Source: Candidatus Rariloculaceae bacterium (GTDB taxonomy: Bacteria; Pseudomonadota; Gammaproteobacteria; Steroidobacterales; Rariloculaceae). From it: a DNA stretch of 64,000 nucleotides. Made by a program: the position numbers and the translations under genes. Shown one piece after another: positions 1 through 64,000 of this stretch (within the stretch, counting starts at the first letter, position 1; every line of letters starts with the position of its first letter). Location of the stretch: positions 325,604 to 389,603 of the forward strand of contig JBJKYL010000017.1 of NCBI GenBank assembly GCA_045561055.1, in the 5' to 3' direction. The notes beneath the pieces are model-generated. The model saw only the letters and a program-made list of their open reading frames with translations, did not search any database and was not told the DNA's origin.

Positions 1-1638
1 AGCACGGTAGTTAACACCGTCAAAATTTCGGACATTTCGAAACACAAATTCGTAACCGAACAACTCCCATCGGTCACCAGGTCTTGCGCTACGATCAGTT
101 TCGATCGTATAACTCGAAGTGATAGTGGCTCCCAGAATAAAAATACCAACACCGAGATGTGCGAGCGTCATACCCCACTGCGCAAGCGAAAACGGCGTGG
201 AAGAAGAGCTTGACGATACCAACCGTCGGACCGGATCAAAAAGCGCTGAGACCACAACCCATAACCCGACCATGACACCCACCATCGTCAGGGAACTTGC
301 CGACCCAAATGCCACCCACGGTATAACGGCACCGATAACGCCAGCAAAGCCGGCGGCGACCGCGAGTTTCCGTATAAGCGTCTCCCCGCGCATGCTCTTC
401 CATGTTGCGTGCATCCCAGCTCCAACGAACAAACCCAACGGAAGCCCTGGTATTAAGAACACCGTATTAAAGTACGGTGGCCCAACAGAAATTTTACCGA
501 GCCCCATTGCATCCAAGAACAACGGATACAAGGTACCAAACAAAACAGCCATAATGGCAACTACGAGCAAAATATTGTTTAGTAGCAAAAAGGCCTCGCG
601 CGACACTAGCTTAAACCCGCCCTCGGTTTCCATACGACCAGCGCGTAGCGCATATAAGACTAATGAGCCGCCGCTGATAACGCCGAGTAATACAAGGATG
701 AACAATCCTCGTGCTGGATCTGACGCAAACGAATGAACCGATACCAGAATACCGGAACGAACAAGGAAGGTACCGAGTAGGCTGAGAGAAAACGCTAGTA
801 TAGCGAGCAGAATGGTCCAACTTTTGAACAAACCGCGCCGCTCGGTCACGGCAAGTGAGTGTATTAAAGCAGTACCGGCAAGCCACGGCATAAACGAAGC
901 ATTTTCAACTGGGTCCCAGAACCACCAGCCACCCCACCCAAGCTCGTAGAAAGCCCACCAACTGCCAAGCGTGATACCGACAGTCAGAAACATCCAAGAG
1001 GCCAACGCCCACGGCCGTGTCCATCGTGCCCAGTCTTTATCGAGACGCCGAGTCAATAAGGCAGCGACAGCAAAAGCAAACGGAACCGCAAATCCAACAT
1101 AACCAAGATAGAGAACCGGCGGATGTAATGCCATCGCTGGATCTTGTAACAGCGGGTTGAGATCATTGCCATCGAATGCCGCGGGTAAAAGTCGCTCGAA
1201 AGGGTTCGAGGTTAGCAGCGTGAACAGCAACAAACCGCAGCTCACTATCCCCAATACCCCTAATACGCGGGCAACAAGCTGCTCGGGAAGCGATCGGCTC
1301 AAAACCGCAACAAGCAATGTCCAAATTGCAAGAATCATTATCCACAGTAAGAGGGAGCCTTCATGTCCGCCCCAAATTGCCGCGAATTTATACACGGCAG
1401 GTAATGCGGAATTAGAATTATACGCAACATAAAGAACACTAAAATCATTACTCAAAAATGCATTGGCAAGAACACAAAAAGAAAGAGCAACAAAAACAAA
1501 TTGACCAATAGCTGTCGGTCGCGCAAGCGCCATCCAATCAGCACGCTCGTAAGCGGCTCCAGCGATCGGGATTATCGCTTGTATAAAAGCAAGCGATAGC
1601 GAGATCGCCAGCGCTAACTGCCCAAGCTCTGGAATCAT
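1..1638 (-). CDS. ccmF: Cytochrome c-type biogenesis heme lyase CcmF (N-terminal ~546 codons; gene runs off the window at position 1)
   Basis: Absent from the ORF track because it has no stop inside the window. My minus-strand translation from ATG 1638-1636 gives MIPELGQLALAISLSLAFIQ... and the tryptophan-rich signature WAFYELGWGGWWFWDPVENA (reverse complement of ~905-965). The ATG overlaps the ccmE stop (ATGA). The + ORFs 119..736 and 1157..1432 are antisense shadows. Confidence 0.9.
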   Translation of the reverse strand, partial: MIPELGQLALAISLSLAFIQAIIPIAGAAYERADWMALARPTAIGQFVFVALSFCVLANAFLSNDFSVLYVAYNSNSALPAVYKFAAIWGGHEGSLLLWIMILAIWTLLVAVLSRSLPEQLVARVLGVLGIVSCGLLLFTLLTSNPFERLLPAAFDGNDLNPLLQDPAMALHPPVLYLGYVGFAVPFAFAVAALLTRRLDKDWARWTRPWALASWMFLTVGITLGSWWAFYELGWGGWWFWDPVENASFMPWLAGTALIHSLAVTERRGLFKSWTILLAILAFSLSLLGTFLVRSGILVSVHSFASDPARGLFILVLLGVISGGSLVLYALRAGRMETEGGFKLVSREAFLLLNNILLVVAIMAVLFGTLYPLFLDAMGLGKISVGPPYFNTVFLIPGLPLGLFVGAGMHATWKSMRGETLIRKLAVAAGFAGVIGAVIPWVAFGSASSLTMVGVMVGLWVVVSALFDPVRRLVSSSSSSTPFSLAQWGMTLAHLGVGIFILGATITSSYTIETDRSARPGDRWELFGYEFVFRNVRNFDGVNYRA

Positions 1639-2075
1639 TCGGACTTAACCATACCCGCAGCCGCGAGCGCGTCAGCTACCTCTGGTGACATGTAGTTCTC
1701 ATCATGCTTAGCAAGCACTTCATCGGCTATGAAGCTACCGTCAGCCATAAGCTGGCCGCGAGCGACAACACCCTGCCCTTCTCCGAAAAGATCCGGTAAA
1801 ACGCCTGTATAGCTGACTGGCATGGAATAAGCGTAGTCGGTCAGAACAAAGCTCATCGTTAGACTGCCCGGCTCCCGTTGCACACTATCCTCGACAACCA
1901 TGCCCCCAAGCCGGAAAGCTCGTGCAGTCGGTGCTTCACCAGCAACGACTTGGGTTGGGCTAAAGAAGAACAACAGGTTCTCCTGAAATGCTCGTAGCGC
2001 AAGCCCCGCAGATAAGCCAACACCAGCCAAGACAAGGCCTACCAGCAAGAGTCGCTGACGGCGTCCCGCCCTCAC
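1635..2075 (-). CDS. ccmE: Heme chaperone CcmE
   Basis: 146 aa with a single N-terminal membrane anchor (LLLVGLVLAGVGLSAGLAL) and the C-terminal heme-binding motif LAKHDENYMSPEV. ATGA overlaps with ccmD and ccmF. Confidence 0.93.
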   Translation of the reverse strand: MRAGRRQRLLLVGLVLAGVGLSAGLALRAFQENLLFFFSPTQVVAGEAPTARAFRLGGMVVEDSVQREPGSLTMSFVLTDYAYSMPVSYTGVLPDLFGEGQGVVARGQLMADGSFIADEVLAKHDENYMSPEVADALAAAGMVKSE

Positions 2076-2260
2076 CGATTTGTCCGTACAACCGGGCGCC
2101 GGTCGTTTGATTTAGATATCGCCATTTTCCGCGCTGTAGTTAACATGTGAGCATGCCGGCGCCGAGCAAACCAAATGTTCAAAACAAGCACTACAAGTGT
2201 AATACCGTAGGCCGTCCAAACGTAGGCTGCATAGCCACCCATGCTCAAGAACTCAATCAT
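2072..2260 (-). CDS. ccmD: Heme exporter protein CcmD
   Basis: The track ORF is 2072..2293. I prefer the internal ATG at 2260 (MIEFLSMGGYAAYVWTAYGITLVVLVLN...). It forms an ATGA overlap with the ccmC stop and gives the usual ~60-aa single-TM CcmD. Confidence 0.8.
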   Translation of the reverse strand: MIEFLSMGGYAAYVWTAYGITLVVLVLNIWFARRRHAHMLTTARKMAISKSNDRRPVVRTNR

Positions 2261-3009
2261 TTTACATCCTCCACCACCAACTGCTGAACCCAACGCGTTG
2301 CCTTTTCGCGCTCAAGCACTTCACCTTGCAAGCGAGTCAAAACCAGCCATGCGAAAAAAGCCGTAAATCCTACGATATTGATCAGTAGCGGGATCAGCAT
2401 CGCGGTATCGATCGACGGGGAATCGAACTGTGCAATTGTCGGGCCTTGGTGCAGTGTGCTCCACCATTCGACCGAGTAATGAATGATTGGTACATTAATG
2501 ACGCCAACAACGGCCAAAATAGCGCTGACTCGATCTGCTTTGTCCCGATCGTCAAACGCCAGTCGCAAGACCATGTAACCAATAAAAAGAAACAAGAGTA
2601 GTAATTCAAATACAAGTCTTGCATCACCCCATTCCCAATAGGTTCCCCACATCGGTTTGCCCCAAACAGCACCGGTCACTAGCGCAAGTAAGGTAAACGA
2701 TGCGCCCACCGGCGCAATACTAACCGCTACCGCGTGGGCGAGTTTAATGCGCCACACAAAGCCGATCCCAGCGGTACTGGCTAACACAACGTAGGCGAGC
2801 ATTCCAATATAAGCAGTCGGTACATGAACATAGATAATTCGAAACGCTTCGCCCTGGAGATAGTCTGGTGGAGCGAGAACAAGTCCCCCATATGTGCCGA
2901 CGAACATGAGCACGAGGCTCACGACCGCAAGCCACCGAGACCATCGTTGCGCGAATCGATAGAAGTGCGGCGGCGAGGCGAAAGAGTGAAACCATCGAAC
3001 GAATCCCAC
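2257..3009 (-). CDS. ccmC: Heme exporter protein CcmC
   Basis: 250-aa polytopic membrane protein with the tryptophan-rich motif WGKPMWGTYWEWGDARL. Position between ccmB and ccmD. Confidence 0.92.
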   Translation of the reverse strand: MGFVRWFHSFASPPHFYRFAQRWSRWLAVVSLVLMFVGTYGGLVLAPPDYLQGEAFRIIYVHVPTAYIGMLAYVVLASTAGIGFVWRIKLAHAVAVSIAPVGASFTLLALVTGAVWGKPMWGTYWEWGDARLVFELLLLFLFIGYMVLRLAFDDRDKADRVSAILAVVGVINVPIIHYSVEWWSTLHQGPTIAQFDSPSIDTAMLIPLLINIVGFTAFFAWLVLTRLQGEVLEREKATRWVQQLVVEDVK

Positions 3010-3019
3010 AGCACACTCC

Positions 3020-3685
3020 CTATTCTAAACCGACTCGCAAAGCCGCTGCGCAGGCTAGCGGCCCGATCGAAGCGGACAACACAGCAAACGCGGCTAAAAG
3101 GTACAACGGACCTTGAGTCGGCTCACTATGAATCGCCAGGTCAGTAACGCGCGCACCGAAAATCAGTACAGGTGAGGTTAAGGGTAATACCAAAAGACCA
3201 ATGATCGCCCCACCGCCGCGTACGCTCACGGTCAATGCGGCGCCGAGCGCAGCCAAAATGCTCAAGGTTGGCGTCGCAAGTAATAGCGCTAACATCAAAA
3301 CCTTTAACGATTCAGCAGGAACATGGAACGACAGAGCAATGATCGGTGTAATAACAATAAGTGGTACACCACTCACTATCCAGTGAGCCACTATCTTCGC
3401 CAGCGCGATTAACGCTAGCGGAGCGGGACTGAGCGTTAGTTGTTCCATGCTTCCGTCCTGCACGTCAGTGCGAAATAAGCCATCCAGAGCAAGAAGAGAG
3501 GATAGCAGCGCTGCTATCCACAAAAAACCTGTCCCCGCGGATTGCAACAGTTCCTCATTTGGCGATAACGCTAAGGGAAATAGCGATGCGACGATAGTAA
3601 AAAAAATCAACGGGGTCGCACGTTCACCCCAGCGCCTTGATGATAGACGAAGATCGCGACCTAAGACTAGTATCACCGTACTCAT
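3020..3685 (-). CDS. ccmB: Heme exporter permease CcmB
   Basis: 221-aa hydrophobic protein with about 6 TM segments. It starts immediately after the ccmA stop, in the canonical ccmABCDEF order. Confidence 0.88.
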   Translation of the reverse strand: MSTVILVLGRDLRLSSRRWGERATPLIFFTIVASLFPLALSPNEELLQSAGTGFLWIAALLSSLLALDGLFRTDVQDGSMEQLTLSPAPLALIALAKIVAHWIVSGVPLIVITPIIALSFHVPAESLKVLMLALLLATPTLSILAALGAALTVSVRGGGAIIGLLVLPLTSPVLIFGARVTDLAIHSEPTQGPLYLLAAFAVLSASIGPLACAAALRVGLE

Positions 3686-4309
3686 TTAGAGCTCAACCTC
3701 AACCGCGACTTTTCCCGAAAGATTATCGGCAAGATGCGTTGCGACGACAGCAGTACCCCCCGATTCCGCATGGGAGGCGAGCCAGCCTGCCACTATCTTA
3801 GTACCAGCAGCATCAAGATTCGTAAAGGGTTCGTCGAGCAACCACAATTGCGCTTGACGTAATCGCATACAACCGAGAGCGACCCGCCGTCGCTGACCAG
3901 CAGACAGGTAACGCACTTGGCTGTCAGCTAAAGCCGCCAAACCGAGCTCTTCAAGTAACGCCGCGACAGGGCTATTAGTCATCCATAACGATCGATAGAA
4001 CTCGAGGTTCTCGACAACAGTAAGATCCTTTTTCAGTCCCTCGAGATGTCCCTGATAGACAATTGCTATACGGGCTTCCGGGGTAAATATACGAACGTCC
4101 TTGCCTCGCCAGGTCACTATCCCTTTAGCAGGAAGAGATAGCCCTGCCAGGATCCGTAACAACGTTGTCTTACCCGTACCGTTTCCACCAGTAATAATTG
4201 CGATCTCGCCACCCTCAAGCTCGAAACTCAGGTTAGAAAAAAGGCGGTTTTCCCCGCGCCAAATCTCAAGCGCGCTGACGTTTAAACCGGCAGTGGAGAA
4301 TTCGCTCAA
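3686..4309 (-). CDS. ccmA: Heme ABC exporter ATP-binding protein CcmA
   Basis: 207 aa with Walker A GGNGTGKTT, ABC signature LSAGQRRR and Walker B LWLLDEP. First gene of the ccm operon. Confidence 0.92.
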   Translation of the reverse strand: MSEFSTAGLNVSALEIWRGENRLFSNLSFELEGGEIAIITGGNGTGKTTLLRILAGLSLPAKGIVTWRGKDVRIFTPEARIAIVYQGHLEGLKKDLTVVENLEFYRSLWMTNSPVAALLEELGLAALADSQVRYLSAGQRRRVALGCMRLRQAQLWLLDEPFTNLDAAGTKIVAGWLASHAESGGTAVVATHLADNLSGKVAVEVEL

Positions 4310-4437
4310 GGTCAGATCCGATGATTCAATACGATGCGGCGGCTATTTTCGCCTCTGAGGGGTCAATTGCAAGTAAATCAATAGCGATAATTCTAGGGGC
4401 GAACACATCTCAATTCTATTAACTTATAGATTGTCAG

Positions 4438-4451
4438 ATTGGTTAACCAAT
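4438..4451. promoter_or_regulatory. Perfect 14-bp palindrome ATTGGTTAACCAAT in the ccmA / TonB-receptor divergent intergenic region
   Basis: Read directly from the sequence; it is its own reverse complement. The binding protein is unknown. Confidence 0.25.
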
Positions 4452-4600
4452 CCGGGGAATTCGAAAGAAACACCTCTCGCTATGCAACCCGCCCTCGAAT
4501 TCGTTGTTTATTTGCAACGATCGAATTGTTCTAAGCAATCTATAGGTACTGTTATTACCTAAAATAATCGTGGCGTAAAAGCCAAATAAGCTAGAATTTC

Positions 4601-4617
4601 TTAACAACAGTTGTTAA
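4601..4617. promoter_or_regulatory. Perfect 8-1-8 inverted repeat TTAACAAC-A-GTTGTTAA about 80 bp upstream of the TonB-dependent receptor start
   Basis: Read directly. Its position is typical of an operator. No regulator is encoded nearby. Confidence 0.3.
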
Positions 4618-4699
4618 CCTCCACCTACCTAAAGTAGTTATTACCAATAGTTTTGAGATTGTTGTCACTGTAACTCCATAGTTTTAAAAGGGGAACTTG

Positions 4700-7600
4700 A
4701 TGTCTAGATATCCATTTCTGGCAGCCACAACCTTGTTGCTGTATTCGTTAACATCACTATCTGTAAATGCCCAAACCCCCGACGCCGGTCCGCTCGAGGA
4801 AGTGGTAGTGACAGGCTCGTATCTGTATACAGGTATCGATTCCCCATCACCAGTTTCAGTGGTTGATGGTGAAGATATTATGGTCGAAGCGCCGCATGAT
4901 TTAATGCAGTTCTTCTTTTCTAATGTTCCGCAAAACTATAGCGGTGACACGGGAGCGCAGACCGGCTCCAACTCTCAGCCCAGACTCCGGGGCGGTGGCC
5001 GATCCTCTAATCTAAATTTACGCGGTATCGGTGATGAGAACACACTGACTGTGCTGAATGGCAGACGGACTATCCCGTCAGTCATTGACGGTCAGGGATG
5101 GCCGACGGTAGACATCAACTCGATGGTGCCTCGTATAGCTATTGGCCGTGCGGAAATTCTTCTCGACGGTGGTTCAGCGCTGTTCGGATCTGATCCGGTA
5201 GCCGGCGTGGTGAACTTCATCACCCGTAATGACTTCCGTGGCTTCGATTTCTCATTGGACACAAAAATCAATGAAACGGTCCCCGATGCTAAAAACTATA
5301 CGTTTGGTGCGCTCTGGGGTGCCGGCGACGATGAGACCAGCGGGATACTTTCGGTTGAGTTTATGCAGAGCGACCGGATTAATATTTATGACATCGAACT
5401 TAAGGGAGATACCGACCCTGACGTAACACCCGAGTTCGGGACCGGTCTCGGGAATCTTAGTGGGTTGAACTTTGATGCTCCAGGTATGGGTACGTGGGTT
5501 GATCCCGATTGCGGTAACCCAGCCATTGGAGCACCGATTTTAGCTGGCTATCCAAGCTATAACGACGGGGATTTTGATCGTGAGGCCGATAACAGGTGGG
5601 TAAACGCCCCCGGAAGCAATGCTGCTATAGAGTGTTCTTGGCCATCAGGATTTAATCCCGGCATGGCCGTTCAGCATGATATGTCACAAATCGTCCTTTT
5701 CGCATCTGGCACTCATCGTTTCAGTGATCTACTCACCGCCGGGATTGAAATCAATTACGGTCGTACACGTATTGAGGAAATGGACCTAATGGGCGACAAC
5801 CTAGCAAGAAGCTGGGCTAAGCCGCCGATGGTATTGGGCGCAGACTACGCAATTCCGGCAACCCATCCAGGACTTCTCCGCGCACAGGCGCTAGATCCGA
5901 AATTCGGTAAGGAGATTGTCTCTATGGGAATGGCGATGGCGTACAACGGCGCAATCTATCAGGAGGGCGAGACTCTACCTTATGGCGTCGGAACTACTCT
6001 GCCGCACATGCCATCTTTTAATCGCTATGACCTCTTTCGAGCGGCCTTGACTCTCGAAGGTTCAATTCCAAACTCTGTTTGGGCATGGAAAGCGGATGTT
6101 TCAGCTGCCTATAATCAGATGGACAATGCCCTTCGAGACATGCTGCTGCAAAACTATCCGTTGGCGATTAACGGCTGGGGCGGGCCTGATTGTGGCGTGA
6201 CAGATATAACTGCCGCGAATAACCCCACACCGGGGACAGGTAATTGTGAGTACTACAACCCATTCATGAGTAACGCAGTGCCTGAGAGCCAAGGGGGTAT
6301 CCAGACCTCTGCTGAATTGCTTGAGTGGCTCGTTCCTAACAGACTCGACACTTTCCACACAGAGTTTGTTAGTGCTGATTTTCTCGTGACAGGTGAGGTT
6401 GGTAATTTGCCAGGTGGGCCAATCGGCGTTGCTGCCGGAGTTGCCTACCGTAAACAAACCCAGAGTCGAGACTCAGATGCAATGAGCAATCTTGCGATGC
6501 TCGCAACGGTTGGCACCTTTAATGACTGGGCTGGTAGCATCTCGGTCGATTCAATTTTTGGTGAGCTTGCGCTTCCTGTAACAGACACTGTAAACGTTCA
6601 GCTTGCTGTTCGAAATGAGTCATACGCATTAGGCTTCGCGGAAACGACTCCAAAAATTGCTGTTAACTGGACTGCTAATGACGATCTGACAGTGCGAGCA
6701 TCATATGGTACTTCCTTCAGAGGTCCTTCTGTCGTTCACGCTCATGCATCTCAGATTATCCAAGGTATGGGTATGCGGTTTGTTAACCAGGCAGGCTCAA
6801 TGTATGGCATGGGTGGTGGGCTGTCCTTCCTGTACGAAATTAGAAACTCTCAGGAGGTAACACCCCAAACCGCGGATAGCTTCTCTCTGGGTTTCGACTG
6901 GGATTTTGCCGACAATCATAGTTTTGGTGGTAGCTGGACGGCATATGATTTTAAGAATCGTATCGTGACCCCGACTGCACCTACAGTGATGATGGGTGAA
7001 GCGTGCCTCAGTCGGGGTGCCGATGGACTACCGACTATTCACCAAGGCGATATTGTCTATGTCCCCGTTTCACAGGGCGGCTGCGGAATCGCATACGATG
7101 CTTCTCAGCCAATCACCTACCCGAACCTGGCGAAAACCGTCGGCATGGTTCAAAACGTCGGTGGGCTGCAAGCGGAATTCCTCGACCTACGAGCTAATTT
7201 CAACTGGGACACTGCTTATGGCTCGATTAGCATTTCGCCTCAGGCAGCTTTCACACTGAAATACCTTTTTGATAATTCGTTTAAGGGCGCTGGGGTAGAA
7301 ACCTTATGCCCGGATTATATGTGTAATGGGATCGGACGGGATATCGGCGCAACTACCGGTATGGGTGGTAGTTTCAACGGCGTGACCTCTATGCCACACT
7401 GGCAAGGAAATATTCCGCTTACCTGGAATATTAATGGAGATCATACAGTTCGCCTTAACGCCAATTATCGTGACGGCTTAAACGCACAGATAGAGGACCT
7501 TAACACTGCAGAGCTCGAAACCTTCAATCATGAAGAAGGATTGTGGACCGTTAACGCAAACTATATCTATAACTTCGGTAACGGTAGTCTGAACTTTTTT

Positions 7601-7705
7601 GTGCAAAACTTAATGGCTACTGAGCCGCCAGCTACCAATGGAAATCGGTTCTTCCGCCGACTACGAGAATATGGTGTGCAATTTAGATGGGGTTTTGATA
7701 ACTGA
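4700..7705 (+). CDS. TonB-dependent outer-membrane receptor
   Basis: About 1001 aa. I use ATG 4700 after the AAAAGGGGA Shine-Dalgarno; the track starts at TTG 4697. Sec signal ...LTSLSVNA|Q, plug-domain opening EEVVVTGSY and NLRGIG, then a long Gly/Tyr/Asn-rich barrel ending ...YGVQFRWGFDN. Confidence 0.88.
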   Translation: MSRYPFLAATTLLLYSLTSLSVNAQTPDAGPLEEVVVTGSYLYTGIDSPSPVSVVDGEDIMVEAPHDLMQFFFSNVPQNYSGDTGAQTGSNSQPRLRGGGRSSNLNLRGIGDENTLTVLNGRRTIPSVIDGQGWPTVDINSMVPRIAIGRAEILLDGGSALFGSDPVAGVVNFITRNDFRGFDFSLDTKINETVPDAKNYTFGALWGAGDDETSGILSVEFMQSDRINIYDIELKGDTDPDVTPEFGTGLGNLSGLNFDAPGMGTWVDPDCGNPAIGAPILAGYPSYNDGDFDREADNRWVNAPGSNAAIECSWPSGFNPGMAVQHDMSQIVLFASGTHRFSDLLTAGIEINYGRTRIEEMDLMGDNLARSWAKPPMVLGADYAIPATHPGLLRAQALDPKFGKEIVSMGMAMAYNGAIYQEGETLPYGVGTTLPHMPSFNRYDLFRAALTLEGSIPNSVWAWKADVSAAYNQMDNALRDMLLQNYPLAINGWGGPDCGVTDITAANNPTPGTGNCEYYNPFMSNAVPESQGGIQTSAELLEWLVPNRLDTFHTEFVSADFLVTGEVGNLPGGPIGVAAGVAYRKQTQSRDSDAMSNLAMLATVGTFNDWAGSISVDSIFGELALPVTDTVNVQLAVRNESYALGFAETTPKIAVNWTANDDLTVRASYGTSFRGPSVVHAHASQIIQGMGMRFVNQAGSMYGMGGGLSFLYEIRNSQEVTPQTADSFSLGFDWDFADNHSFGGSWTAYDFKNRIVTPTAPTVMMGEACLSRGADGLPTIHQGDIVYVPVSQGGCGIAYDASQPITYPNLAKTVGMVQNVGGLQAEFLDLRANFNWDTAYGSISISPQAAFTLKYLFDNSFKGAGVETLCPDYMCNGIGRDIGATTGMGGSFNGVTSMPHWQGNIPLTWNINGDHTVRLNANYRDGLNAQIEDLNTAELETFNHEEGLWTVNANYIYNFGNGSLNFFVQNLMATEPPATNGNRFFRRLREYGVQFRWGFDN

Positions 7706-7732
7706 TAGCTGAATAAAACATATGCTGTATAC

Positions 7733-7767
7733 GGCCGGCTAGCGCTATGCTAGCTGGCCTTTTTTTT
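7733..7767 (+). terminator. Rho-independent terminator of the TonB-dependent receptor gene
   Basis: GGCCGGCTAGC - loop - GCTAGCTGGCC (one G.T pair) followed by TTTTTTTT. Confidence 0.8.
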
Positions 7768-7900
7768 AGCTCCGTCCTACTACGATCCTTGTCACTTTCA
7801 TACGCTCACATTAAGTTAGCTTTGATAGCTCGTGTGTTTAAATCGTGTTAGAGACTATATGGTAGACTTTAGCAGCTCATAACGATTTGAGGATTCTAAG

Positions 7901-8251
7901 ATGAGACAAGCTTCAGGATTCGTTGTACTGTTATTTGGAATGGTAATTTCGGCATGCGGATCCAACTACTCAATAGTTGAGCCACCCCAGCAAGCTCAGG
8001 TAACAGCTGGAGAACAGCCTCCTCTCCAAGAAATAACGCTTAACGTTAAGAGCCTTGCGCTAGCGCCTTCTGCAAACAATGCACTCGCGAGCGACGATCG
8101 TTTGGTCTGCACTAGAGAGAGACGTACCAGTAGCCACATTCCGACCAATCGGTGTCGAACGAAAGCACAACGGCGCGACGAAAGCGAACGCGCCCAAGAA
8201 TGGATGCGCACTCAGGGCGAGTTCGGAAGTGTGAACGTACTCAAAAACTAG
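7901..8251 (+). CDS. Small putative lipoprotein
   Basis: 116 aa. GAGGA Shine-Dalgarno, signal peptide with the lipobox-like LFGMVISAC|G, and a basic C-terminal half. No recognisable family. Confidence 0.5.
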   Translation: MRQASGFVVLLFGMVISACGSNYSIVEPPQQAQVTAGEQPPLQEITLNVKSLALAPSANNALASDDRLVCTRERRTSSHIPTNRCRTKAQRRDESERAQEWMRTQGEFGSVNVLKN

Positions 8252-8382
8252 CTGTCCGAAACCAATATTTACCGTTCTAAAGTGCACGATGGTTTCTATT
8301 TTATGGGTATTGAGTTCTAATAAATCACGAGTACCTTCAACCCTAAGTCGTTAAGCCACGGTTTCCCATTAGATAGCTGCTT

Positions 8383-9135
8383 ATGAAGTCTAGCAATGTC
8401 CGTAACTTCGAACTCTTTTTGGAAAGATGCTCTATTGGGACTTGTGTCTTCATCTTAAACGGTTGTGGAGATGGGGCTCCTATCTCGGCCCCACTATCTG
8501 GCTATATTGAAGCTGCTATTTCGGAACTAGCCCCTTGTCCCACTAGCGAAAACCAAGCCACTTGGAGCGATTGTGTCGGTCGCTATACAGAACCTAACGG
8601 TACAGAATATGTTGGCGAATTTAGTGACGGTCTAGCAAGCGGACAAGGTACTGGGACCGACATCAACGGCAATCAATATGTTGGCGAATGGGTCAATGGC
8701 CAATCCAGCGGTCAAGGCACCATGAGCTTTCCAAATGGCGATCGTTATATCGGCCAGTTCAGTAATGGTGAATTCAGCGGTCAAGGGACCTTTACAAACG
8801 CCGAGGGGGAACAGTGGATCGTTGAATGGAGGAACGGTGCGCCTAATGGTCTAGGCACACAGACTTTCGCCGATGGCAGAGTTTATGTAGGTGAGTTCAG
8901 GGACGGTGAGTTCAACGGTCAAGGAAGATTTACGATACCCAGTGGTACGGAGTATGTGGGTGAATTTAGCAACGGCAAAGCAAATGGCCATGGTACTGTT
9001 ATCGATGCAAACGGAAACCAGTACGTTGGCGAATGGCGGGACGGTGAATTCAACGGCCAGGGGACTCTTACCACGCCGGATGGGGTTGTGTGGGAAGGAC
9101 AGTGGAGAAACAGCGCTTTTGTTGAAGGCAACTAG
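8383..9135 (+). CDS. MORN-repeat protein
   Basis: Tandem ~23-aa units of the form YVGEFSDGLASGQGT, YVGEWVNGQSSGQGT, YIGQFSNGEFSGQGT, YVGEFRDGEFNGQGR, YVGEFSNGKANGHGT and YVGEWRDGEFNGQGT. The exact start is uncertain. Confidence 0.8.
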   Translation: MKSSNVRNFELFLERCSIGTCVFILNGCGDGAPISAPLSGYIEAAISELAPCPTSENQATWSDCVGRYTEPNGTEYVGEFSDGLASGQGTGTDINGNQYVGEWVNGQSSGQGTMSFPNGDRYIGQFSNGEFSGQGTFTNAEGEQWIVEWRNGAPNGLGTQTFADGRVYVGEFRDGEFNGQGRFTIPSGTEYVGEFSNGKANGHGTVIDANGNQYVGEWRDGEFNGQGTLTTPDGVVWEGQWRNSAFVEGN

Positions 9136-9219
9136 ATAAAAAAACGATACGAGATACTTAATAATTCCCGCAACACAATAGTGTAAACATGGGATATGTA
9201 ATCGCTGACTCTTCCTAAT

Positions 9220-9306
9220 TGGTGCCCAGGGCCGGACTCGAACCGGCACGATCTTCCGATCAGCGGATTTTAAGTCCGCTGCGTCTACCAATTCCGCCAC
9301 CCGGGC
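9220..9306 (-). tRNA. leuZ: tRNA-Leu (anticodon UAA), long variable arm, encoded CCA
   Basis: Reverse complement reads GCCCGGGTGGCGGAATTGGTAGACGCAGCGGACTTAAAATCCGCTGATCGGAAGATCGTGCCGGTTCGAGTCCGGCCCTGGGCACCA. Acceptor GCCCGGG/CCTGGGC, anticodon stem GCGGA/TCCGC, loop CTTAAAA. Confidence 0.93.
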
Positions 9307-9315
9307 CTTTATTTA

Positions 9316-9389
9316 TGGAGGCTAGGCCCGGAATCGAACCGAGGTCCGCGGCTTTGCAGGCCGCTGCATAACCACTCTGCCACCTAGCC
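9316..9389 (-). tRNA. cysT: tRNA-Cys (anticodon GCA), encoded CCA
   Basis: Reverse complement reads GGCTAGGTGGCAGAGTGGTTATGCAGCGGCCTGCAAAGCCGCGGACCTCGGTTCGATTCCGGGCCTAGCCTCCA. Anticodon loop CTGCAAA, T-arm CTCGG-TTCGATT-CCGGG. Confidence 0.93.
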
Positions 9390-9508
9390 ATAGGCGCGGA
9401 AATGTAGCACACGTTCTTGATCTTCGCCTATCTCCGCTATTTTTAGATATTGTTTCAGGCTCTGATTCCGCATATATATTTAGATTTTCTCCGCCACCCT
9501 CTCACAAA

Positions 9509-10114
9509 CTAGTTTAGATTTTCAGCTATCCAAAACCGTGTACCAGCAACATCAGCAACTGCGATCAAACCCTTATCGGTAATCTGAAAAAAAGCGACAC
9601 CATCAATAAAGCTAGAGGTAACGTTTACGCCTTCCTGTCCTGCTGCAGCCTGCGCAGTCGCGCTCGAATCCCAACCGCCGTTCAAGAAGCTCTGGAGATG
9701 ATAGTCCTGCTCGAACATGACAATGAGGTCATATTTCTGAGCGCCAAGACCAAAACCAACACCAGCGCTACCCATACGCATATATGAACGGTCACCGGTA
9801 ACCCTATTTATAGCTACACCAGAACCTACGGCACCTGTGACCAAGAATCCGCCGGCCTTTGTAACCTCAAATACCGCATAGCCCACTGCCGGATCAAAAA
9901 GTATCTGCGCACTTAAGTTGGTCGCAAGTAAGTTATCCAAGGCAATCTGGGAACGAAGATCGATTTCCATCTGCCGTGCTTTTAGCTCGGCATCATCGAA
10001 TGACGTTCCACCGTCTTGCGCCACCACTGAGTTACAGCCGCTTATCGTTAACCCTAAAGTTACTATTTTCACAGCTAAATGCCGCATCCCCATAAACCGT
10101 CTCCTTCTATCCAT
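9509..10114 (-). CDS. Putative lipoprotein, SYLF/Ysc84-like lipid-binding domain (tentative)
   Basis: Lipobox LTISGC. The Gly-rich core GAVGSGVAINRV...MGSAGVGFGLGAQKYDLIVMF...ITDKGLIAVADVAGTRFW resembles my recollection of the SYLF domain. The true start may be the internal MRHLAV. Confidence 0.5.
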   Translation of the reverse strand: MDRRRRFMGMRHLAVKIVTLGLTISGCNSVVAQDGGTSFDDAELKARQMEIDLRSQIALDNLLATNLSAQILFDPAVGYAVFEVTKAGGFLVTGAVGSGVAINRVTGDRSYMRMGSAGVGFGLGAQKYDLIVMFEQDYHLQSFLNGGWDSSATAQAAAGQEGVNVTSSFIDGVAFFQITDKGLIAVADVAGTRFWIAENLN

Positions 10115-10801
10115 TTACGTTACTAGAAAACCAGTAATCTGGTAACCCATAAGCGCAAAACCGGCCGCCATTAGTCCCACGTTCGTAGCATAGGCGTAGC
10201 GTAAAAACTTCCCTGAAGCTCGCCACACATTAAAGCCGATCAAGATAACACTGAGCGCCAGAAACTGGCCTATTTCAACTCCCACATTGAATGACACCAT
10301 ATTGGTGACCAATCCGTCTTCGGAAATAGCGTAATCCTGTAACTTTGTAGCCAATCCAAAACCGTGAAAAAAACCAAATATTAATACCGCAAGTTTAATG
10401 TTGGGTTCGTAGCCCAGTTTTCGAAACCCGCCTAGATTCTCAAACGCTTTATAGACTACCGAAAGCCCAATAATTGCATCTACTATATAGGCATTAACAT
10501 GCAATCCGCCAAGCACACCGATAAGAAGCGTGGTGCTATGTCCAACCGCAAAGAGAGTGACATAAAGAGCAACATCCCTAAGTCGATAGAGAAAAAAGAT
10601 GACGCCAGCGAGAAACAATAGATGGTCATATCCCGTAACCATATGCTTAGCGCCGAGATATATATACGGGCCGATCTGCGCGCCAACATTATTAATGACA
10701 AACGCTTGATCGGCTCCTGTAATACCATGGGCCGACACTGCCATAGATAACAGCGCGCCCAAGCCAATTCCCACAATGGCCTTCAGGATTCGCATAAGCA
10801 C
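10115..10801 (-). CDS. HupE/UreJ-family membrane protein (putative Ni/Co transporter)
   Basis: 228 aa. The signal peptide ends AVSA|HGITGADQ, giving a mature N-terminal His. GYDHLLFLAGVIFF motif and about 6 TM segments. Confidence 0.7.
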   Translation of the reverse strand: MLMRILKAIVGIGLGALLSMAVSAHGITGADQAFVINNVGAQIGPYIYLGAKHMVTGYDHLLFLAGVIFFLYRLRDVALYVTLFAVGHSTTLLIGVLGGLHVNAYIVDAIIGLSVVYKAFENLGGFRKLGYEPNIKLAVLIFGFFHGFGLATKLQDYAISEDGLVTNMVSFNVGVEIGQFLALSVILIGFNVWRASGKFLRYAYATNVGLMAAGFALMGYQITGFLVT

Positions 10802-10923
10802 CTATTGTAGCTGATCACGGTTCAGTTAGCGGCATATATCCGGTCATTTGTCTATAATCCGCGTACTGGGCTCGTTTCAGTCGATTATTACGATAACAAA
10901 ACTGTTTAGGATTCGTCATTAAA

Positions 10924-11943
10924 ATGCGTACACAGCTCCCCAAAGAGATCCTCCGTCTCGCTCGATGGTTCTGTCTGTTCACCGCCTATCTTGGCGTAAT
11001 TAGCCTATCTCAAGCACAGACGATTCTCAGAGCCTCGCATCAATGGCCGGGCGGTACCGGAGATATCCGCGACGAAATGATCCAGCTAATTGCTCGCGAA
11101 GTCGCAGCAGCTGACGTCGATCTCGAAATTCGCGTTTATCCAGGACAGTCGCTATACAAGGCGGCAGATCAGTGGTCTGCAATTGTTCGTGGCCAACTGG
11201 ACCTAACAGCCCTTCCCTTAGATTACGCGAGTGGCCGGCACCCACAGTTCAATGCAACTCTGATGCCGGGCCTTGTAAAAAACCACGACCATGCACGACG
11301 TCTAAACGACTCTGATTTTATGGATAGCATCCGTAAAATAGCTCAAGATCAGGGAGCAATCGTTATTGCGGATGCCTGGCTTGCCGGCGGATTCGCGTCA
11401 GCACAAAACTGTATCTTGGCACCGGAAGATATTAGTGGGCAAGTCACACGCGCTGCAGGGCCCGCTTTCGAGCGAATGCTGGCTGCAGCCGGTGGGTCAA
11501 TAGCCTCCATGCCAAGTGCTGAGATTTATACCGCGATGCAAACAGGCGTATTAGACGCAGCTAACACAAGCTCTGCTAGCTTTATGTCCTATCGCATCTA
11601 TGAGCACACTGAATGCCTCACGGCCCCCGGTGACAACGCCTTGTGGTTCATGTACGAACCCGTACTTATCGCAAAACGACGTTGGGACCGACTAAATGAC
11701 GAACAGCGAACCGCGATTTTGAGCGCTGGGCAGGTAGCGGAAGATTACTTCTTTGAAGAGGCCAAGCAACTCGACATAACGATGGAAGATGTTTTTCGAG
11801 ATGCTGGTGTTGAAGTCGTCCACATGAGCCAGGAGCATGCGGAGGCTTGGCGTAATATTGCTCTAGAAACGTCTTATAAAGCCTTCGCGGAAGATGTCCC
11901 AGGTGGTGGGCAGCTAATCGAACAAGCACTTGCCGTCGAGTGA
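10924..11943 (+). CDS. TRAP transporter substrate-binding protein (DctP family)
   Basis: 339 aa with a signal peptide and a DctP-like pattern (...SMPSAEIYTAMQTGVLDAA...). Followed by small and large TRAP permeases with overlapping stops and starts. Confidence 0.85.
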   Translation: MRTQLPKEILRLARWFCLFTAYLGVISLSQAQTILRASHQWPGGTGDIRDEMIQLIAREVAAADVDLEIRVYPGQSLYKAADQWSAIVRGQLDLTALPLDYASGRHPQFNATLMPGLVKNHDHARRLNDSDFMDSIRKIAQDQGAIVIADAWLAGGFASAQNCILAPEDISGQVTRAAGPAFERMLAAAGGSIASMPSAEIYTAMQTGVLDAANTSSASFMSYRIYEHTECLTAPGDNALWFMYEPVLIAKRRWDRLNDEQRTAILSAGQVAEDYFFEEAKQLDITMEDVFRDAGVEVVHMSQEHAEAWRNIALETSYKAFAEDVPGGGQLIEQALAVE

Positions 11944-12479
11944 TCCAGAGAACCCTTACTGATAACGTTGTAAACGCGGTACACACACTGTCGCGCGCCT
12001 GTGGAACACTGGCGGCCCTGTGTCTGGCTAGTGCCTGCGTCGTTGTCTGTCAAATGGTAGTGGTTCGCTACATACTCGGTAGCTCAACGATCTGGCAAAA
12101 CGAATTTGTCACTTTCGCGGTCGTTGCTGCAACGCTGTTTGGTAGCCCTTATGTGTTGCTCACTAAAGGTCACGTTAACGTTGACCTTTTACCCCACTAC
12201 CTCGGACCCTCGGCAAAGCGATGGCTAGCGTTATTCGCATCCTCACTCGGTTTTCTTGCGTGCGCGACACTGTTCTGGACAGGCTGGCAGTATTTCCATG
12301 AGGCCTGGGCAGCCGGTTGGGTAACCCCATCCCTCTGGGGGCCACCCTTATGGATCCCCCTGTTGCCACTACCCATTGGCCTTGGACTCCTTACGTTACA
12401 GTACGCGGTCGATATATTCTGCCTCGCGACACACCGAGAGATGCCCTTTGCCCCCTCCCCTGAAGCGGGTGATCTATGA
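11940..12479 (+). CDS. TRAP transporter small permease (DctQ family)
   Basis: 179 aa with 4 TM segments. GTGA overlap with the upstream binding-protein gene and a 4-nt overlap with the large permease. Confidence 0.85.
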   Translation: MIQRTLTDNVVNAVHTLSRACGTLAALCLASACVVVCQMVVVRYILGSSTIWQNEFVTFAVVAATLFGSPYVLLTKGHVNVDLLPHYLGPSAKRWLALFASSLGFLACATLFWTGWQYFHEAWAAGWVTPSLWGPPLWIPLLPLPIGLGLLTLQYAVDIFCLATHREMPFAPSPEAGDL

Positions 12480-13792
12480 GCCCGCTTACTATTGGTGCAT
12501 TAATCAGTGTTACCACAATTTTGGTTTTGGCGACGGGCATACCGGTCGCATTTGGGCTCGCTATCGTGGCAATGGCTTTTCTGGTGATATTCGACGGTTT
12601 TTTCAGCCTTGGCTTCGTTGGCGAGCTATTCTTCTCTGGGCTCGCGGATTTCACATTAGTTTCTATTCCAATGTTTATCGCAATGGGTGCTGCCGTTGCC
12701 TCTTCCCCGGCCGGTGGCGATCTCTACGGCGCCCTCGACCGATGGCTGAATCGTATACCCGCTGGTCTCGCTATATCGAATCTCGGTGCCTGCTCTATCT
12801 TTGCCGCGCTGAGCGGATCGTCACCGGCAACTTGCGCCGCCATCGGTAAGATGGGCATTCCAGAAATGCGCAAACGGGGTTATCCCGACGGTCTTGCTAC
12901 GGGTTCAATTGCTGCAGGCGGAACTCTCGGAATTTTAATACCACCAAGCGTCACGATGATCGTCTACGGAATCTCGACGGGAACATCAATAGGTCGCCTT
13001 TTTATTGCTGGTGTTATCCCAGGTTTGATGTTGACATTAATGTTCATCGCTTGGTCTGTGTTTTATGCCTCAAGCAATAGCTCGGGCATGACCCGCGGCA
13101 GCCGAACTTATAACCTCCGTGAGAAACTGGAACTTGCTCCACGCGTTCTACCGTTTTTGCTACTGATCGGGGGGATTCTTTATGTGCTTTACGGCGGTGT
13201 AGCAACACCTTCAGAAGCAGCAGGCGTCGGTGCGATGATGTGTTTTGTGCTGATTGCGGTTATTTATAAAGTGTGGCAGCCGAAGAAAATATGGGGGATT
13301 TTGAAGAGTAGTACACGTGAGAGCGTTATGGTGATGATGATCATCGGTGCGGCGGCAATATTTAGCTACACGCTCTCGAGTCTCTTTATTACTCAATCTA
13401 TTGCAGAGTGGATAGCTGCTCTTGAAGTGAATCGCTGGATTTTACTCGGCGCAATTAACGTCTTTTTACTCATTGCAGGATTCTTTTTGCCCCCTGTTGC
13501 TGTCATTGTTATGACTGCACCGATTTTGCTCCCACTGATTACACAAGCCGGCTTCGATCCATATTGGTTCGCTGTCATTCTTACGATCAATATGGAGATC
13601 GGTTTAATCACTCCACCAGTAGGGTTAAATCTTTACGTTATAAATGGTATTGCACCTGACGTAGGCCTTCCAAAAATTTTGGCCGGTGCCCTCCCCTTTG
13701 TATTTATTATGATCTTAGGCATTTTTCTATTATGTGTTTTTCCAGAAATTGTCACCTGGCTACCAGACCTTTTAATGGGGCCGGGCACATAA
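12476..13792 (+). CDS. TRAP transporter large permease (DctM family)
   Basis: 438-aa polytopic membrane protein in canonical P-Q-M order. Confidence 0.9.
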   Translation: MSPLTIGALISVTTILVLATGIPVAFGLAIVAMAFLVIFDGFFSLGFVGELFFSGLADFTLVSIPMFIAMGAAVASSPAGGDLYGALDRWLNRIPAGLAISNLGACSIFAALSGSSPATCAAIGKMGIPEMRKRGYPDGLATGSIAAGGTLGILIPPSVTMIVYGISTGTSIGRLFIAGVIPGLMLTLMFIAWSVFYASSNSSGMTRGSRTYNLREKLELAPRVLPFLLLIGGILYVLYGGVATPSEAAGVGAMMCFVLIAVIYKVWQPKKIWGILKSSTRESVMVMMIIGAAAIFSYTLSSLFITQSIAEWIAALEVNRWILLGAINVFLLIAGFFLPPVAVIVMTAPILLPLITQAGFDPYWFAVILTINMEIGLITPPVGLNLYVINGIAPDVGLPKILAGALPFVFIMILGIFLLCVFPEIVTWLPDLLMGPGT

Positions 13793-13847
13793 ACAAAACA
13801 TAGGCAAGATAATTTATGCAAACAATAGGTGCTAGAATAGGTGTCCT

Positions 13848-14492
13848 ATGAATGACAACTCACCAATATCGGCGACAGAACCGACCTCTGCGAGACGTTT
13901 GATAATCGGATCAATAACTGCTGCCGTGGTTGCAGTTCTTCTACTTTTAACGGTGGTCCTACCAGCGCAATATGGTATAGATCCGACAGGAATTGGTCGA
14001 CTCACTGGGATCACTTCATTGAGCAATGCAGGTAGCCAAACTTTTGAGATCACGGACATCATCGGTGGCAACGAAGTTATCCGAACGGTCGAAATTCCAG
14101 ATGCCGGTGAACCGACACCTTTACCCAACCCCGCGGTTTTTCAGCAAGGAGATGGACCACCCCGGAGCGAAACGCTCGAAATTTCGATCGGTGCGTTTGA
14201 AGAAACGGAGGTGAAAGCTGTTTTGAACGAAGGTAAGATGATTGTCTTCTCGTGGGAAGTTAGCCAAGGTGATATTTATTCCGACTACCATGGACATGAC
14301 CCGTCGCTCGGGAGCGAATTTTGGGTACGATATCGCGAACAAATGGAAGGTTCTAACGGCGAAGGGTCGCTAGTTGCACCGTTCGGTGGTGAACACGGTT
14401 GGTATTGGCTTAATTACAACGAGTTCCCAGTCGTCGTGACGTTAAAGGTGACCGGCTATTTCGAGAATCTTGTCGACTACGGTATTTTCTGA
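13848..14492 (+). CDS. Membrane-anchored hypothetical protein
   Basis: 214 aa. One N-terminal TM (LIIGSITAAVVAVLLLLTVVL), then a soluble beta-rich domain. Its TGA is immediately followed by the gloB-like ATG (TGAATG). Confidence 0.55.
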   Translation: MNDNSPISATEPTSARRLIIGSITAAVVAVLLLLTVVLPAQYGIDPTGIGRLTGITSLSNAGSQTFEITDIIGGNEVIRTVEIPDAGEPTPLPNPAVFQQGDGPPRSETLEISIGAFEETEVKAVLNEGKMIVFSWEVSQGDIYSDYHGHDPSLGSEFWVRYREQMEGSNGEGSLVAPFGGEHGWYWLNYNEFPVVVTLKVTGYFENLVDYGIF

Positions 14493-15284
14493 ATGATTGT
14501 CGAACAAATTTGGACCAACAATGCCTATCGAAACTTTAATTACCTGATAGCGTGCGAGGAGACAGGAGAAACGCTTGCTGTCGATCCATTAGACCATGAA
14601 AAATGTTTATCCGCCGCGAAGGACCGCGGTTGGGAAATCACCCAAATCGTTAATACACACGAGCATGAAGATCATACCGGCGGCAACTCAGCTATGATCG
14701 CTGCGACGGGCGCCAAATTATTAGCGCACGCGAACGCAACAAATAAAATTCCGGGTATAGACTTTGGTCTATCTGCCGGGGACATCATCAAGGTCGGCAA
14801 ACGGATCGAACTCGAGGCACTAGACACGCCGGGCCATACAATGAGCCACGTCTGCTTACTTTCCCACTCTGATAATCCCGGGCTCTTCTGCGGTGATACC
14901 CTCTTTAATGCTGGCGCTGGTAATTGTCATAACGGGGGGCACCCAAACGAGCTCTATGAGACATTCGCTGCACAACTCGAAAAGCTTAGTGATACAACGC
15001 AGATCTACCCAGGACACGACTACATTGTAAATAATCTCGAGTTCACACTAGATCGCGAGCCTGACAATACTCAGGCACAGCAGTTGTTAAATACCATTAA
15101 GGATCAAGATCCGAATGAGGCACTGATAACAACCCTCAGCCTCGAAAAAACGGTTAACACCTTCTTTCGGCTGCAGAATCCAGTCGTAATAGAGCAGCTT
15201 CGGGCATCATTTCCTGATATTCCGGACGTTCCCGACGCCCGAACTGTTTTCCTTAAATTACGTGAGCTTCGGAATAGCTGGTAG
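14493..15284 (+). CDS. gloB: Hydroxyacylglutathione hydrolase-like MBL-fold hydrolase
   Basis: 263 aa with THEHEDHTGGN (the HxHxDH motif), TPGHTMSH, FCGDTLFNAGAGN, YPGHDYIVNNLEF and the C-terminal VNTFFRL. It aligns along its length with my recollection of E. coli GloB. Confidence 0.75.
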   Translation: MIVEQIWTNNAYRNFNYLIACEETGETLAVDPLDHEKCLSAAKDRGWEITQIVNTHEHEDHTGGNSAMIAATGAKLLAHANATNKIPGIDFGLSAGDIIKVGKRIELEALDTPGHTMSHVCLLSHSDNPGLFCGDTLFNAGAGNCHNGGHPNELYETFAAQLEKLSDTTQIYPGHDYIVNNLEFTLDREPDNTQAQQLLNTIKDQDPNEALITTLSLEKTVNTFFRLQNPVVIEQLRASFPDIPDVPDARTVFLKLRELRNSW

Positions 15285-15355
15285 GTCTAGCGAAAAAAGG
15301 GCAAAGAATGGTAGGCTAGACATTCATTCTCGTCCTAGTCGAAAGGAGTAGCTCT

Positions 15356-15730
15356 ATGTGCTTTTTCGGTAAGACTTTGGCACTCACAATCGGTATTCTC
15401 ACTGTAATGCTCTCCGGTACTGCAGTAGCTCACCACGGTTGGTCCTGGTACACAAATGGGGACTTCTCGCTGACCGGCGTAATCGCCGAGAAACATTTCG
15501 GTAATCCCCACGACCGTCTCACCATTGAGGCAGACGGCCAAATGTGGAATATCGTTCTCTCGACCCCAAGCCGTAGCCGGCGGGCAAACTTTGGCAATAA
15601 TAACGTCTCGGTCGGCGATGAGGTGACAGCATTCGGCCACCGCCATGCAGACGGCACCACATTAGAAATGAAAACCGAACGGCTTAAGGTAGGCGAAATA
15701 CTTTTCGACCTCTACCCGAACCGAAATTAA
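15356..15730 (+). CDS. Short-form secreted His-His/NPH-motif protein (paralogue S1)
   Basis: 124 aa. The signal peptide ends TAVA|HHGW, and FGNPH lies 11 residues after a conserved Gly. Same architecture as 51624..52001 and the N-domains of three longer ORFs. I believe this is a Pfam DUF (my recollection is DUF6152), unverified. Confidence 0.75.
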   Translation: MCFFGKTLALTIGILTVMLSGTAVAHHGWSWYTNGDFSLTGVIAEKHFGNPHDRLTIEADGQMWNIVLSTPSRSRRANFGNNNVSVGDEVTAFGHRHADGTTLEMKTERLKVGEILFDLYPNRN

Positions 15731-15853
15731 CCGGCTCTAATGAACCTCTCGCTCGGACCCAGGATTCCAATGGGTTTCTGCCCGTACCGGGCTGTTCTTC
15801 CTATCGTTTCATGAGTGGCTAGTTCTAGATAGTATCTGGGGGTACCAATCTAT

Positions 15854-17266
15854 ATGAGGATACTCGTGTCACTATCGGAGACACTAAGGAATCAATGTAG
15901 CCTAATTGTTAACGTTACCTGCTGCTCTATTGTCTCACTATCCATGTGTACCGCAATAAGCCAGGAGTCTTCTGACTACGCCTTCACCCACGTTAACGTC
16001 CTTACAATGGATTCCGCCGACGTGTTGTTGGACCAGACTGTTGTAATCTCTGGAGAGAAAATAGTAGCAATCGGTGCAACCGAGAGTGTCCCGGTTCCCC
16101 ATAACGCCCTTATTATTGATGCCCCTGGCCGCTATCTCATGCCCGGATTGGCTGAGATGCATGGACACGTTCCTGGAAATGATGACCAGCAATACCTGAA
16201 AGACGTACTTTTTCTCTATATAGCTAATGGCGTTACAACCGTTCGCGGTATGCAGGGTGAGCCTAGCCACCTTGAGCTGCGGGCACAACTAGCAAACCAC
16301 GAAATATTGGGACCGCGTTTTATTACATCCGGACCCGGACTTCGTGGTAGCTCGCTCGCCGGCCCCGATGATGCAAGACAAACGGTACTAGCCCAGGCGA
16401 GCGCCGGTTACGACTTCATTAAGCTCCTTCCCGGCCTATCCCAATCTGAGTTTAATGCGGTCGTAATAGCGGCAAATGAAGTAGATATTTCTATTGCTGG
16501 CCACGTATCAGTAGACGTGGGCGTCAGCGGAGCCTTGGACGCGGGGCAAGCTACGATCGATCATCTTGATGGCTACATCCAATATCTGTTACCCCCCGAA
16601 ATAGACCACTCGAAAATTCCCGCAGGTTATTACGGCGTCAACTTACTGGATCTCGTGGATGAAAATCGAATTACTCAGGCTGCTATTGACACTAGGAAAG
16701 CCGGTGTTTCTATAGTACCCACGCAAGCTTTAATCGAACACACCGCAACACCGAGCCCCACGGCGCAGGAGCGAGCTGCTCTTCCTGAAATGGCGTATAT
16801 GCCACCAGAAATCATACAGCGCTGGGTTGAATCTAAAGAACGTAACATTGGGAGAATGCCCGATGTTCCTGAGGCCGCTAGTCACCTGCAAAACATCCGT
16901 AAGCGATTAATAAAAGCAATGCACGATGAGGGTGTCAACCTATTGCTCGGCTCCGATGCCCCACAAACATTTAACGTACCGGGGATATCTCTCCATCAAG
17001 AGCTTAAACTGATAATTGAGGCAGGACTTTCCCCCTACGAAGCATTGCTCACTGGAACAGCTGCGCCGGCAGAGTTTTTTGATCTAGATGACGAGTTCGG
17101 AAGAATTCGCACTGGTCTTGCTGCGGACTTGATACTCGTGGAAAACAATCCGTTGGAGAATATCGACGCTGGAAACTACCCGCTTGGCGTGATGGTTAGA
17201 GGTATTTGGCTAGATCGCGCAACACTAGACGATGGGCTCGCGACAATCGCGGCTCGGCATCGTTAA
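15854..17266 (+). CDS. Amidohydrolase-family metal-dependent hydrolase
   Basis: 470 aa with LMPGLAEMHGHVPG (HxH), ...IAGHVS..., LLLGSDAP and GRIRTGLAADLILVENNPLENI, a typical amidohydrolase tail. The N-terminus and signal peptide are unclear. Confidence 0.8.
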   Translation: MRILVSLSETLRNQCSLIVNVTCCSIVSLSMCTAISQESSDYAFTHVNVLTMDSADVLLDQTVVISGEKIVAIGATESVPVPHNALIIDAPGRYLMPGLAEMHGHVPGNDDQQYLKDVLFLYIANGVTTVRGMQGEPSHLELRAQLANHEILGPRFITSGPGLRGSSLAGPDDARQTVLAQASAGYDFIKLLPGLSQSEFNAVVIAANEVDISIAGHVSVDVGVSGALDAGQATIDHLDGYIQYLLPPEIDHSKIPAGYYGVNLLDLVDENRITQAAIDTRKAGVSIVPTQALIEHTATPSPTAQERAALPEMAYMPPEIIQRWVESKERNIGRMPDVPEAASHLQNIRKRLIKAMHDEGVNLLLGSDAPQTFNVPGISLHQELKLIIEAGLSPYEALLTGTAAPAEFFDLDDEFGRIRTGLAADLILVENNPLENIDAGNYPLGVMVRGIWLDRATLDDGLATIAARHR

Positions 17267-17337
17267 TGAGAAACGTTAAATATATGCCGGGCGTAAGGAA
17301 GCGTTCCTCATGGTACCAGCTAAATTAAAAAACCCGC

Positions 17338-17775
17338 ATGTGGACACAAACTCGAATATGGATCGCTGCTACGGCCATCGCTATCGGGTCAATAGCGCTT
17401 CTGCTTATTTCAGTCGGAGTATTCCTAGACTTACCGCGAGTTGTCGAGAAAACACTCGTCGAGCCCGATAAATCATATTCTCCAACAAGTGAAACATGTA
17501 CATTTCGCGTGTCTGGAACCGTGAAGAATAGTGACGGTCAGCCAATCGCATCGGCTATCATCGAACTCAAAGAAGATGGTCCATTTGCTACAAACGGCCG
17601 CACCGCCACTACGAATTATGCTGGACGTTTTCTCTACACAGAATCGGGTTATGGTACCTGCTTTATGGAGGATCTTTTTCCGACCGTTCTAAGTCAAGGT
17701 CACCTGCCTTGGTCAAGAGATACGGCAGCAACAAACAATGAGGCTTTTGAAATCGTGCTTTCGCTTCCCTACTAA
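17338..17775 (+). CDS. Membrane-anchored hypothetical protein (possible carboxypeptidase-regulatory-like beta-sandwich)
   Basis: 145 aa. N-terminal TM, then FRVSGTVKNSDGQPIASAIIELKEDG, which resembles CarboxypepD_reg-type domains. Weak call. Confidence 0.4.
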   Translation: MWTQTRIWIAATAIAIGSIALLLISVGVFLDLPRVVEKTLVEPDKSYSPTSETCTFRVSGTVKNSDGQPIASAIIELKEDGPFATNGRTATTNYAGRFLYTESGYGTCFMEDLFPTVLSQGHLPWSRDTAATNNEAFEIVLSLPY

Positions 17776-17830
17776 TTTCTAGCGTTAGCATCACCTAACC
17801 AATCAGTACGTAATCTAGATAAGGAGAAAA

Positions 17831-19114
17831 ATGATGTCAAAAACAAGCGTTTTTCGGTACCCACAGCTCTGTTTATGGGCACTACTCTCTTCCGCGTTTT
17901 CTCACTCAGCAGAACTCACAGAGCAGATATATGACCGTAGCGTCTATTTTTCTAATCTAGACACTGATAACAACGAATTTTTAGCAAAGGGTGAATATAA
18001 CGGCACACCACAACTGTTCGAGGCGATGGATAATAATAGCGACGGTCTAATCAGCAAGGACGAAGCAAAATATATGATTACGTTTGCTGATATTCCCTCG
18101 GGTGGTTTTACAATGGGCACAGAAAGCACTACGCCTACTGTCGTCCCTCTTCGAAATGCCGGCCCGGAGCATACGGTTTCTGTTGACGGGTTTCAGATGG
18201 CGCATACTGAAATCACGACCGCGCAGTATGCCCGTTTCCTAAACTCAGCCCTTAAAGAGGGAAAAATAACGGTTTCAAGAGCCAACTCTGGCCCCGCTCG
18301 TATCGTTTATCCACTTCCTATCTGGTCAGTTTATGGGGCGCCGGGAACTGAACATGAAGGAAAGCTATACAATGCCATTAGTCCGGTTTCCGGCCTATCG
18401 CACATTAGGGCACAGGGGCACCCACACCTCATTCCTGAGCATCCACTAAACCAATCATGGATAACCTATATACCCGAGATCGAGCAGTTTACCGTTGCCT
18501 TAGGCTTCGAGGACTGGCCCGCAGCATTTATAAGATGGTACGGGGCGATGGCATTTGCCGACTACTACGGGCTATCACTTCCCACGGAGGCCGAATGGGA
18601 ATATGTCGCCCGCGGCGGCATGCAATTTAGATTCGCTACAAGTGATGGAACGATTGGCTGCAGTGTCGCTAATTATCGGTGCTATAACGGGATGCAAAGA
18701 CAAAATTATACGGGAGTCGATACACCTAACGAATATGTAGGTCATAGGGTTAACGTAGGTAGCTATCCCGCAAACCCTTTCGGAATATTCGATTTAGCGG
18801 GAAACGTATGGGAGTGGTGCCTTGACTGGTATGACGAGAACTTTTATCAAAACCTCGTAGACAATAAGATTGTCCGTAATCCTATCAACCTAACCGGAAT
18901 CGAGCCACCAACCGGTATATTGGTAACGGGTCCAGCGGGCAGCAATGAAAACTCTCCTGATGCGCGCGTAACTCGAGGCGGCAGTTATCAATACCATGAA
19001 ACTACAACAGAAACAGCTTTCCGAAACGGTATGTACCCCTTCCGAGGAAATGATCATTGGGGATTTCGTGTTGTTATACGCTCATCATCGACCGTTTTTA
19101 ATGGCAATGAATAA
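17831..19114 (+). CDS. Secreted EF-hand + formylglycine-generating-enzyme (SUMF1/FGE-sulfatase) domain protein
   Basis: 427 aa. Signal peptide, two EF-hand-like loops (DTDNNEFLAKGE, DNNSDGLISKDE), then LPTEAEWEYVARGG, GNVWEWCLDWY and RVTRGGSY, which are typical of the FGE domain. Confidence 0.75.
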   Translation: MMSKTSVFRYPQLCLWALLSSAFSHSAELTEQIYDRSVYFSNLDTDNNEFLAKGEYNGTPQLFEAMDNNSDGLISKDEAKYMITFADIPSGGFTMGTESTTPTVVPLRNAGPEHTVSVDGFQMAHTEITTAQYARFLNSALKEGKITVSRANSGPARIVYPLPIWSVYGAPGTEHEGKLYNAISPVSGLSHIRAQGHPHLIPEHPLNQSWITYIPEIEQFTVALGFEDWPAAFIRWYGAMAFADYYGLSLPTEAEWEYVARGGMQFRFATSDGTIGCSVANYRCYNGMQRQNYTGVDTPNEYVGHRVNVGSYPANPFGIFDLAGNVWEWCLDWYDENFYQNLVDNKIVRNPINLTGIEPPTGILVTGPAGSNENSPDARVTRGGSYQYHETTTETAFRNGMYPFRGNDHWGFRVVIRSSSTVFNGNE

Positions 19115-19391
19115 CTACGTCTGCGATGATCCGCAGTAAAAGATTTTTATAAAGACTGAAACATCCGAATACGAAGACAATGGATATATAATTACTAACG
19201 ATATTAGTTATTTAAATACAATAACTAGAAAATAGTTTAGATAATAACATCTCATTATTGTTATAACCTTTCCTGAGTACTAAAAGTCACTAATATTGTA
19301 TTGACAATCTAGAAGCCGAAATACCCTCCTAACGCTAGATAGAGACTTTCTGACCTTGTTATTCGAGCAGGCCCATACCATCTACTATTTT

Positions 19392-20894
19392 TTAATTTTG
19401 TAATATAGTCTCGTCATCATTAGCTATTAGCATATCTTCGTTTACGATGTCACCATCGACGTTATGATGCCGCATGATCAGGATAGGCACGTCATCCTGC
19501 AGTTCGGCCGTAACCGTCAGGAATCCCCCAATTACGTTCAGATAACGATGCTCAGGACGAATATCTTCGGGATCCCAGCCCCTAGCGTGCGCATCACTAG
19601 CTGGACCGGTGGCGTACTCCCGTAAACCAGTCCTAGCATCCTCAATTACGTACTGATAGTGGCGATCTCCACTAACAACAATCACGTTATCGTGCATTGA
19701 AAGGAACGCACGCAGTTCTTCTCCTTCATGATAAAAACCATCAAGATTCGTATGATTGTCTATTTCCCCTTCATTATAAGGCCCCAATATAGGGGTCGGA
19801 CTAATCAATACTCGAAAGGCAGCATCGGAAGCGAGAAAAGATTCCATAAACCACGCCTTTTGTTCCGCGCCCCAGATTGTTTTCTCTGGCCCATCAGGAT
19901 CAGTGTTTGCGCTACGATAATCGCGGTTTTCCGTCATCCAGATCTGAAGATTCTGTCCCCAACGAAACGTTCGATAAGTTTTTTCACTCATCGGAACCTG
20001 TTCCAGAAATACAGCCTGCCCCTGCGCAAAGGTGAATTCCCCCATAAATTCACTCTGCATCGTCGGCCAGCTATCATTAGAGAACGTATCGTGATCGTCC
20101 TTCATGAAATAGCTCGCGAGTTGACGATGAAATTCAAAATTTGTCGGTAGACTGAAAATTCGGGCCCAACCCCACCGAGCAAGATCCAGAGTTTTTCCCC
20201 ATTGATCGTAATAAAGGATATCTCCGGTATGTACGAAAAAATCAGGCTGGAGGTCAAGAATAGATGGATATATTTTAAACCCACCTCCCGGAGCGTCCTG
20301 ATCTGGATAAGCTTGACCTGTTGTAGCTGCAAAAACCACTCGAGCGGTCTCATTAGGTAATGGCGCAGTTCTAAACTGGCCATTAATCGACGAACCGACA
20401 TTTGAGCTTCCCAAATGACGTCCTTCCGTAATGACTTCGTAGGGCGTCGCAGACTCGAGGTTCGCAAGAAAAAATTGGTGAGCGAAATCTCGTTCGCTAT
20501 TCACCGATACCCATGGTGTCGAGTGCCATTCAGCACCCATACCCGCTCGATATCGGACCCGTACTTCCCCGGGAGCTCCTGGGACTGCCCCTTCGATATT
20601 ATCGATTGTCGCCCCTTCAGGGTAATTAACAACAGGGACCCAATCTTCAGGAGTTCTGGGCCATATTGGATCTTGAACGAGTTCGCCGGTCTCAGGATGG
20701 ATGTATAACGTATCAGGCACCGCCGCTCCAATACCAACGCGCTCTATTGATCGTGTTAAACGGACCCAGATTATCGCGCTACTATCGGTTATTTCCCCTA
20801 TCTTGATTCCAGTGGCCTGATGAGGACCATCAGTCACCGAAATTCTACAACCAGCTAGTGCATATACCGCAACGAAAAATAATACTGCTCTCAT
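19392..20894 (-). CDS. PhoD-like alkaline phosphatase / metallophosphatase, lipoprotein
   Basis: 500 aa. Lipobox VYALAGC and metallophosphatase motifs FVHTGDILYYD, MKDDHDTFSND and VVSGDRHYQY. Confidence 0.7.
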   Translation of the reverse strand: MRAVLFFVAVYALAGCRISVTDGPHQATGIKIGEITDSSAIIWVRLTRSIERVGIGAAVPDTLYIHPETGELVQDPIWPRTPEDWVPVVNYPEGATIDNIEGAVPGAPGEVRVRYRAGMGAEWHSTPWVSVNSERDFAHQFFLANLESATPYEVITEGRHLGSSNVGSSINGQFRTAPLPNETARVVFAATTGQAYPDQDAPGGGFKIYPSILDLQPDFFVHTGDILYYDQWGKTLDLARWGWARIFSLPTNFEFHRQLASYFMKDDHDTFSNDSWPTMQSEFMGEFTFAQGQAVFLEQVPMSEKTYRTFRWGQNLQIWMTENRDYRSANTDPDGPEKTIWGAEQKAWFMESFLASDAAFRVLISPTPILGPYNEGEIDNHTNLDGFYHEGEELRAFLSMHDNVIVVSGDRHYQYVIEDARTGLREYATGPASDAHARGWDPEDIRPEHRYLNVIGGFLTVTAELQDDVPILIMRHHNVDGDIVNEDMLIANDDETILQN

Positions 20895-21033
20895 AATGCT
20901 ATTTCTCTAATTACATTAGTCTTAGCACTATTATCCATCAACATTAACTAGCAATCATCTAAAAAATCGTAAGGAGCTGTGGCATGCAGCAAGACCTTAT
21001 AAACAGGTCATCTAGGACCTAAATTATGAAGTC

Positions 21034-21348
21034 TTAATGACTTTCTGTTTCGAGATTCTCGAGATACCTCTCATGTCTTTCATCACCAATATCCAGAAGG
21101 ATTTTCCACGATCTCGGGTCCGTTGCGTCCCAAAAAAGAGGATCGTCTGCTAAACGCTCATTAAGAAGCCCCCTTTCATCCATATAGATTCTCGTCGAGG
21201 GTCGATTGGTGTCGGTATAGGAATTATAAAGTGGCCGAAGCTCCGGGCGCGGGTCAGTAAATAGATCATAGGTGAGTTTTGAGTAGACAGGCCTCACATA
21301 AATATCTTGATCATAAAAAATAATTTCACCCTCTATGGTATAACCCAC
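21034..21348 (-). CDS. Hypothetical protein. The frame continues upstream through an in-frame TAG to an ATG at 21429.
   Basis: 104-aa ORF with a GTG start. My translation upstream in the same frame reads MRRPLEEINEENTKFTDNLGTVERY-TAG-RVGYTIEGE... See findings. Confidence 0.4.
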   Translation of the reverse strand: MGYTIEGEIIFYDQDIYVRPVYSKLTYDLFTDPRPELRPLYNSYTDTNRPSTRIYMDERGLLNERLADDPLFWDATDPRSWKILLDIGDERHERYLENLETESH

Positions 21349-21627
21349 ACGCTAATAACGTTCTACCGTTCCAAGGTTATCGGTAAATTTAGTATTTTCT
21401 TCGTTTATTTCTTCTAGGGGTCTGCGCATTTTTGGACGATTTTACGAAACTAAATACTACGATAACTCGATCATAGGCTTTCACGACTTCCAAAAATAAG
21501 TATCACACCTCTTAGATCCCTACTAAAAAATCTTTTCTTGACTTGACCAACCCTTAACTCGGACGATAGGGTAGCCATTCCGCGCGGCCTCAGGCCGATA
21601 TTTATATACGAAGCAGGAAAAACACAC

Positions 21628-22017
21628 ATGAAACCAGGCACATCCCTTAAGCTCACATCACTTCTTTCTCTCTTAGCTATCGGCTGTATTGGAATGGTCG
21701 GAGCTCAATCTCAGGAGCCGTCTAGACTCGCCCGACTAACAGACGCTGCTGGCTGCACATCACCTGACATACCTAACGTACCGGAGGCCGACAGTGCAAC
21801 GATGGAACAAATGGTTGCCGCCCAAGGAGCGATTCAAGGTTATATGGCAGAAAGTAATCAGCTACTCGAGTGTCTCGATGAAATATCTGGGGATGAGGAC
21901 CTACCCGATGAAGACCGTCAACTCGCGATTGAAAGTTATAATAACGTGGTAGACGACCAGGAAACGCTAGCAGAGGCCTGGAATGTTCAACGCACTCTCT
22001 TTATGGAAAATCAGTAG
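21628..22017 (+). CDS. Small secreted acidic hypothetical protein
   Basis: 129 aa. The signal peptide ends ...GMVGA|QSQ; acidic, helical-looking remainder. No family recognised. Confidence 0.5.
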   Translation: MKPGTSLKLTSLLSLLAIGCIGMVGAQSQEPSRLARLTDAAGCTSPDIPNVPEADSATMEQMVAAQGAIQGYMAESNQLLECLDEISGDEDLPDEDRQLAIESYNNVVDDQETLAEAWNVQRTLFMENQ

Positions 22018-22257
22018 AAGCTGTTAATCAGGATGTGAATCCTACACATTGGTTGCACAATCACAATTGAGGTAGACAGATTTAGACTCTAGGATCAGGC
22101 ATGTAAGGAGTTAGTGGAGCTAGCTTTCAACATCATTTATTGACCTATCAGCTAAATAATTTAGGGTAACTCCGAAAAAGTGATCTTCGCCTGTTGATAG
22201 CGGATGATGATTAACTGCGGTAAGAAGAAAAACTTCTAGCAGCATTTAAAGCTCATC

Positions 22258-23061
22258 TCAGAATCCGCTACATTCGATTGCTGGGACACCATATCGCCGG
22301 GTACGAGCTGTTCCCGTGCAAGGGATGGTTTTCCCTAACTGCTCGATTTCCCTAAACTCCTCAGCGGTATAGCATTGCTCTGTCGGGATAATGGTAGCGG
22401 CAGTATTCGCCGTCTCGCAGAGCCTCTCGTCGGGAGCAGTCGCTTGTTGTATCGCTGCCTGCAACAAATGCCAATTTTCAGGAATAATCCCCCCAGTAAC
22501 CGCCCGCACTTCTAGCGCACGATTTAGTGCCGTAAGCGCACTGGAAAAATTATCAAGCTCAAAGTACGCACTAGCTTCTAGAAAGGCGAGCTCATCACTC
22601 CGATCATCGCATTCTGTTTCCGACACATGCCTCAGTAAGAGAACGTAGCGTCCCTGTCGCAGATATACAATCCCAAGCCTTATCACAGCGCCTTGCCTTA
22701 CTTGCGTTTGAAGCCCAGTTATTCCTAGAACGTTCTGGTAAGCATTTTCGGCAGCAGAAAAGTCCTCACTCAACGAAGCTATGTCTCCACGTACCATTAG
22801 AAATGCACCGAGAGCGGTCGGATCGAGGTCAGCTTGCGTTAAATCACCGATTACGACTTCGGCGCAAACTAAATCCAATATCTCGAGGCATCGTCGTGCA
22901 TTTCGGAGTATATCGATGATCTCTTCATCGATAAGGGAGGGTAAGGACATAGGTGTGGGAGAATCGTAACGAACTGGACAGTCAAGCCCTAGCGAAGGGG
23001 ATTGTCCTAGACAGGTCGCAGACGAAAAAAACGCAACTAAAAAAACCTGCCAACTCCGCAT
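22258..23061 (-). CDS. Secreted hypothetical protein (helical-repeat-like, Cys-rich C-terminus)
   Basis: Track ORF is 22258..23151. I prefer ATG 23061 (MRSWQVFLVAFFSSATCLG), which has a GGAGA Shine-Dalgarno and a signal peptide. Confidence 0.5.
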   Translation of the reverse strand: MRSWQVFLVAFFSSATCLGQSPSLGLDCPVRYDSPTPMSLPSLIDEEIIDILRNARRCLEILDLVCAEVVIGDLTQADLDPTALGAFLMVRGDIASLSEDFSAAENAYQNVLGITGLQTQVRQGAVIRLGIVYLRQGRYVLLLRHVSETECDDRSDELAFLEASAYFELDNFSSALTALNRALEVRAVTGGIIPENWHLLQAAIQQATAPDERLCETANTAATIIPTEQCYTAEEFREIEQLGKTIPCTGTARTRRYGVPAIECSGF

Positions 23062-23302
23062 CTTATTCTCCAGTATATGACCTCTATCTAGATCATAACG
23101 CATACAAAAACATAGGAGACACAAATCCTCAACAACATAATCCTGAAGCAATGATTTTTATCATATTAGAATCTCAAGCCATTGAAATAAATCTAATTTA
23201 AGGTTGTATTAACCCTTCGGCATCAGAGCTGGCTTAATATTCGGATTGAACCAACTAAGGGTCATAGGAATGAATGATAGACAGCGATTCCCTGCACAAA
23301 AA

Positions 23303-23378
23303 TGGAGCGACTGAACGGGTTCGAACCGTCGACCTGTACCTTGGCAAGGTACCGCTCTACCAGCTGAGCTACAGTCGC
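23303..23378 (-). tRNA. glyW: tRNA-Gly (anticodon GCC), encoded CCA
   Basis: Reverse complement reads GCGACTGTAGCTCAGCTGGTAGAGCGGTACCTTGCCAAGGTACAGGTCGACGGTTCGAACCCGTTCAGTCGCTCCA. Anticodon stem GTACC/GGTAC, loop TTGCCAA. Confidence 0.93.
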
Positions 23379-23447
23379 AATTATTGAGTTATCACCGTAA
23401 TCGGGACGAGTATTTTACCGCCCGAAACTACAATAGAGCAATTAGCG

Positions 23448-24008
23448 CTAATCGTCTCTAAGGAGTGTTGGCCAAGCCGCTCGCAAATAGTCGAACATAG
23501 ACCAAAGGGTTAGTACGACAGCAACGAGCAGTAGCAACGTGCCGAGGCCGTATAAAGGCAAGCCAAAAAATGGTTGCTCATAAAGCATGAAGCTAACACC
23601 GAAAATCTGTAATGCGGTCTTCCACTTCGAAAAATATGTGACTGATACTTGAGATCTTTCACCCTCCTCCGACATCCATTCCCGCAACGCTGATACCGTG
23701 ATCTCCCTGCCAATGATTACGGCCGAGATTAAAGACATAAGGATGGTCGGGTCACTCTGCACGAGTAGTACGAGTGCTGTCGCGACGATGAGTTTATCGG
23801 CAACCGGATCAAGAAAGGCCCCGAATTTCGTTGTCTGATTGAGCCGACGAGCTAGATAGCCATCAAACCAATCTGTAATACCTGCTAATCCAAAAAGAAT
23901 CCCAGCCGCTGGTCTTGCCCAATCGATCGGCAGATAGAACACGAATACCACAAGCGGAATAGCCAGTATCCGAAAGAACGTAAGAGCATTAGGAATCGTA
24001 AAACGCAT
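23448..24008 (-). CDS. pgsA: CDP-diacylglycerol--glycerol-3-phosphate 3-phosphatidyltransferase
   Basis: 186 aa with the CDP-alcohol phosphatidyltransferase motif DGYLARRLNQTTKFGAFLDPVADKL. Directly downstream of uvrC, as in E. coli. Confidence 0.93.
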   Translation of the reverse strand: MRFTIPNALTFFRILAIPLVVFVFYLPIDWARPAAGILFGLAGITDWFDGYLARRLNQTTKFGAFLDPVADKLIVATALVLLVQSDPTILMSLISAVIIGREITVSALREWMSEEGERSQVSVTYFSKWKTALQIFGVSFMLYEQPFFGLPLYGLGTLLLLVAVVLTLWSMFDYLRAAWPTLLRDD

Positions 24009-24010
24009 CT

Positions 24011-25849
24011 TTAATCCGCATGAAAATATTCGTAAATTGATGTGGCAAGGCGACCTGAGATTCCATTTACACGTATTAAGTCGTCAACGCTAGCACGGCT
24101 TACTGCTTGCAATCCACCAAACTGTCGTAATAACTCTCTGCGCCGCTTCGGCCCAAGACCTTTTATGTCCTCTAGTGGAGACGACGATTGCTGACGCAGT
24201 CGGCGTCCTCGATGTCCTGTAATTGCGAAGCGATGGGCCTCATCACGAAGCCGTTGTATAAGATGCAGAGCGTTCGAGGAGGGCGCAAGTTTTATTGGCT
24301 GCGCTAACTCTGGAAGATAAAGCTTTTCGCGACCAGACTGACGCCCCTGCCCTTTCGCTACTCCTATAACCTGCACACCATTTAATTGTAGTTCTTCTAT
24401 GATCCCGAAAGCCCTATTAAGTTGCCCACGACCACCGTCAACCACTAGCACATCTGGTATGGGCGCTTCGCCTTTCTTTACTCGGGCATACCTTCTCTGC
24501 ACGGCTTGAGCCAGCGCCGCATAATCGTCTCCGCTAGTTACACCCGAAATATTGAAACGTCGATAATCCGCTTTAATAGGCCCTTCCGGACCGAAAACTA
24601 CGCACGATGCAACGGTCGCTTTACCATCCGTATGACTTACGTCAAAACACTCCAGACGCTGCGGCACCTCGTCTAGCCGGAGCGCCGCTGTTAGTGCTTC
24701 CAACTGTTTCGTGATTCTCATCTCAGATTTCTGCCGGATCGCAGCACCATGCCGTGCGTTGGTCTCGGCCATAGCTAGCCAACGCGCACGATCACCCCGA
24801 ACTCTTGATTTAATCAACACACGATGCCCCGCATTCTGTCCAAGCATTGCTGCAAAAGTCTGGGCTTCGGGTACCGCCTGATTAACGATGATCTCCCGTG
24901 GAGCCTCACGACCACCGTAATACTGCAAGAGAAATGCCCGAATCACTTCGTCGTCTTTCGATTCCGCCATTGTCCGTGGAAAATAATTTCGGCTACCAAG
25001 TAATCGACCAGCACGAAAATACATAACCGCAATGCAATAAATACCGTGTTCAAATACGATACCGACGATATCAAAATCTCCGCTGTCACGTGAAACAAGC
25101 TGTTGGGATTCAACGGCCTTTAACTGTGCGACCTGATCTCGATATTGCGCCGCGAGCTCATAATCCTGCTTGTCGGAGGCCTTCCCCATCCGTTCGACTA
25201 AACTCGCGGTGACCTTTTTGCTACGCCCACGCAGAAAAAGCATTGCGTCCTCAACATCGGACCCGTAATCAGATTTGGAGACCTGCCCAACGCAAGGTGC
25301 CGTGCATCGTTGTATCTGATACTGGAGGCAGGGCCGAGAACGGTTAGAATAATAACTGTCCTCACATAATCTTAGTCGAAATAATTTCTGTAACTGACCT
25401 ATTGTCTCGCGCACAGATCCGGCGCTTGGATAAGGACCAAATAAACGACCGCTCTTCTTACGCTTTCCGCGATACATAGATAGTCGCGGGTAGGGGTGGT
25501 CAGTACTGACGTGTATATATGGATAACTCTTGTCGTCACTCAAAAGAACATTGAAACGAGGCTTGTGTTGTTTGATCAAATTGTATTCAAGAATCAAAGC
25601 CTCTGTTTCTGTACGCGTAACGGTAACCTCAACGCTCTCGACTCGCTTCAACATCGCCATCGTTTTGTTGTCGTGGGAACGACCCTGAAAGTAGCTGCCC
25701 ACTCGGCGCCGAAGGTCTTTCGCTTTACCCACATAAATTACGCGATGCTCGCCATCTAACATCTGATATGTGCCAGGCTTATGCGTCAAATTTTTCAGTA
25801 AAGGCCCGGCGTCGAATCCGCTCGATGAAGTATCCCTCTCTGAATTCAT
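24011..25849 (-). CDS. uvrC: Excinuclease ABC subunit C
   Basis: 612 aa. GIY-YIG N-terminus (PGTYQMLDGEHRVIYVGKAKDLRRRV), UvrBC-interaction region and a C-terminal (HhH)2 (IKGLGPKRRRELLRQFGG). Confidence 0.95.
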   Translation of the reverse strand: MNSERDTSSSGFDAGPLLKNLTHKPGTYQMLDGEHRVIYVGKAKDLRRRVGSYFQGRSHDNKTMAMLKRVESVEVTVTRTETEALILEYNLIKQHKPRFNVLLSDDKSYPYIHVSTDHPYPRLSMYRGKRKKSGRLFGPYPSAGSVRETIGQLQKLFRLRLCEDSYYSNRSRPCLQYQIQRCTAPCVGQVSKSDYGSDVEDAMLFLRGRSKKVTASLVERMGKASDKQDYELAAQYRDQVAQLKAVESQQLVSRDSGDFDIVGIVFEHGIYCIAVMYFRAGRLLGSRNYFPRTMAESKDDEVIRAFLLQYYGGREAPREIIVNQAVPEAQTFAAMLGQNAGHRVLIKSRVRGDRARWLAMAETNARHGAAIRQKSEMRITKQLEALTAALRLDEVPQRLECFDVSHTDGKATVASCVVFGPEGPIKADYRRFNISGVTSGDDYAALAQAVQRRYARVKKGEAPIPDVLVVDGGRGQLNRAFGIIEELQLNGVQVIGVAKGQGRQSGREKLYLPELAQPIKLAPSSNALHLIQRLRDEAHRFAITGHRGRRLRQQSSSPLEDIKGLGPKRRRELLRQFGGLQAVSRASVDDLIRVNGISGRLATSIYEYFHAD

Positions 25850-26493
25850 GGGACGATACCCGCAAGATCTCTCGCCGTGGCAACCGCCTCGCGAAACATA
25901 TCCGCTGTCAGTCGGCGCGTCTGCGTGTTGTAACGGCTACAGTGATAGGAATCCACAAGCTTACGGCCGTCACCGATATCATGTACCGCACCATGGCCGA
26001 ACCCAAATTTGCTCTGCTTTAGATTCAATGCCTTAAGTATGGAACGATGGGCTATTCCACCGAGAGCTAACAACACAGCATTTTCCGGCAACCCTTCTAG
26101 CTCATTTGCAAGATAGCTATTACAGGTTCCAATTTCCAAGGTTGTGGGCTTGTTCTGCGGAGGTAGACATTTTACCGCGTTCGTAATACGGCAACCGACA
26201 AGTATTAGCCCGTCATCAGCGGCGGTAGATATCGGTTTGCTCGAAAGCCCAAGTTCGTGCAACGTCTCGTAAAGTAGAATGCCAGCAAAGTCACCTGTAA
26301 AGGGCCGTCCTGACGCGTTCGCACCGTGCTTCCCCGGTGCGAGCCCAACAATCAGCAGCCTAGCGTCGGGATCTCCGAACGCTGGTACCGGCGCGTTCCA
26401 GTAATCTGGATAATCGCCGCGCAAACCGGACAAAAAGGCCACAAGCCGTGGACAATGGCTGCAATTAGGATCGAAATAGCTCGTGCCAGTCAA
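25846..26493 (-). CDS. Uracil-DNA glycosylase superfamily protein (family 4/5-like)
   Basis: 215 aa with LLIVGLAPGKHGANASGRPFTGD and a late SYHCSRYN motif. ATGA overlap with the uvrC start. Confidence 0.7.
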   Translation of the reverse strand: MTGTSYFDPNCSHCPRLVAFLSGLRGDYPDYWNAPVPAFGDPDARLLIVGLAPGKHGANASGRPFTGDFAGILLYETLHELGLSSKPISTAADDGLILVGCRITNAVKCLPPQNKPTTLEIGTCNSYLANELEGLPENAVLLALGGIAHRSILKALNLKQSKFGFGHGAVHDIGDGRKLVDSYHCSRYNTQTRRLTADMFREAVATARDLAGIVP

Positions 26494-26597
26494 AGTTCAG
26501 TCCGCGATGAGAGTATCTCTCCTATGCCCCAATTCGATCGTTTACCGTATAAGAACGATCAGCTTATTAGTATGACTTTCCGAGAATCGCCGCGCTC

Positions 26598-27977
26598 CTA
26601 AAGTCCACCCTGAGAACGAACGTGACCGGCGATCAGCATCGCAATCTCCATAGCCTGCTCATAGTTGAGGCGAGGATCGACTTGGGACTTGTACGCTCGC
26701 CCTAAATCCTCTTCTTTAAGACCGCGAGCGCCTCCGATACATTCGGTGACATTCTCACCCGTCAGTTCAAGATGCACGCCACCGAGATAGCTGTCCATCT
26801 CTTGATGAATTCGAAAGGCTGATTTAAGTTCCCCAAGAATATTGTCGAACCGACGTGTCTTATATCCCTCGGCCGTAGATTCTGTATTGCCATGCATAGG
26901 ATCGCAAACCCAGAGTACGCGTGATCCTGCCGCGCGCGCAGCCTGAATGACCCGCGGTAGGTGCTCCTCAACATCGTTCGCCCCGAAACGGGTAATCAAT
27001 GTTAGTCGACCAGGTTCATTTTCAGGATTTAAAATATTAATCAATTCTTGCAAATGATCGTCCGTGAATCCGGTCCCGACCTTAATGCTCATTGGATTCG
27101 AGATTCCACGAAAGTATTCGACATGTGCGCCGTCTATGGCAGCGGTGCGCATCCCTATCCAAGGATAATGCGTAGTCAGATCGTACCAACGCTCACGATG
27201 GTCGAGATAGCGCGTCTGAGCCTGTTCGTATGGAAGATGCAAACCTTCGTGCGAGGTATAAAATTCCACTCGTTTTGTGCGCAGCGAGTTACCCATCACG
27301 GACTCAAAAAAACCGAGAGAATCCGATACCGAGTCAACAAGTTTTTGATATTCCGATGCCAATGGTGATTCGCTGACGAAATTTAAATCCCAATTTTCTG
27401 GATGGTGTAGATCTGCAAATCCGCCGTCTATGAGCGAACGGACAAAATTCAATGTCAATGCTGCACGCTCGTAACCGCGCAACATCAACTTCGGATTAGG
27501 CTCACGATCTTCGGACGTAAAGGGAAGTCGATTTACTAGATCGCCGCGGTAGCTTGGAAGTGAAACACCATCAAGAGTTTCCTGATCCGCACTACGAGGC
27601 TTGGCATACTGACCCGCCATACGCCCTACCCTAATGACGGGCTTATGTAAGCCTGTTACGAGGACCAGGGACATCTGCAACAAAATTTTTAGCTTCTGGA
27701 CCACATTTTCCGAGGTACACTCGGCGTAGTTCTCCGAACAGTCACCGCCTTGCAACAAAAACGCCTCACCAAGCTGGGCAGCAGCCAGATGCTCCTTGAG
27801 TGCCTCAATTTCCCACGAGGTAACTAGTGGCGGCAAACTATTTAGTTCATTAATAGTTGCCTCAAGCAACCCAGTGTCCTTATAAATGGGCTGCTGACTG
27901 GCTTCATACTGCTGCCAGCTAGCCGGATGCCAATCCGTTGAAATGTTGCTCTGAGACATAGGGCCGGGACTATACAA
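26598..27977 (-). CDS. Class II (plant-like) 3-deoxy-7-phosphoheptulonate (DAHP) synthase
   Basis: 459 aa. N-terminal WHPASWQQYEASQQPIYKD, ...RMAGQYAKPRS... and CDPMHGNT are characteristic of class II DAHPS. Confidence 0.88.
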   Translation of the reverse strand: MYSPGPMSQSNISTDWHPASWQQYEASQQPIYKDTGLLEATINELNSLPPLVTSWEIEALKEHLAAAQLGEAFLLQGGDCSENYAECTSENVVQKLKILLQMSLVLVTGLHKPVIRVGRMAGQYAKPRSADQETLDGVSLPSYRGDLVNRLPFTSEDREPNPKLMLRGYERAALTLNFVRSLIDGGFADLHHPENWDLNFVSESPLASEYQKLVDSVSDSLGFFESVMGNSLRTKRVEFYTSHEGLHLPYEQAQTRYLDHRERWYDLTTHYPWIGMRTAAIDGAHVEYFRGISNPMSIKVGTGFTDDHLQELINILNPENEPGRLTLITRFGANDVEEHLPRVIQAARAAGSRVLWVCDPMHGNTESTAEGYKTRRFDNILGELKSAFRIHQEMDSYLGGVHLELTGENVTECIGGARGLKEEDLGRAYKSQVDPRLNYEQAMEIAMLIAGHVRSQGGL

Positions 27978-28058
27978 ACCTCCACTTCACAGTGCAAAGA
28001 TATTATCCTAAGTTTCTGATATTACGGCGCTAGATATAATCCTGTTATTATTATAGAT

Positions 28059-29516
28059 ATGTCGCTACTGGCCTCCAGCGTAAGACATTTGGCCCTAGCG
28101 GCCTCTCTGGCCCTAGGTTGTTCTCTATGGCTTGCTGCACAAGAAGCTCCCGATAACAGCCCTACGTCCGTAAACACAAATATAGCAACCCTGATAACGA
28201 TTAGTGGGGCTATCGGCCCCGCCACTGCCGACTATCTGGTCCGTGGTATAGAGAGCGCTGAGGAAGCCGGATCAACACTCATATTCGTCGTTATGGACAC
28301 CCCTGGTGGGCTAGACTCTTCAATGCGCCAAATGATACAGGCCATTCTTAACTCCTCGGTACCCGTCGCTACCTATGTCTCCCCGCAAGGTGCCCGTGCA
28401 GCGAGTGCCGGAACGTATATCCTGTACGCAAGCCATATTGCCGCGATGGCTCCGGCAACAAATCTCGGCGCGGCGACCCCTGTCGCTATTGGTGGCAGTG
28501 GCGGTCCTCCAGCTGCGCCAACAGAAGATGACGATACCAATACCGATACAACCGAGACTGAAGCTGAAACGATCGATGATACAAGCGAAGATGAGACAGC
28601 AGAATCTGACATCCCGGCACTGACAACGGCGATGGAGCGTAAAGCGGTCAACGATGCAGTAGCTTATATCCGTAGCCTCGCAGAACGTCGGGGCCGTAAC
28701 GCTGACTGGGCGGAGCAGGCTGTGCGACTTGCGGAAAGCCTAAGCGCGGAACAGGCCTTAGAAGCAAACGTCATCGACCTCGTTGCTGACAATCTTGGCG
28801 ATCTAGTAGAACAACTCGATGGTCTTTCGGTGGAAATAGACGGTGAGGATATAACACTTGAAACCACCGGCTTATTGATCGAACGGTTTGACCCTGACTG
28901 GCGCACCCAATTTCTAGAAGTGATTAGCAACCCGACTGTAGCCTACATGCTGATGCTACTCGGGATCTACGGGCTGATATTCGAAGGCTATAACCCTGGG
29001 GCGATCGTCCCGGGCGTTGTCGGCGCGATTTCCCTGTTGCTCGCATTATTCTCATTTCAAATCCTACCCGTAAATTACGCAGGCCTTGCACTGATCGTCC
29101 TGGGTATCATATTGATATTCAGCGAATTCCTTGTGCCAAGTTTCGGTGCGCTTGGAATGGGCGGTATTGCCGCCTTTGTGTTCGGCTCTGTTATTCTCAT
29201 CGACTCGGATGTTCCCGGATTCGGGGTCTCTATTAGCCTAATCGTCTCTATCGCCACGGCAGGCGCTTTAACTTTATTCGGTATTGTCTGGTTCGCCATT
29301 CGCTCGCGCGAACGGCCTATAGTCAGTGGTCAAGAAGAATTAATCGGCGAGACCGTCGAGGCACTGGAGGACTTTCAAGACGAAGGTCACGTCTGGGTTC
29401 ACGGCGAGCGTTGGAACGCGCGTAGTACAAGCCCCGTTACGAGAGGGCAACGCTTACGCGTTATCATGATTGACGGGCTCGTCTTACAAGTAGAACCCAC
29501 CACCACAAATCAATAA
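28059..29516 (+). CDS. NfeD-family membrane-bound ClpP-class serine protease
   Basis: 485 aa. Signal, ClpP-like domain (VMDTPGGLDSSM...ARAASAGTYI), TM bundle and a C-terminal OB domain. Carries an acidic ~40-aa insertion. Confidence 0.85.
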   Translation: MSLLASSVRHLALAASLALGCSLWLAAQEAPDNSPTSVNTNIATLITISGAIGPATADYLVRGIESAEEAGSTLIFVVMDTPGGLDSSMRQMIQAILNSSVPVATYVSPQGARAASAGTYILYASHIAAMAPATNLGAATPVAIGGSGGPPAAPTEDDDTNTDTTETEAETIDDTSEDETAESDIPALTTAMERKAVNDAVAYIRSLAERRGRNADWAEQAVRLAESLSAEQALEANVIDLVADNLGDLVEQLDGLSVEIDGEDITLETTGLLIERFDPDWRTQFLEVISNPTVAYMLMLLGIYGLIFEGYNPGAIVPGVVGAISLLLALFSFQILPVNYAGLALIVLGIILIFSEFLVPSFGALGMGGIAAFVFGSVILIDSDVPGFGVSISLIVSIATAGALTLFGIVWFAIRSRERPIVSGQEELIGETVEALEDFQDEGHVWVHGERWNARSTSPVTRGQRLRVIMIDGLVLQVEPTTTNQ

Positions 29517-29529
29517 ATAAGGAACAGCC

Positions 29530-30297
29530 ATGTTATTCGAATTACCTGCCATTTTAACCCTTGCGATCGTCGCTCTCCTCTATAGCGCGATCAAAATTTT
29601 GCGGGAGTACGAGCGAGGCGTGATTTTCCTGCTTGGCCGGTTTTGGAAAGTAAAGGGGCCCGGCATCATCATCGTCGTACCTGGAATCCAAAAAATGATC
29701 CGTGTCGATCTGCGGACCGTTGTCATGGACGTCCCACCACAAGATGTCATCTCTCGCGACAACGTCTCGGTAAAAGTCAGCGCCGTTCTTTATTTCCGAG
29801 TCATGGACCCAGAAAAATCTATCATCCAAGTCGAAAACCGGGTCGAGGCCACGAGTCAGCTAGCGCAGACAACGCTTCGCTCCGTTCTCGGGCAGCATGA
29901 ATTAGACGACATGCTTGCCGAACGAGAAAAGCTGAACTCAGATATTCAAGAAATCCTCGACCAGACGACCGAGAGCTGGGGCATTAAAGTAACTAACGTT
30001 GAAATCAAACATATCGATCTAGACGAAAGCATGATCCGTGCTATCGCCGCTCAAGCCGAGGCCGAACGTGCCCGGCGCGCGAAAGTCATCCACGCCGAAG
30101 GTGAATTTCAAGCCTCGGAAAAACTGGCAGATGCCGCGAATGTGTTATCTAGTCAACCGCAAGCACTGCAACTGCGTTATCTGCAGACATTGACCGAAAT
30201 ATCAAGTGAAAAAAATACCAACACGATCGTGTTCCCGCTGCCTCTCGATCTCATCAAGCCGATCTACGATCGACTTAAAAAACCCAGCGACGAATAG
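29530..30297 (+). CDS. SPFH/band-7 stomatin-like protein (slipin)
   Basis: 255 aa with an N-terminal TM and an SPFH core ([14 protein letters not shown]...[20 protein letters not shown]...). Canonical partner of NfeD. Confidence 0.9.
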
Positions 30298-30364
30298 AAA
30301 AGCAAGATTATTGAAGGCGGAGACCGCGTGCTGAAGTGGTGGTCACTAGCTAGCAATCAAAAAA

Positions 30365-30388
30365 ACGGCACCTCCGAAGAGGTGCCGT
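30365..30388 (-). terminator. Rho-independent terminator (minus orientation) downstream of the TonB-receptor relic
   Basis: ACGGCACCTC-CGAA-GAGGTGCCGT. The U-tract is on the minus strand only (plus strand reads AAAAAAA just before the stem, 30358-30364). Confidence 0.7.
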
Positions 30389-30423
30389 TCGCAAAGACAC
30401 AAAAAATCTTTTCAGGGGTTTAG

Positions 30424-30735
30424 CTAGCCATCCCAGCTATAGTTCCACTCAAGACCCCACTGTGCGGGAGCACCGTGCCGATAGTCGAATACACCAGATC
30501 GCGAAGCGCCACAAACCTGAAAATATTCTGCGCCGTTTATATTGGAGCCGAATAGCGCAGCCTGCCAATTTTCAGATGCAGGTGCGTAGGTTACGCGGGC
30601 CCGGAACATTGAGTAGGCCTCCTGGTTACAATAAGAAGGACCGCCACCCACCTTACCGGTAGCACTACCACGGAAATCATAATCAGTCTGGGATTCGATT
30701 GATCTTCTTACTGAGCCCGAAATTTTCGTTAAAAG
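30424..30735 (-). pseudogene. C-terminal ~100-codon relic of a TonB-dependent receptor
   Basis: Open frame from the TAG at 30736-30738 reads ...QTDYDFRGSATGKVGGGPSYCNQEAYSMFRARVTYAPASENWQAALFGSNINGAEYF...GAPAQWGLEWNYSWDG*. These are the last beta-strands and aromatic C-terminus typical of TBDRs. No plug or barrel lies upstream; an unrelated gene ends at 30781. Confidence 0.65.
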
Positions 30736-30780
30736 CTAGAACAAAAATCGCTAATCATAACTAGTATGATCCCGCCACAA

Positions 30781-33156
30781 TTAGGTACTAGCGTTCATGC
30801 CCTCGAGCACACGTTGTGGCGTAAAGGGCGCTCGACGCATCCAAACACCAGTTGCATCATGAATGGCATTAGCAACTGCAGCGATCATCGGTTTATGACT
30901 TGCTTCGCCAGCACCATATGGCCGCAGATCGGCGCGCTCCGGTCTGGGGTCACCGTTCACAACAATGACTTCAATCGATTCCGGCGTATCCGAATGCCGG
31001 AGACTCGGGTAGGACGCCCAGTCGGTACTCGTCACTTTTTCAGTATCAAACCGAACCTCTTCCCAAAGTGCACGGCTTAGGCCGTGCAACATCGCACATT
31101 CGACAGTTTGACGTAGGCCTACGGGATTAATTACGAGCCCACAATCGTGAGCACAAACTAAACGCTTAACCCAGACACGACCGGTGTCACGATTGACCTC
31201 TACTTCGGCAACCGTAGCCACAATAGTGCCGTTACGAAATGTATAGGCGATACCGCGTCCGGGCAGAATCCGACCTACATTGACTCCTACGCTCAAATTC
31301 GGCGAGGGTCGCGAGTCCCATCCGTAAGCCTCTGCCGCAGCGCGAACAGTCGCGAGCGAACGGGCACGGCGAAAGAGGTCATCCTCGGTACTACGAGCCA
31401 ACATATCGAGACGAAACTCAACAGGGTCAGCCCTAGCTGCTACCGCCAACTCATCGATAAAAGACTCAAACGCAAACGTTACCTGGGGCCCATTCGGATC
31501 CCGTAAGTTGCCGGTACGAAGTGGCGTCTCCCAAATCATCGGAAGCTTGACGACTCGGGCGGTTAGCCGTCGGTTCGGAATAGCATACATATTAGACACC
31601 CTAGCAGCCGGCCCTTCGGCAGGGCTCTCAGGGCGAATGCCCATCAGTTGAGCAATTAGAACAGTGTGAGAATCGTTGTAGCCGAGATGATTATAGGCGA
31701 GCGCACGAGCATCGTATTCAAGCGCTACAATCTTGCCATCAGCGTCGAGCCCACCACGCAGTTTAAACGTATAGGCGGGACCCTTTGTATCCCACGCCGT
31801 CTCCTCATCACGCATCCACTGCAAACGAACCGGCACCCCCAGTTCGTGAGCCAGGAATGCCGCCTCAAAACCAACGTCATCAGCAGCGGAGCGACCATAA
31901 ACCTGAGGCCCGTCCATGTATACAACCCGCACTTGCTCCCTAGGCAAATTGAGAAACTCTGCAACACCGCTCCGCAAACCATAAGACTTCATATCATTTG
32001 AGTAGATCGTCATTTGACCATCGGAGGGATCAGCTAGCGCATGCGCCGGCCCGATCGCCGTATGGCCTTGAAACGGGACTTCATAATCCGCTTCTATAAC
32101 AAAATCAGCGTTCTCGAGTTCCGTATCTGGATTACCTTGAACGTCTCTCTCACGATTAGATGTAGGAATGGCATTTCGCATGTAGTCGAATAACTTATCT
32201 GATTCAGGAAATGGGGCCACAGACGGAGGTATCCATACTGCCTTCAACTGTTGGGCGGCATTGATAGCCTGCTCTTCTCGCTCACTGACCACCGCTAGAT
32301 AGTTCCCGCGATTAACTACCTGGACGAAACCCGGCAAACCTGAAACCGACGATTCATCGATGCTTTGCAGGGTTGCGCCAACGACTGGCGGTCTTACATT
32401 CCGCGCATGCACCATACCCGGCAACTTCACATCAGCAGCCCAGGTTAGCGAGCCGTCAACCTTAGCTGGGATGTCGTACCGCTGAATTGGCTGCCCAACC
32501 ACGCGAAGCTCATTGACCGGCTTTACGTCAGCTACTCCACGAGTAGCATTAATATTGTCGCCGGTCAGCCCAATCTGAAACCTCTCTCCGCCTAAGAGCT
32601 CAGCGTAGGAAACCGATTTGGCTGTGTCTAGCTTCGAGGAAATCATCGCGTCACGAACCGTAAGCCCGTCCACCGGGGTATTTAGTTGATCGGAGGCAAG
32701 TTCTAGTAAGACGCGCCTTGCCTCAGCAGCCACCCACCGCATCGGCCAGCCATCACGCTCAATAGCGTCCGAGCCTCCCGAGCCTCCTTGATCAGGCGTC
32801 GTGTCAGTACTGCCCATGATGAGACTCGTTTTGTCATAAGCAATGTCAAGTTCGTCACACATCATCTGTCGAAACGCGGTGCCAGTGCCCTGACCACCAT
32901 CGGTCTTGCCAAGGAAAAATGTCGCGGTGTTATCGGGGTGGATAACGATCCATGTGTCAAGCTGCAGAGGATCTGGATCTGGGTAAAGCCCTTCGCCTGC
33001 AGCCTGTGCAAGTGCTCGCCCCACTGGGGTAGCACTAAAGCTAAAGCTAACGACTAGGGCACCAGAAGATTTCAGGAAGCTCCGTCGCGAAGCAGTAGGA
33101 TTAACTGCTAGAAGTGTCTCCTCAAGAAACTTCGGAAGCCGAAGTACACCGCTCAT
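30781..33156 (-). CDS. Tat-exported molybdopterin-binding subunit of an IorB-type aldehyde/heterocycle dehydrogenase (xanthine dehydrogenase family)
   Basis: 791 aa. Twin-arginine motif SRRSFLK plus an h-region, then IPAKVDGSLTWAADVKLPGMVHARNVRPP and later Mo-cofactor domain patterns. ATGA overlap with the upstream 2Fe-2S subunit gene. Confidence 0.85.
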   Translation of the reverse strand: MSGVLRLPKFLEETLLAVNPTASRRSFLKSSGALVVSFSFSATPVGRALAQAAGEGLYPDPDPLQLDTWIVIHPDNTATFFLGKTDGGQGTGTAFRQMMCDELDIAYDKTSLIMGSTDTTPDQGGSGGSDAIERDGWPMRWVAAEARRVLLELASDQLNTPVDGLTVRDAMISSKLDTAKSVSYAELLGGERFQIGLTGDNINATRGVADVKPVNELRVVGQPIQRYDIPAKVDGSLTWAADVKLPGMVHARNVRPPVVGATLQSIDESSVSGLPGFVQVVNRGNYLAVVSEREEQAINAAQQLKAVWIPPSVAPFPESDKLFDYMRNAIPTSNRERDVQGNPDTELENADFVIEADYEVPFQGHTAIGPAHALADPSDGQMTIYSNDMKSYGLRSGVAEFLNLPREQVRVVYMDGPQVYGRSAADDVGFEAAFLAHELGVPVRLQWMRDEETAWDTKGPAYTFKLRGGLDADGKIVALEYDARALAYNHLGYNDSHTVLIAQLMGIRPESPAEGPAARVSNMYAIPNRRLTARVVKLPMIWETPLRTGNLRDPNGPQVTFAFESFIDELAVAARADPVEFRLDMLARSTEDDLFRRARSLATVRAAAEAYGWDSRPSPNLSVGVNVGRILPGRGIAYTFRNGTIVATVAEVEVNRDTGRVWVKRLVCAHDCGLVINPVGLRQTVECAMLHGLSRALWEEVRFDTEKVTSTDWASYPSLRHSDTPESIEVIVVNGDPRPERADLRPYGAGEASHKPMIAAVANAIHDATGVWMRRAPFTPQRVLEGMNAST

Positions 33157-33698
33157 TCGATCGCCTCGGGTTCATTGGCTGCTACAGAAGCGGACAGAAT
33201 CGACGAAGCAGCTTGTTCGTCACTATCCAGCACAGTACCTGTCATCATGCTCGCCGCTCGTTTGATCGCAGCCTGAATTCGGTAATAAGTCATACAACGA
33301 CATAGCACGCCTTCCATCCCCTCACGGATTTCGGCGTCGGTGGGGTTTGGATTCCGATCCAGCAGTGCTTTTGCGTTCATAATCTGGCCATTCTGACAAT
33401 AGCCACACTGCGGCACCTGCTCGTCTATCCAGGCCTGCTGTATTGCATCGAGCTGACCATCGTCTGAAAGTCCTTCCAGCGTCGTAATCTCTCCCCGTAC
33501 CTCCGCCGTAGGCAAGATACAAGAACGAAGAGCAATGCCATCAACGATAACGGTACAAGTACCACACTGGGCAAGACCGCAGCCAAAACGTGGGCCCTGC
33601 AGTCCAAGATCGTTGCGCAGTGCGTATAGCAAGGGCATCGATTCGTCGATATCCACTTCATGGGTTGCACCATTTACACGTAACTTGACGATACTCAT
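33153..33698 (-). CDS. [2Fe-2S]-binding small subunit (IorA/CoxS-like)
   Basis: 181 aa with CGLAQCGTCTV, QCGYCQNG and LCRCMTY cysteine clusters. No signal peptide, so co-export with the Tat subunit is likely. Confidence 0.9.
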   Translation of the reverse strand: MSIVKLRVNGATHEVDIDESMPLLYALRNDLGLQGPRFGCGLAQCGTCTVIVDGIALRSCILPTAEVRGEITTLEGLSDDGQLDAIQQAWIDEQVPQCGYCQNGQIMNAKALLDRNPNPTDAEIREGMEGVLCRCMTYYRIQAAIKRAASMMTGTVLDSDEQAASSILSASVAANEPEAIE

Positions 33699-33743
33699 CT
33701 TTTGACCTCCGGGTAGGCAGTCACCCTTGACAGCCGCAATCGC

Positions 33744-34109
33744 CTACTGAATCCCAGACAGCTCTGGAATATCTTCAATCGCGGGTGGCTCTGGTACCGC
33801 GCTAACGAACTCGAATATTTTCTGTAGATCCTCATCACTCAAAACATCTGGTGAATAGGCTGGCATGAGGTTTGTATGTCGAACCAATGCAGCAAACGCT
33901 ATAAAGGGATAAATGGTCGGTGCGATACGCACCGCAGCCCCACCCTGCCCTTCATATCCGTGGCATTGCCAGCATTGATTAACGTTGTATAACTCCCGGC
34001 CCTCGTTCGCCGTATCACTAATGTCTTGCCCAGCAACTGTGGTGGATAGGAATCCCAACACGACCCAAGCTAGAAGCCATAGGTGGTTCATTGCTCTATA
34101 GCCCATCAT
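33744..34109 (-). CDS. Monoheme c-type cytochrome
   Basis: Single CWQCH heme motif and a signal peptide (MNHLWLLAWVVLGFLSTTVAG). I start at ATG 34109, which has a GAGAGG Shine-Dalgarno 8 nt after the TPP-enzyme stop; the track starts at 34133. Confidence 0.85.
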   Translation of the reverse strand: MMGYRAMNHLWLLAWVVLGFLSTTVAGQDISDTANEGRELYNVNQCWQCHGYEGQGGAAVRIAPTIYPFIAFAALVRHTNLMPAYSPDVLSDEDLQKIFEFVSAVPEPPAIEDIPELSGIQ

Positions 34110-34117
34110 TTTGCCTC

Positions 34118-36076
34118 TCACCGCGGCTGGCAAACGACATCGACGAGCGCTGGCTCACCCTGATCAACGACATCGATAGCACGCGCAAGCGCCGCTTTAA
34201 CATCTTTAGGGTCCGTTATCGGCCCCTCCGACCAAACACCCATTCCGGCCGTTATCTGAGCGAAATCTGGCGCCGGATTGTTCAGCTCGTTACCCACAAG
34301 CGAACTCCCGTCGATTCCTCGTTGTCTCCGCGCAGCCATACGTTGCAAATGCATAAATTCCTGATGATATCCTCGATTGTTATGCATGACGGTTAACATT
34401 GGGATCTTATGATACGCGGCAGTCCAGAATGTTCCGGGCACATACATCATGTCGCCATCACGCTGAATATTAATCGCAAGGCGTCCGGCGTCACGGTGAG
34501 CTAACGCCGCGCCCAAAGCTGAAGGCGCACCATAGCCTAAGCCCGCTCCCCCTGAACGGCCGATATATTGATAGTGTTGATCGACAGCCCATAACCGTCT
34601 CGCCCAACGACTTTGAGAATTATCGTCGGAGACAAGCGCCCAGTCGCGATCTTTCACAAGATCCCATAGCTCCATATAAAGCCGTGCCGTGCTGACAGGG
34701 CTTGAATCCCATCCGTAGCGCGCTGCATCAATACTCGCAGTACGCGCCAGCGCATGTGCTGCTCGCCAGCGCTCTTCACGCTGCGCATTACTCGCACGTC
34801 TGGCTCTGGTCATGTAGCGACGAACGGCCTCCGTCAATGCTGGTAGAGAAGTCTGTCCGTCACCAGCAATTGAGAGATCAGCGGCATTATAACGCTGGAA
34901 ACTTTGATAATTAGACTTCGTGAAAAGATCCTTTACTCCGATGTCGATGACGCGGACATCAGGTCGCGCCGTGCGTAGCGAATCACGATGAACGCGGTCA
35001 CGAACCGTGTTGAGAATGCCCCAGGTGTCATAGAGCTCAAGACCTAAAACAACATCAGCCTGCGCGATTACATTAGCTCCCTGAGACAAATAGTGCGTGT
35101 TAGGAAAATTCACTCGACCGAATTGGTTATAAATAGGAGCCTGCAACTCTTCAGCTAGTTCGATAAGCGCATCAATCCCATCCTGATTGTGCGCCATGAG
35201 ATCTACCGCAATAGCCGGAGATTCAGCTTCAACAAGCCAACGTGCAGCTTCATCCAGTGCAGAAAGATCACCATGCGGTGGCTGGGTTGGTGCAACACCC
35301 GGTATCGTCGGTGCCTGGTCACCAACTTCGCCTTCCTGGAGATGTCCGTCGATAATAACGACTACTGGCCCCATCGGTGGCGTAGTCGCAATTTTATAGG
35401 CACGCGCCATGGATTCGGAAAAGCCTTGCAAAGACAGGGGCGCGTCATCCCACTTCGTATAGTCTCTAACCACTCTTGCCGCATCCTGCGCCGAGTGCGA
35501 CCACTCAACTCCCGTACGTCTTTCAGTTGCCTCTAGATGATTGCCACCAAGTATGAGCATTGGGGACCGATCACACCACGCATTATAAATAGCCATGGAC
35601 GCATGCTGTAAGCCGACAGTACTGTGAACAAGTACCGCTAGTGGCTGTCCAGCGGCGGCCTTAGAGTAGCCATGTGCCATTGCAACCGCTTGCTCTTCAT
35701 GCGTACAGGTTAATAATTCTGGTGCCGTGTTCTTACCGTAATTAACAACAGATTCATGTAGCCCGCGGAAACTCGAACCGGGATTCGTCGTCATAAAGTC
35801 AAAACCGATGTCTTTGATGACATCAACCATGAAATCGGAACCTGGGTGCCGAACAAAATACTCCATCGCCTCGTCGGCACCGTAACCATCGGGCGTACCA
35901 GACTCCATCGCCTCCTGAGCAGCGGTTGGCGGTGATACAGCGGTCTCCTGCCCGTTAGTTGCACCACCCTCCTGCGCAGCAGCAGGTTTGGTCAATGCTG
36001 CAGCGGCAACGCCAGCTGTCGCAGTAGAAAGAAACTCACGGCGATTTACGCCCTCTGGCTTTTCTTCGTCTTTCAT
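34118..36076 (-). CDS. Tat-signal-bearing thiamine-diphosphate-dependent enzyme (acetolactate synthase / benzoylformate decarboxylase superfamily)
   Basis: 652 aa. N-terminal NRREFLSTATAGVAAAALTKPAAA|QE is a twin-arginine signal. Then a TPP_enzyme_N-like region (THEEQAVAMAHGYSKAAGQPLAVLVHSTVGLQHA), a middle domain and a C-terminal PP-binding region (GGAGLGYGAPSALGAAL...NNRGY). Confidence 0.8.
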   Translation of the reverse strand: MKDEEKPEGVNRREFLSTATAGVAAAALTKPAAAQEGGATNGQETAVSPPTAAQEAMESGTPDGYGADEAMEYFVRHPGSDFMVDVIKDIGFDFMTTNPGSSFRGLHESVVNYGKNTAPELLTCTHEEQAVAMAHGYSKAAAGQPLAVLVHSTVGLQHASMAIYNAWCDRSPMLILGGNHLEATERRTGVEWSHSAQDAARVVRDYTKWDDAPLSLQGFSESMARAYKIATTPPMGPVVVIIDGHLQEGEVGDQAPTIPGVAPTQPPHGDLSALDEAARWLVEAESPAIAVDLMAHNQDGIDALIELAEELQAPIYNQFGRVNFPNTHYLSQGANVIAQADVVLGLELYDTWGILNTVRDRVHRDSLRTARPDVRVIDIGVKDLFTKSNYQSFQRYNAADLSIAGDGQTSLPALTEAVRRYMTRARRASNAQREERWRAAHALARTASIDAARYGWDSSPVSTARLYMELWDLVKDRDWALVSDDNSQSRWARRLWAVDQHYQYIGRSGGAGLGYGAPSALGAALAHRDAGRLAINIQRDGDMMYVPGTFWTAAYHKIPMLTVMHNNRGYHQEFMHLQRMAARRQRGIDGSSLVGNELNNPAPDFAQITAGMGVWSEGPITDPKDVKAALARAIDVVDQGEPALVDVVCQPR

Positions 36077-36240
36077 TACAGCCCCTGTATTTGGAGAGCG
36101 AGAATGAACCTAGAAGCATAGAACGTGGAGCGTTTGTTTACCACTTTGAACGCCCCCTAAGGACCCTGCCACGCTCCTCTCTAAAAATATTTTTTATTAT
36201 CTGTCATGATTGCCGCGAATCTTAATTCTAGTGGAAACCA

Positions 36241-37167
36241 CTAGGTAATTGCTCGATTGTAGTAAGTTAGATCAATATATCGGTCGATATTGCGGAGCGC
36301 CTCTTCCGTTTGCATGTAACAATTACGCAGGTCGAGAACAGTCTTCATCCCCAATCCATCTAGCGCAGCGAGGGGTGTCAAGCCGGTCTCGGGAGACAAC
36401 AACTTGGCCATAACCGCGTCCACAACACCGTCCTTTATCGCAGGCATGTTCTTCTGTAACGTGACAACAGCTTCATCATAATTATTTGGCTCTAAAGTCC
36501 ACGCCAGACCCTCAAGATAGCCTCTAATGAACGCTATCAGCGAATCGCTATGAGAAAACGCCCAATTACGGCTAACCACAAAAACCCCCCCTTGATAGCG
36601 TTTTAAAACGCTACGGCTATTCGCAAGCACCCGAAACCCATTAGCAATAGCGACACTCGTGAATGGCTCAATTGTCAACGTTCCAGCATGCTCACCCGCT
36701 TTGACCGATTCCCAACGTTGAGGGGTCGCACCGACCGGAACTTTTTTATAGTCGTCCTCACTGAGCCCAGCCTTCTCCAACATTCGATAAAGAACAAAAG
36801 CGAAACCTGTTGCTAGCGCATCTAACGCAAGCGATTTACCGTGCAAATCGTTGAAAGACTCAATCTCTGGAGCTACGACAAGCGATAACTCGAGTTGGGT
36901 AGCCCCCATAAAGGCAAATAGGTCTGGGCTTTCCTCAAAGCTGACCGCGCCCTGTCCTTCCTGATAAGCGACAACATTATCGAACGCGGTTGCGCCAATT
37001 TGAAAAGCGCCTTTTATGAGCGATTCGGCCTGATAACTAGAGCTCGGGGTCGTTTCAAGCAAAACATTTACCCCAGCAGCCTCAAAATAACCGCGCTCCA
37101 TTGCGACGAAGATCGGTAAATTTGGTGCGCCGGGAAAAGCAATAAGCCTTAAAGGATCAATAGTCAT
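36241..37167 (-). CDS. NMT1/THI5-like (SsuA-fold) protein without signal peptide
   Basis: I use ATG 37167 (MTIDPLRLIAFPGAPNLPIFVAMERGYFEAAGV...), which overlaps the CoxL-like stop (ATGA). Periplasmic-binding-protein type II fold pattern, but no N-terminal hydrophobic leader. Confidence 0.7.
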   Translation of the reverse strand: MTIDPLRLIAFPGAPNLPIFVAMERGYFEAAGVNVLLETTPSSSYQAESLIKGAFQIGATAFDNVVAYQEGQGAVSFEESPDLFAFMGATQLELSLVVAPEIESFNDLHGKSLALDALATGFAFVLYRMLEKAGLSEDDYKKVPVGATPQRWESVKAGEHAGTLTIEPFTSVAIANGFRVLANSRSVLKRYQGGVFVVSRNWAFSHSDSLIAFIRGYLEGLAWTLEPNNYDEAVVTLQKNMPAIKDGVVDAVMAKLLSPETGLTPLAALDGLGMKTVLDLRNCYMQTEEALRNIDRYIDLTYYNRAIT

Positions 37168-39534
37168 GCGGCGCGCGCAGATTGAATTGTCTGCCAAACA
37201 CGGTAAGGTGTCGCGGGTAACTCAATGTCGGTAACGCCGTATTCTCTTAGCGCATCAACAATCGCGTTGATGACAACAGCTAACGCTGCTGTCGTCGGTC
37301 CCTCGCCACCAGATTTAATGCCTAGTGGATTAGTCGGAGACAATACCTCGTTCAACTCAGTGATAAAGAAAGGGAAATCATCTGCACGTGGAATGGTGTA
37401 GTCCATTAACGAGCCCATCAGCGGTTGCCCGGATTCTCGATCGGTAAGGCACTGCTCCCAGAGAGCTTGCCCTACACCTTGAGCAATAGAACCGTGTGTC
37501 TGACCATCTACAATCAAGGGATTAATAACACGACCGACATCGTCAACAGCAACATATCGCTTGATAAGGGTAACACCTGTTTCAGGATCAACCTCTACTT
37601 CACAGACAGCACAACCGTTAGGGAAGACCGGGGTGTGCATCTCGTTATCCTTCGTAATACTGAGACCACCAGCTAGATCACCAGAGAGCTGCATCTTGCT
37701 TGCTTGCTGCGCTAACTCAAACCAATCCAAAGATTGATCCATAGTACTGAATTGGCCATTTGAAAAGTCAACCTCCGTCTCATCGCTACCAAAGGCAAGT
37801 CCGGCAATTCGGCGACCGCGATGGATGAGTTCTTCAGCAGCGAGGCAAATCACTGTCGCCGCATGACGCATCGATCGTCCTGAGTGGGAGCCGCCACCAA
37901 AACTCACAACATCCGTATCGCTCGTCACAATCTCTACCAAGTCTGTTCGGATCCCCAACACGTCCGCTGCTACCTGCGCGAAGCTGGTTTCGTGACCTTG
38001 CCCAGTAGGTTGTGTACCGACAATTACTGACACAAAACCTGCTGGGTTTACATGCAATTCAGCACGCTCGGAGGGAGCACCGATTGATGATTCTACGTAA
38101 TTTGCAATACCGATTCCGCGGCATTTACCTTGCTCCTGAGCCTTCGCTCTGCGGGAAGAAAATGTTTTCCACTCAGAAAGCTCAAGCGCTATGTTCATAT
38201 TCTCCGTGTAATCACCGCTATCATAAAAAATGCCAAGAGGGTTTTTGTACGGCATCGCGTCAGTTTTTACTAGGTTACGCCGCCGAAGTTCAATTGGATC
38301 AATTTTTAGCTCATACGCAACGGTATCGATTAACCGTTCCAGCGCGTGAATGACCTCGGGTCGACCAGAACTTCGATAAGCTTGCGTCGGGACGGTATTG
38401 GTGAAGACCGCCCTAGCGCGAGCAGTCGCAATTGGAATATCGTATCCCCCTGTCACCAAAGCGATGCCTTTTCCAAGCGGCGATAGCGACACTACACGTG
38501 CACCCACATTACTCACATTAGAAGCACGATAGGCGAGAAACTGGCCATCTTCTGCAACCGCGAGTTCTACAGTCGTTACGAGGTCACGACCTTGGAGATC
38601 ACTGACAAAAGAATCAGCACGAGTCGCCGTAAACTTTATTGGCCGAGTCAGCTTACGAGATGCCCACAACACGAGAGCGAACTCAACATAAACGCGGTTT
38701 TTGGTTCCAAAGTTACCACCAACATCATGACAAAGGATTCGTACCGATTCCGGCTCAACTCTTAAAGCTTTCGCTATTTGTTGTTTGTGCCTTACAGCAC
38801 CGTTACTTCCAGCATATAGGGTATAGCGCGCATTTTTTATATTGTAATCGCCAAGCGCTGCGCGTGGCTCAAGAGGAACGCCGGTTACACGACTAATCCG
38901 AAATCCCATACTAAAAACATGCTCTGCATTATCGAAAGCCTTATCAGTAGCCAAAGCGTCACCGAAAGTCGTATCGCAGCAAACATTGTCAGGCACCTCA
39001 GTCCAAACAATTGGCGCCCCAGACGCCGCTGCAACGACGCTATCCGATACCGAAGCAAGCGGTAAGTAATCCACTTCAACGACCTCGGATGCATCCAATG
39101 CCTCGCTACGCGTCGCTGCAATGACCATCACAATAGCCTCCCCAACATGCCGAACCTTGTCTTCAGGTAATAACACTTGCGGGCCGACAAAGATGTCTCC
39201 GCCACCAGGGGATTTGAGCTTAAGATCCGTACGAGTTGACGGTACGGGGTTGTGCGGAACGGCCCCGAGTCGATCAGCCCGGCAATCTGCGCCTGTATTA
39301 GACGGCGAGAACGCCGGGCATCTCTATAGCAGAAGCTGTATCTATGCTAACGATTTCGGCATGTGGATACGGTGAGCGGACAAAAGCAGCATATACCTGA
39401 CCAGGAGAATTAAAGTCATCGGTGAAGTGCCCCCGCCCCGTTATAAGCCTTTTATCCTCTTTTCGCGGAACCGGTTTTCCAATGCTCGCAAGTAAACCCT
39501 TGTCGATATTTCCGTCAGCTTCAAATATCGACAC
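37164..39534 (-). pseudogene. CoxL-like molybdopterin-binding subunit (xanthine dehydrogenase family), interrupted by one frameshift at ~39297-39300
   Basis: ORF 39298..39534 is the typical N-terminus (GKPVPRKEDKRLITGRGHFTDD...FVRSPYPHAEIVSID...MPGVLAV*). The frame of ORF 37164..39176 stays open upstream and reads SNTGADCRADRLGAVPHNPVPSTRTDLKLKSPGGGDIFVGPQVLLPEDKVRHVGE. Joined length is ~789 aa. Confidence 0.8.
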
Positions 39535-39594
39535 TAACCATCATCCTCTATATTGCGGACCGGAGTCTCTGGCTTTATGCCTCCGCGCCGGCGT

Positions 39595-41178
39595 TCAAAA
39601 CGTTTCCATGCCATTTTCTGCCCAGCGCCCCGCCACCGCGTTCTGCGCAAATTGCTCCCAGCTCTCATTCCAATCTCCCAACGAATAACCATACCAGGGT
39701 GACTTTGGTGAAAGCGGTGGCAGCTCCAATTCTTCCCAAATCGCGCGCGCGCCCTCCATGTATAACTTCGTTGGTAACGCGAGCGGTGGCATCGATACTT
39801 TCCGCGTAGCATCGATCAATATTCCCGAATCATTACCCGTCCGACCTGACTTCGGTCCATGGCCTACAGCCCGATCTGGGATTATCTCAAGATCATTGAC
39901 GGGGTTCGCACGATAAGCCATCGACCAAAAGATGGCATCAGTGTTCGAAGGGTCGATATCGCGACTTACCGCTATTACAATTTTTCCACATTGCGCCTGC
40001 AAAGTCGCTGCACCTTTCAACCCTCGCCAGACTTCTTCTCTCGGTGTGTCATCATCAAACTGCAGAAAAATAACCGGTCGAATGTTGGTAAGCGGTTCAT
40101 GCATCGAAACGCGCCTAATACCTTGCACTTTTAACTCGTCGCGTAGATGGGCTAGAAACAACGGCTCATAGGCTACCTTTTTTAAAACGCTCGACTCGCT
40201 AGGAGTAACCTGGCTGATAATCGATGCGAAGACCGCATTCTTTTTATGTGTTATTGCTGTAACTTTCATACCCATGTTGAAATCTTCAAGCGCAACGTGT
40301 CCGTGACTTTCACCAAACGGACCTTCGGGCTCTAATAATTCTGTGTCAATTACGCCCTCTATCACAATCTCCGCGTCAGCTGGCACCATCAGATCAACCG
40401 TCTTCGCCTGAACAACGCGAATTGGTGTGCCAGCCAGACCACCTGCAACTTCCATCTCATCCTTTCCAATAGGAAGTTTTTGAGGGCCAGTAAATGCAAC
40501 CACTGGCGGTGCTCCGACGACGATCGCAACTGGCATCGATTCACCGCGAGACTGATATTTTTGCCAATGCAGATACCCGCCGGCACCTCCGATACGCGTT
40601 GCCATACGCACCCCAAGTCGGTCCGGCGCTTTTAACGCACCACGGTAAGTACCCATGTTTGCTATACCAGTCTCAGGATCTTTGGTTATAACTAGTGTCG
40701 CAGCGAGATATGGCGCCGCATCATAGCCCGGTGTTGAAACAGGCACTGGCAAACGCCCCAGCCCATTACCGGGCAATTTCAATTCCTCTCCCAGAACGAT
40801 AATTTCCTGACAAGCAGGAGAGTCCGTTAGTTCAGCAGCAATCGGGTTCGCCATCGCATGTAACCATGCTGCGCCGATACCATCGATTTCCACACCCATC
40901 CCTATCGCGTAAATTTCCGGTGTCGCGGCTAGCGCACCAACGGCGACCGGCATATCATAATGTCGACCATCACTATCCGTTACGTTCGTAAAAAGAAAAG
41001 CTCGACGCTCAGATTCCGGAAGACCGCCCTGAAACTGCCAGCGAACGAGCGGGTGCAGTTCAGTATCTTTATTAATAGGCCGTTCTATGCGATGAAGAAG
41101 ACCGCGCGCCTCTAGTGTCGCCAGATGCGCCTGAAAATCCGGATACTCAACCCGGCTCATTGACAATTCTAGTAGCAA
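39595..41178 (-). CDS. UbiD-family (prenylated-FMN-dependent) decarboxylase
   Basis: 527 aa with UbiD-like patterns along its length (LHRIERPINKDTELHPLVRWQF..., ...GPFGESHGHVAL...). The start codon is uncertain (TTG 41178 or ATG 41160). Confidence 0.8.
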   Translation of the reverse strand: MLLELSMSRVEYPDFQAHLATLEARGLLHRIERPINKDTELHPLVRWQFQGGLPESERRAFLFTNVTDSDGRHYDMPVAVGALAATPEIYAIGMGVEIDGIGAAWLHAMANPIAAELTDSPACQEIIVLGEELKLPGNGLGRLPVPVSTPGYDAAPYLAATLVITKDPETGIANMGTYRGALKAPDRLGVRMATRIGGAGGYLHWQKYQSRGESMPVAIVVGAPPVVAFTGPQKLPIGKDEMEVAGGLAGTPIRVVQAKTVDLMVPADAEIVIEGVIDTELLEPEGPFGESHGHVALEDFNMGMKVTAITHKKNAVFASIISQVTPSESSVLKKVAYEPLFLAHLRDELKVQGIRRVSMHEPLTNIRPVIFLQFDDDTPREEVWRGLKGAATLQAQCGKIVIAVSRDIDPSNTDAIFWSMAYRANPVNDLEIIPDRAVGHGPKSGRTGNDSGILIDATRKVSMPPLALPTKLYMEGARAIWEELELPPLSPKSPWYGYSLGDWNESWEQFAQNAVAGRWAENGMETF

Positions 41179-41270
41179 ACGGGAAATTAATTAGTAATGT
41201 ATCCGGAAACACAAGTTGACTCCATTATTGGGGCAATTATCCTACTCCGGGCCACAACAGTCGAGAAAAA

Positions 41271-42302
41271 GTGCGGATGCATAGTAAAACCTTCTATCTT
41301 TCTATTTTCTCAATCCTAACGGCTAACGTAGCGCTCTCACAAAACGTCTCCGATTATTTCGAAGATCGCACAGTAACAATACTTGTCGGTTCAGGTCCTG
41401 GCGGTACTACAGATATTTCTGGTCGCGTCATTGCAGAACATCTTCAACGACATTTTCCCGGCAACCCTCGGATAATCGTACAAAATATTCCGGGTGGCGG
41501 AAGCATCACTATGACAAACCAGCTCTACCGCTCGGCACCAAGAGACGGAACAGTGCTGGGTTATTCCCTTCCCGGAATTATCACTGCACAAATAATGGAA
41601 CCGACGCGGACTAGATTTGATGGACGGGAAATAAACTGGATCGGGTCGGCACTAAAATACACAGGAATCGTATCGGTTATAAGTACGGCATCTGCGACTA
41701 CTATTGGGGAAGCAACCAACACTGAGCTCTTCATCGGAACAACAGGACGAGGCTCGCCTGCCCATCAGTTTCCCGCGTTAGCAAAAGCGTTACTGGGCTT
41801 AAAGTTCAACATCGTTACCGGTTATGAAAGCAGTAATGATGTCGTTTTTGCGATGGAAAGGGGTGAAGTTGACGGACAATCTAGTAGTCTTCAGGCTTGG
41901 GCGATAACTCGACCTAGCTGGCTGAGCGATGGTCGAATAACCCACCTACTGTATATGGGACCACCTAATCCACTCGCGGAACCTGGCGTACCATATCTAC
42001 GGGATCTAATTTCTAGTGAACGCGACACGGCACTTGTAGATTTTATTGAAATTGGCCCTCAGATGGGATGGCCATTGTTTGCGCCGCCTGGAGTTCCTTA
42101 TGATCGAATAGACGCATTACGAACAGCATTTGCCTCTCTAATGATAGACCCCGAATTTATTTATGCTATTAACTCTATAGTCAAGGCACAATTACAACCT
42201 ACTGTAGGTAGTGAACTAGAGCTCTTTGTGGAACAAGCTCTCAAAACACCAAACAACATTGTGTCTGAAGCAAGATCTATCCTAGGACTAGACGGAAGAT
42301 AA
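41271..42302 (+). CDS. Tripartite tricarboxylate transporter substrate-binding protein (TctC/Bug family)
   Basis: About 340 aa. Signal peptide, GSGPGGTTDISGR and NIPGGGS motifs typical of the Bug/TctC family. Confidence 0.85.
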   Translation: MRMHSKTFYLSIFSILTANVALSQNVSDYFEDRTVTILVGSGPGGTTDISGRVIAEHLQRHFPGNPRIIVQNIPGGGSITMTNQLYRSAPRDGTVLGYSLPGIITAQIMEPTRTRFDGREINWIGSALKYTGIVSVISTASATTIGEATNTELFIGTTGRGSPAHQFPALAKALLGLKFNIVTGYESSNDVVFAMERGEVDGQSSSLQAWAITRPSWLSDGRITHLLYMGPPNPLAEPGVPYLRDLISSERDTALVDFIEIGPQMGWPLFAPPGVPYDRIDALRTAFASLMIDPEFIYAINSIVKAQLQPTVGSELELFVEQALKTPNNIVSEARSILGLDGR

Positions 42303-42309
42303 TAAATCT

Positions 42310-44367
42310 ATGTTTGAGATGGCATTAAGTGCGCTCGAGATCGTCTTTGACCCTTCACGACTTATGTTTGTGGCTCTAGGAGTCATCATCGGTCTAGCGC
42401 TTGGGGTCATCCCAGGACTTAGCGGGATTGTCGGTCTATCTTTGCTTCTACCATTTACATTCAATATGGACCCATTCACGGCGCTTGCATTCCTAGTAGG
42501 ACTACAGGCGGTTGTCGCCACGTCAGACACCATTCCAGCAGTACTATTTGGTGTGCCAGGTACCGTTGGGTCAGCATCTACGATCCTCGACGGCCACCCC
42601 ATGGCAAAACAGGGTCTAGCGGCGCGCGCTTTTGGAGCGGCTTTCTCTGCATCAGTACTTGGTGGACTTCTCGGTGCCCTTTTTCTAGCTTTAAGCGTCC
42701 CAATCTTGCGACCGTTCATTCTAAGTTTCGGCTCCCCCGAGCTTCTCGCCTTTTGTATATTTGGATTGTCATTAATTGGCGTGCTAAGTGGCGGTAACGC
42801 GCTAAAAGGATTAGCTGCTGCTGCGATTGGGCTAATGATTGCTACCGTCGGTGAGGAACCGAATACGGCAATCGAACGTTGGACTTTTGGCTCTTTATAT
42901 CTTCTTGAGGGGATACCGCTTGTACCCTTAGCGCTCGGATTATTCGCAATCCCGGAGATTGCAGAAATGACAATCAGTAAACGAGCTATACGAAAAGATC
43001 TTAGCGCTGCTACCGTAAAGGGGCAATTAGCAGGGGTCAAGGATACGTTATCCAACCTATCTCTTGTGTTCCGTGGCTCGGCAATTGGAAGCACTTTAGG
43101 CGCTGTACCCGGTATTGGTGCACCAGTAATTCCATGGATCGCTTATGGACACGCAATGCGAACAGAGAAAGGTGCTACAGAAACTTTCGGTAAAGGAGAC
43201 GTCCGCGGAGTAATTGCATCTGAAAGCTCAAACAACGCTAAAGAAGGCGGCGCACTGGTCTCTACAATTGCTTTTGGTGTGCCTGCCACGGCTGCAATGG
43301 CGTTATTACTTGGTGCTTTTTTGATTCATGGACTCTCTCCAGGTCCCGAAATGCTCACGGCTCGCCTAGATGTAACCTATACGCTTGTTTGGACAGTTGC
43401 GTTAGCAAATGTGCTTGGATGTGGGATCTGTTTCATCTTTGCGCAACAACTTGCCGCAATCGCCCGCATTAGAGTAGGCATTCTAGCTCCCGTCGTACTA
43501 TCGATTATTTTTATTGGTGCTTATCAAGCAACACGCCAGTGGGGTGATGTTGTCGCCTTACTCGGATTTGGACTGCTTGGATGGGCGATGAAACGGGCGG
43601 ACTGGCCAAGACCCCCATTGTTGCTCGGTCTCGTGCTCGGCGGATTGCTAGAACGCTATATGTTTATTTCTTTCCAACGTTATGACACTGAATGGCTCTT
43701 TCGACCAATTGTCATCGGCGTCTTACTAATCACGATCTACAGTGTCCTAAAACCTATTGTTACTGACCTAATAAAGCGTCGCGGGGATCCGGCCGCTAAA
43801 TTAATTTTTCGATTCAAACCGCAGAGTGCCGATTCAGCACTCTGGTTTAACGTGGCAGTAATCGCGTTTTTCTTAACTGCAATTGCCGGCTCATGGCAAT
43901 GGGACTTTGGTGCACGACTTGTGCCACAAATCGTTGGCTGGCTAGGCCTTCTCCTCGCCTCATGGCAATTACTAGTCACATTATTTATCAGCACGAAGTC
44001 TACTCCTGTGACGAACGCCTCTGATGGATCCGGGTCTAGCATGCACAATACAGACATGCCATCGAAGCTAGATGGCTTCAATGACATTGAATCATCACAA
44101 TCCACCGTTCGCTATTTTGCATGGTGCTTCTTTACCCTCGGCGCCGCACTACTAATCGGTTTGCTACCCGCAATTCTCATCTTCTTATTAGGCTACCTAC
44201 GTATAGAGGCAAAAGAAGGTTGGAAAACAACTTTAGCGGTTAGTCTCGGTGTATGGAGCGCGTCCTATTTTCTTTTTCACCAGTTGCTCAGAGTGCCCTG
44301 GCCCGCTTCGTACATTGGTGACTTTCTACCCGCCCTTAGAGCCTCGAGCATCACCAACCTTCTTTAG
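42310..44367 (+). CDS. TTT transporter large permease TctA with a C-terminal TctB-like extension
   Basis: 685 aa. The first ~500 aa are TctA-like (GVIPGLSGIVGLSLLLPFTF..., GAVPGIGAPVIPWIAYG...). The last ~180 aa add about 4 more TM helices (WFNVAVIAFFLTAIAGSW..., VRYFAWCFFTLGAALLIGLLPAILIFLLGY...) with a TctB-like topology. No separate tctB gene is present. Confidence 0.8.
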   Translation: MFEMALSALEIVFDPSRLMFVALGVIIGLALGVIPGLSGIVGLSLLLPFTFNMDPFTALAFLVGLQAVVATSDTIPAVLFGVPGTVGSASTILDGHPMAKQGLAARAFGAAFSASVLGGLLGALFLALSVPILRPFILSFGSPELLAFCIFGLSLIGVLSGGNALKGLAAAAIGLMIATVGEEPNTAIERWTFGSLYLLEGIPLVPLALGLFAIPEIAEMTISKRAIRKDLSAATVKGQLAGVKDTLSNLSLVFRGSAIGSTLGAVPGIGAPVIPWIAYGHAMRTEKGATETFGKGDVRGVIASESSNNAKEGGALVSTIAFGVPATAAMALLLGAFLIHGLSPGPEMLTARLDVTYTLVWTVALANVLGCGICFIFAQQLAAIARIRVGILAPVVLSIIFIGAYQATRQWGDVVALLGFGLLGWAMKRADWPRPPLLLGLVLGGLLERYMFISFQRYDTEWLFRPIVIGVLLITIYSVLKPIVTDLIKRRGDPAAKLIFRFKPQSADSALWFNVAVIAFFLTAIAGSWQWDFGARLVPQIVGWLGLLLASWQLLVTLFISTKSTPVTNASDGSGSSMHNTDMPSKLDGFNDIESSQSTVRYFAWCFFTLGAALLIGLLPAILIFLLGYLRIEAKEGWKTTLAVSLGVWSASYFLFHQLLRVPWPASYIGDFLPALRASSITNLL

Positions 44368-44405
44368 CTCTCACTGAATTCTGTAGAGAGTTCATCCCTA
44401 TGATC

Positions 44406-44891
44406 TTAATCGCCTCTATCAAGTAACAAGACGCCGTCTTCATCGACAAAAACTCGATCGCCGGGATGGCACACAGTATCGTCGAACATTATCGACAACT
44501 CTACCTCCCCAACATCTTTGCGTATAGACTTCTTCGGCGTTGTGGCAAGCGCGATGAGACCGATGTCGAGTTTAGCTAGTGCCACGCTATCTCTAACGCA
44601 ACCGAAAATGACAATACCTTCCCATCCGTTATCACAAGCCATCCCCGCTATCACGTCGCCTACGAGCGCACATTGATATGAACCACCTCCATCCACGACC
44701 ATAACTTTGCCATCACCCGGCATCTGCACGAGTTCACGGACACGGGAGTTATCTTCAAAACATTTAATAGTCGTCGCAAATCCGGAGAATTTTGTACGAC
44801 CACCAAAATGGGTGAGAACCGTAGACGGCACCCGCGCCCTCGCCAGATATTCATCGTAGAGATCACAAGTAGAAGTGAAATCGCAACTCAT
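44406..44891 (-). CDS. rraA: RraA-family protein (RNase E regulator / RraA-like aldolase fold)
   Basis: About 161 aa from ATG 44891 (MSCDFTSTCDLYDEY...). It is colinear with my recollection of E. coli RraA (CDIY..., ITVKCFEDN, VLVVDGGGS, NEWEGLVIYGAVRD). Confidence 0.85.
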   Translation of the reverse strand: MSCDFTSTCDLYDEYLARARVPSTVLTHFGGRTKFSGFATTIKCFEDNSRVRELVQMPGDGKVMVVDGGGSYQCALVGDVIAGMACDNGWEGIVIFGCVRDSVALAKLDIGLIALATTPKKSIRKDVGEVELSIMFDDTVCHPGDRVFVDEDGVLLLDRGD

Positions 44892-44937
44892 CAATTTTTC
44901 CTTCAAACATTAGAAACGTAACTCATACACGTTTTGT

Positions 44938-45705
44938 TCAAGTTTCAGCTTTAGCTTCCTGCCAGAACGACTCAAGACGATCGCTATCAAATGCTTGCCA
45001 GTCACCTTCAGCTTTTCCGACTTTCTCCTCAACTCGATTGAAACGTTCGATAAACCGAACGTTTGCATCGCGTAGACAGGTTTCCGGGTCCAACTTTAGA
45101 TGTCGACAGACATTCACCAAGGAAAACAGTACATCTCCCATTTCAGCACTGACTGCTTCCCTATCACCTCGGCTAATAGCCTCATCAAGTTCCGTTAATT
45201 CTTCGTCAAGTTTAGCCCTTGGGCCCGCCAGTCCGGGCCAATCGAAACCGACAAGCGCCGCTCGACGTCCCAGTTTCGCGGCCTTAGTCAACGCTGGTAG
45301 CATCTTAGGAATCCCTCCTAAAACACCAGAATCACCTCTCTCCTTCCGTTCCGACCGTTTCAATATCTCCCACGCCTCAGTCTGTAAATCGGGGTCTAAA
45401 ACGGTATCATTCCCAAAAACATGTGGGTGGCGACGCGTCATTTTATCGCAGATACTCTCTACAACCGCCGAGAAATCGAACGCGTTAGCCTCTTCTGCCA
45501 TGCGTGCGTGGTAAACGACTTGGAGTAGCAAATCTCCAAGCTCATCCTTGAGATCAATAAGATTCTCCCTGTCTACGGCGTCCGCAACCTCATAAGCTTC
45601 CTCAATGGTATAGGGAGCGATCGTCTTGAAGGTCTGCGCACGATCCCAAGGACAGCCATTTTCTGGATGACGGAGTCGCGCCATGATATCAAGTAATTTA
45701 TTCAT
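44938..45705 (-). CDS. mazG: Nucleoside triphosphate pyrophosphohydrolase MazG
   Basis: MNKLLDIMARLRHPENGCPWDRAQTFKTIAPYTIEEAYEVADA matches the E. coli MazG N-terminus. Tandem MazG domains. Confidence 0.92.
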   Translation of the reverse strand: MNKLLDIMARLRHPENGCPWDRAQTFKTIAPYTIEEAYEVADAVDRENLIDLKDELGDLLLQVVYHARMAEEANAFDFSAVVESICDKMTRRHPHVFGNDTVLDPDLQTEAWEILKRSERKERGDSGVLGGIPKMLPALTKAAKLGRRAALVGFDWPGLAGPRAKLDEELTELDEAISRGDREAVSAEMGDVLFSLVNVCRHLKLDPETCLRDANVRFIERFNRVEEKVGKAEGDWQAFDSDRLESFWQEAKAET

Positions 45706-45716
45706 TATTAGCATAT

Positions 45717-46340
45717 CTAATTGTTAAACATAGATATAATATTAATAAATTTTTTTAGGATAGCCGCTGTAGCTCCCCAAACATAATGCTCAGCATAGTC
45801 AAAATCATACATTTTCATAATAGTCCCGAACCGTTCCCGCTGAGTTAGGCGAATATTTCCCTTAGCGAGCAAAAATGTCAGTGGCACCTCGAAAACTTCC
45901 GCAACCTCGCTTTGCTCAGGAATCGCCACAAATTCGTTTGATACGAAACAGACGATGGGTGTGATGACGTAGCCCGTACCCGTTAAAAAGTCTTGCATGG
46001 TTCCGGCAACCGAAACCAGAGACCTATCAAGCCCTACCTCCTCTTGAGCCTCTCTTAGAGCTGCTTCAATTGGACCGGAATCGGTTCTCTCAAGTTGCCC
46101 CCCGGGGAAACTCACCTGACCCGCGTGATCACTTAAATGGTCAGCTCTCTTGGTCAATAAAACCTGCAACCCGCTTGGCCGTTCGATAAGCGCTAGCAAA
46201 ACAGCAGCCGGTTTCGGAGAATCGTTAAGGTAATCAAGCAATTCCGGCGAAACCGGCCCTTGTACCTGATCTAAAAACCGAGTCGCCGCGCTTACAGGAG
46301 CAGGCGCCTCGGCAAGCTGCTTTTCAATCAACGCACGCAA
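45717..46340 (-). CDS. NUDIX hydrolase, CoA pyrophosphatase-like
   Basis: 207 aa with the Nudix box GQVSFPGGQLERTDSGPIEAALREAQEEVGL, preceded by LLTKRADHL as in NudL-type enzymes. Confidence 0.75.
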   Translation of the reverse strand: MRALIEKQLAEAPAPVSAATRFLDQVQGPVSPELLDYLNDSPKPAAVLLALIERPSGLQVLLTKRADHLSDHAGQVSFPGGQLERTDSGPIEAALREAQEEVGLDRSLVSVAGTMQDFLTGTGYVITPIVCFVSNEFVAIPEQSEVAEVFEVPLTFLLAKGNIRLTQRERFGTIMKMYDFDYAEHYVWGATAAILKKFINIISMFNN

Positions 46341-46346
46341 AGATAT

Positions 46347-47732
46347 TTAACCCTTAATCCCGCCTCGCGTTAGCTCCATCGGATCGAGTAAATCTTTGAG
46401 ATCCTTCTCGCTTAAATCAGTTTCCTCCGCCGCTACTTCCTGAATTGCACGACCATCCTTGTAGGCCTGCTTAGCCACGGCAGCACCCTTCTCATACCCA
46501 ATGACCGAATTCAGGGCCGTCACAAGAATCGGATTACGTTCTAGCGTCTCCTGAAGACGCGTTTCATTTACTACGAACCCCTCAATAGCTGAATCCGCAA
46601 GCACACGAGCTGAGTTACCTAGTAGCTCGATACTTTGCAAAAGATTGTACGCCACCACGGGAAGCATGACGTTGAGCTGAAAGTTACCAGACTGGCCAGC
46701 TATCGTAATCGTGGCATCGTTACCGATTACCTGCGCCGAAGACATTGCCACAGCTTCTGGAATGACGGGATTCACCTTGCCAGGCATTATGCTGCTGCCA
46801 GGCTGTAGCGCAGGAAGTGAAATTTCAGCGAGCCCAGCTAATGGCCCGCTATTCATCCAGCGTAAATCGTTAGCGATCTTCATCAAGCTCACTGCAGTAG
46901 TCTTGAGCTGACCGGAAAGCTCAACAGCCGTGTCCTGGCTACTCATCGCTTCAAAATAGTTGTCAGTAGAACAAAAACCGATACTGGTTTTACTAGCAAG
47001 CTCTTCACATACACGAACTGCAAACTCAGGATGAGCATTGATCCCAGTCCCAACCGCTGTACCACCCTGTGTGAGACTGCTTAACCTCGGCAAAACACCT
47101 TCGATCCGATCATAATTGGATATAACCTGTGCATGCCAACCAGATAATTCCTGATCTAATGTGACAGGCATAGCGTCCATGAGATGCGTGCGCCCAGTCT
47201 TAACAATATCGCCAAGCAGCCTACCCTTGCGTTGAATCGCATCTGATAAGTGGCGAAGCGAGGGCAACAGCACCTCCGTGACGGCAAGAGCAGCACTCAC
47301 ATGTATAGCCGAAGGAATCACGTCGTTGCTACTTTGCCCCATGTTCACGTGATCGTTAGGATGAACACTAAGTCCCGACGCCTCACTCGCTAAATGCGCG
47401 ATAACCTCGTTCGCATTCATATTAGAACTGGTTCCTGAGCCAGTTTGGAATACATCTATCGGAAACTCAGTATCATGATCACCGCTAGCGACCGCAGCCG
47501 CTGCCGTCTTGATGGCCTCAGCGATATCGCTAGACAATAGCTCCAATCTTGAGTTGGTAGCGGCAGCTGCCGCTTTGATCAGCCCGAGCCCACGAATGAA
47601 ATAGCGTGGCATGGTAAGACCGCTAATGGGAAAATTATTGATGGCTCGCTGTGTCTGCGCACCCCAAAGAGCTTCCGAAGGGACTTCCAACGTACCCATA
47701 CTATCTCGCTCGGTTCGTGTTTTGCTTACCAT
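46347..47732 (-). CDS. fumC: Class II fumarate hydratase
   Basis: 461 aa. RTERDSMGTLEVPSEALWGAQTQRAINNF is the fumarase-type N-terminus; GSSIMPGKVNP signature. Confidence 0.92.
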   Translation of the reverse strand: MVSKTRTERDSMGTLEVPSEALWGAQTQRAINNFPISGLTMPRYFIRGLGLIKAAAAATNSRLELLSSDIAEAIKTAAAAVASGDHDTEFPIDVFQTGSGTSSNMNANEVIAHLASEASGLSVHPNDHVNMGQSSNDVIPSAIHVSAALAVTEVLLPSLRHLSDAIQRKGRLLGDIVKTGRTHLMDAMPVTLDQELSGWHAQVISNYDRIEGVLPRLSSLTQGGTAVGTGINAHPEFAVRVCEELASKTSIGFCSTDNYFEAMSSQDTAVELSGQLKTTAVSLMKIANDLRWMNSGPLAGLAEISLPALQPGSSIMPGKVNPVIPEAVAMSSAQVIGNDATITIAGQSGNFQLNVMLPVVAYNLLQSIELLGNSARVLADSAIEGFVVNETRLQETLERNPILVTALNSVIGYEKGAAVAKQAYKDGRAIQEVAAEETDLSEKDLKDLLDPMELTRGGIKG

Positions 47733-47804
47733 AGTGAATCCTTACTCTCTTTTCATGGTTACTACCAGCCCTAGCTCCCCGGCGTCGGAGAAACCCCGGG
47801 AACA

Positions 47805-49227
<1,423 letters not shown>

Positions 49228-49310
49228 CTCGACCTTTGAAAAGCCCCAGTCGAAGCACTAGCGTATCATCGTATAAGACGGAATCGGTTCTCGAAAAGAG
49301 CTAAAGCTCG

Positions 49311-49847
49311 CTACCTTGGTCTGATTCTTGCTCCTGACATCCCCTTGCTTTCATCCGGCGGCTCTGGAAGTTTGCACTCTAGCGTGGCCCACTCGAGTTC
49401 ACGATTTGCATCCAGATTATTCATCATATAAGCCGCTGATTGTATGAAACTCATTTGACCGCGCAGCTCGTTTTCGAGATTCCTGATGTCCATTCTCGAT
49501 AGTCGCGACCCAATTCGTAGTCTCCCCGTAAGATCACAACGGAAGCTTAGTTCATTTCCAAGTACTGAAAAATCCTCAAACCTGACCTCTCCGTTTGGCT
49601 TACGACCCCATGCCCAGGTGAAGTCGCTCTTCGGCAGATTCATCTGACCCGGGAAGCCACTACTAAACTGAGCGCCGACCGTATTTAAGACAAACAAATT
49701 TAATAGCAAACTAACGCCGATCCGACCAATCGCACTTTGAAAGCCTTCTGTAGACCTAGCATCGAAAAACATAATTATCTCCTCGGACACCCGGCAAACC
49801 GATATTTTATTAACCCTGTTCCCGTGTAACCATGTGAACCGCATCAA
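49311..49847 (-). CDS. Secreted hypothetical protein
   Basis: 178-aa ORF. The probable start is the internal MFFDARSTEGFQSAIGRIGVSLLLNLFVLNTVGA (signal-like). No family recognised. Confidence 0.45.
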   Translation of the reverse strand: MMRFTWLHGNRVNKISVCRVSEEIIMFFDARSTEGFQSAIGRIGVSLLLNLFVLNTVGAQFSSGFPGQMNLPKSDFTWAWGRKPNGEVRFEDFSVLGNELSFRCDLTGRLRIGSRLSRMDIRNLENELRGQMSFIQSAAYMMNNLDANRELEWATLECKLPEPPDESKGMSGARIRPR

Positions 49848-49896
49848 AATAAAGACAGGGTAGATCCCCCAAATACGGTGCTGAGCTCCGATTGAT

Positions 49897-50004
49897 TTAT
49901 AACACCTGGGTATCCACTACCCACGGCCCCAAGAGTACCTCCGGATCGTACACAGTAACGTCATACCGGAACGTGTTTCCAATATGGGTAAAACGTTCGT
50001 CCAT
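49897..50004 (-). pseudogene. 35-codon fragment resembling the C-terminal motif of the long His-His family
   Basis: My translation is MDERFTHIGNTFRYDVTVYDPEVLLGPWVVDTQVL*. Compare ERFSLSADSALLNYSITITDPVVFKSPF (52105..53127) and ERFSLSVDKNQLNYEMIVTDPATFTEPV (61686..62750). A TGA lies immediately upstream in frame. Confidence 0.35.
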
Positions 50005-50219
50005 TCATCTCCACGATCATTTAACTTCAATCCAAACTAAATAACATAAAGTATTATGCCTTGTGTACAATCCTTATATAGGAAACCACTCACGTGCACG
50101 CATAACTCCCTAACCTACTTTGAGCTAGTATAACTTCCAGATAGAACCCATAAATTAATATCTCAAAGTATCCCCTCTAAATGCTTGGCTCATATTCCAC
50201 AAATATTAAAAGGACTGCT

Positions 50220-50900
50220 ATGATCTCTAGGAAGGCTCACCGTAGCGCAATGTTGTTCACCGTAATTTCCATATCTGGAATACTAACCGGGCAGGCGCAA
50301 GCTCCTCTCGATACAGAGGAATCAAAAATTCTTTACGCCCTCGGTATTGCCCTTGCCCAGAACCTCGATACACTCAACCTAACCGCGGATGAACTCGTGC
50401 TGGTAAACCAAGGCATTGCCGATGGCGTCTTGGCCCGGGATCAACGAGTTGACATGCAGGAGTACGGTCCCAAGCTTCAAGCTTTCGCTGAACAACGTGT
50501 CGGCATCACAACGAGTGCAGCGCAAGCCGAAGGGGAACTATTCCTAGAACAAATGGCAAATGAAGCAGGTGCTATACGAACAGCTTCCGGTTTGGTATCC
50601 ATCGAAACGGTCACGGGAACAGGTGCGACCCCTGCAGCGATGGATACTGTTACGGTTCACTACCACGGTACTTTCACAGACGGATCAGTTTTCGATAGCT
50701 CTGTTGAACGTGGTGAACCGGCGAGCTTTGCGCTAAATCAAGTCATCCCATGCTGGACGGAAGGCCTACAGCTCATGCAAGTCGGCGGTAAGAGTCGTAT
50801 CGTCTGCCCTTCCGATATCGCATACGGCGATCAGGGAAGGCCTGGGATTCCACCCGCCTCCGTCCTCGTATTCGAAATCGATTTACTCGCGATCGAATAA
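50220..50900 (+). CDS. FKBP-type peptidyl-prolyl isomerase (FkpA/Mip-like, periplasmic)
   Basis: Signal peptide, helical N-domain, then an FKBP domain (VTVHYHGTFTDGSVFDSS...PASFALNQVIPCWTEGLQLMQVGGKSRIVCPSDIAYGDQG). ATG 50220 has an AGGA Shine-Dalgarno. Confidence 0.88.
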   Translation: MISRKAHRSAMLFTVISISGILTGQAQAPLDTEESKILYALGIALAQNLDTLNLTADELVLVNQGIADGVLARDQRVDMQEYGPKLQAFAEQRVGITTSAAQAEGELFLEQMANEAGAIRTASGLVSIETVTGTGATPAAMDTVTVHYHGTFTDGSVFDSSVERGEPASFALNQVIPCWTEGLQLMQVGGKSRIVCPSDIAYGDQGRPGIPPASVLVFEIDLLAIE

Positions 50901-50923
50901 CGGCAGACGAAAAGCAACCGTAG

Positions 50924-51604
50924 TTATCTTGGATGTAAGGTGAGACTCGGTGGATCACCGACCCAACGTTCCCCGGTTTCTACGCGGTTTTTCTGAATTT
51001 CGCCGTTATCATCCGAATAAAACTCGTATCGGATCCTTCTACCTTCAACGTCCAGGATACCGAGAGACTGTTGAAAAAGTACCGGTGGCGGCGAATTAAT
51101 TGAGACCGTTGCTTCTACTATGTATAGCCGCCGTACATGCCGAAATATCCCAGCGTAAGTTCGTGTTTGATCACCGTTCGTAATGTGCAACTGATGTCCC
51201 GCGATACGATCATAGGCCGCCCAAGAATCATAGGTTAGTTCGCCACCTCGTTTCCTTATATTCCACGCTGCATAGTCGACCGCACCTAAAATATCGCCTG
51301 GCAAATCGTCCCCCCTAGTGCGCGAATCACGTTCTCTTAACAAACGCTCGGCATCCGTATAGTCAACCACAGTGACTGAGTAACGATTGGGACCATAATT
51401 CGCTGTATAAACCCGAGCAGGAAGAAGTGCGCGGTATTCAGAAAGGTATGTCGTTTCCGTTATCTCTGGATCACCGGCAAAGTTAATGGTGAACTGATCG
51501 GTTAGGTTCGCGTATTCGATCCACTCCTGTGTTAAACCGATACCTGGAGAAAAAACAACAACCAAAGTAGCAAGCAATATTGATACACGCATATCCACCT
51601 CCAA
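50924..51604 (-). CDS. Secreted hypothetical protein (last gene of the amidohydrolase / His-His operon)
   Basis: 226 aa with the signal MRVSILLATLVVVFSPGIGLT|QE. It begins about 19-31 nt after the upstream gene. No family recognised. Confidence 0.55.
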   Translation of the reverse strand: MEVDMRVSILLATLVVVFSPGIGLTQEWIEYANLTDQFTINFAGDPEITETTYLSEYRALLPARVYTANYGPNRYSVTVVDYTDAERLLRERDSRTRGDDLPGDILGAVDYAAWNIRKRGGELTYDSWAAYDRIAGHQLHITNGDQTRTYAGIFRHVRRLYIVEATVSINSPPPVLFQQSLGILDVEGRRIRYEFYSDDNGEIQKNRVETGERWVGDPPSLTLHPR

Positions 51605-51623
51605 AAAATTGCGGCGCTAGGTC

Positions 51624-52001
51624 TCAGTCGAACTCTTTCTCAACACCGGCTTCGTTAGTAATGTACCCGAGCAAACAGCCAGATGAACCGTCCTTGAGGG
51701 GATGACAGCGAACAGATATATCGTCTCCGACCTGAACCATCTCCGTAGTCCAACCCTTCCGAAAAAGCGTTCTCGCCGCCGCACCCTCAAGAACCCACAA
51801 ATCTGGTTCATCGTTAGAGCCTAAGACCTCTAGGTAAACCCAAGAATGCGGGTTCAACCAATGAATCTCTCGTACCGTACCTTCCATGACCAAGTACTCA
51901 GCCCTGATAAAATTCTGATGAGAATGATGCGCTGCTGCTGGGAGAACCGTGAAAACTAATACAACAAATACAAAGGTAATGTTGTTCCTAAACACATTCA
52001 T
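51624..52001 (-). CDS. Short-form secreted His-His/NPH-motif protein (paralogue S2)
   Basis: 125 aa. The signal ends PAAA|HHSH, then EGTVREIHWLNPH. Same length and register as 15356..15730. Confidence 0.8.
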   Translation of the reverse strand: MNVFRNNITFVFVVLVFTVLPAAAHHSHQNFIRAEYLVMEGTVREIHWLNPHSWVYLEVLGSNDEPDLWVLEGAAARTLFRKGWTTEMVQVGDDISVRCHPLKDGSSGCLLGYITNEAGVEKEFD

Positions 52002-52104
52002 ATCGAGATCCTTTGGTCACCATTTGACAAGACTCTAGCATTCCAGGATTGCTCCCGCGTTGTCCAAGCGTACCAAACTAACAATCAAATTACAGACAAC
52101 AACT

Positions 52105-53127
52105 CTACCATTCAGTAACGCAATTAAGCGCTTCTATTTCGACACCTGGAGCCCAATCGCGCGTTGAATCAATCGTAAAGGGGCTTTTGAAAACTACCGG
52201 ATCAGTGATTGTTATCGAATAATTCAACAACGCACTATCGGCCGATAAGGAAAATCGCTCAAAGTAACTGACTTCTGTTGATTGCGGTGTGCCGATCACC
52301 GAGTAATAAGGCCAGGCCACGTGCGTTGTTCTGACGACGAGGTCATCACCCTCCCAACGGCCCACAGAATAGCCCAGAGGCGATGATTGGGACCTCTCAC
52401 CGACTTCCATCGAATTCATATGGACTAAGCGCTCAACGCCAGCCTGCCGGACATTTATGACTATATCGTCCCCGCGTTTTACAAATTCCAGCGGGACTGG
52501 GTCGAACATCGTGTCCGGCATACCTTGTTGGCAGTAGAGCTCCAGATTATCGACAATAGGATTATAGACCTGAGCTAATCGGTGCCCCTGATCCGTAAGT
52601 GGCTGTGCCTCGACGATTCCTCTAAGCAGTGAACCGAGACCAGAACGTCTGCCCCAAACGCGAAAAAGGCCATCAGCTTCTCGTTGCGCTAAAGCAACCT
52701 TCGTGGGATCAATATCCGCAGTCGGCGCCAGAGCCGTTCCCATCCAGAGAAATTCACGATTACCCTGCACCAACTCCTGTCCATCCGGTAACAAAAGGTT
52801 TAACACACCGAGAGATCTCGGGTTCCGCTTAGATACATATCCAGCAACACTCGCACGCCCCAAAAAACTTTCAGGTGATATACCTCTACGCTCTAAGGCA
52901 CGTGGAGAGGGCCCTAGTTCCAATTCCCAGATAGTCTCCTCACCATCATTACTGAAAGATTTTACTTTCGCCCGCACATGGGGATTACGCCAAAGCACAT
53001 CAACGAACTGCCCTTCGACTTCAATGACACGGTCGGTAAAATACAAGACTTCATTCGAAGGCGGCCCATGATGAGCCGCTGCTGACAGTGCAAATAACAA
53101 CAAACACGGCAAGAGCGGTCGTTCCAT
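52105..53127 (-). CDS. Long-form secreted His-His/NPH-motif protein (paralogue L-A)
   Basis: 340 aa. The signal ends SAAA|HHGP, then EGQFVDVLWRNPH. C-terminal ~200-aa domain with GYSVGRWEGDDLVVRTTH, ERFSLSADSALLNYSITITDP and two conserved Cys. Confidence 0.8.
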   Translation of the reverse strand: MERPLLPCLLLFALSAAAHHGPPSNEVLYFTDRVIEVEGQFVDVLWRNPHVRAKVKSFSNDGEETIWELELGPSPRALERRGISPESFLGRASVAGYVSKRNPRSLGVLNLLLPDGQELVQGNREFLWMGTALAPTADIDPTKVALAQREADGLFRVWGRRSGLGSLLRGIVEAQPLTDQGHRLAQVYNPIVDNLELYCQQGMPDTMFDPVPLEFVKRGDDIVINVRQAGVERLVHMNSMEVGERSQSSPLGYSVGRWEGDDLVVRTTHVAWPYYSVIGTPQSTEVSYFERFSLSADSALLNYSITITDPVVFKSPFTIDSTRDWAPGVEIEALNCVTEW

Positions 53128-53128
53128 C

Positions 53129-54403
53129 TCAACGTGTCATTAACGCAGCACGATCGACCTGTTCTCCACGGAGGTAAACCCGTGAGATCCGCCGCGTATT
53201 CTTAATATTCTCAAGAGGATTAGCAGAAAGCACAATAAAATCTGCGCTTTTACCTACTTCGATTGTGCCCATATCAGTTAATCCCAACGCGTCAGCTGAA
53301 TTCTTAGTAGCGGCTACTATAACTTCGCCTGGCGTCATACCAGAAATCACCATGTCTTCCATCTCAGTATGTGGCGCCCAAGGCGTATTTCCATCAGTAC
53401 CCATAGCAATAGTCATCCCTGCGATATTGAGTCGGGCCAGATTACGGGACTGAATACCAAAAGCTACTTTAGCCTGAGAGTTATCTTCCCCGGCCCGTAG
53501 TGCGGCTAATTCCTCATTGGGTATCGAACCGGTAAGCCAGCTCGGATCAATCGCAACACCGCGTCCGGGCAAATTGGGAATAAGTACAACATCGGGATTT
53601 TCGCGCACCAGTTGGAGAAATTCGTCATCTATATCCTGATCGCGAACGCCATGCGCGAAAATATCTACACCCGCGCGAAGTAGGCCTTTTCCATCTTCAA
53701 GATCAAATATATGTGCAGCCACCTTCAAGCCTTGCGCATGTGCTTCCTCAATAACCGCTCCGTAAATTTCGGGAGTCAGCTTCACAAATTGATCATCTCG
53801 ATCATCGACCCAAACCTTGATTAAGTTAACGTTGCGGGCAGCCTCTATTCGAACGGCCTCGCGAGCCTCTTCCTCAGTCCCAACCCAGTGGACCACCCGG
53901 CGCCCCGGTTCCGGACCAACAATGCCGTGACCAGCTGACAAAAACCGTGCTGTCCCCGGAATTGTTTCATCACGCAGATCGAGTGGAGCGTCCGGCCCGT
54001 CTGATCCCATACTAATAGCAGCACCAACCCCAAAATATGCACGCCGTTGCAGATCCTCTATCAGAGTGTCACGGCTAGTAGTCATATGCGTATGCGCATC
54101 AACGATCGCAGGCATAACCGTCATTCCAGCTAGATTCACCCGCGTTGCTGCCTCCGGCACGGTGTACGCACCTATCTCACCCACGGCAGTGATTTCACTA
54201 TTTGAAACAGTAAACATTCCATTTTCGATTACAGCGCCGTTACCTACAATGAGCCTTGCTCCCTCGTATACAACACTATTTCGAGGCGCCTGTCCTTGAG
54301 CGCAGGCTGTAAGTAAAACAAATGCAACTGCAAGCACCAAAGGCTGTCCTGTAATGCCCCCGCAATACGATTTTATGTTTTTTGTCTGCATCGTAATCTC
54401 CAC
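53129..54403 (-). CDS. Secreted amidohydrolase-family metal-dependent hydrolase
   Basis: 424 aa. Signal/lipoprotein-like leader (LVLAVAFVLLTACAQG), VMPAIVDAHTHM (HxH), ...VAAHIF..., IAMGTDGN and GTIEVGKSADFIVLSANPLENI. Its stop is 1 nt from the L-A start. Confidence 0.85.
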   Translation of the reverse strand: MEITMQTKNIKSYCGGITGQPLVLAVAFVLLTACAQGQAPRNSVVYEGARLIVGNGAVIENGMFTVSNSEITAVGEIGAYTVPEAATRVNLAGMTVMPAIVDAHTHMTTSRDTLIEDLQRRAYFGVGAAISMGSDGPDAPLDLRDETIPGTARFLSAGHGIVGPEPGRRVVHWVGTEEEAREAVRIEAARNVNLIKVWVDDRDDQFVKLTPEIYGAVIEEAHAQGLKVAAHIFDLEDGKGLLRAGVDIFAHGVRDQDIDDEFLQLVRENPDVVLIPNLPGRGVAIDPSWLTGSIPNEELAALRAGEDNSQAKVAFGIQSRNLARLNIAGMTIAMGTDGNTPWAPHTEMEDMVISGMTPGEVIVAATKNSADALGLTDMGTIEVGKSADFIVLSANPLENIKNTRRISRVYLRGEQVDRAALMTR

Positions 54404-54633
54404 AAATAATTTTTTTATACCTTACGTTAGATAAATGTTTTGATATCGGCCATCAATAAATAATCCATCTCCAACCAGCGAAATCCAACTAGCCTAAGGG
54501 CTATTGCTTGGCAAGTTATCGAGAAAACGGTCACGATCGTTATAAGCCCACCGGCCACTGATCATTTGATTTCATAGAAATAGTGTTTCTTAACAACTCA
54601 TCAACGGCAACCTCTGGTTACGGCAAACTAGTT

Positions 54634-54670
54634 GCCCCTGCGACAAAGCTCAGGGGCATTTATTTTTCTT
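54634..54670 (+). terminator. Orphan intrinsic-terminator-like hairpin
   Basis: GCCCCTG - 10-nt loop - CAGGGGC followed by ATTTATTTTTCTT. There is no plus-strand gene upstream; the neighbour is a minus-strand gene start. Confidence 0.4.
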
Positions 54671-54767
54671 CCTACACCTATCACCTATTGACCTTAAGGT
54701 GAGCACCATCAACAGGTAGCGTATTCTTAATTGTTTCAGATCACAATTCCTAACGAGCACATAGCCT

Positions 54768-55016
54768 TTGAACGAACCATTCCTCATATATCAGCTCCGT
54801 CCGGAAGATACAGTTGCGGAAAATGAGTTCGAGAAAATATGTCGCTATGGAGGATTGCAAGCAAGCGAAGTCGTTCGAGTAAGGATCCACCATACAAGTC
54901 TGCCCAAAATCCAACTCGAAAACTATTGCGGGATCATTGTCGGTGGAAGCCCACTCGACGTGAGCATACCGGAGGACGCGAAAACCCAAATACAAAAAAG
55001 GAAGATACGCCTCTAG
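54768..55016 (+). pseudogene. N-terminal ~80-codon remnant of a class I glutamine amidotransferase (GuaA-like GATase1 family)
   Basis: (TTG)NEPFLIYQLRPEDTVAENEFEKICRYGGLQASEVVRVRIHH..LPKIQLENYCGIIVGGSPLDVSIPEDAKTQIQKR matches the N-terminus I recall for ~240-aa stand-alone GATase1 proteins. It stops after ~82 codons, before the catalytic Cys/His region. Confidence 0.55.
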
Positions 55017-55017
55017 C

Positions 55018-55050
55018 GAAGAAAATACTCTACCGATCCGTTAGTCGGTA
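55018..55050 (-). terminator. Probable terminator of aprA
   Basis: On the minus strand, just after the aprA stop: TACCGA - 8-nt loop - TCGGTA followed by GAGTATTTTCTTC. The stem is short. Confidence 0.4.
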
Positions 55051-55062
55051 CCGACAAGTTTT

Positions 55063-56907
55063 CTAATCAATCATATGATGTACGGGCGCCTTTTCCATAT
55101 CCCAGCTCTCCGAGTCCTTGTCATACTGGGATAAAGTGAAGCAATGCCAATCGGAATCGTCTAACTTTGGATGATCGCCGCGATAATAGTATCCAGGCCA
55201 CCGAGTTTCTGTCCGGAACATCGTGTGATGCGTTACGGATTCCGAAGCTAGCAAGCGATGCTGCAGTTCCCAGGCTCGCTGAAGCTGATGAAGATCCTCG
55301 GCCCCTATACAATTGAGGTCTTCCTTTAGCATCCCCAACAACTCTAGCCCACGGGTCAATAGCGGCTCGTTAGTGATATAGTTTGCCCCAATACCACCAA
55401 CGTATTCGTCCATAATCTTCTCAAGACGTTGGAGCCCCTGTATCGGAAGTAGGTAACTCGGAGAAACAGTGCCCCCCACTATCTCGTTACGACCAACTTC
55501 GTAATTTTCCATCGGTTGAAAAACTTTCTTCTTTAAGTCTTCGTACTCCGCCTCGCTCACCTCAGGCCGATCGTTACCTAAATCATTAACGTAGTTAACC
55601 GCTGCCTTAGCAGCAATCCGCCCTTCCGCAAATGATCCTGAAGAAAACTTGTGGGCCGCGCCCCCTATGGTATCACCGGCACCGAAAAGCCCGTCGACGG
55701 TCATCATCCGATTATATCCCCACTGATAGTCCGAGGGCGCCAAATCTTCCGGACCGCTAGCCCATGCGCCGGAGCACGTCGCATGGGAACCCATGACGTA
55801 GGGCTCGGAGGTCGTCAATTCGGGATTCGTATGTTTTGGATCAATATTCTGCGACGCCCACACTACCGCCTGTCCAATGGTCATGCCGAGGAAATTCTCC
55901 CAACCGACAGTTTCCTTATGCGGGTCCTGAAAAGCCTCCTTCGTCACCATTCGGATCGGGCCTCGACCAGCCTTCAGCTCCTCTAGCAGAGCGTGATTTC
56001 GAAGACAGGTTGGCACCGGTTGCCTATCAACGTAATCCCCCACCAATTCCCTAGTATGGTCATACCATTTAGACTCATATTCTTCACCGTACGCGTTTTC
56101 AGTATGTGTCTTGAGATGTAGGAAGTAGGCACCAACCGGACCATATCCATCCTTAAACCGAGTAAGGACAATACGATTTTCCATCTGTGTCATCTTGGCA
56201 CCAACGAGGATCGGTAATGCATATGCAGAAGCACTACTCCATGGGGCATACCATGTCCTCCCCATACCCTCACCAACCGCACGCGGTTTATAAATATGTG
56301 ATGCGCCACCGGCACACACGATAACGGCATTCGCACGGAAAACGAAGAAATCACCACTACGAACATTGAAACCAACGGCCCCAGCAACTCGATTAGGCTT
56401 GGTTTTGTCCATCAATAGGTGGGTCACCATGATGCGGTTATAAACTTTTGTTGCAGCTTTTCGCGCAGCCTCAGCAACGATCGGCTTGTAACTTTCACCA
56501 TGAATCATGATCTGCCATTTACCTTCTCGTTGATACTGTCCCGTTTCCGGGTCTCTCATCATCGGAAGGCCCCACTCCTCAAACTTATGCACTGAGGAGT
56601 CAACATGCCGGGCGATGTCATAACCAAGATCCTCACGCACAAGACCCATCAGATCATTTCTAGCGTAGCGGACATGGTCTTCAGGTTGGTTCTCGTTCCA
56701 CTGCATGCCCATGTAGGTATTAATCGCATACAGACCTTGGGCAACAGCACCGCTGCGCTCAATATTCGCCTTCTCGACACATACAATTTTAAGGTCACGC
56801 CCCCAATACCTAGATTCGTAAGTAGCACCGCAACCAGCCATACCTCCGCCGATAACGAGAATGTCTGAATCAACAAAAACAGTTTTTCTCCGAGAGAAAA
56901 GGCCCAT
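55063..56907 (-). CDS. aprA: Adenylylsulfate (APS) reductase alpha subunit
   Basis: 614 aa. FAD fold DILVIGGGMAGCGA and fumarate-reductase-like flavoprotein patterns. TAATG overlap with aprB and canonical aprB-aprA order. Confidence 0.85.
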   Translation of the reverse strand: MGLFSRRKTVFVDSDILVIGGGMAGCGATYESRYWGRDLKIVCVEKANIERSGAVAQGLYAINTYMGMQWNENQPEDHVRYARNDLMGLVREDLGYDIARHVDSSVHKFEEWGLPMMRDPETGQYQREGKWQIMIHGESYKPIVAEAARKAATKVYNRIMVTHLLMDKTKPNRVAGAVGFNVRSGDFFVFRANAVIVCAGGASHIYKPRAVGEGMGRTWYAPWSSASAYALPILVGAKMTQMENRIVLTRFKDGYGPVGAYFLHLKTHTENAYGEEYESKWYDHTRELVGDYVDRQPVPTCLRNHALLEELKAGRGPIRMVTKEAFQDPHKETVGWENFLGMTIGQAVVWASQNIDPKHTNPELTTSEPYVMGSHATCSGAWASGPEDLAPSDYQWGYNRMMTVDGLFGAGDTIGGAAHKFSSGSFAEGRIAAKAAVNYVNDLGNDRPEVSEAEYEDLKKKVFQPMENYEVGRNEIVGGTVSPSYLLPIQGLQRLEKIMDEYVGGIGANYITNEPLLTRGLELLGMLKEDLNCIGAEDLHQLQRAWELQHRLLASESVTHHTMFRTETRWPGYYYRGDHPKLDDSDWHCFTLSQYDKDSESWDMEKAPVHHMID

Positions 56908-57368
56908 TACGCCCCTCCCGACATATCGCGATGTGGTTTCAAGCTAGGCAACTTTTCGATGTTCAGCGCTTCTGGTTCATGAGCAAGCTCCTGATTCTTA
57001 AAATCATCATGGCTCGGCAATTCGTAATCCGCCGGTGATTTAATCGAACCCCATGGTGTAGTTCGGATTGGAGAAACAAAATTCTTTTCTCTACCATCCC
57101 GAAATTTAACGCTCCACGAAATAACCCCCTTTTTTTCCTCTCTTAGCACTCGAACACTGTGCCCTAGAGGGGCGAAATCGGCATAACCGCGTACGTCAAT
57201 TGCGTTCTGCGGGCAAGCCTTAACGCAGGAATAACACTCCCAGCAAAAATTGGGTTCAATGTTAACCGCACGACGATAGGTCGTATCAATGTGCATAATG
57301 TCCGATGGGCAGATATCGACACAATGTCCGCAACCATCGCAACTTGTCATGTAAACAAACGTCGGCAT
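56907..57368 (-). CDS. aprB: APS reductase beta subunit (two [4Fe-4S])
   Basis: 153 aa. MPTFVYMTSCDGCGHCVDICPSDIMHID and CWECYSCVKACP clusters, with the long C-terminal tail typical of AprB. Confidence 0.85.
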   Translation of the reverse strand: MPTFVYMTSCDGCGHCVDICPSDIMHIDTTYRRAVNIEPNFCWECYSCVKACPQNAIDVRGYADFAPLGHSVRVLREEKKGVISWSVKFRDGREKNFVSPIRTTPWGSIKSPADYELPSHDDFKNQELAHEPEALNIEKLPSLKPHRDMSGGA

Positions 57369-57433
57369 TACTTTTCCGCTCTCCTATTTTCGAAAAACAA
57401 TAACGGACTATCCCGCAAAAATGAATGAATCAA

Positions 57434-58219
57434 TTAATAATTACTAGAGCCCTCGCGAACACTGCCAAGCGTTTCTGGCTTGTCCGCAGACAGTGGCATG
57501 TTGTTCCTAGAGCCATTCGCTTCCTCTACTCGTCTTTGAAAGGAAGCTGCGGGCTTAAAGAACATATGGGCAAATTTAGACCATGGCACAGTTCCAAAAA
57601 GTATCGTTGTCGCTATCACGTACAACCCAAAAACCACATTTACCCACGAGTTATTTAAGACTTGGAAATACGCCCAAACTAAAGCTAGTGTTCCGCTTCC
57701 AACAAGCGCGAGAATAAACAGATCCGCTCGTACAACCCGGAATGGCGAATTTCCCTCAGCAGTAACGTCGACCCGAATAAAAAACCAAAACCAATAGCCA
57801 CCGAAACAAACCATCAAGGCTCCGATATGCCAGAGAAACGGGAGGATCGCGGGCGCAAGAGTAGCGGGCGTCGGATACCAAAACACCATAGCAACAGTTG
57901 TAGCGGCATATGCCAAAAAACCGTACATAGTTATGAGGTGGGCAATTCTGCGACGCGTGTTACAGAATTCACCAGACATCAGCGCCTCAACCACAACCGT
58001 TTTAACAGCCAGAGCAGCCATATCACCAGGACTAACCGACTGGGTACCCTTATTCTTCACATCGCGCCAATTTCTAAAAAAATATTGCGCACTCTTTTTA
58101 TGTAGTACGTCGTACACCGTTCCAGCCATAACCAGAATTATCATAACGATGATGTAACCCTGCATGACAAAAGGCGATAAGAACGCCGAAAGCTCTGCGA
58201 ACGGATTGGTAGTAAACAT
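57434..58219 (-). CDS. aprM: Putative APS reductase membrane anchor AprM
   Basis: 261 aa with about 5 TM helices, directly upstream of aprBA as in Allochromatium-type sat-aprMBA loci. Called from position and topology rather than recalled motifs. Confidence 0.6.
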   Translation of the reverse strand: MFTTNPFAELSAFLSPFVMQGYIIVMIILVMAGTVYDVLHKKSAQYFFRNWRDVKNKGTQSVSPGDMAALAVKTVVVEALMSGEFCNTRRRIAHLITMYGFLAYAATTVAMVFWYPTPATLAPAILPFLWHIGALMVCFGGYWFWFFIRVDVTAEGNSPFRVVRADLFILALVGSGTLALVWAYFQVLNNSWVNVVFGLYVIATTILFGTVPWSKFAHMFFKPAASFQRRVEEANGSRNNMPLSADKPETLGSVREGSSNY

Positions 58220-58400
58220 TAATAGAGGATTCCGATGCTAAGCAGTGATTGCCGCAGCGTAATTAATAACTTCATTCGACCTACTAAATGTCGCTAAGTA
58301 ATTAAACCGATGACCTATAATAAAAAACTATTATATGTAAATTACACGCTAGAATAAAGAGGTTCTAGTGACCTATACAGCTAAGAAAGAACTGTGTTGG

Positions 58401-59570
58401 TCAGCAACTGTCGTAAAACCGCTGTAGTACCGCGATTACTTCACTGCGACTGAACTCGGGCGGAATTGGTTCGTGTTTCGCGAGCATTTCACGCAGCCGC
58501 GTACCCGAAATCGTCAATCGGTGCTCCATCGCGTGCGGACAGGATTTACCTGTCGCCATACCATTGCATTGGTAGCAGAAAAAGGTAATGTCGATCTTAA
58601 GCGGCTGAATCTTAAGGCTATCAACCGATAGACTGTCAAAAATATCGTGAGCATCAAACGGCGCATAATAATCACCGATACCTGCATGGTCACGGCCCAC
58701 TATCAGGTGTGAGCAGCCGAAATTCTGGCGAAACACCGCGTGTAACAACGCCTCACGCGGTCCCGCGTAACGCATCTCAATTGGATAACCGGCTTGTAGA
58801 ACAGTACCTGGCACGAAATAATTTCGAACCAACGCATCGATAGCCTCAATCCGAGCCTCCGCCGGTAAATCACCTGGCTTAAGAGCGCCTAGCACTTGGT
58901 GAATCAGTAATCCGTCACAGATTTCTATAGCTATCTTTGCCAAATACTCATGGCTCCGATGCATTGGATTACGAGTCTGAAAGGCGGCAACCTTTGTCCA
59001 ACCATTTTCTAGAAAAAGAGCCCGCGTTTCCGTTGGACGCAAGTATAGACCGGGGAAGCTATCAGGAAAATGTCCCTCGGACAGGGTACATACCCGCCCG
59101 CCGAGATTAACTGGTCCCTGCCCTAATACCTTCGCGACGCCAGGATGCGCAACATCAGCAGTACCGTATACCTGCAAACATTCAAACTCACGATCAATAC
59201 AGTATTTATCCTCGATAGTAAGGACACCGATCAGATCACCGGTATCCCCGTCAACCAGCGCCACATCCTGACCAACACTTATACTATTAGCGAGCTTTTC
59301 AGTACAAGATAGCGTAATCGGAATGGGCCAGAAAAGCCCATCGGCTAATATCATATGTTCGCAGCAACCGCGCCAGTCTTCTTCGCTCATAAAACCCTTA
59401 AGCGGCGTGTAGGCGCCCATACCGAGCATGAAAAGATCAGAAACTTCGCGACTTGTTAAAGGAACCTGTTTGAGTTTATTTGCACGGACTCTTTCTTTTG
59501 TTCTCTCAGGATCAGATAAAAGAAGGGGCTTGAGGGAGTCCGCACCGTGCGGCAAAATAAGACTCGACAT
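58401..59570 (-). CDS. sat: Sulfate adenylyltransferase (ATP sulfurylase, homo-oligomeric Sat type)
   Basis: 389 aa with [13 protein letters not shown] (HxxH), VGRDHAG and a PUA-like N-domain. Confidence 0.87.
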
Positions 59571-59680
59571 GAAAACAACCTCCTCTTTTAGAATTTTAGC
59601 AGGTGCATTTACGAATTCCTGAGAAAAAAATATTAATCCTTGTTACAGTCGCTCTTCTAGCGATTTAGTTGTAGTCAATC

Positions 59681-59869
59681 ATGCCAGAACCCGAGGCTCC
59701 TGAGAAAAAACAAATCTCTCGCCCCGAGGACATAGCGGAAAAAACACTTTCCTCCGAAAAGCGCGAAGATATCTGGGCTCTTATTGTCACGATGGTCGTC
59801 CTAGTCCTATGCGTCGCCTTTCCAGACCAGATTCATTATTTCTTCCGAGACACATTGTACTTGTTCTGA
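59681..59869 (+). CDS. Small single-TM hypothetical protein
   Basis: 62 aa. Charged N-terminus, one TM (IWALIVTMVVLVLCVAF). Ends 21 nt before the exporter gene. Weak support. Confidence 0.3.
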   Translation: MPEPEAPEKKQISRPEDIAEKTLSSEKREDIWALIVTMVVLVLCVAFPDQIHYFFRDTLYLF

Positions 59870-59890
59870 TTACAGGCACCCGAGGATCGA

Positions 59891-61018
59891 ATGCAGCATC
59901 TAAAAAATCTCTTCGTTCCTGAATGGAGCAGATACATTCCAGGTTTTCTTTTCTGCACGTTATTTGCTCTCATAGCAATGAATCTCGATAGGCTCGTGAG
60001 CCAGTATCACGCGGATGGGATCGGTTGGGCTACGTTTCTTTATGAAGAAGCGCAATTTAACTATGTGGTAATTTTATTATTAGGCGGCATTCTCATTCGT
60101 AACACAATATCGCTGCCAAAATTACTCCTTCCTGGCATTAGCGCTGCCCGACCAATCATTAAGCCTGGAATAATTATTCTGGGCGTGCACTATGTCTGGG
60201 CAGATGTTATACGTGTCGGAGGCTTGGGATTAGCCCTGACCGCGGTATTCATCTTTGGTACCGCAATTCTAGTAATGTGGTGGTGCAAAAAAGCAGGCGT
60301 ATCCGATGGTCTTGGAGGAATAATGGGCGCGGGTACTGGCGTATGCGGTGTTTCCGCTATCATTGCCACGTCACCAGTAGTAAAAGCAAACCCACTAGAA
60401 ATCGCCTACGCCATCGGGACAATTCTGTTCTTTGGTACTTTAATGCTGTTCATTATGCCCTACATCGGCCAAAGCATTGATTTACCAGGGTCACAGTTTG
60501 GTGCTTGGTCAGCAATTGCAATTCTCAATACTGCACAGCTGGTAGCGGCAGCCGAATGGTACGGCACAGAAGCCCTCGATACCGCGATATTGATTAACGT
60601 TGCGCGCATCATGTTTCTACCGCTAGTAGTGTTGTTTGCGGTTTGGTTCTACATTCTTCGTGTAGGAAAACAGGGGCCAGGGCGTGAAATTAATAAATGG
60701 CAATTGGTGAAAGATAAGTTTCCACTCTTCATTCTTGGCTTTTTTGCTCTAGTATTACTAAACAGCCTAAGTCTCGAATCACTTGGTAACCCAAGGATCA
60801 TCGGGTCGCCTTTCTGGGCCATGAATTCGGTCTACACATGGTGTTTCGCTATCGGTTTCGCTGGCATCGGCCTATCCATTTCTATTGAAGACATGAAAAA
60901 GGCTGGCGGTATGGCCTTTTCTATTGGCATGGTGACCTCCCTGGTGAAGATGGCATTAGGCTTGTTGGTTGTATTGCTAATCGGCGCTCAGTTACTACAG
61001 GTTACCGGAGGAGCTTAA
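59891..61018 (+). CDS. YeiH/UPF0324-family putative sulfate exporter
   Basis: 375-aa polytopic membrane protein. GAGTGVCGVSAIIATSPVVKA resembles the conserved ...SICGxSAI... segment of the family. Confidence 0.65.
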   Translation: MQHLKNLFVPEWSRYIPGFLFCTLFALIAMNLDRLVSQYHADGIGWATFLYEEAQFNYVVILLLGGILIRNTISLPKLLLPGISAARPIIKPGIIILGVHYVWADVIRVGGLGLALTAVFIFGTAILVMWWCKKAGVSDGLGGIMGAGTGVCGVSAIIATSPVVKANPLEIAYAIGTILFFGTLMLFIMPYIGQSIDLPGSQFGAWSAIAILNTAQLVAAAEWYGTEALDTAILINVARIMFLPLVVLFAVWFYILRVGKQGPGREINKWQLVKDKFPLFILGFFALVLLNSLSLESLGNPRIIGSPFWAMNSVYTWCFAIGFAGIGLSISIEDMKKAGGMAFSIGMVTSLVKMALGLLVVLLIGAQLLQVTGGA

Positions 61019-61021
61019 TTA

Positions 61022-61516
61022 TTGCCGTTGACAATCCTGGTCTGTATCGATGGAGAACCGCATAGCAATGTAGCCATTCAATGGGCAGTTCGATTGGGTC
61101 TCTCTTTACCAGCTGAAGTAACCGCTCTGCATGTGATTGATCCCTACCTGAAGAAATTTCACAACGAACTTTACTCTCAGGGCCGCAAGCAATACCTAGA
61201 GTATCTAGACGAGTGTTTACAAGACCTAGCAGACTTGGCATGCAATAGTTTTTTAAAAGTGTGCCAAACGCAAGGATTGGATGCTAAATTAAAAGTCCGC
61301 TATGGAGAACCATTGCAAGAGATCGTGGAAGAAGTGCGCCAAACAAGTCCATATTTGCTCATCACTGGTGGCAAACAGTTGGATGCCTGGGGTAGGTTCC
61401 TATCTAGGGACCTACCGTCTCAGTTAAACAAGGGAGCAAACATCCCTATTTCAATACTGACGGCCAGAGAGAAGATCGACGATCTAAGCGCAAGAACTAA
61501 ACTCCGTCGCATTTAA
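61022..61516 (+). CDS. Universal stress protein (UspA family)
   Basis: 164 aa (TTG start) with ILVCIDGEPHSNVAIQWAV..., LHVIDP and LLITGGKQ patterns. Confidence 0.7.
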   Translation: MPLTILVCIDGEPHSNVAIQWAVRLGLSLPAEVTALHVIDPYLKKFHNELYSQGRKQYLEYLDECLQDLADLACNSFLKVCQTQGLDAKLKVRYGEPLQEIVEEVRQTSPYLLITGGKQLDAWGRFLSRDLPSQLNKGANIPISILTAREKIDDLSARTKLRRI

Positions 61517-61685
61517 GGGACATTGTTAGCCGACCAACAAAACAAAGCGTAAACTAGAATTCGATGAAATAAGATCTCGGGTCATGATAAGTAGAATTCT
61601 CCAACCGAACGGCACCGAGTCAGACTCGTTAGAACTAACTTGTTAAAACCGAGCTAGAAACTGTAATTGGTAGGGGAAGAAGAAA

Positions 61686-62750
61686 ATGAAAAGAAATCTT
61701 CAGCTAACTTTAGGCCTTTCACTACTTATTATCTCGATAACCGGCCAGGCTCATCATTCCCGAGCCAGTTTTTTCGATATGAGCCAAACCGTTGAGCTCG
61801 AAGGAGTAATAACACGGGTTCAATGGCGCCACCCTCACGTACGTTATTGGATCCAAGCCGACATAGAATATGGCGGCGAAGAATGGGAGATGGAAACTAC
61901 GCCGCCGAGCATTCTAGAACGTATGGGTATAAGCCCTGATATTTTGGTCGCCGGGACACGCGTTCGTGTCGCAGGACCGCCCTCCAAGCTGGTTGCAAAC
62001 GCGATGGAAGTGAGCCACGTACTGCTACCTGATGGCCGGGAAGTATTGCTCCATACTGGGCGGCGGCCACTATGGACGGAGAACGCTGTAGAACGAAACC
62101 TCCAGGGATTCGAAGAGGAGGCTGTCCGCGCTGCGGAGGCATCGGCTGACGGTATCTTTAGAGTGTGGAGCCGGGGCCGTGACGATAATAGACCTCAATT
62201 TTGGCTCGACAGTTATCCGCTAACGGAGGAGGCTAGCGCGGTAGTCGAAATCTGGGATCCTGTCACGGGAATTAATACCGGCTGCGCGGGCAAGGATATG
62301 CCCTGGCTAATGAGCAGCTCCTGGCCGTTTGAGTTCGTGAACGACGGGGAGTCGATCCGTTTGTTAGCAGAAGAATTCGATCGAGTTCGAATCATCCATC
62401 TAAGTGCGCGGTCAAGGAGTCCTTTACATTCGCCACTAGGCTATTCCGTTGGTCATTGGGAAAATGGCAGCCTGATCGTGACCACGACTCACATTAGCTC
62501 GATGAGCTTTAATGGCCGAGAGATTCCTATGAGCCGCGAGGCAAAGATACGCGAAAGATTTTCCCTGAGCGTAGATAAAAATCAGCTTAATTACGAGATG
62601 ATAGTTACTGATCCCGCAACGTTTACGGAACCTGTAACAATGAATTCACACTGGATCTGGCGACCTGGCGAAACGGTTAATCTATATAACTGTATCGAGA
62701 CACCTGGGTCCTGGACCAACGTTGAAAACAAGACACTACTCGAGAATTAA
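61686..62750 (+). CDS. Long-form secreted His-His/NPH-motif protein (paralogue L-B)
   Basis: 354 aa. The signal ends TGQA|HHSR, then EGVITRVQWRHPH. C-domain GYSVGHWENGSLIVTTTH, ERFSLSVDKNQLNYEMIVTDP and two conserved Cys. Confidence 0.8.
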   Translation: MKRNLQLTLGLSLLIISITGQAHHSRASFFDMSQTVELEGVITRVQWRHPHVRYWIQADIEYGGEEWEMETTPPSILERMGISPDILVAGTRVRVAGPPSKLVANAMEVSHVLLPDGREVLLHTGRRPLWTENAVERNLQGFEEEAVRAAEASADGIFRVWSRGRDDNRPQFWLDSYPLTEEASAVVEIWDPVTGINTGCAGKDMPWLMSSSWPFEFVNDGESIRLLAEEFDRVRIIHLSARSRSPLHSPLGYSVGHWENGSLIVTTTHISSMSFNGREIPMSREAKIRERFSLSVDKNQLNYEMIVTDPATFTEPVTMNSHWIWRPGETVNLYNCIETPGSWTNVENKTLLEN

Positions 62751-62964
62751 AACTACAGCTAACGCTTTATCTTTTGACCTTAACAGAACAGGCCAGAAGC
62801 TAGCGTGAGAACTGATAACAAACCGGCTAATAATAGAAACACAATGGGGATCAGCTCCTACATTTGCCACTGAACAAATCAATACGAGTTTGCGGCTAGT
62901 CTGGCGGCTGTAGGCGAGCTTCTAAACTCCAAGGATAAGCAACTATCGCCTGTGGAACCATTCA

Positions 62965-64000
62965 TCAACCGGAACTTAAGTAAGGCAGGCGACAGTCAAC
63001 CTCAACAAAGTCGTAAACATCGGCTGTGTAGTATTTTATTGAGCCAAGTTCCCAAGATCTCGTCAGGTTACCTGGGTCTGTGACGATCATGCGCATTTCG
63101 ATAGCCGGCCCTACCGCTGAATTATCGAGTCGACGGTAGATCTCTACCGTCGTAGCCTGGTCGCTAAGGGCATTACCACGCGGACCCGTTAGATTGGCAA
63201 GCAACTGATTGCTCTCAATGACTAGTGTATCGCCTTCGTAGCGAGCAATATGGTACCCGAAAAGTGTATTCTCACTAGTCTCAGGATCACGTTCATCGAG
63301 ATAAATAACACGCCGAGCAGCGAACTCTTCATACTCAAAGACGAGCCGATCGTCGTGCTGCGTAATTCGTAGCGGGCGTATCGTTGTAGCCTGACGAACG
63401 AGTCCAGCATCTGCGCATTCCGTGAACGCCGGATCATCTTCGAAAGGATCGAATGTATTTTGTGCAGCAGCAGCCTGTACGTTAAATGGAGGATTGTCTC
63501 GACCTAGCCCGTCCCGAGATCCGAGCCACATACCGTTTAGGTTTGGACGCCCATCATTGTGTCGTAGGTTGAGTGTGGGGATGGTCGTCGACGGAGTCAT
63601 CTCACGTGATGGCCGAGAAATATCGCTCGTACTACTGACCGTTCGCAAGACAACTCTATCAGTCGGGCTAATCTCGACAATTTTGCCGCCGTGAATATCC
63701 GCCTCTTCCATCAGAATCATCGGCCCACCATCACGGCTTTTTCGCCCAAAAATACGCAAAAATTGGCCCGGCCGAACCGTATCTGGCGTCCAACCCCATC
63801 TACGGAAAGGCGTTGGACCTGGACCAGTCGCCATCCACTCCGTCTCAACGCCCTTTTCATCAGTAACCGTTAAGATGATATTCAAGTGAGGGTTTTTGAA
63901 ATTGAATTCCGTTACAAGGCCTTCGATCTCTATATCGTCAGCGGAGAACACAGCCGATGATCTGTGATGCGCCTGAGCTACATTCGATACAGGCATGCCA
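62965..64000 (-). CDS. Long-form secreted His-His/NPH-motif protein (paralogue L-C); N-terminal signal peptide runs off the window
   Basis: The frame is open to position 64000. ...VAQA|HHRSS, EGLVTEFNFKNPH; C-domain FGYHIARYEGDTLVIESNQ, ...IEMRMIVTDP and two Cys at equivalent positions. Confidence 0.75.
   Translation of the reverse strand, partial: GMPVSNVAQAHHRSSAVFSADDIEIEGLVTEFNFKNPHLNIILTVTDEKGVETEWMATGPGPTPFRRWGWTPDTVRPGQFLRIFGRKSRDGGPMILMEEADIHGGKIVEISPTDRVVLRTVSSTSDISRPSREMTPSTTIPTLNLRHNDGRPNLNGMWLGSRDGLGRDNPPFNVQAAAAQNTFDPFEDDPAFTECADAGLVRQATTIRPLRITQHDDRLVFEYEEFAARRVIYLDERDPETSENTLFGYHIARYEGDTLVIESNQLLANLTGPRGNALSDQATTVEIYRRLDNSAVGPAIEMRMIVTDPGNLTRSWELGSIKYYTADVYDFVEVDCRLPYLSSG

Follow-up and report, generated by a model that had tools for sequence, protein, structure and literature searches.

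A twin-arginine-tagged ThDP enzyme and its neighboring cytochrome c suggest an undescribed type of respiratory dehydrogenase

Within the window, by which we mean the whole 64,000 nucleotide stretch of Candidatus Rariloculaceae DNA that was analyzed, a gene for a ThDP (TPP) enzyme with a twin-arginine leader lies directly ahead of a gene for a small c-type cytochrome. Both the leader and the adjacency to the cytochrome recur across phyla, far beyond chance, and the pair occurs in hundreds of bacterial species. It is covered by no curated family, no solved structure and no paper in the literature that we searched. The pair points to a kind of respiratory dehydrogenase that has not been described, and we give about even odds (a probability near 0.5) to the reading that it is a two-component periplasmic ThDP-dependent dehydrogenase, probably one that oxidatively decarboxylates a 2-oxo acid and hands the electrons to cytochrome c.

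The first-pass annotation had described four minus strand genes in this part of the window, and all four open reading frames and their junctions are borne out. The TPP enzyme (652 aa, 34118..36076, Pfam TPP_enzyme_N, M and C) begins with a predicted signal peptide (residues 1-34, 35975..36076). Its TGA stop is followed by 8 nucleotides (gaggcaaa) and then by the ATGATG of a monoheme class I cytochrome c (33744..34109, Pfam Cytochrome_CBB3), which carries a CWQCH motif and a Sec-type signal peptide. A gap of 45 nucleotides with a GGAGG inside it leads to a 2Fe-2S small subunit of the IorA / ALDH small-subunit type (33153..33698, Pfam Fer2 and Fer2_2), which has no signal peptide, and the stop of this gene overlaps as ATGA with the start of a molybdopterin large subunit of the IorB / ALDH large-subunit type (791 aa, 30781..33156, MoCoBD_1 and MoCoBD_2). 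The annotated 8 nucleotide spacing between the TPP and cytochrome genes holds for a start at the first ATG (34109). If the third ATG (34091) is used the cytochrome has 115 aa and the gap becomes 26 nucleotides, and this is the start chosen by gene callers on contigs with an identical TPP protein; among these contigs, L081 matches the window at 99.97% identity. About 390 nucleotides past the IorB stop a minus strand hairpin followed by a T-run (30363..30390, 12-bp stem with 7 GC pairs) is the likely transcript end, in a region where the total of terminator-like matches is not above that of shuffles.

The leader of the TPP enzyme, MKDEEKPEGVNRREFLSTATAGVAAAALTKPAAA|QE, is the one that had been quoted, and its parts are those of a Tat substrate: an n-region with N-R-R-E-F-L-S, to be compared with the consensus S/T-R-R-x-F-L-K, a weakly hydrophobic h-region and an A-A-A|QE cleavage site. 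The Kyte-Doolittle value of the h-region is 0.97, against 1.99 for the Sec-type leader of the cytochrome. The concern that the leader could be an artefact of the called start is not borne out by its conservation. RR-x-F-L is kept in 111 of 120 close homologues from the database and again in 111 of 120 homologues of the Burkholderiales/Sphingomonadales branch, and the RR motif is present in 67 of 70 genome loci, with the exceptions across these sets being mostly truncated or mis-called starts. The ORF of locus L021 is leaderless, and L008 has S-R in place of R-R. R12, R13 and F15 are conserved at the amino acid level down to about 41% identity, as are the h-region and AxA site, which shows that the leader is translated and under selection. 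In a NJ tree built from the mature region only, with the leader left out, 29 leader-bearing sequences fall inside one clade of 34, the remaining 5 members of which are N-terminally truncated, and 64 leaderless relatives all fall outside it; leaderless relatives are 560-610 aa long. The TPP enzyme is thus supported, at the level of sequence, as a real and conserved Tat substrate candidate whose leader defines its clade, and the protein itself would be exported.

The PYR, middle and PP domains lie in one chain. TPP_enzyme_N and TPP_enzyme_C score 66.6 and 81.7 bits, both above cut-off, TPP_enzyme_M scores 26 bits, just under its cut-off of 30.4, and Foldseek confirms the fold from an AlphaFold model (pLDDT 74). 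The best PDB sequence matches are BFD-type ThDP enzymes (E 1e-26 to 1e-34), and the three-domain fold is likewise that of BFD (MdlC; PDB 1BFD, 4Q9D), BAL, GCL and CDH, with TM-scores for the predicted model of 0.62-0.69 when query-normalized and 0.72-0.80 when target-normalized, at only about 20% identity. Taken alone, the middle domain has a weak match to CDH (E = 0.03). The catalytic Glu and the PP-binding motif, which the first-pass annotation had proposed to check, are both intact: E127 is invariant and aligns with E47 of BFD, and the Mg-ThDP motif of the GDG-X24-27-NN type (D540-G541-D542 ... N566-N567) is invariant or nearly so. S101, H151 and H363 are conserved and, as candidate catalytic residues, align with S26, H70 and H281 of BFD, H363 being placed by a divergent stretch of the alignment. 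The His281 of BFD protonates the enamine, and its conserved equivalent also fits a plain non-oxidative decarboxylase, which is a point against a dehydrogenase. The TPP enzyme has only two near-invariant Cys, and neither an Fe-S motif nor one for any other additional redox cofactor was seen in it, which likewise speaks against a dehydrogenase.

Compared with BFD, which is cytoplasmic, the TPP enzyme has about 75 extra N-terminal residues, which comprise the Tat leader plus a conserved extension of the mature protein. It also contains an inserted segment of some 80 residues (about 383-462) that includes a long helix, and it has a dedicated cytochrome c partner. Tight clustering with a known cytoplasmic enzyme, which would have spoken against the earlier proposal, was not seen, and the scores with three family models stay below cut-off. 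The nearest is NF006203 (PRK08327-type TPP-requiring protein, 246.2 bits with the cut-off at 456); the benzoylformate decarboxylase model NF005485 gives 158.2 bits against 493 and the pyruvate oxidase model 68 bits against 742. No member of the family is characterized, and this too weighs against calling it a dehydrogenase. The leaderless NF006203 / PRK08327-like sisters, themselves uncharacterized, share 35-42% identity and nearly the same conserved residues with the TPP enzyme, and differ in lacking the leader and a neighboring cytochrome c and in forming a separate NJ clade. The near identity of the active-site residues in this cytochrome-less clade is a further observation at odds with a dehydrogenase.

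The cytochrome is a 12-kDa monoheme protein with the CxxCH, distal Met ligand and export signal of class I c-type cytochromes. C46-W-Q-C49-H50 and M82-P-A-Y are invariant in 37-38 of 38 orthologues, and the invariant positions of this set are C46, C49, H50, R77, M82, P83 and Y85. Of 77 assessable loci, 58 have a homologous cytochrome c gene as the next gene downstream of the TPP gene, in the same orientation, and 11 more have one within 2.5 kb (69 of 77 in total). The two genes are separated by short gaps or overlap. These loci span Gamma-, Alpha- and Betaproteobacteria as well as Acidobacteriota, the pairing is still present in members at 52% and 42% identity, and the cytochrome is the only widely conserved neighbor of the TPP gene. 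In a reciprocal look-up, cytochrome homologues elsewhere were preceded by a gene of about 665 aa. Its product is a TPP enzyme in both L090 and L091, and in L089 it has no Pfam match on record. In the neighborhoods inspected, no cytochrome c lies beside the leaderless sister TPP genes. Because it is kept with the TPP gene in 69 of 77 loci without IorAB, the cytochrome, judged by these neighborhoods, belongs first to the TPP enzyme. The 8 of 77 assessable loci with no cytochrome nearby, and the finding of no true TPP-cytochrome fusion, count against a dehydrogenase.

The Mo enzyme is of the IorAB / membrane-ALDH type, as annotated. The best PDB matches of its subunits are 8gy3_B for the small (E = 2e-47) and 8gy3_C, over the full length, for the large (E = 1.3e-48), and a 2Fe-2S small subunit is combined with a large MoCo subunit that bears the expected SRRSFLK Tat motif (within ASRRSFLKSS), with no FAD subunit. 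The likeness to IorAB and to AldFGH of acetic acid bacteria (PDB 8GY3) extends to the large subunit bearing the Tat motif, by which the small one is presumably carried along. Unlike that of AldFGH, the window's operon was seen to have no gene for a multiheme cytochrome subunit and no fused cytochrome domain; the one cytochrome in it is the monoheme protein of the TPP gene, in which no resemblance to the cytochrome subunit of ALDH was seen. In L010 and L032, too, no further cytochrome c gene was seen next to IorAB. The window's IorAB-type aldehyde dehydrogenase is thus without a cytochrome of its own, and it probably shares the cytochrome c of the TPP enzyme.

A neighborhood survey of the TPP, cytochrome and IorAB genes upheld the pairing of the first two and not the third. 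Just three of the 80 related loci (L010, L032 and L033) have IorAB flanking the TPP gene, its order relative to that gene differs among these, and it is absent from the closest relatives (L001-L004 and L019, about 70% identity) and from L090. This does not support a conserved unit of TPP lyase and IorAB, and from gene content IorAB looks like an occasional companion of the pair. The periplasmic two-step route that had been proposed is not kept together in evolution, but could apply to this window. Near the module in the 80 loci are XDH-family Mo subunits (15), Amidohydro_2 (13), UbiD (11), Tct transporter (10) and class II aldolase (8) genes, with LigAB, LigXa-like and RraA-like genes in Sphingomonas and Paraburkholderia. 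Upstream of the core module in the window, a minus strand block of UbiD, a CoxL-type Mo subunit and a NMT1-like protein (36241..41178) is kept alongside the pair in the closest relatives. The surroundings of the pair show no further dehydrogenase that recurs consistently.

In the dehydrogenase that we propose, the ThDP enzyme would acquire its cofactor and fold in the cytoplasm before export via Tat, and the cytochrome would cross the membrane through Sec and mature on the periplasmic side. The enzyme would bind a 2-oxo acid and decarboxylate it on ThDP by means of the BFD-like Ser/Glu/His/His set. Rather than just releasing an aldehyde, it would have its carbanion/enamine oxidized in one-electron steps by cytochrome c, giving a carboxylic acid and electrons for the respiratory chain. 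Alternatively, an aldehyde might be oxidized directly in a ThDP-dependent manner with the same electron flow. In the window, the IorAB / membrane-ALDH-type enzyme would be an addition to the operon that probably uses the same cytochrome c. The gene structure, the recurring leader and pairing and the intact catalytic motifs are observed; we infer export itself, physical contact between the two proteins, a redox function for the TPP enzyme and the identity of its substrate.

Parts of this scheme have parallels in known systems. PoxB catalyzes oxidative decarboxylation with ThDP and FAD and passes electrons to O2 or a quinone; it belongs to the same superfamily and shares the proposed chemistry (2-oxo acid to acid, CO2 and two electrons on ThDP). 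It sits in the cytoplasm or peripherally at the inner face and requires FAD, whereas the acceptor of the TPP enzyme would be a periplasmic cytochrome c. The architecture is that of the flavocytochrome c dehydrogenases FccAB (sulfide dehydrogenase) and PchCF (p-cresol methylhydroxylase), where a periplasmic catalytic subunit with its cofactor works with a small c-type cytochrome encoded by an adjacent gene and exported separately. The window's cytochrome weakly matches that of PchC (1dii_C, E = 0.006), but the catalytic subunits are non-homologous and their cofactor is flavin, not ThDP. For a ThDP-bound intermediate that loses its electrons one at a time to a metal centre close by, there is a precedent in PFOR, which is of unrelated architecture, cytoplasmic and oxygen-sensitive, and uses Fe-S clusters instead of heme.

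The tight packing of the four genes in the window could also mean, in line with the first-pass annotation, that the TPP enzyme, once exported, works as a non-oxidative decarboxylase or lyase and releases a periplasmic aldehyde for oxidation by IorAB, so that the cytochrome would be the acceptor of IorAB and not of the TPP enzyme. The conserved His281 equivalent suits such an enzyme, an aldehyde dehydrogenase is what IorAB matches best in the PDB, 15 of 80 loci have XDH-family Mo subunits close to the module, and flanking by IorAB in three loci is above chance for a pair of genes with few copies per genome. We nevertheless find this unlikely, given that the cytochrome stays by the TPP gene where IorAB is missing, including in the closest relatives, and that L033, where IorAB follows the TPP gene, is a locus in which no cytochrome c was detected. 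Less likely again is a TPP enzyme with no redox role, cleaving C-C bonds of diketones or acyloins or acting in carboligation, while the cytochrome serves a dehydrogenase encoded at another site or fulfils a structural or regulatory function. The nearest structural relatives do include the lyases and carboligases BAL, GCL and CDH, and both the lack of an extra redox cofactor motif and the catalytic residues held in common with the cytochrome-less sisters are in keeping with it. It is harder to reconcile with a dedicated cytochrome family that travels with the TPP gene across phyla as its only conserved neighbor, often translationally coupled, and with the lack of another dehydrogenase consistently nearby.

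Either of these accounts keeps the enzyme in the periplasm, and the whole periplasmic scenario would be wrong if the leader were no working export signal, with a cytoplasmic protein, an internal start or an uncleaved membrane anchor in its place. We consider this very improbable. An AGGAGG does lie 2 nucleotides ahead of the internal Met57 codon, some database entries begin downstream of the leader, and L021 and L008 depart from the motif as described, but the residue-level conservation of the leader argues otherwise, as does its distribution: it accompanies the exported partner cytochrome and is missing from the cytochrome-less relatives.

More tentatively than for the two-component dehydrogenase itself, and at rather less than an even chance, we suggest that ThDP is the substrate-oxidizing cofactor of a widespread periplasmic respiratory dehydrogenase, the electrons going to the dedicated cytochrome directly or via an unseen flavin. 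This would place a new class of periplasmic dehydrogenase beside the PQQ, flavin, molybdenum and heme enzymes, and ThDP would join the cofactors that Tat takes across the membrane. The neighborhoods suggest aromatic or heteroaromatic acid catabolism, and the leading guess for the substrate is therefore perhaps an aryl-glyoxylate. Cultured strains of Paraburkholderia and Sphingomonas carry the pair, which makes it open to experimental testing.

The four genes lie closely packed on the minus strand, and an ORF and Pfam check confirmed the positions given by the first-pass annotation. The TPP enzyme (652 aa, 34118-36076), with three TPP-enzyme Pfam domains, is followed by a monohaem cytochrome c (121 aa, 33744-34109; Cytochrome_CBB3-type, CWQCH), the 2Fe-2S small subunit IorA (181 aa, 33153-33698; Fer2 and Fer2_2) and the molybdopterin large subunit IorB (791 aa, 30781-33156; MoCoBD_1 and MoCoBD_2). 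The junction of the first two genes indeed reads TGA, 8 nt, ATG, and an ATGA overlap joins the two molybdoenzyme genes as described; between the cytochrome and the 2Fe-2S gene lie 45 nt containing GGAGG. The start of the cytochrome is ambiguous, and on contigs encoding an identical TPP protein the gene callers chose the third ATG (34091). Downstream, the sole convincing terminator-like site is a strong hairpin followed by a T-run (30363-30390). The IorB and SPFH/Band-7 genes converge on it, and it could serve as terminator for the two. The roughly 390 nt from the IorB stop to the hairpin (30391-30780) hold no convincing ORF. Promoter and terminator counts across the region are not above those of shuffled controls, and a promoter-like site (36225-36196) and a weak hairpin (34159-34142) were discounted as evidence.

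The TPP enzyme begins with MKDEEKPEGVNRREFLSTATAGVAAAALTKPAAA|QE, which combines a twin-arginine motif, a weakly hydrophobic h-region and an AxA site. The Kyte-Doolittle value of this h-region is 0.97, compared with 1.04 for the Tat leader of IorB and 1.99 for the Sec-type leader of the cytochrome. RR-x-F-L occurs within the first 60 residues of 111 of the 120 best database homologues (59-91% identity), the other nine being truncated gene calls, as well as in 111 of 120 homologues of the Burkholderiales/Sphingomonadales branch and in 67 of the 70 full ORFs in the genome loci examined. In a 26-sequence alignment R12, R13 and F15 are invariant. The leader is kept down to about 41-52% identity in a cluster-representative library, and the next relatives (35-42% identity), which measure 560-610 aa, begin straight at the PYR domain. 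A neighbour-joining tree computed on the mature region only puts the 29 leader-bearing sequences in a single clade of 34, of which the remaining 5 are N-terminally truncated, and leaves all 64 leaderless proteins outside it. The leader that had been called unmistakable is thus real and defines a clade: its amino-acid conservation and the single clade on the mature region together exclude the start-site artefact that had been raised against it and show that it marks a subfamily. It is very improbable that a leader conserved to this extent does not function for export. Two loci depart from the pattern. An acidobacterial 588-aa ORF (L021, 9983-11746) has no leader, yet a cytochrome c gene comes next, and another homologue (L008, 2214-4241) reads N-S-R-E-F-L, with one Arg missing. 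In the window a leaderless cytoplasmic isoform may start from Met57, just past the signal peptide, where AGGAGG stands 2 nt before the in-frame codon (35905-35925, minus strand), a spacing shorter than a typical ribosome-binding site allows.

A pattern scan limited to one genome per species gave more than 590 loci, a lower bound, that span the Gamma-, Alpha- and Betaproteobacteria, the Acidobacteriota and other groups; the clade includes marine Gammaproteobacteria, soil Acidobacteriota, Burkholderiales and Sphingomonadales. The best 80 of these loci were searched with the proteins of the window. Among those 80, a cytochrome c homologue lies directly downstream on the same strand at 58 and within 2.5 kb in another arrangement at 11; none was detected at 8, and at the remaining 3 the contig end is too near for assessment. 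When all genes within four genes of the TPP gene were clustered in the same best 80, the cytochrome was the sole widely shared neighbour. The pairing is kept in deep members of the clade (52% and 42% identity, with a 9-nt gap and an overlap), and cytochrome c is absent beside two of the leaderless sister proteins. Since leader and dedicated cytochrome co-occur and co-vanish, the unit to consider is the Tat-exported TPP enzyme plus its cytochrome. A reciprocal look-up agrees with this, as cytochrome homologues from other genomes have a gene of about 665 aa before them, which Pfam identifies as the TPP enzyme at L090 and L091 (the one at L089 has no Pfam match on record). From these patterns in sequence and gene order we conclude that the cytochrome is the probable redox partner of the TPP enzyme and that the pair would work in the periplasm.

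The cytochrome family has C46, C49, H50, R77 and M82-P-x-Y as invariants. Most lineages have a monohaem form, and Burkholderiales and Sphingomonas have a dihaem one (206-217 aa; L092, L093, L068). Two apparent TPP-cytochrome fusions (P0128 and P0131) retain the signal peptide of the cytochrome or frame-shifted junk, and were therefore set aside as read-through or assembly artefacts. The module is sometimes multiplied: one Rhodospirillaceae locus (L054, 7794-12303) carries two TPP-cytochrome c pairs in tandem, at L020 (8039-11905) the TPP gene is closely preceded by a second one that is very divergent (25% identity), and Paraburkholderia acidicola has three TPP paralogues (P0392, P0416, P0417).

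The first-pass annotation had treated the TPP enzyme, the cytochrome and IorAB as one unit. In the window the four genes are indeed packed together, but the conserved core is the TPP-cytochrome pair and IorAB is an occasional companion, so the earlier interpretation is partly right and has to be re-centred on the pair. Among the best 80 of the more than 590 loci, IorA and IorB flank the TPP gene solely at L010 and L032 (both IorA-IorB-TPP-cytochrome c) and at L033 (TPP-IorA-IorB, cytochrome not detected); at L036 their homologues lie 5 kb away. The closest relatives of the window (L001-L004, L019 and L090) keep the UbiD, CoxL-type, NMT1-like, TPP and cytochrome genes and differ in the genes downstream. 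The best solved relative of both subunits is the membrane-bound aldehyde dehydrogenase of acetic acid bacteria (8gy3_B at 2e-47 for the 2Fe-2S subunit, 8gy3_C at 1.3e-48 over the full length of the Mo subunit). The SRRSFLK motif reported on the large subunit is present, and the small subunit has no signal peptide. Enzymes of the membrane-aldehyde-dehydrogenase/IorAB type come with a multihaem cytochrome c, as a subunit or as a domain, but no multihaem cytochrome c gene is found in the window operon or beside IorAB at L010 and L032. As IorAB has no cytochrome subunit of its own in these three places, the simplest reading is that it would share the TPP-linked cytochrome.

Close kinship with a known cytoplasmic enzyme, which would have undercut the first-pass claim, is not seen, as no NCBIfam family claims the TPP enzyme. 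The best model is the uncharacterised PRK08327 type (246 bits, cut-off 456), followed by benzoylformate decarboxylase, BFD (158 bits, cut-off 493), with the acetolactate synthase, Xsc, glyoxylate carboligase and pyruvate oxidase models far under their cut-offs. The best solved relatives are BFD-type enzymes, with E = 3e-26 by sequence and 2e-34 by family profile. An AlphaFold model (mean pLDDT 74, leader and several loops disordered) matches BAL, BFD, GCL and CDH about equally in Foldseek, at about 20% identity and query-normalised TM-scores of 0.62-0.69, and these matches do not tell apart relatives that are lyases, decarboxylases or carboligases. The catalytic Glu and the PP-binding motif are in place: E127 aligns with BFD Glu47, and the Mg-ThDP motif D540-G-D542...N566-N567 is intact, both being invariant or nearly so. 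S101, H151 and H363, likewise invariant or nearly so, align with BFD Ser26, His70 and His281, although the stretch around H363 is divergent and its match to His281 is tentative. These BFD-like residues and the intact motif point to a predicted chemistry of the 2-oxo-acid decarboxylase type. Three features are additional to BFD: the mature protein carries a conserved extension at its N-terminus, about 80 residues that include a long helix are inserted at about 383-462, and residues 570-587 form an invariant loop rich in His and Arg.

The reading we favor, at a probability of roughly 0.5, is that the pair would be a periplasmic ThDP-dependent dehydrogenase passing electrons to cytochrome c, and would join ThDP decarboxylase-type enzymes to periplasmic cytochrome-linked dehydrogenases. 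The most economical chemistry would be oxidative decarboxylation of a 2-oxo acid, or alternatively a ThDP-dependent oxidation of an aldehyde; either way, the ThDP-bound carbanion/enamine would lose its electrons one at a time, in two steps. Oxidations of this kind have precedents: PoxB and POX oxidise the ThDP intermediate via FAD and PFOR via Fe-S clusters, in several ThDP enzymes the intermediate is oxidised with ferricyanide, and CDH couples ThDP chemistry to oxidation.

Several points weigh against the dehydrogenase model. No extra redox-cofactor motif is visible in the TPP enzyme, and a search of the PDB with the middle domain alone, as a probe for FAD binding, reached just E = 0.03 (CDH), too weak to speak for or against a flavin. 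The His281 equivalent would fit a plain decarboxylase too. The active site is nearly identical to that of the cytochrome-less sister clade, and a search for a cytochrome docking site gave just M83, V86, S195 and N389 as residues specific to the leader clade besides the leader. A non-redox role of the TPP enzyme would suit these points, but the dedicated cytochrome, the sole widely shared neighbour, speaks against it, and we consider it improbable. Somewhat less improbable, though still unlikely, is the two-step route proposed earlier for this window, where the TPP enzyme would make an aldehyde for IorAB to oxidise; the tight packing of the four genes speaks for it, and the rarity of IorAB beside the pair elsewhere speaks against it.

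To our knowledge the characterised ThDP enzymes all act in the cytoplasm or inside the matrix of an organelle, and ThDP is missing from the lists of Tat cargo cofactors that we know. A full-text literature search found no description of an exported ThDP enzyme or of a ThDP-cytochrome c pair, and in a Tat-substrate survey the lone thiamine match was an unrelated lipoprotein. If the pair is a dehydrogenase, it would open a new way for electrons from organic acids to enter the respiratory chain and would probably matter for how aromatic or lignin-derived compounds are broken down. As a ThDP enzyme that nature has already coupled to a one-electron acceptor, it would also interest bioelectrocatalysis. 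Database names for the homologues are generic ('thiamine pyrophosphate-binding protein', 'acetolactate synthase large subunit'), and thousands of annotations with the latter name would be corrected. Cultured Paraburkholderia, Burkholderia and Sphingomonas strains make the pair directly testable.

Neighbour families were tallied within about 10 kb of the module at the best 80 of the more than 590 loci. The counts are raw, not set against a formal background, and L001-L004 and L019 come from lineages related to one another: XDH-family Mo subunits occur at 15 of the 80 loci, Amidohydro_2 at 13, UbiD at 11, Tct transporter genes at 10 and class II aldolase at 8. In Sphingomonas panacis (L093) the pair has LigB/LigA genes on one flank and a TonB receptor, a LigXa-like Rieske oxygenase, GST and Amidohydro_2 on the other, while in Paraburkholderia fungorum (L092) two Amidohydro_2 genes, a dicarboxylate symporter, a porin and an RraA-like aldolase precede it. 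One leaderless relative adjoins a gene for an FMN-dependent 2-hydroxy-acid dehydrogenase, an arrangement that BFD shows in the mandelate pathway. Taking gene neighbours and BFD-like residues together, our leading guess for the substrate is an aromatic 2-oxo acid (aryl-glyoxylate).

The Burkholderiales and Sphingomonas pairs lie amid lig-type aromatic catabolism genes. Upstream of the pair in the window itself are an RraA-like gene and TctABC-type genes; this divergent stretch (41271-44906) encodes a 343-aa protein that has no Pfam match and takes the place of a TctC-like binding protein, a 685-aa transporter in which TctA and TctB are fused, and the RraA-like aldolase. At L010 and L032, too, Tct genes lie with the IorAB-TPP-cytochrome clusters. 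Between this stretch and the TPP gene (36241-41178, minus strand) lie UbiD, a lone CoxL-type Mo subunit with no adjacent CoxS/CoxM and a signal-less NMT1/THI5-like protein, a block that is also directly upstream of the pair in L001-L004, L019 and L090. Compared with L081, a metagenome contig 99.97% identical to the window, the window has an extra T at 39597, with which the UbiD gene ends early, an extra A at 39298, which shifts the frame of the CoxL-type gene at about codon 78 (789 aa in L081, a 670-aa ORF in the window), and a missing G in the G-run at 36153. Errors in assembly or sequencing are the probable cause of these indels, rather than decay to pseudogenes.

Follow-up and report, generated by a model that had tools for sequence, protein, structure and literature searches.

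A Rariloculaceae gene cluster best read as an amidohydrolase beside two DUF6152 modules

Four minus-strand genes for exported proteins

Within a 64,000-nucleotide stretch of Candidatus Rariloculaceae bacterium DNA (hereafter the window), four closely spaced genes encode an amidohydrolase (AH2), a long and a short protein whose predicted mature chains begin with two histidines (L-A and S2) and a further exported protein (X). The first-pass annotation of this locus proposed that the four products make up one coherent system, and the question is whether they do. Our best reading is that the locus is a juxtaposition of an amidohydrolase and two DUF6152 modules and not a four-part machine.

All four open reading frames were found on the minus strand in the order and at the coordinates first given for them: AH2 at 53129..54403 (424 aa as read in the ORF listing), L-A at 52105..53127 (340 aa), S2 at 51624..52001 (125 aa) and X at 50924..51604 (226 aa from TTG 51604, or 222 aa at 50924..51592 from ATG 51592). 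The tight spacing also holds, as the TGA stop of AH2 is followed after one base by the ATG of L-A, L-A and S2 are 103 nt apart, and the gap between S2 and X is 31 nt to ATG 51592 or 19 nt to TTG 51604. Each gene has hundreds to thousands of homologues, the closest reaching E values of 1e-100 to 1e-260, and judged on sequence all four are real genes. Two of them most likely start later than was assumed. ATG 54391 of AH2 is preceded by a GGAG Shine-Dalgarno motif and would give a product of 420 aa, the length of the closest homologues; ATG 51592 of X is preceded by GGAGG and would give 222 aa, the length of a database protein (P0121) that is 100% identical. The '226-aa' protein thus stands as a gene but probably not at that length.

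A consensus scan detected no terminator-like site inside the cluster and one upstream of it, a hairpin at 54490..54503 on the minus strand between aprA and AH2, which probably marks the upstream edge of the transcription unit; a single transcript across the four genes is plausible, although one metatranscriptome run yielded no reads from the region. Export signals, judged by the -3/-1 rule and hydrophobicity only, were borne out for all four products, and S2, L-A and X have no characterised relatives, in agreement with the earlier statement that the non-hydrolase components have no assignable function. PADLOC models matched none of the four proteins.

DUF6152 proteins and their partner domains

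Against PF19649 (DUF6152), S2 scores 91.2 bits and the N-terminal part of L-A 33.7, both above the gathering threshold of 27, which makes them members of this uncharacterised Pfam family. The window holds three more: S1 (15356..15730, plus strand; 40.2 bits), a divergent short form about 31% identical to its nearest relatives and lacking an X or C partner, and two long-form paralogues identified with Pfam, LB (61686..62750, plus strand; 54.7 bits) and LC (62965..63996, minus strand; 50.4 bits), the latter with a signal peptide that runs past the window end. In L-A, which has 1389 homologues, a signal peptide (residues 1-18) is followed by the DUF6152 domain (about 19-120; the PF19649 match covers residues 12-86) and a C-terminal helix-plus-beta-barrel region (about 121-340). 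This second domain of about 230 aa (hereafter the C domain), with a helical insert of about 70 residues, goes beyond PF19649 as described; it has no Pfam model and found no match in Pfam, NCBIfam or PDB sequences. Among 60 long forms the invariant residues include H19, H20, P49, H50, W67 and C336, N48 and C199 are nearly invariant, and a C199-C336 disulfide is probable from this pattern. The consensus of the S2 family reads HHSH...NPH...W..E...VRCHxLRDGSxGCLLG. A literature search returned no mention of PF19649 or DUF6152; neither partner, N-terminal His-His, fold nor function is noted for it in Pfam, NCBIfam, the PDB or the literature, and the literature and PDB searches yielded neither a paper nor a solved structure for the DUF6152, X or C-domain families.

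For X, 1569 homologues and, separately, 1306 representative clusters were counted, and its pairing was surveyed for 91 X genes at 80 loci in reference genomes of several phyla. A short DUF6152 gene adjoins 70 of the 91 on the same strand, and 7 of the other 21 lie at contig ends. The two orders are about equally frequent (X before S 36 times, S before X 34 times), the median gaps are 13 and 36 nt, and the pairs span Gammaproteobacteria, Acidobacteriota and Rhodospirillaceae; the nearest relatives of S2 all adjoin an X gene. The conserved unit is thus S2 plus X and not the four genes together, since an amidohydrolase lies within 10 kb of only 10 of the 91 X genes, and the claim of a coherent four-gene system is not upheld.

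Short DUF6152 genes that do not lie beside X commonly have another partner: 26 of 100 short genes adjoin a stand-alone gene for an L-A-type C domain, and just 3 of the 100 lack a partner of any kind. From the sequences, L-A is a single-chain fusion of DUF6152 with the C domain that is encoded separately elsewhere. Fusions have DUF6152 first in all 109 cases and the C domain first in none, and a natural S-X fusion (P0263; three sequences on four contigs) likewise begins with DUF6152, the signal peptide of X having been lost. The S and L subfamilies are, by their relationships, partner-specific: the nearest relative of an X-paired S protein is itself X-paired in 58 of 60 cases, and the same-type figure for long forms is 100 of 105. 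We hold it very probable that DUF6152 works within such a two-part module, for which L-A would be the one-chain version and S2 with X a two-chain version with a different partner. At one locus (L031) some 15 module genes are packed into 20 kb; such arrays, like the presence of many paralogues per genome, would be unusual for metal homeostasis proteins and weigh against the metal site proposed below.

Predicted folds and the N-terminal histidines

An AlphaFold2 model of L-A (pLDDT 89.3) was matched by Foldseek to OB-fold proteins (SSB, PriB and the LysRS N-domain) and to FABP, CRABP and SAHS barrels, and the DUF6152 domain is accordingly predicted to be an OB-fold and the C domain a calycin-like barrel. 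The latter match is weak, with a target-normalised TM score of about 0.5 at probabilities of 0.97-1.0, and the C domain would resemble the calycin barrels FABP, CRABP and SAHS without sequence similarity, differing from them by its helical insert and the probable disulfide. The model of X (pLDDT 90.6) lies closest to PsbP and CyanoP structures, with further matches to DcrB, DUF1795 Eag chaperones, Mog1 and Tsi3, and a PsbP/Mog1-like fold is predicted; the match to PsbP has an E value of about 2e-4 and a probability of 1.0, but a TM score of only 0.35-0.58 (0.45-0.58 when normalised by target) and an rmsd of 6-10 A. X has no Pfam match even at E<=10, and so none to the PsbP family (PF01789), and no NCBIfam match, and a PDB profile search was empty. 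It is also about 40-50 residues longer than PsbP, with extra C-terminal strands, has invariant polar motifs of its own (YSVTVVDY, GHQLQITN and FQQSL) and is found in non-photosynthetic bacteria.

The predicted fold of X, which also occurs in Tsi3, Tli4 and the Eag chaperones, together with the small adjoining genes in either order and the paralogous arrays, might point to a secreted pair, S with X, of the toxin/immunity or competition type. We regard this as extremely improbable, as conservation is high across phyla (mean column identity 46%, with many invariant polar residues), both S and X carry signal peptides, and neither a toxin domain nor a T6SS or Rhs context turned up.

The element common to these modules is the DUF6152 domain, with its characteristic amino terminus. 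In 219 of 226 DUF6152 proteins, two histidines come directly after a signal peptide that has a hydrophobic core and a canonical -3/-1 cleavage site, so that predicted cleavage would leave them at the start of the mature chain, and in most members an xPH motif follows 24-25 residues on. This signature was derived here and not by Pfam, and it fits both proteins of the cluster. In L-A, where HHG follows AAA, the His19-His20 codons lie at 53068..53073 (minus strand) and are invariant in 60 of 60 long forms, and those of N48-P49-H50, whose histidine is a candidate third ligand, at 52978..52986 (minus strand; P49 and H50 invariant). In S2, the two histidine codons lie at 51924..51929 (minus strand), HHSH is the predicted mature N-terminus after AAA, and NPH follows. 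As the mature chain would start with two histidines, the domain probably holds a metal; we lean moderately towards an N-terminal histidine site of this kind and, given a metal, to a similar degree towards copper.

Several known proteins offer a model for such a site. LPMOs, CopC, PmoB and YcnI chelate copper via the amino terminus by an invariant histidine at mature position +1, and the NH2-Xaa-His motif is known for its high affinity for Cu(II). DUF6152 proteins resemble these histidine-brace proteins (LPMO families AA9 and AA10, CopC, PmoB and YcnI) in being exported, in starting with histidine and in having a second invariant histidine later in the chain, but they conserve two adjacent N-terminal histidines where the known proteins have one, they come with a partner domain in nearly all cases, and they are predicted to adopt an OB-fold where the known proteins have an immunoglobulin- or cupredoxin-like sandwich. 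The first-pass description of L-A and S2 as 'His-brace-like' therefore holds for the histidines at the predicted mature N-terminus and not for the fold, which matches no known histidine-brace family; Pfam likewise revealed no similarity of S2, L-A or X to these families, its sole match being DUF6152. CusF, a small periplasmic OB-fold chaperone for Cu(I) and Ag(I), has the fold predicted for DUF6152, but its ligands (Met, His and Trp) lie inside the barrel and not at the N-terminus, it has no X- or C-type partner, and it was absent among the best 50 Foldseek matches of the L-A model.

In our proposal a mononuclear metal site, most likely for copper, would be made up by the free amino terminus, the His1 and His2 imidazoles of the mature chain and the histidine of the NPH motif, and the partner, X or C, would bind beside it and provide a pocket for a substrate or ligand or else a docking surface. 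In marine and soil heterotrophs the modules would act on imported organic compounds within the periplasm, in some cases together with an exported hydrolase, of which AH2 is an example. We give this combination of a two-part architecture with an N-terminal histidine metal site, as a whole, a probability of roughly 45%; metal binding, the identity of the metal, contact with the partner and a catalytic or carrier role are all parts that we infer. Whether the module would be an oxidative enzyme or rather a carrier or chaperone we judge about even. A bolder version, in which DUF6152 would be a new histidine-brace-type copper centre on an OB-fold, serving periplasmic oxidative enzymes with interchangeable partners, we rate as rather unlikely; if it were true, these proteins would constitute a large, substrate-diversified enzyme family attacking organic matter next to hydrolases and TonB-dependent uptake, with a PsbP-like partner in trans and a calycin-like barrel in cis or in trans.

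Two other readings of the modules deserve weight, both of them somewhat unlikely in our view. The same His-His/NPH signature could belong to periplasmic metallochaperones or metal buffers that give zinc or copper to exported metalloenzymes, for example AH2, after the model of the metal-handling proteins CopC, CusF and ZinT. The neighbours of the modules include amidohydrolases, metallo-beta-lactamase-fold proteins, cyclase-family proteins and PQQ dehydrogenases, all of them classes of metal-dependent enzymes, and tandem DUF6644 membrane proteins, whose match to DUF2214 is weak and below threshold, lie beside modules in 8 of about 170 loci, a pairing that loosely recalls CopC with CopD. Most S-X pairs, however, have no metalloenzyme neighbour, the several X/DUF6152 loci in single genomes and the dense arrays are considered atypical of metal trafficking, and the need for a partner domain of ligand-pocket type would be left unexplained. 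Alternatively, the modules might be metal-free proteins that bind or escort imported nutrients or lipids of the envelope, with the two histidines touching an anionic ligand or serving as a pH switch. In fold, the modules match proteins with a binding role (FABP/CRABP, SSB, DcrB, LpqN and the Eag chaperones), and the OB-fold, the calycin barrel and the PsbP/DcrB/LpqN-like folds each have known binding members; many paralogues would fit substrate diversification. TonB-dependent receptors, which had been suggested as possible neighbours, do adjoin L-A-like genes together with hydrolases in three loci (L001, L094 and L095), as in nutrient-uptake loci. This reading gives no account, however, of why two histidines should occupy the very first mature positions in 219 of 226 proteins or why DUF6152 always comes first in fusions.

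The amidohydrolase and its place in the cluster

AH2 matches Amidohydro_1 at 70.7 bits (cut-off 25) and Amidohydro_3 at 60.3 bits, and every position that we read as a metal ligand is present (H104/H106, K196, H231, H251 and D337), so that its annotation as a hydrolase of the binuclear-metal type is well supported, with the roles of the HxH, Lys, His, His and Asp set inferred from motif positions. Its best relatives in the PDB by sequence are the L-arginine carboxypeptidase Cc2672 (3mtw) and a zinc arginine carboxypeptidase (3be7), along with a prolidase (2p9b), ochratoxinase (4c5y) and ochratoxin amidohydrolases (8ihq). These matches place AH2, by sequence, in the cog1228 peptidase/amidase clade, which takes in carboxypeptidases and prolidases of the Cc2672 and Sgx9260 types, ochratoxinase and the phenylurea and molinate hydrolases; E values against the solved cog1228 structures lie at just 1e-10 to 1e-22, and the alignments cover the sequence in part. 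A Caulobacter-type Xaa-Pro dipeptidase was considered and rejected, as AH2 scores 118 bits against the cut-off of 500 of the equivalog model (NCBIfam NF051886); it is related to that enzyme but not its orthologue. AH2 differs from the cog1228 enzymes in this failed cut-off and in its lipoprotein signal, which ends in a lipobox-like LTAC (residues 31-34, with Cys34 in the 424-aa numbering). It thus looks like a lipoprotein, so that of the term 'secreted amidohydrolase' the export signal is retained but not the soluble form, and we take AH2 to be a lipoprotein hydrolase that would act on peptides or amides.

Could AH2, L-A, S2 and X nevertheless form a dedicated four-part system in the periplasm for a single substrate? 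The one-nucleotide gap between AH2 and L-A and the lack of terminator-like sites inside the cluster would suit this, and the full order is kept in relatives whose L-A proteins are 95% (L090 and L091) and 60% (L092) identical. The survey of genomes points the other way. The four-gene order survives only in close relatives, and in the complete 4.39-Mb Rariloculaceae genome OZ250159.1 the best homologues of L-A, of the S-X pair and of AH2 lie in three separate places. Whereas S and X are strongly co-localised, the four-gene set largely is not: besides the rarity of amidohydrolases near X, an L gene adjoins only 7 of the 91 X genes, amidohydrolases make up only 3 of 44 same-strand neighbours of L, which are varied, and the L-A homologues most similar outside the lineage, at 57-58% identity, come after a sulfatase and not an amidohydrolase. 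Nor did 148 flanking proteins reveal a consistent functional theme, the largest family having 6 members and the largest sequence cluster 5. A dedicated four-part system is, in our judgement, decidedly unlikely.

A looser link between AH2 and L-type modules has more in its favour, and it looks stronger when counted from the hydrolase than from the modules. Most modules occur without an amidohydrolase, and the AH2 orthogroup lies near L-type modules: for AH2 orthologues with 66-76% identity, all 4 contexts sampled hold an L or a C-plus-S module no more than 6 kb away, so that AH2 may, to some extent, be functionally coupled with such a module. These contexts would also be expected of the four-part system, as would a locus in which AH is followed by C and S (L175), the split equivalent of AH followed by L, and another in which a TonB-dependent receptor, two L genes and an Amidohydro_3 gene follow one another (L095). 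The same applies to the second amidohydrolase of the window, AH1 (15854..17266, plus strand; identified by Pfam and BLASTP), which lies directly downstream of S1 and belongs to the same broad clade as AH2 at 23% identity by BLASTP; the two are the only such amidohydrolases in the window, and each adjoins a DUF6152 gene.

Organization and conservation of the gene cluster

The four minus-strand genes at 50924-54403 encode a lipoprotein-type amidohydrolase (AH2, 53129..54403), a long-form protein with a DUF6152 domain and a C-terminal domain, the C-domain (L-A, 52105..53127), a short DUF6152 protein (S2, 51624..52001) and an exported protein (X, 50924..51592), which a first-pass annotation had taken for one multi-component system. 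The positions it gave agree exactly with the ORF listing, and the export signals it attributed to all four products were seen as N-terminal hydrophobic signals in 4/4; since the AH2 signal terminates in a lipobox-like LTAC, AH2 is probably a lipoprotein. The tight spacing also stands, with the AH2 stop followed by 1 base and then the L-A ATG, 103 nt between L-A and S2, and 31 nt between S2 and the ATG of X at 51592, but the start codons of the first and last genes had to be revised. The better start of AH2 is the ATG at 54391, which has GGAG upstream and gives 420 aa, the same length as the closest homologues, while that of X is the ATG at 51592, with GGAGG upstream and 222 aa, the same length as an identical database protein (P0121). 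By consensus scan there are no terminator-like sites within the cluster and one upstream of it, between aprA and AH2. DNA runs show the sequence of the region to be present in many marine metagenomes; no RNA reads on it were found in the one metatranscriptome run examined, nor any Rfam match to a structured RNA in window 49000-56000.

The claim that these genes form one conserved system is borne out in close relatives, where the order is kept, but fails beyond them, a related amidohydrolase lying within 10 kb of only 10 of 91 X genes. At 95% identity of L-A, one locus (L090) has the complete set of four, and another (L091), on a shorter contig, breaks off within the fourth gene; at 60% (L092) the four-gene unit is kept with aprA still upstream. 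Homologues of L-A at 57-58% identity are preceded by a sulfatase, and a 52% relative lies in the order TonB receptor, two long forms, Amidohydro_3. The complete 4.39-Mb genome OZ250159.1 carries the best homologues of L-A, of the S2-X pair and of AH2 at three separate places. Long forms have no dominant partner, as no family has more than three members among 44 same-strand neighbours, and a reading as a defence system or toxin–immunity pair was rejected, there being no PADLOC match.

The aprA and aprB genes, a gene for a 261-aa membrane protein that matches nothing in Pfam and a gene for ATP sulfurylase lie directly upstream of the cluster (55063-59570, minus strand), which suggests that the host is a sulfur-oxidising or APS-pathway marine gammaproteobacterium. 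Between aprA and AH2, 426 nt (54481-54906) are skipped in a contig of one marine metagenome run (X3). An approximately 10-nt direct repeat (AAATCCAAC) flanks this deletion, which overlaps an 82-aa ORF (54768-55016, plus strand). This ORF appears to be what is left of the N-terminal part of a glutamine amidotransferase; in L092 a GATase gene of 163 aa lies intact near the equivalent place. On the other side of the cluster, purB (adenylosuccinate lyase) is present as two overlapping plus-strand ORFs, 47805-48230 with Lyase_1 positions 1-96 and 48172-49227 with positions 104-305 and ASL_C, and is either a frameshift pseudogene or the product of an assembly indel.

Partner rules of the DUF6152 proteins

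Both L-A and S2 belong to Pfam family PF19649 (DUF6152), scoring above its gathering threshold, and the 64-kb window holds five DUF6152 genes in total. To follow their partners we anchored loci on X, taking one genome per species, and classed the ORFs of the resulting 80 loci by HMMs from alignments made here. A same-strand short DUF6152 gene lies directly beside 70 of the 91 X genes, and 7 of the 21 X genes that are without one are at contig ends. The two gene orders are equally common (36 vs 34), with median gaps of 13 and 36 nt. Such pairs occur, often several per genome, in Gammaproteobacteria (Ca. Rariloculaceae, Arenicellaceae and UBA lineages), Acidobacteriota and Rhodospirillaceae. Counted from the other side, 70 of the 100 short DUF6152 proteins in these loci are with X, 26 are with a stand-alone homologue of the C-domain and only 3 are alone. 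L-A is thus the fused form of a short DUF6152 protein and a stand-alone C-domain.

Fusions between DUF6152 and the C-domain have the DUF6152 domain first in all cases (109 vs 0 in the reverse order). A natural fusion with X (P0263; 3 sequences on 4 contigs) likewise begins with DUF6152, and the signal peptide of X is lost. Judged by sequence relatedness, the DUF6152 domains fall into subfamilies specific to the partner: X-paired short forms have another X-paired one as nearest relative in 58/60 cases, and long forms another long form in 100/105. S2 falls in the X-paired type. No homology links X to the C-domain (hhalign probability below 1%), and the two therefore represent unrelated partner types.

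Neither a Pfam census nor all-against-all clustering of 148 proteins flanking the S-X pairs revealed a conserved third partner; the top families are cytochrome c (6), metallo-beta-lactamase fold (6) and PQQ dehydrogenases (5), and the largest sequence cluster has 5 members. We conclude that S2-X stands as a module of its own and that its position downstream of AH2 and L-A is incidental.

Other arrangements were observed as well. One whole 20.6-kb locus (L031, MAG JAOTTJ010000008.1) is an array of about 15 short, X, C-only and long-type genes in 20 kb, among them three S-X pairs, a tandem of two long forms and several S+C groups. Some members of the X family (P0242 and P0281) are tandem X-X duplications and others (P0246, P0247, P0300 and P0312) have unrelated N- or C-terminal extensions. 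In a third recurring module type, a short DUF6152 gene comes last, after the genes of two stand-alone proteins. Both stand-alone proteins match the C-domain model in L092 (12158-15542) and in a further comparison locus, L175 (10821-13266); in L178 (2930-6905), from Novosphingobium humi plasmid NZ_CP103870.1, the only match of the first protein is a weak one to GH39. The L092 and N. humi modules are accompanied by DUF6644 membrane proteins in tandem, which have a weak sub-threshold DUF2214 match; DUF6644 pairs are absent from the window and present in 8 of about 170 loci.

Predicted folds and the amino-terminal histidines

As the first-pass annotation had it, the non-hydrolase components have no assignable function, and these three of the four proteins are without a characterised relative. 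S2 and L-A have no PDB match by sequence or profile, and neither X nor the C-terminal 230 residues of L-A match anything in Pfam, NCBIfam or PDB. The families are nevertheless large: among the matches listed, homologues number 1569 for X (at 50% identity, 1306 representative clusters) and more than 1300 for the long form. Members of these families are present in multiple copies in the genomes of widespread marine and soil bacteria. X has no match in plasmids, and the sole plasmid match of L-A is to its C-domain, in Novosphingobium plasmids; N. humi, through NZ_CP103870.1, is a cultured carrier of a related module.

In confident AlphaFold2 models made with family alignments (pLDDT 89.3 for L-A and 90.6 for X), the DUF6152 domain is predicted to resemble an OB-fold (SSB, PriB, LysRS N-domain) and the C-domain to have a weak likeness to FABP/CRABP/SAHS barrels, with a target-normalised TM of about 0.5. 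The model of X is most like PsbP and CyanoP, and also like other proteins of the Mog1/PsbP fold (DcrB, Eag chaperones, Tsi3); the likeness to PsbP is one of fold only.

An invariant His-His directly follows a hydrophobic core and a canonical -3/-1 signal-peptidase site in 219/226 DUF6152 proteins, and because of this position the two histidines should open the mature chain as residues 1 and 2. An Asn-Pro-His motif, also invariant, lies 24-25 residues further on, and short forms also have a conserved Glu and a Cys-His...Cys motif. The DUF6152 domain is N-terminal in every fusion, as would be expected if a free amino terminus is required. Proteins that bind copper via the amino terminus make up a short list that includes LPMOs and methane monooxygenase; such chelation is marked by an invariant His at mature position 1 (LPMOs, CopC, PmoB, YcnI), and the NH2-Xaa-His sequence is known to bind Cu(II) strongly. 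Our preferred explanation is that the DUF6152 OB-fold would carry a mononuclear metal site, that the metal would probably be copper and that the partner domain would complete or serve this site. Membership of a known histidine-brace family, one sense of the earlier label 'His-brace-like', is not upheld, as S2 and L-A differ from those families in both predicted fold and sequence.

The module may be an enzyme that catalyses oxidation, may carry a metal or may escort a ligand, and we regard a new class of copper enzyme as unlikely. We lean towards a substrate-diversified catabolic role, given that genomes have several copies, that the partner folds are of the pocket type and that the neighbours include cytochromes c, PQQ dehydrogenases, hydrolases and TonB receptors; the leaning is weak, since no neighbour is consistent. 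No mention of DUF6152 or PF19649, and no work joining the histidine brace with an OB-fold, was found in the searchable literature; neither this literature nor the PDB gives a description of the pairing rules, of fused and split forms, of the His-His at the mature N-terminus or of the predicted folds. Should the His-His be a metal centre, these modules would add a fold and a two-part architecture to the amino-terminus copper binders. Four hypothetical genes now give testable statements as to which two proteins should bind each other and which three histidines should matter. Thousands of hypothetical genes could be better annotated by the S+X and S+C/L pairing rules, even if the modules did no more than bind ligands in the usual way.

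The amidohydrolase and other DUF6152 genes in the window

AH2 matches Pfam Amidohydro_1 and Amidohydro_3, and its nearest solved structures by PDB comparison are those of the cog1228 group, where its relatives are the Cc2672 L-Arg carboxypeptidase, a Zn arginine carboxypeptidase, prolidases, ochratoxinase and phenylurea and molinate hydrolases. Its motifs can be read as a full set of HxH/Lys/His/His/Asp metal ligands, and its score as the Caulobacter prolidase equivalog is far under the NCBIfam cut-off. Together these lead us to predict an amide or peptide hydrolase and not to assign AH2 to the Caulobacter prolidase.

The AH2 orthogroup is tight (62-76% identity), and a DUF6152 module lies within 6 kb of the orthologue in 4/4 sampled contexts; in L175 the order amidohydrolase, C-only, short DUF6152 is the split counterpart of AH2 followed by L-A. 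Both amidohydrolases of the window, AH2 and AH1 (15854..17266, plus strand), adjoin a DUF6152 gene. We conclude that the association of AH2 with L-type modules is moderate and lineage-limited.

AH1 belongs to an apparent second DUF6152 neighbourhood (14493-19114, plus strand), probably the 'Module 1' of the first-pass annotation, which comprises in order a metallo-beta-lactamase-fold/glyoxalase II-like protein, S1, AH1, a protein of 145 aa that weakly matches CarboxypepD_reg and an FGE-sulfatase-domain protein. S1 (15356..15730) is a divergent orphan and belongs to the few short forms that have neither X nor C as partner. Two further long-form DUF6152 plus C-domain paralogues lie convergently at the window end (61686-62750, plus strand; 62965-63996, minus strand), the second running off the window.
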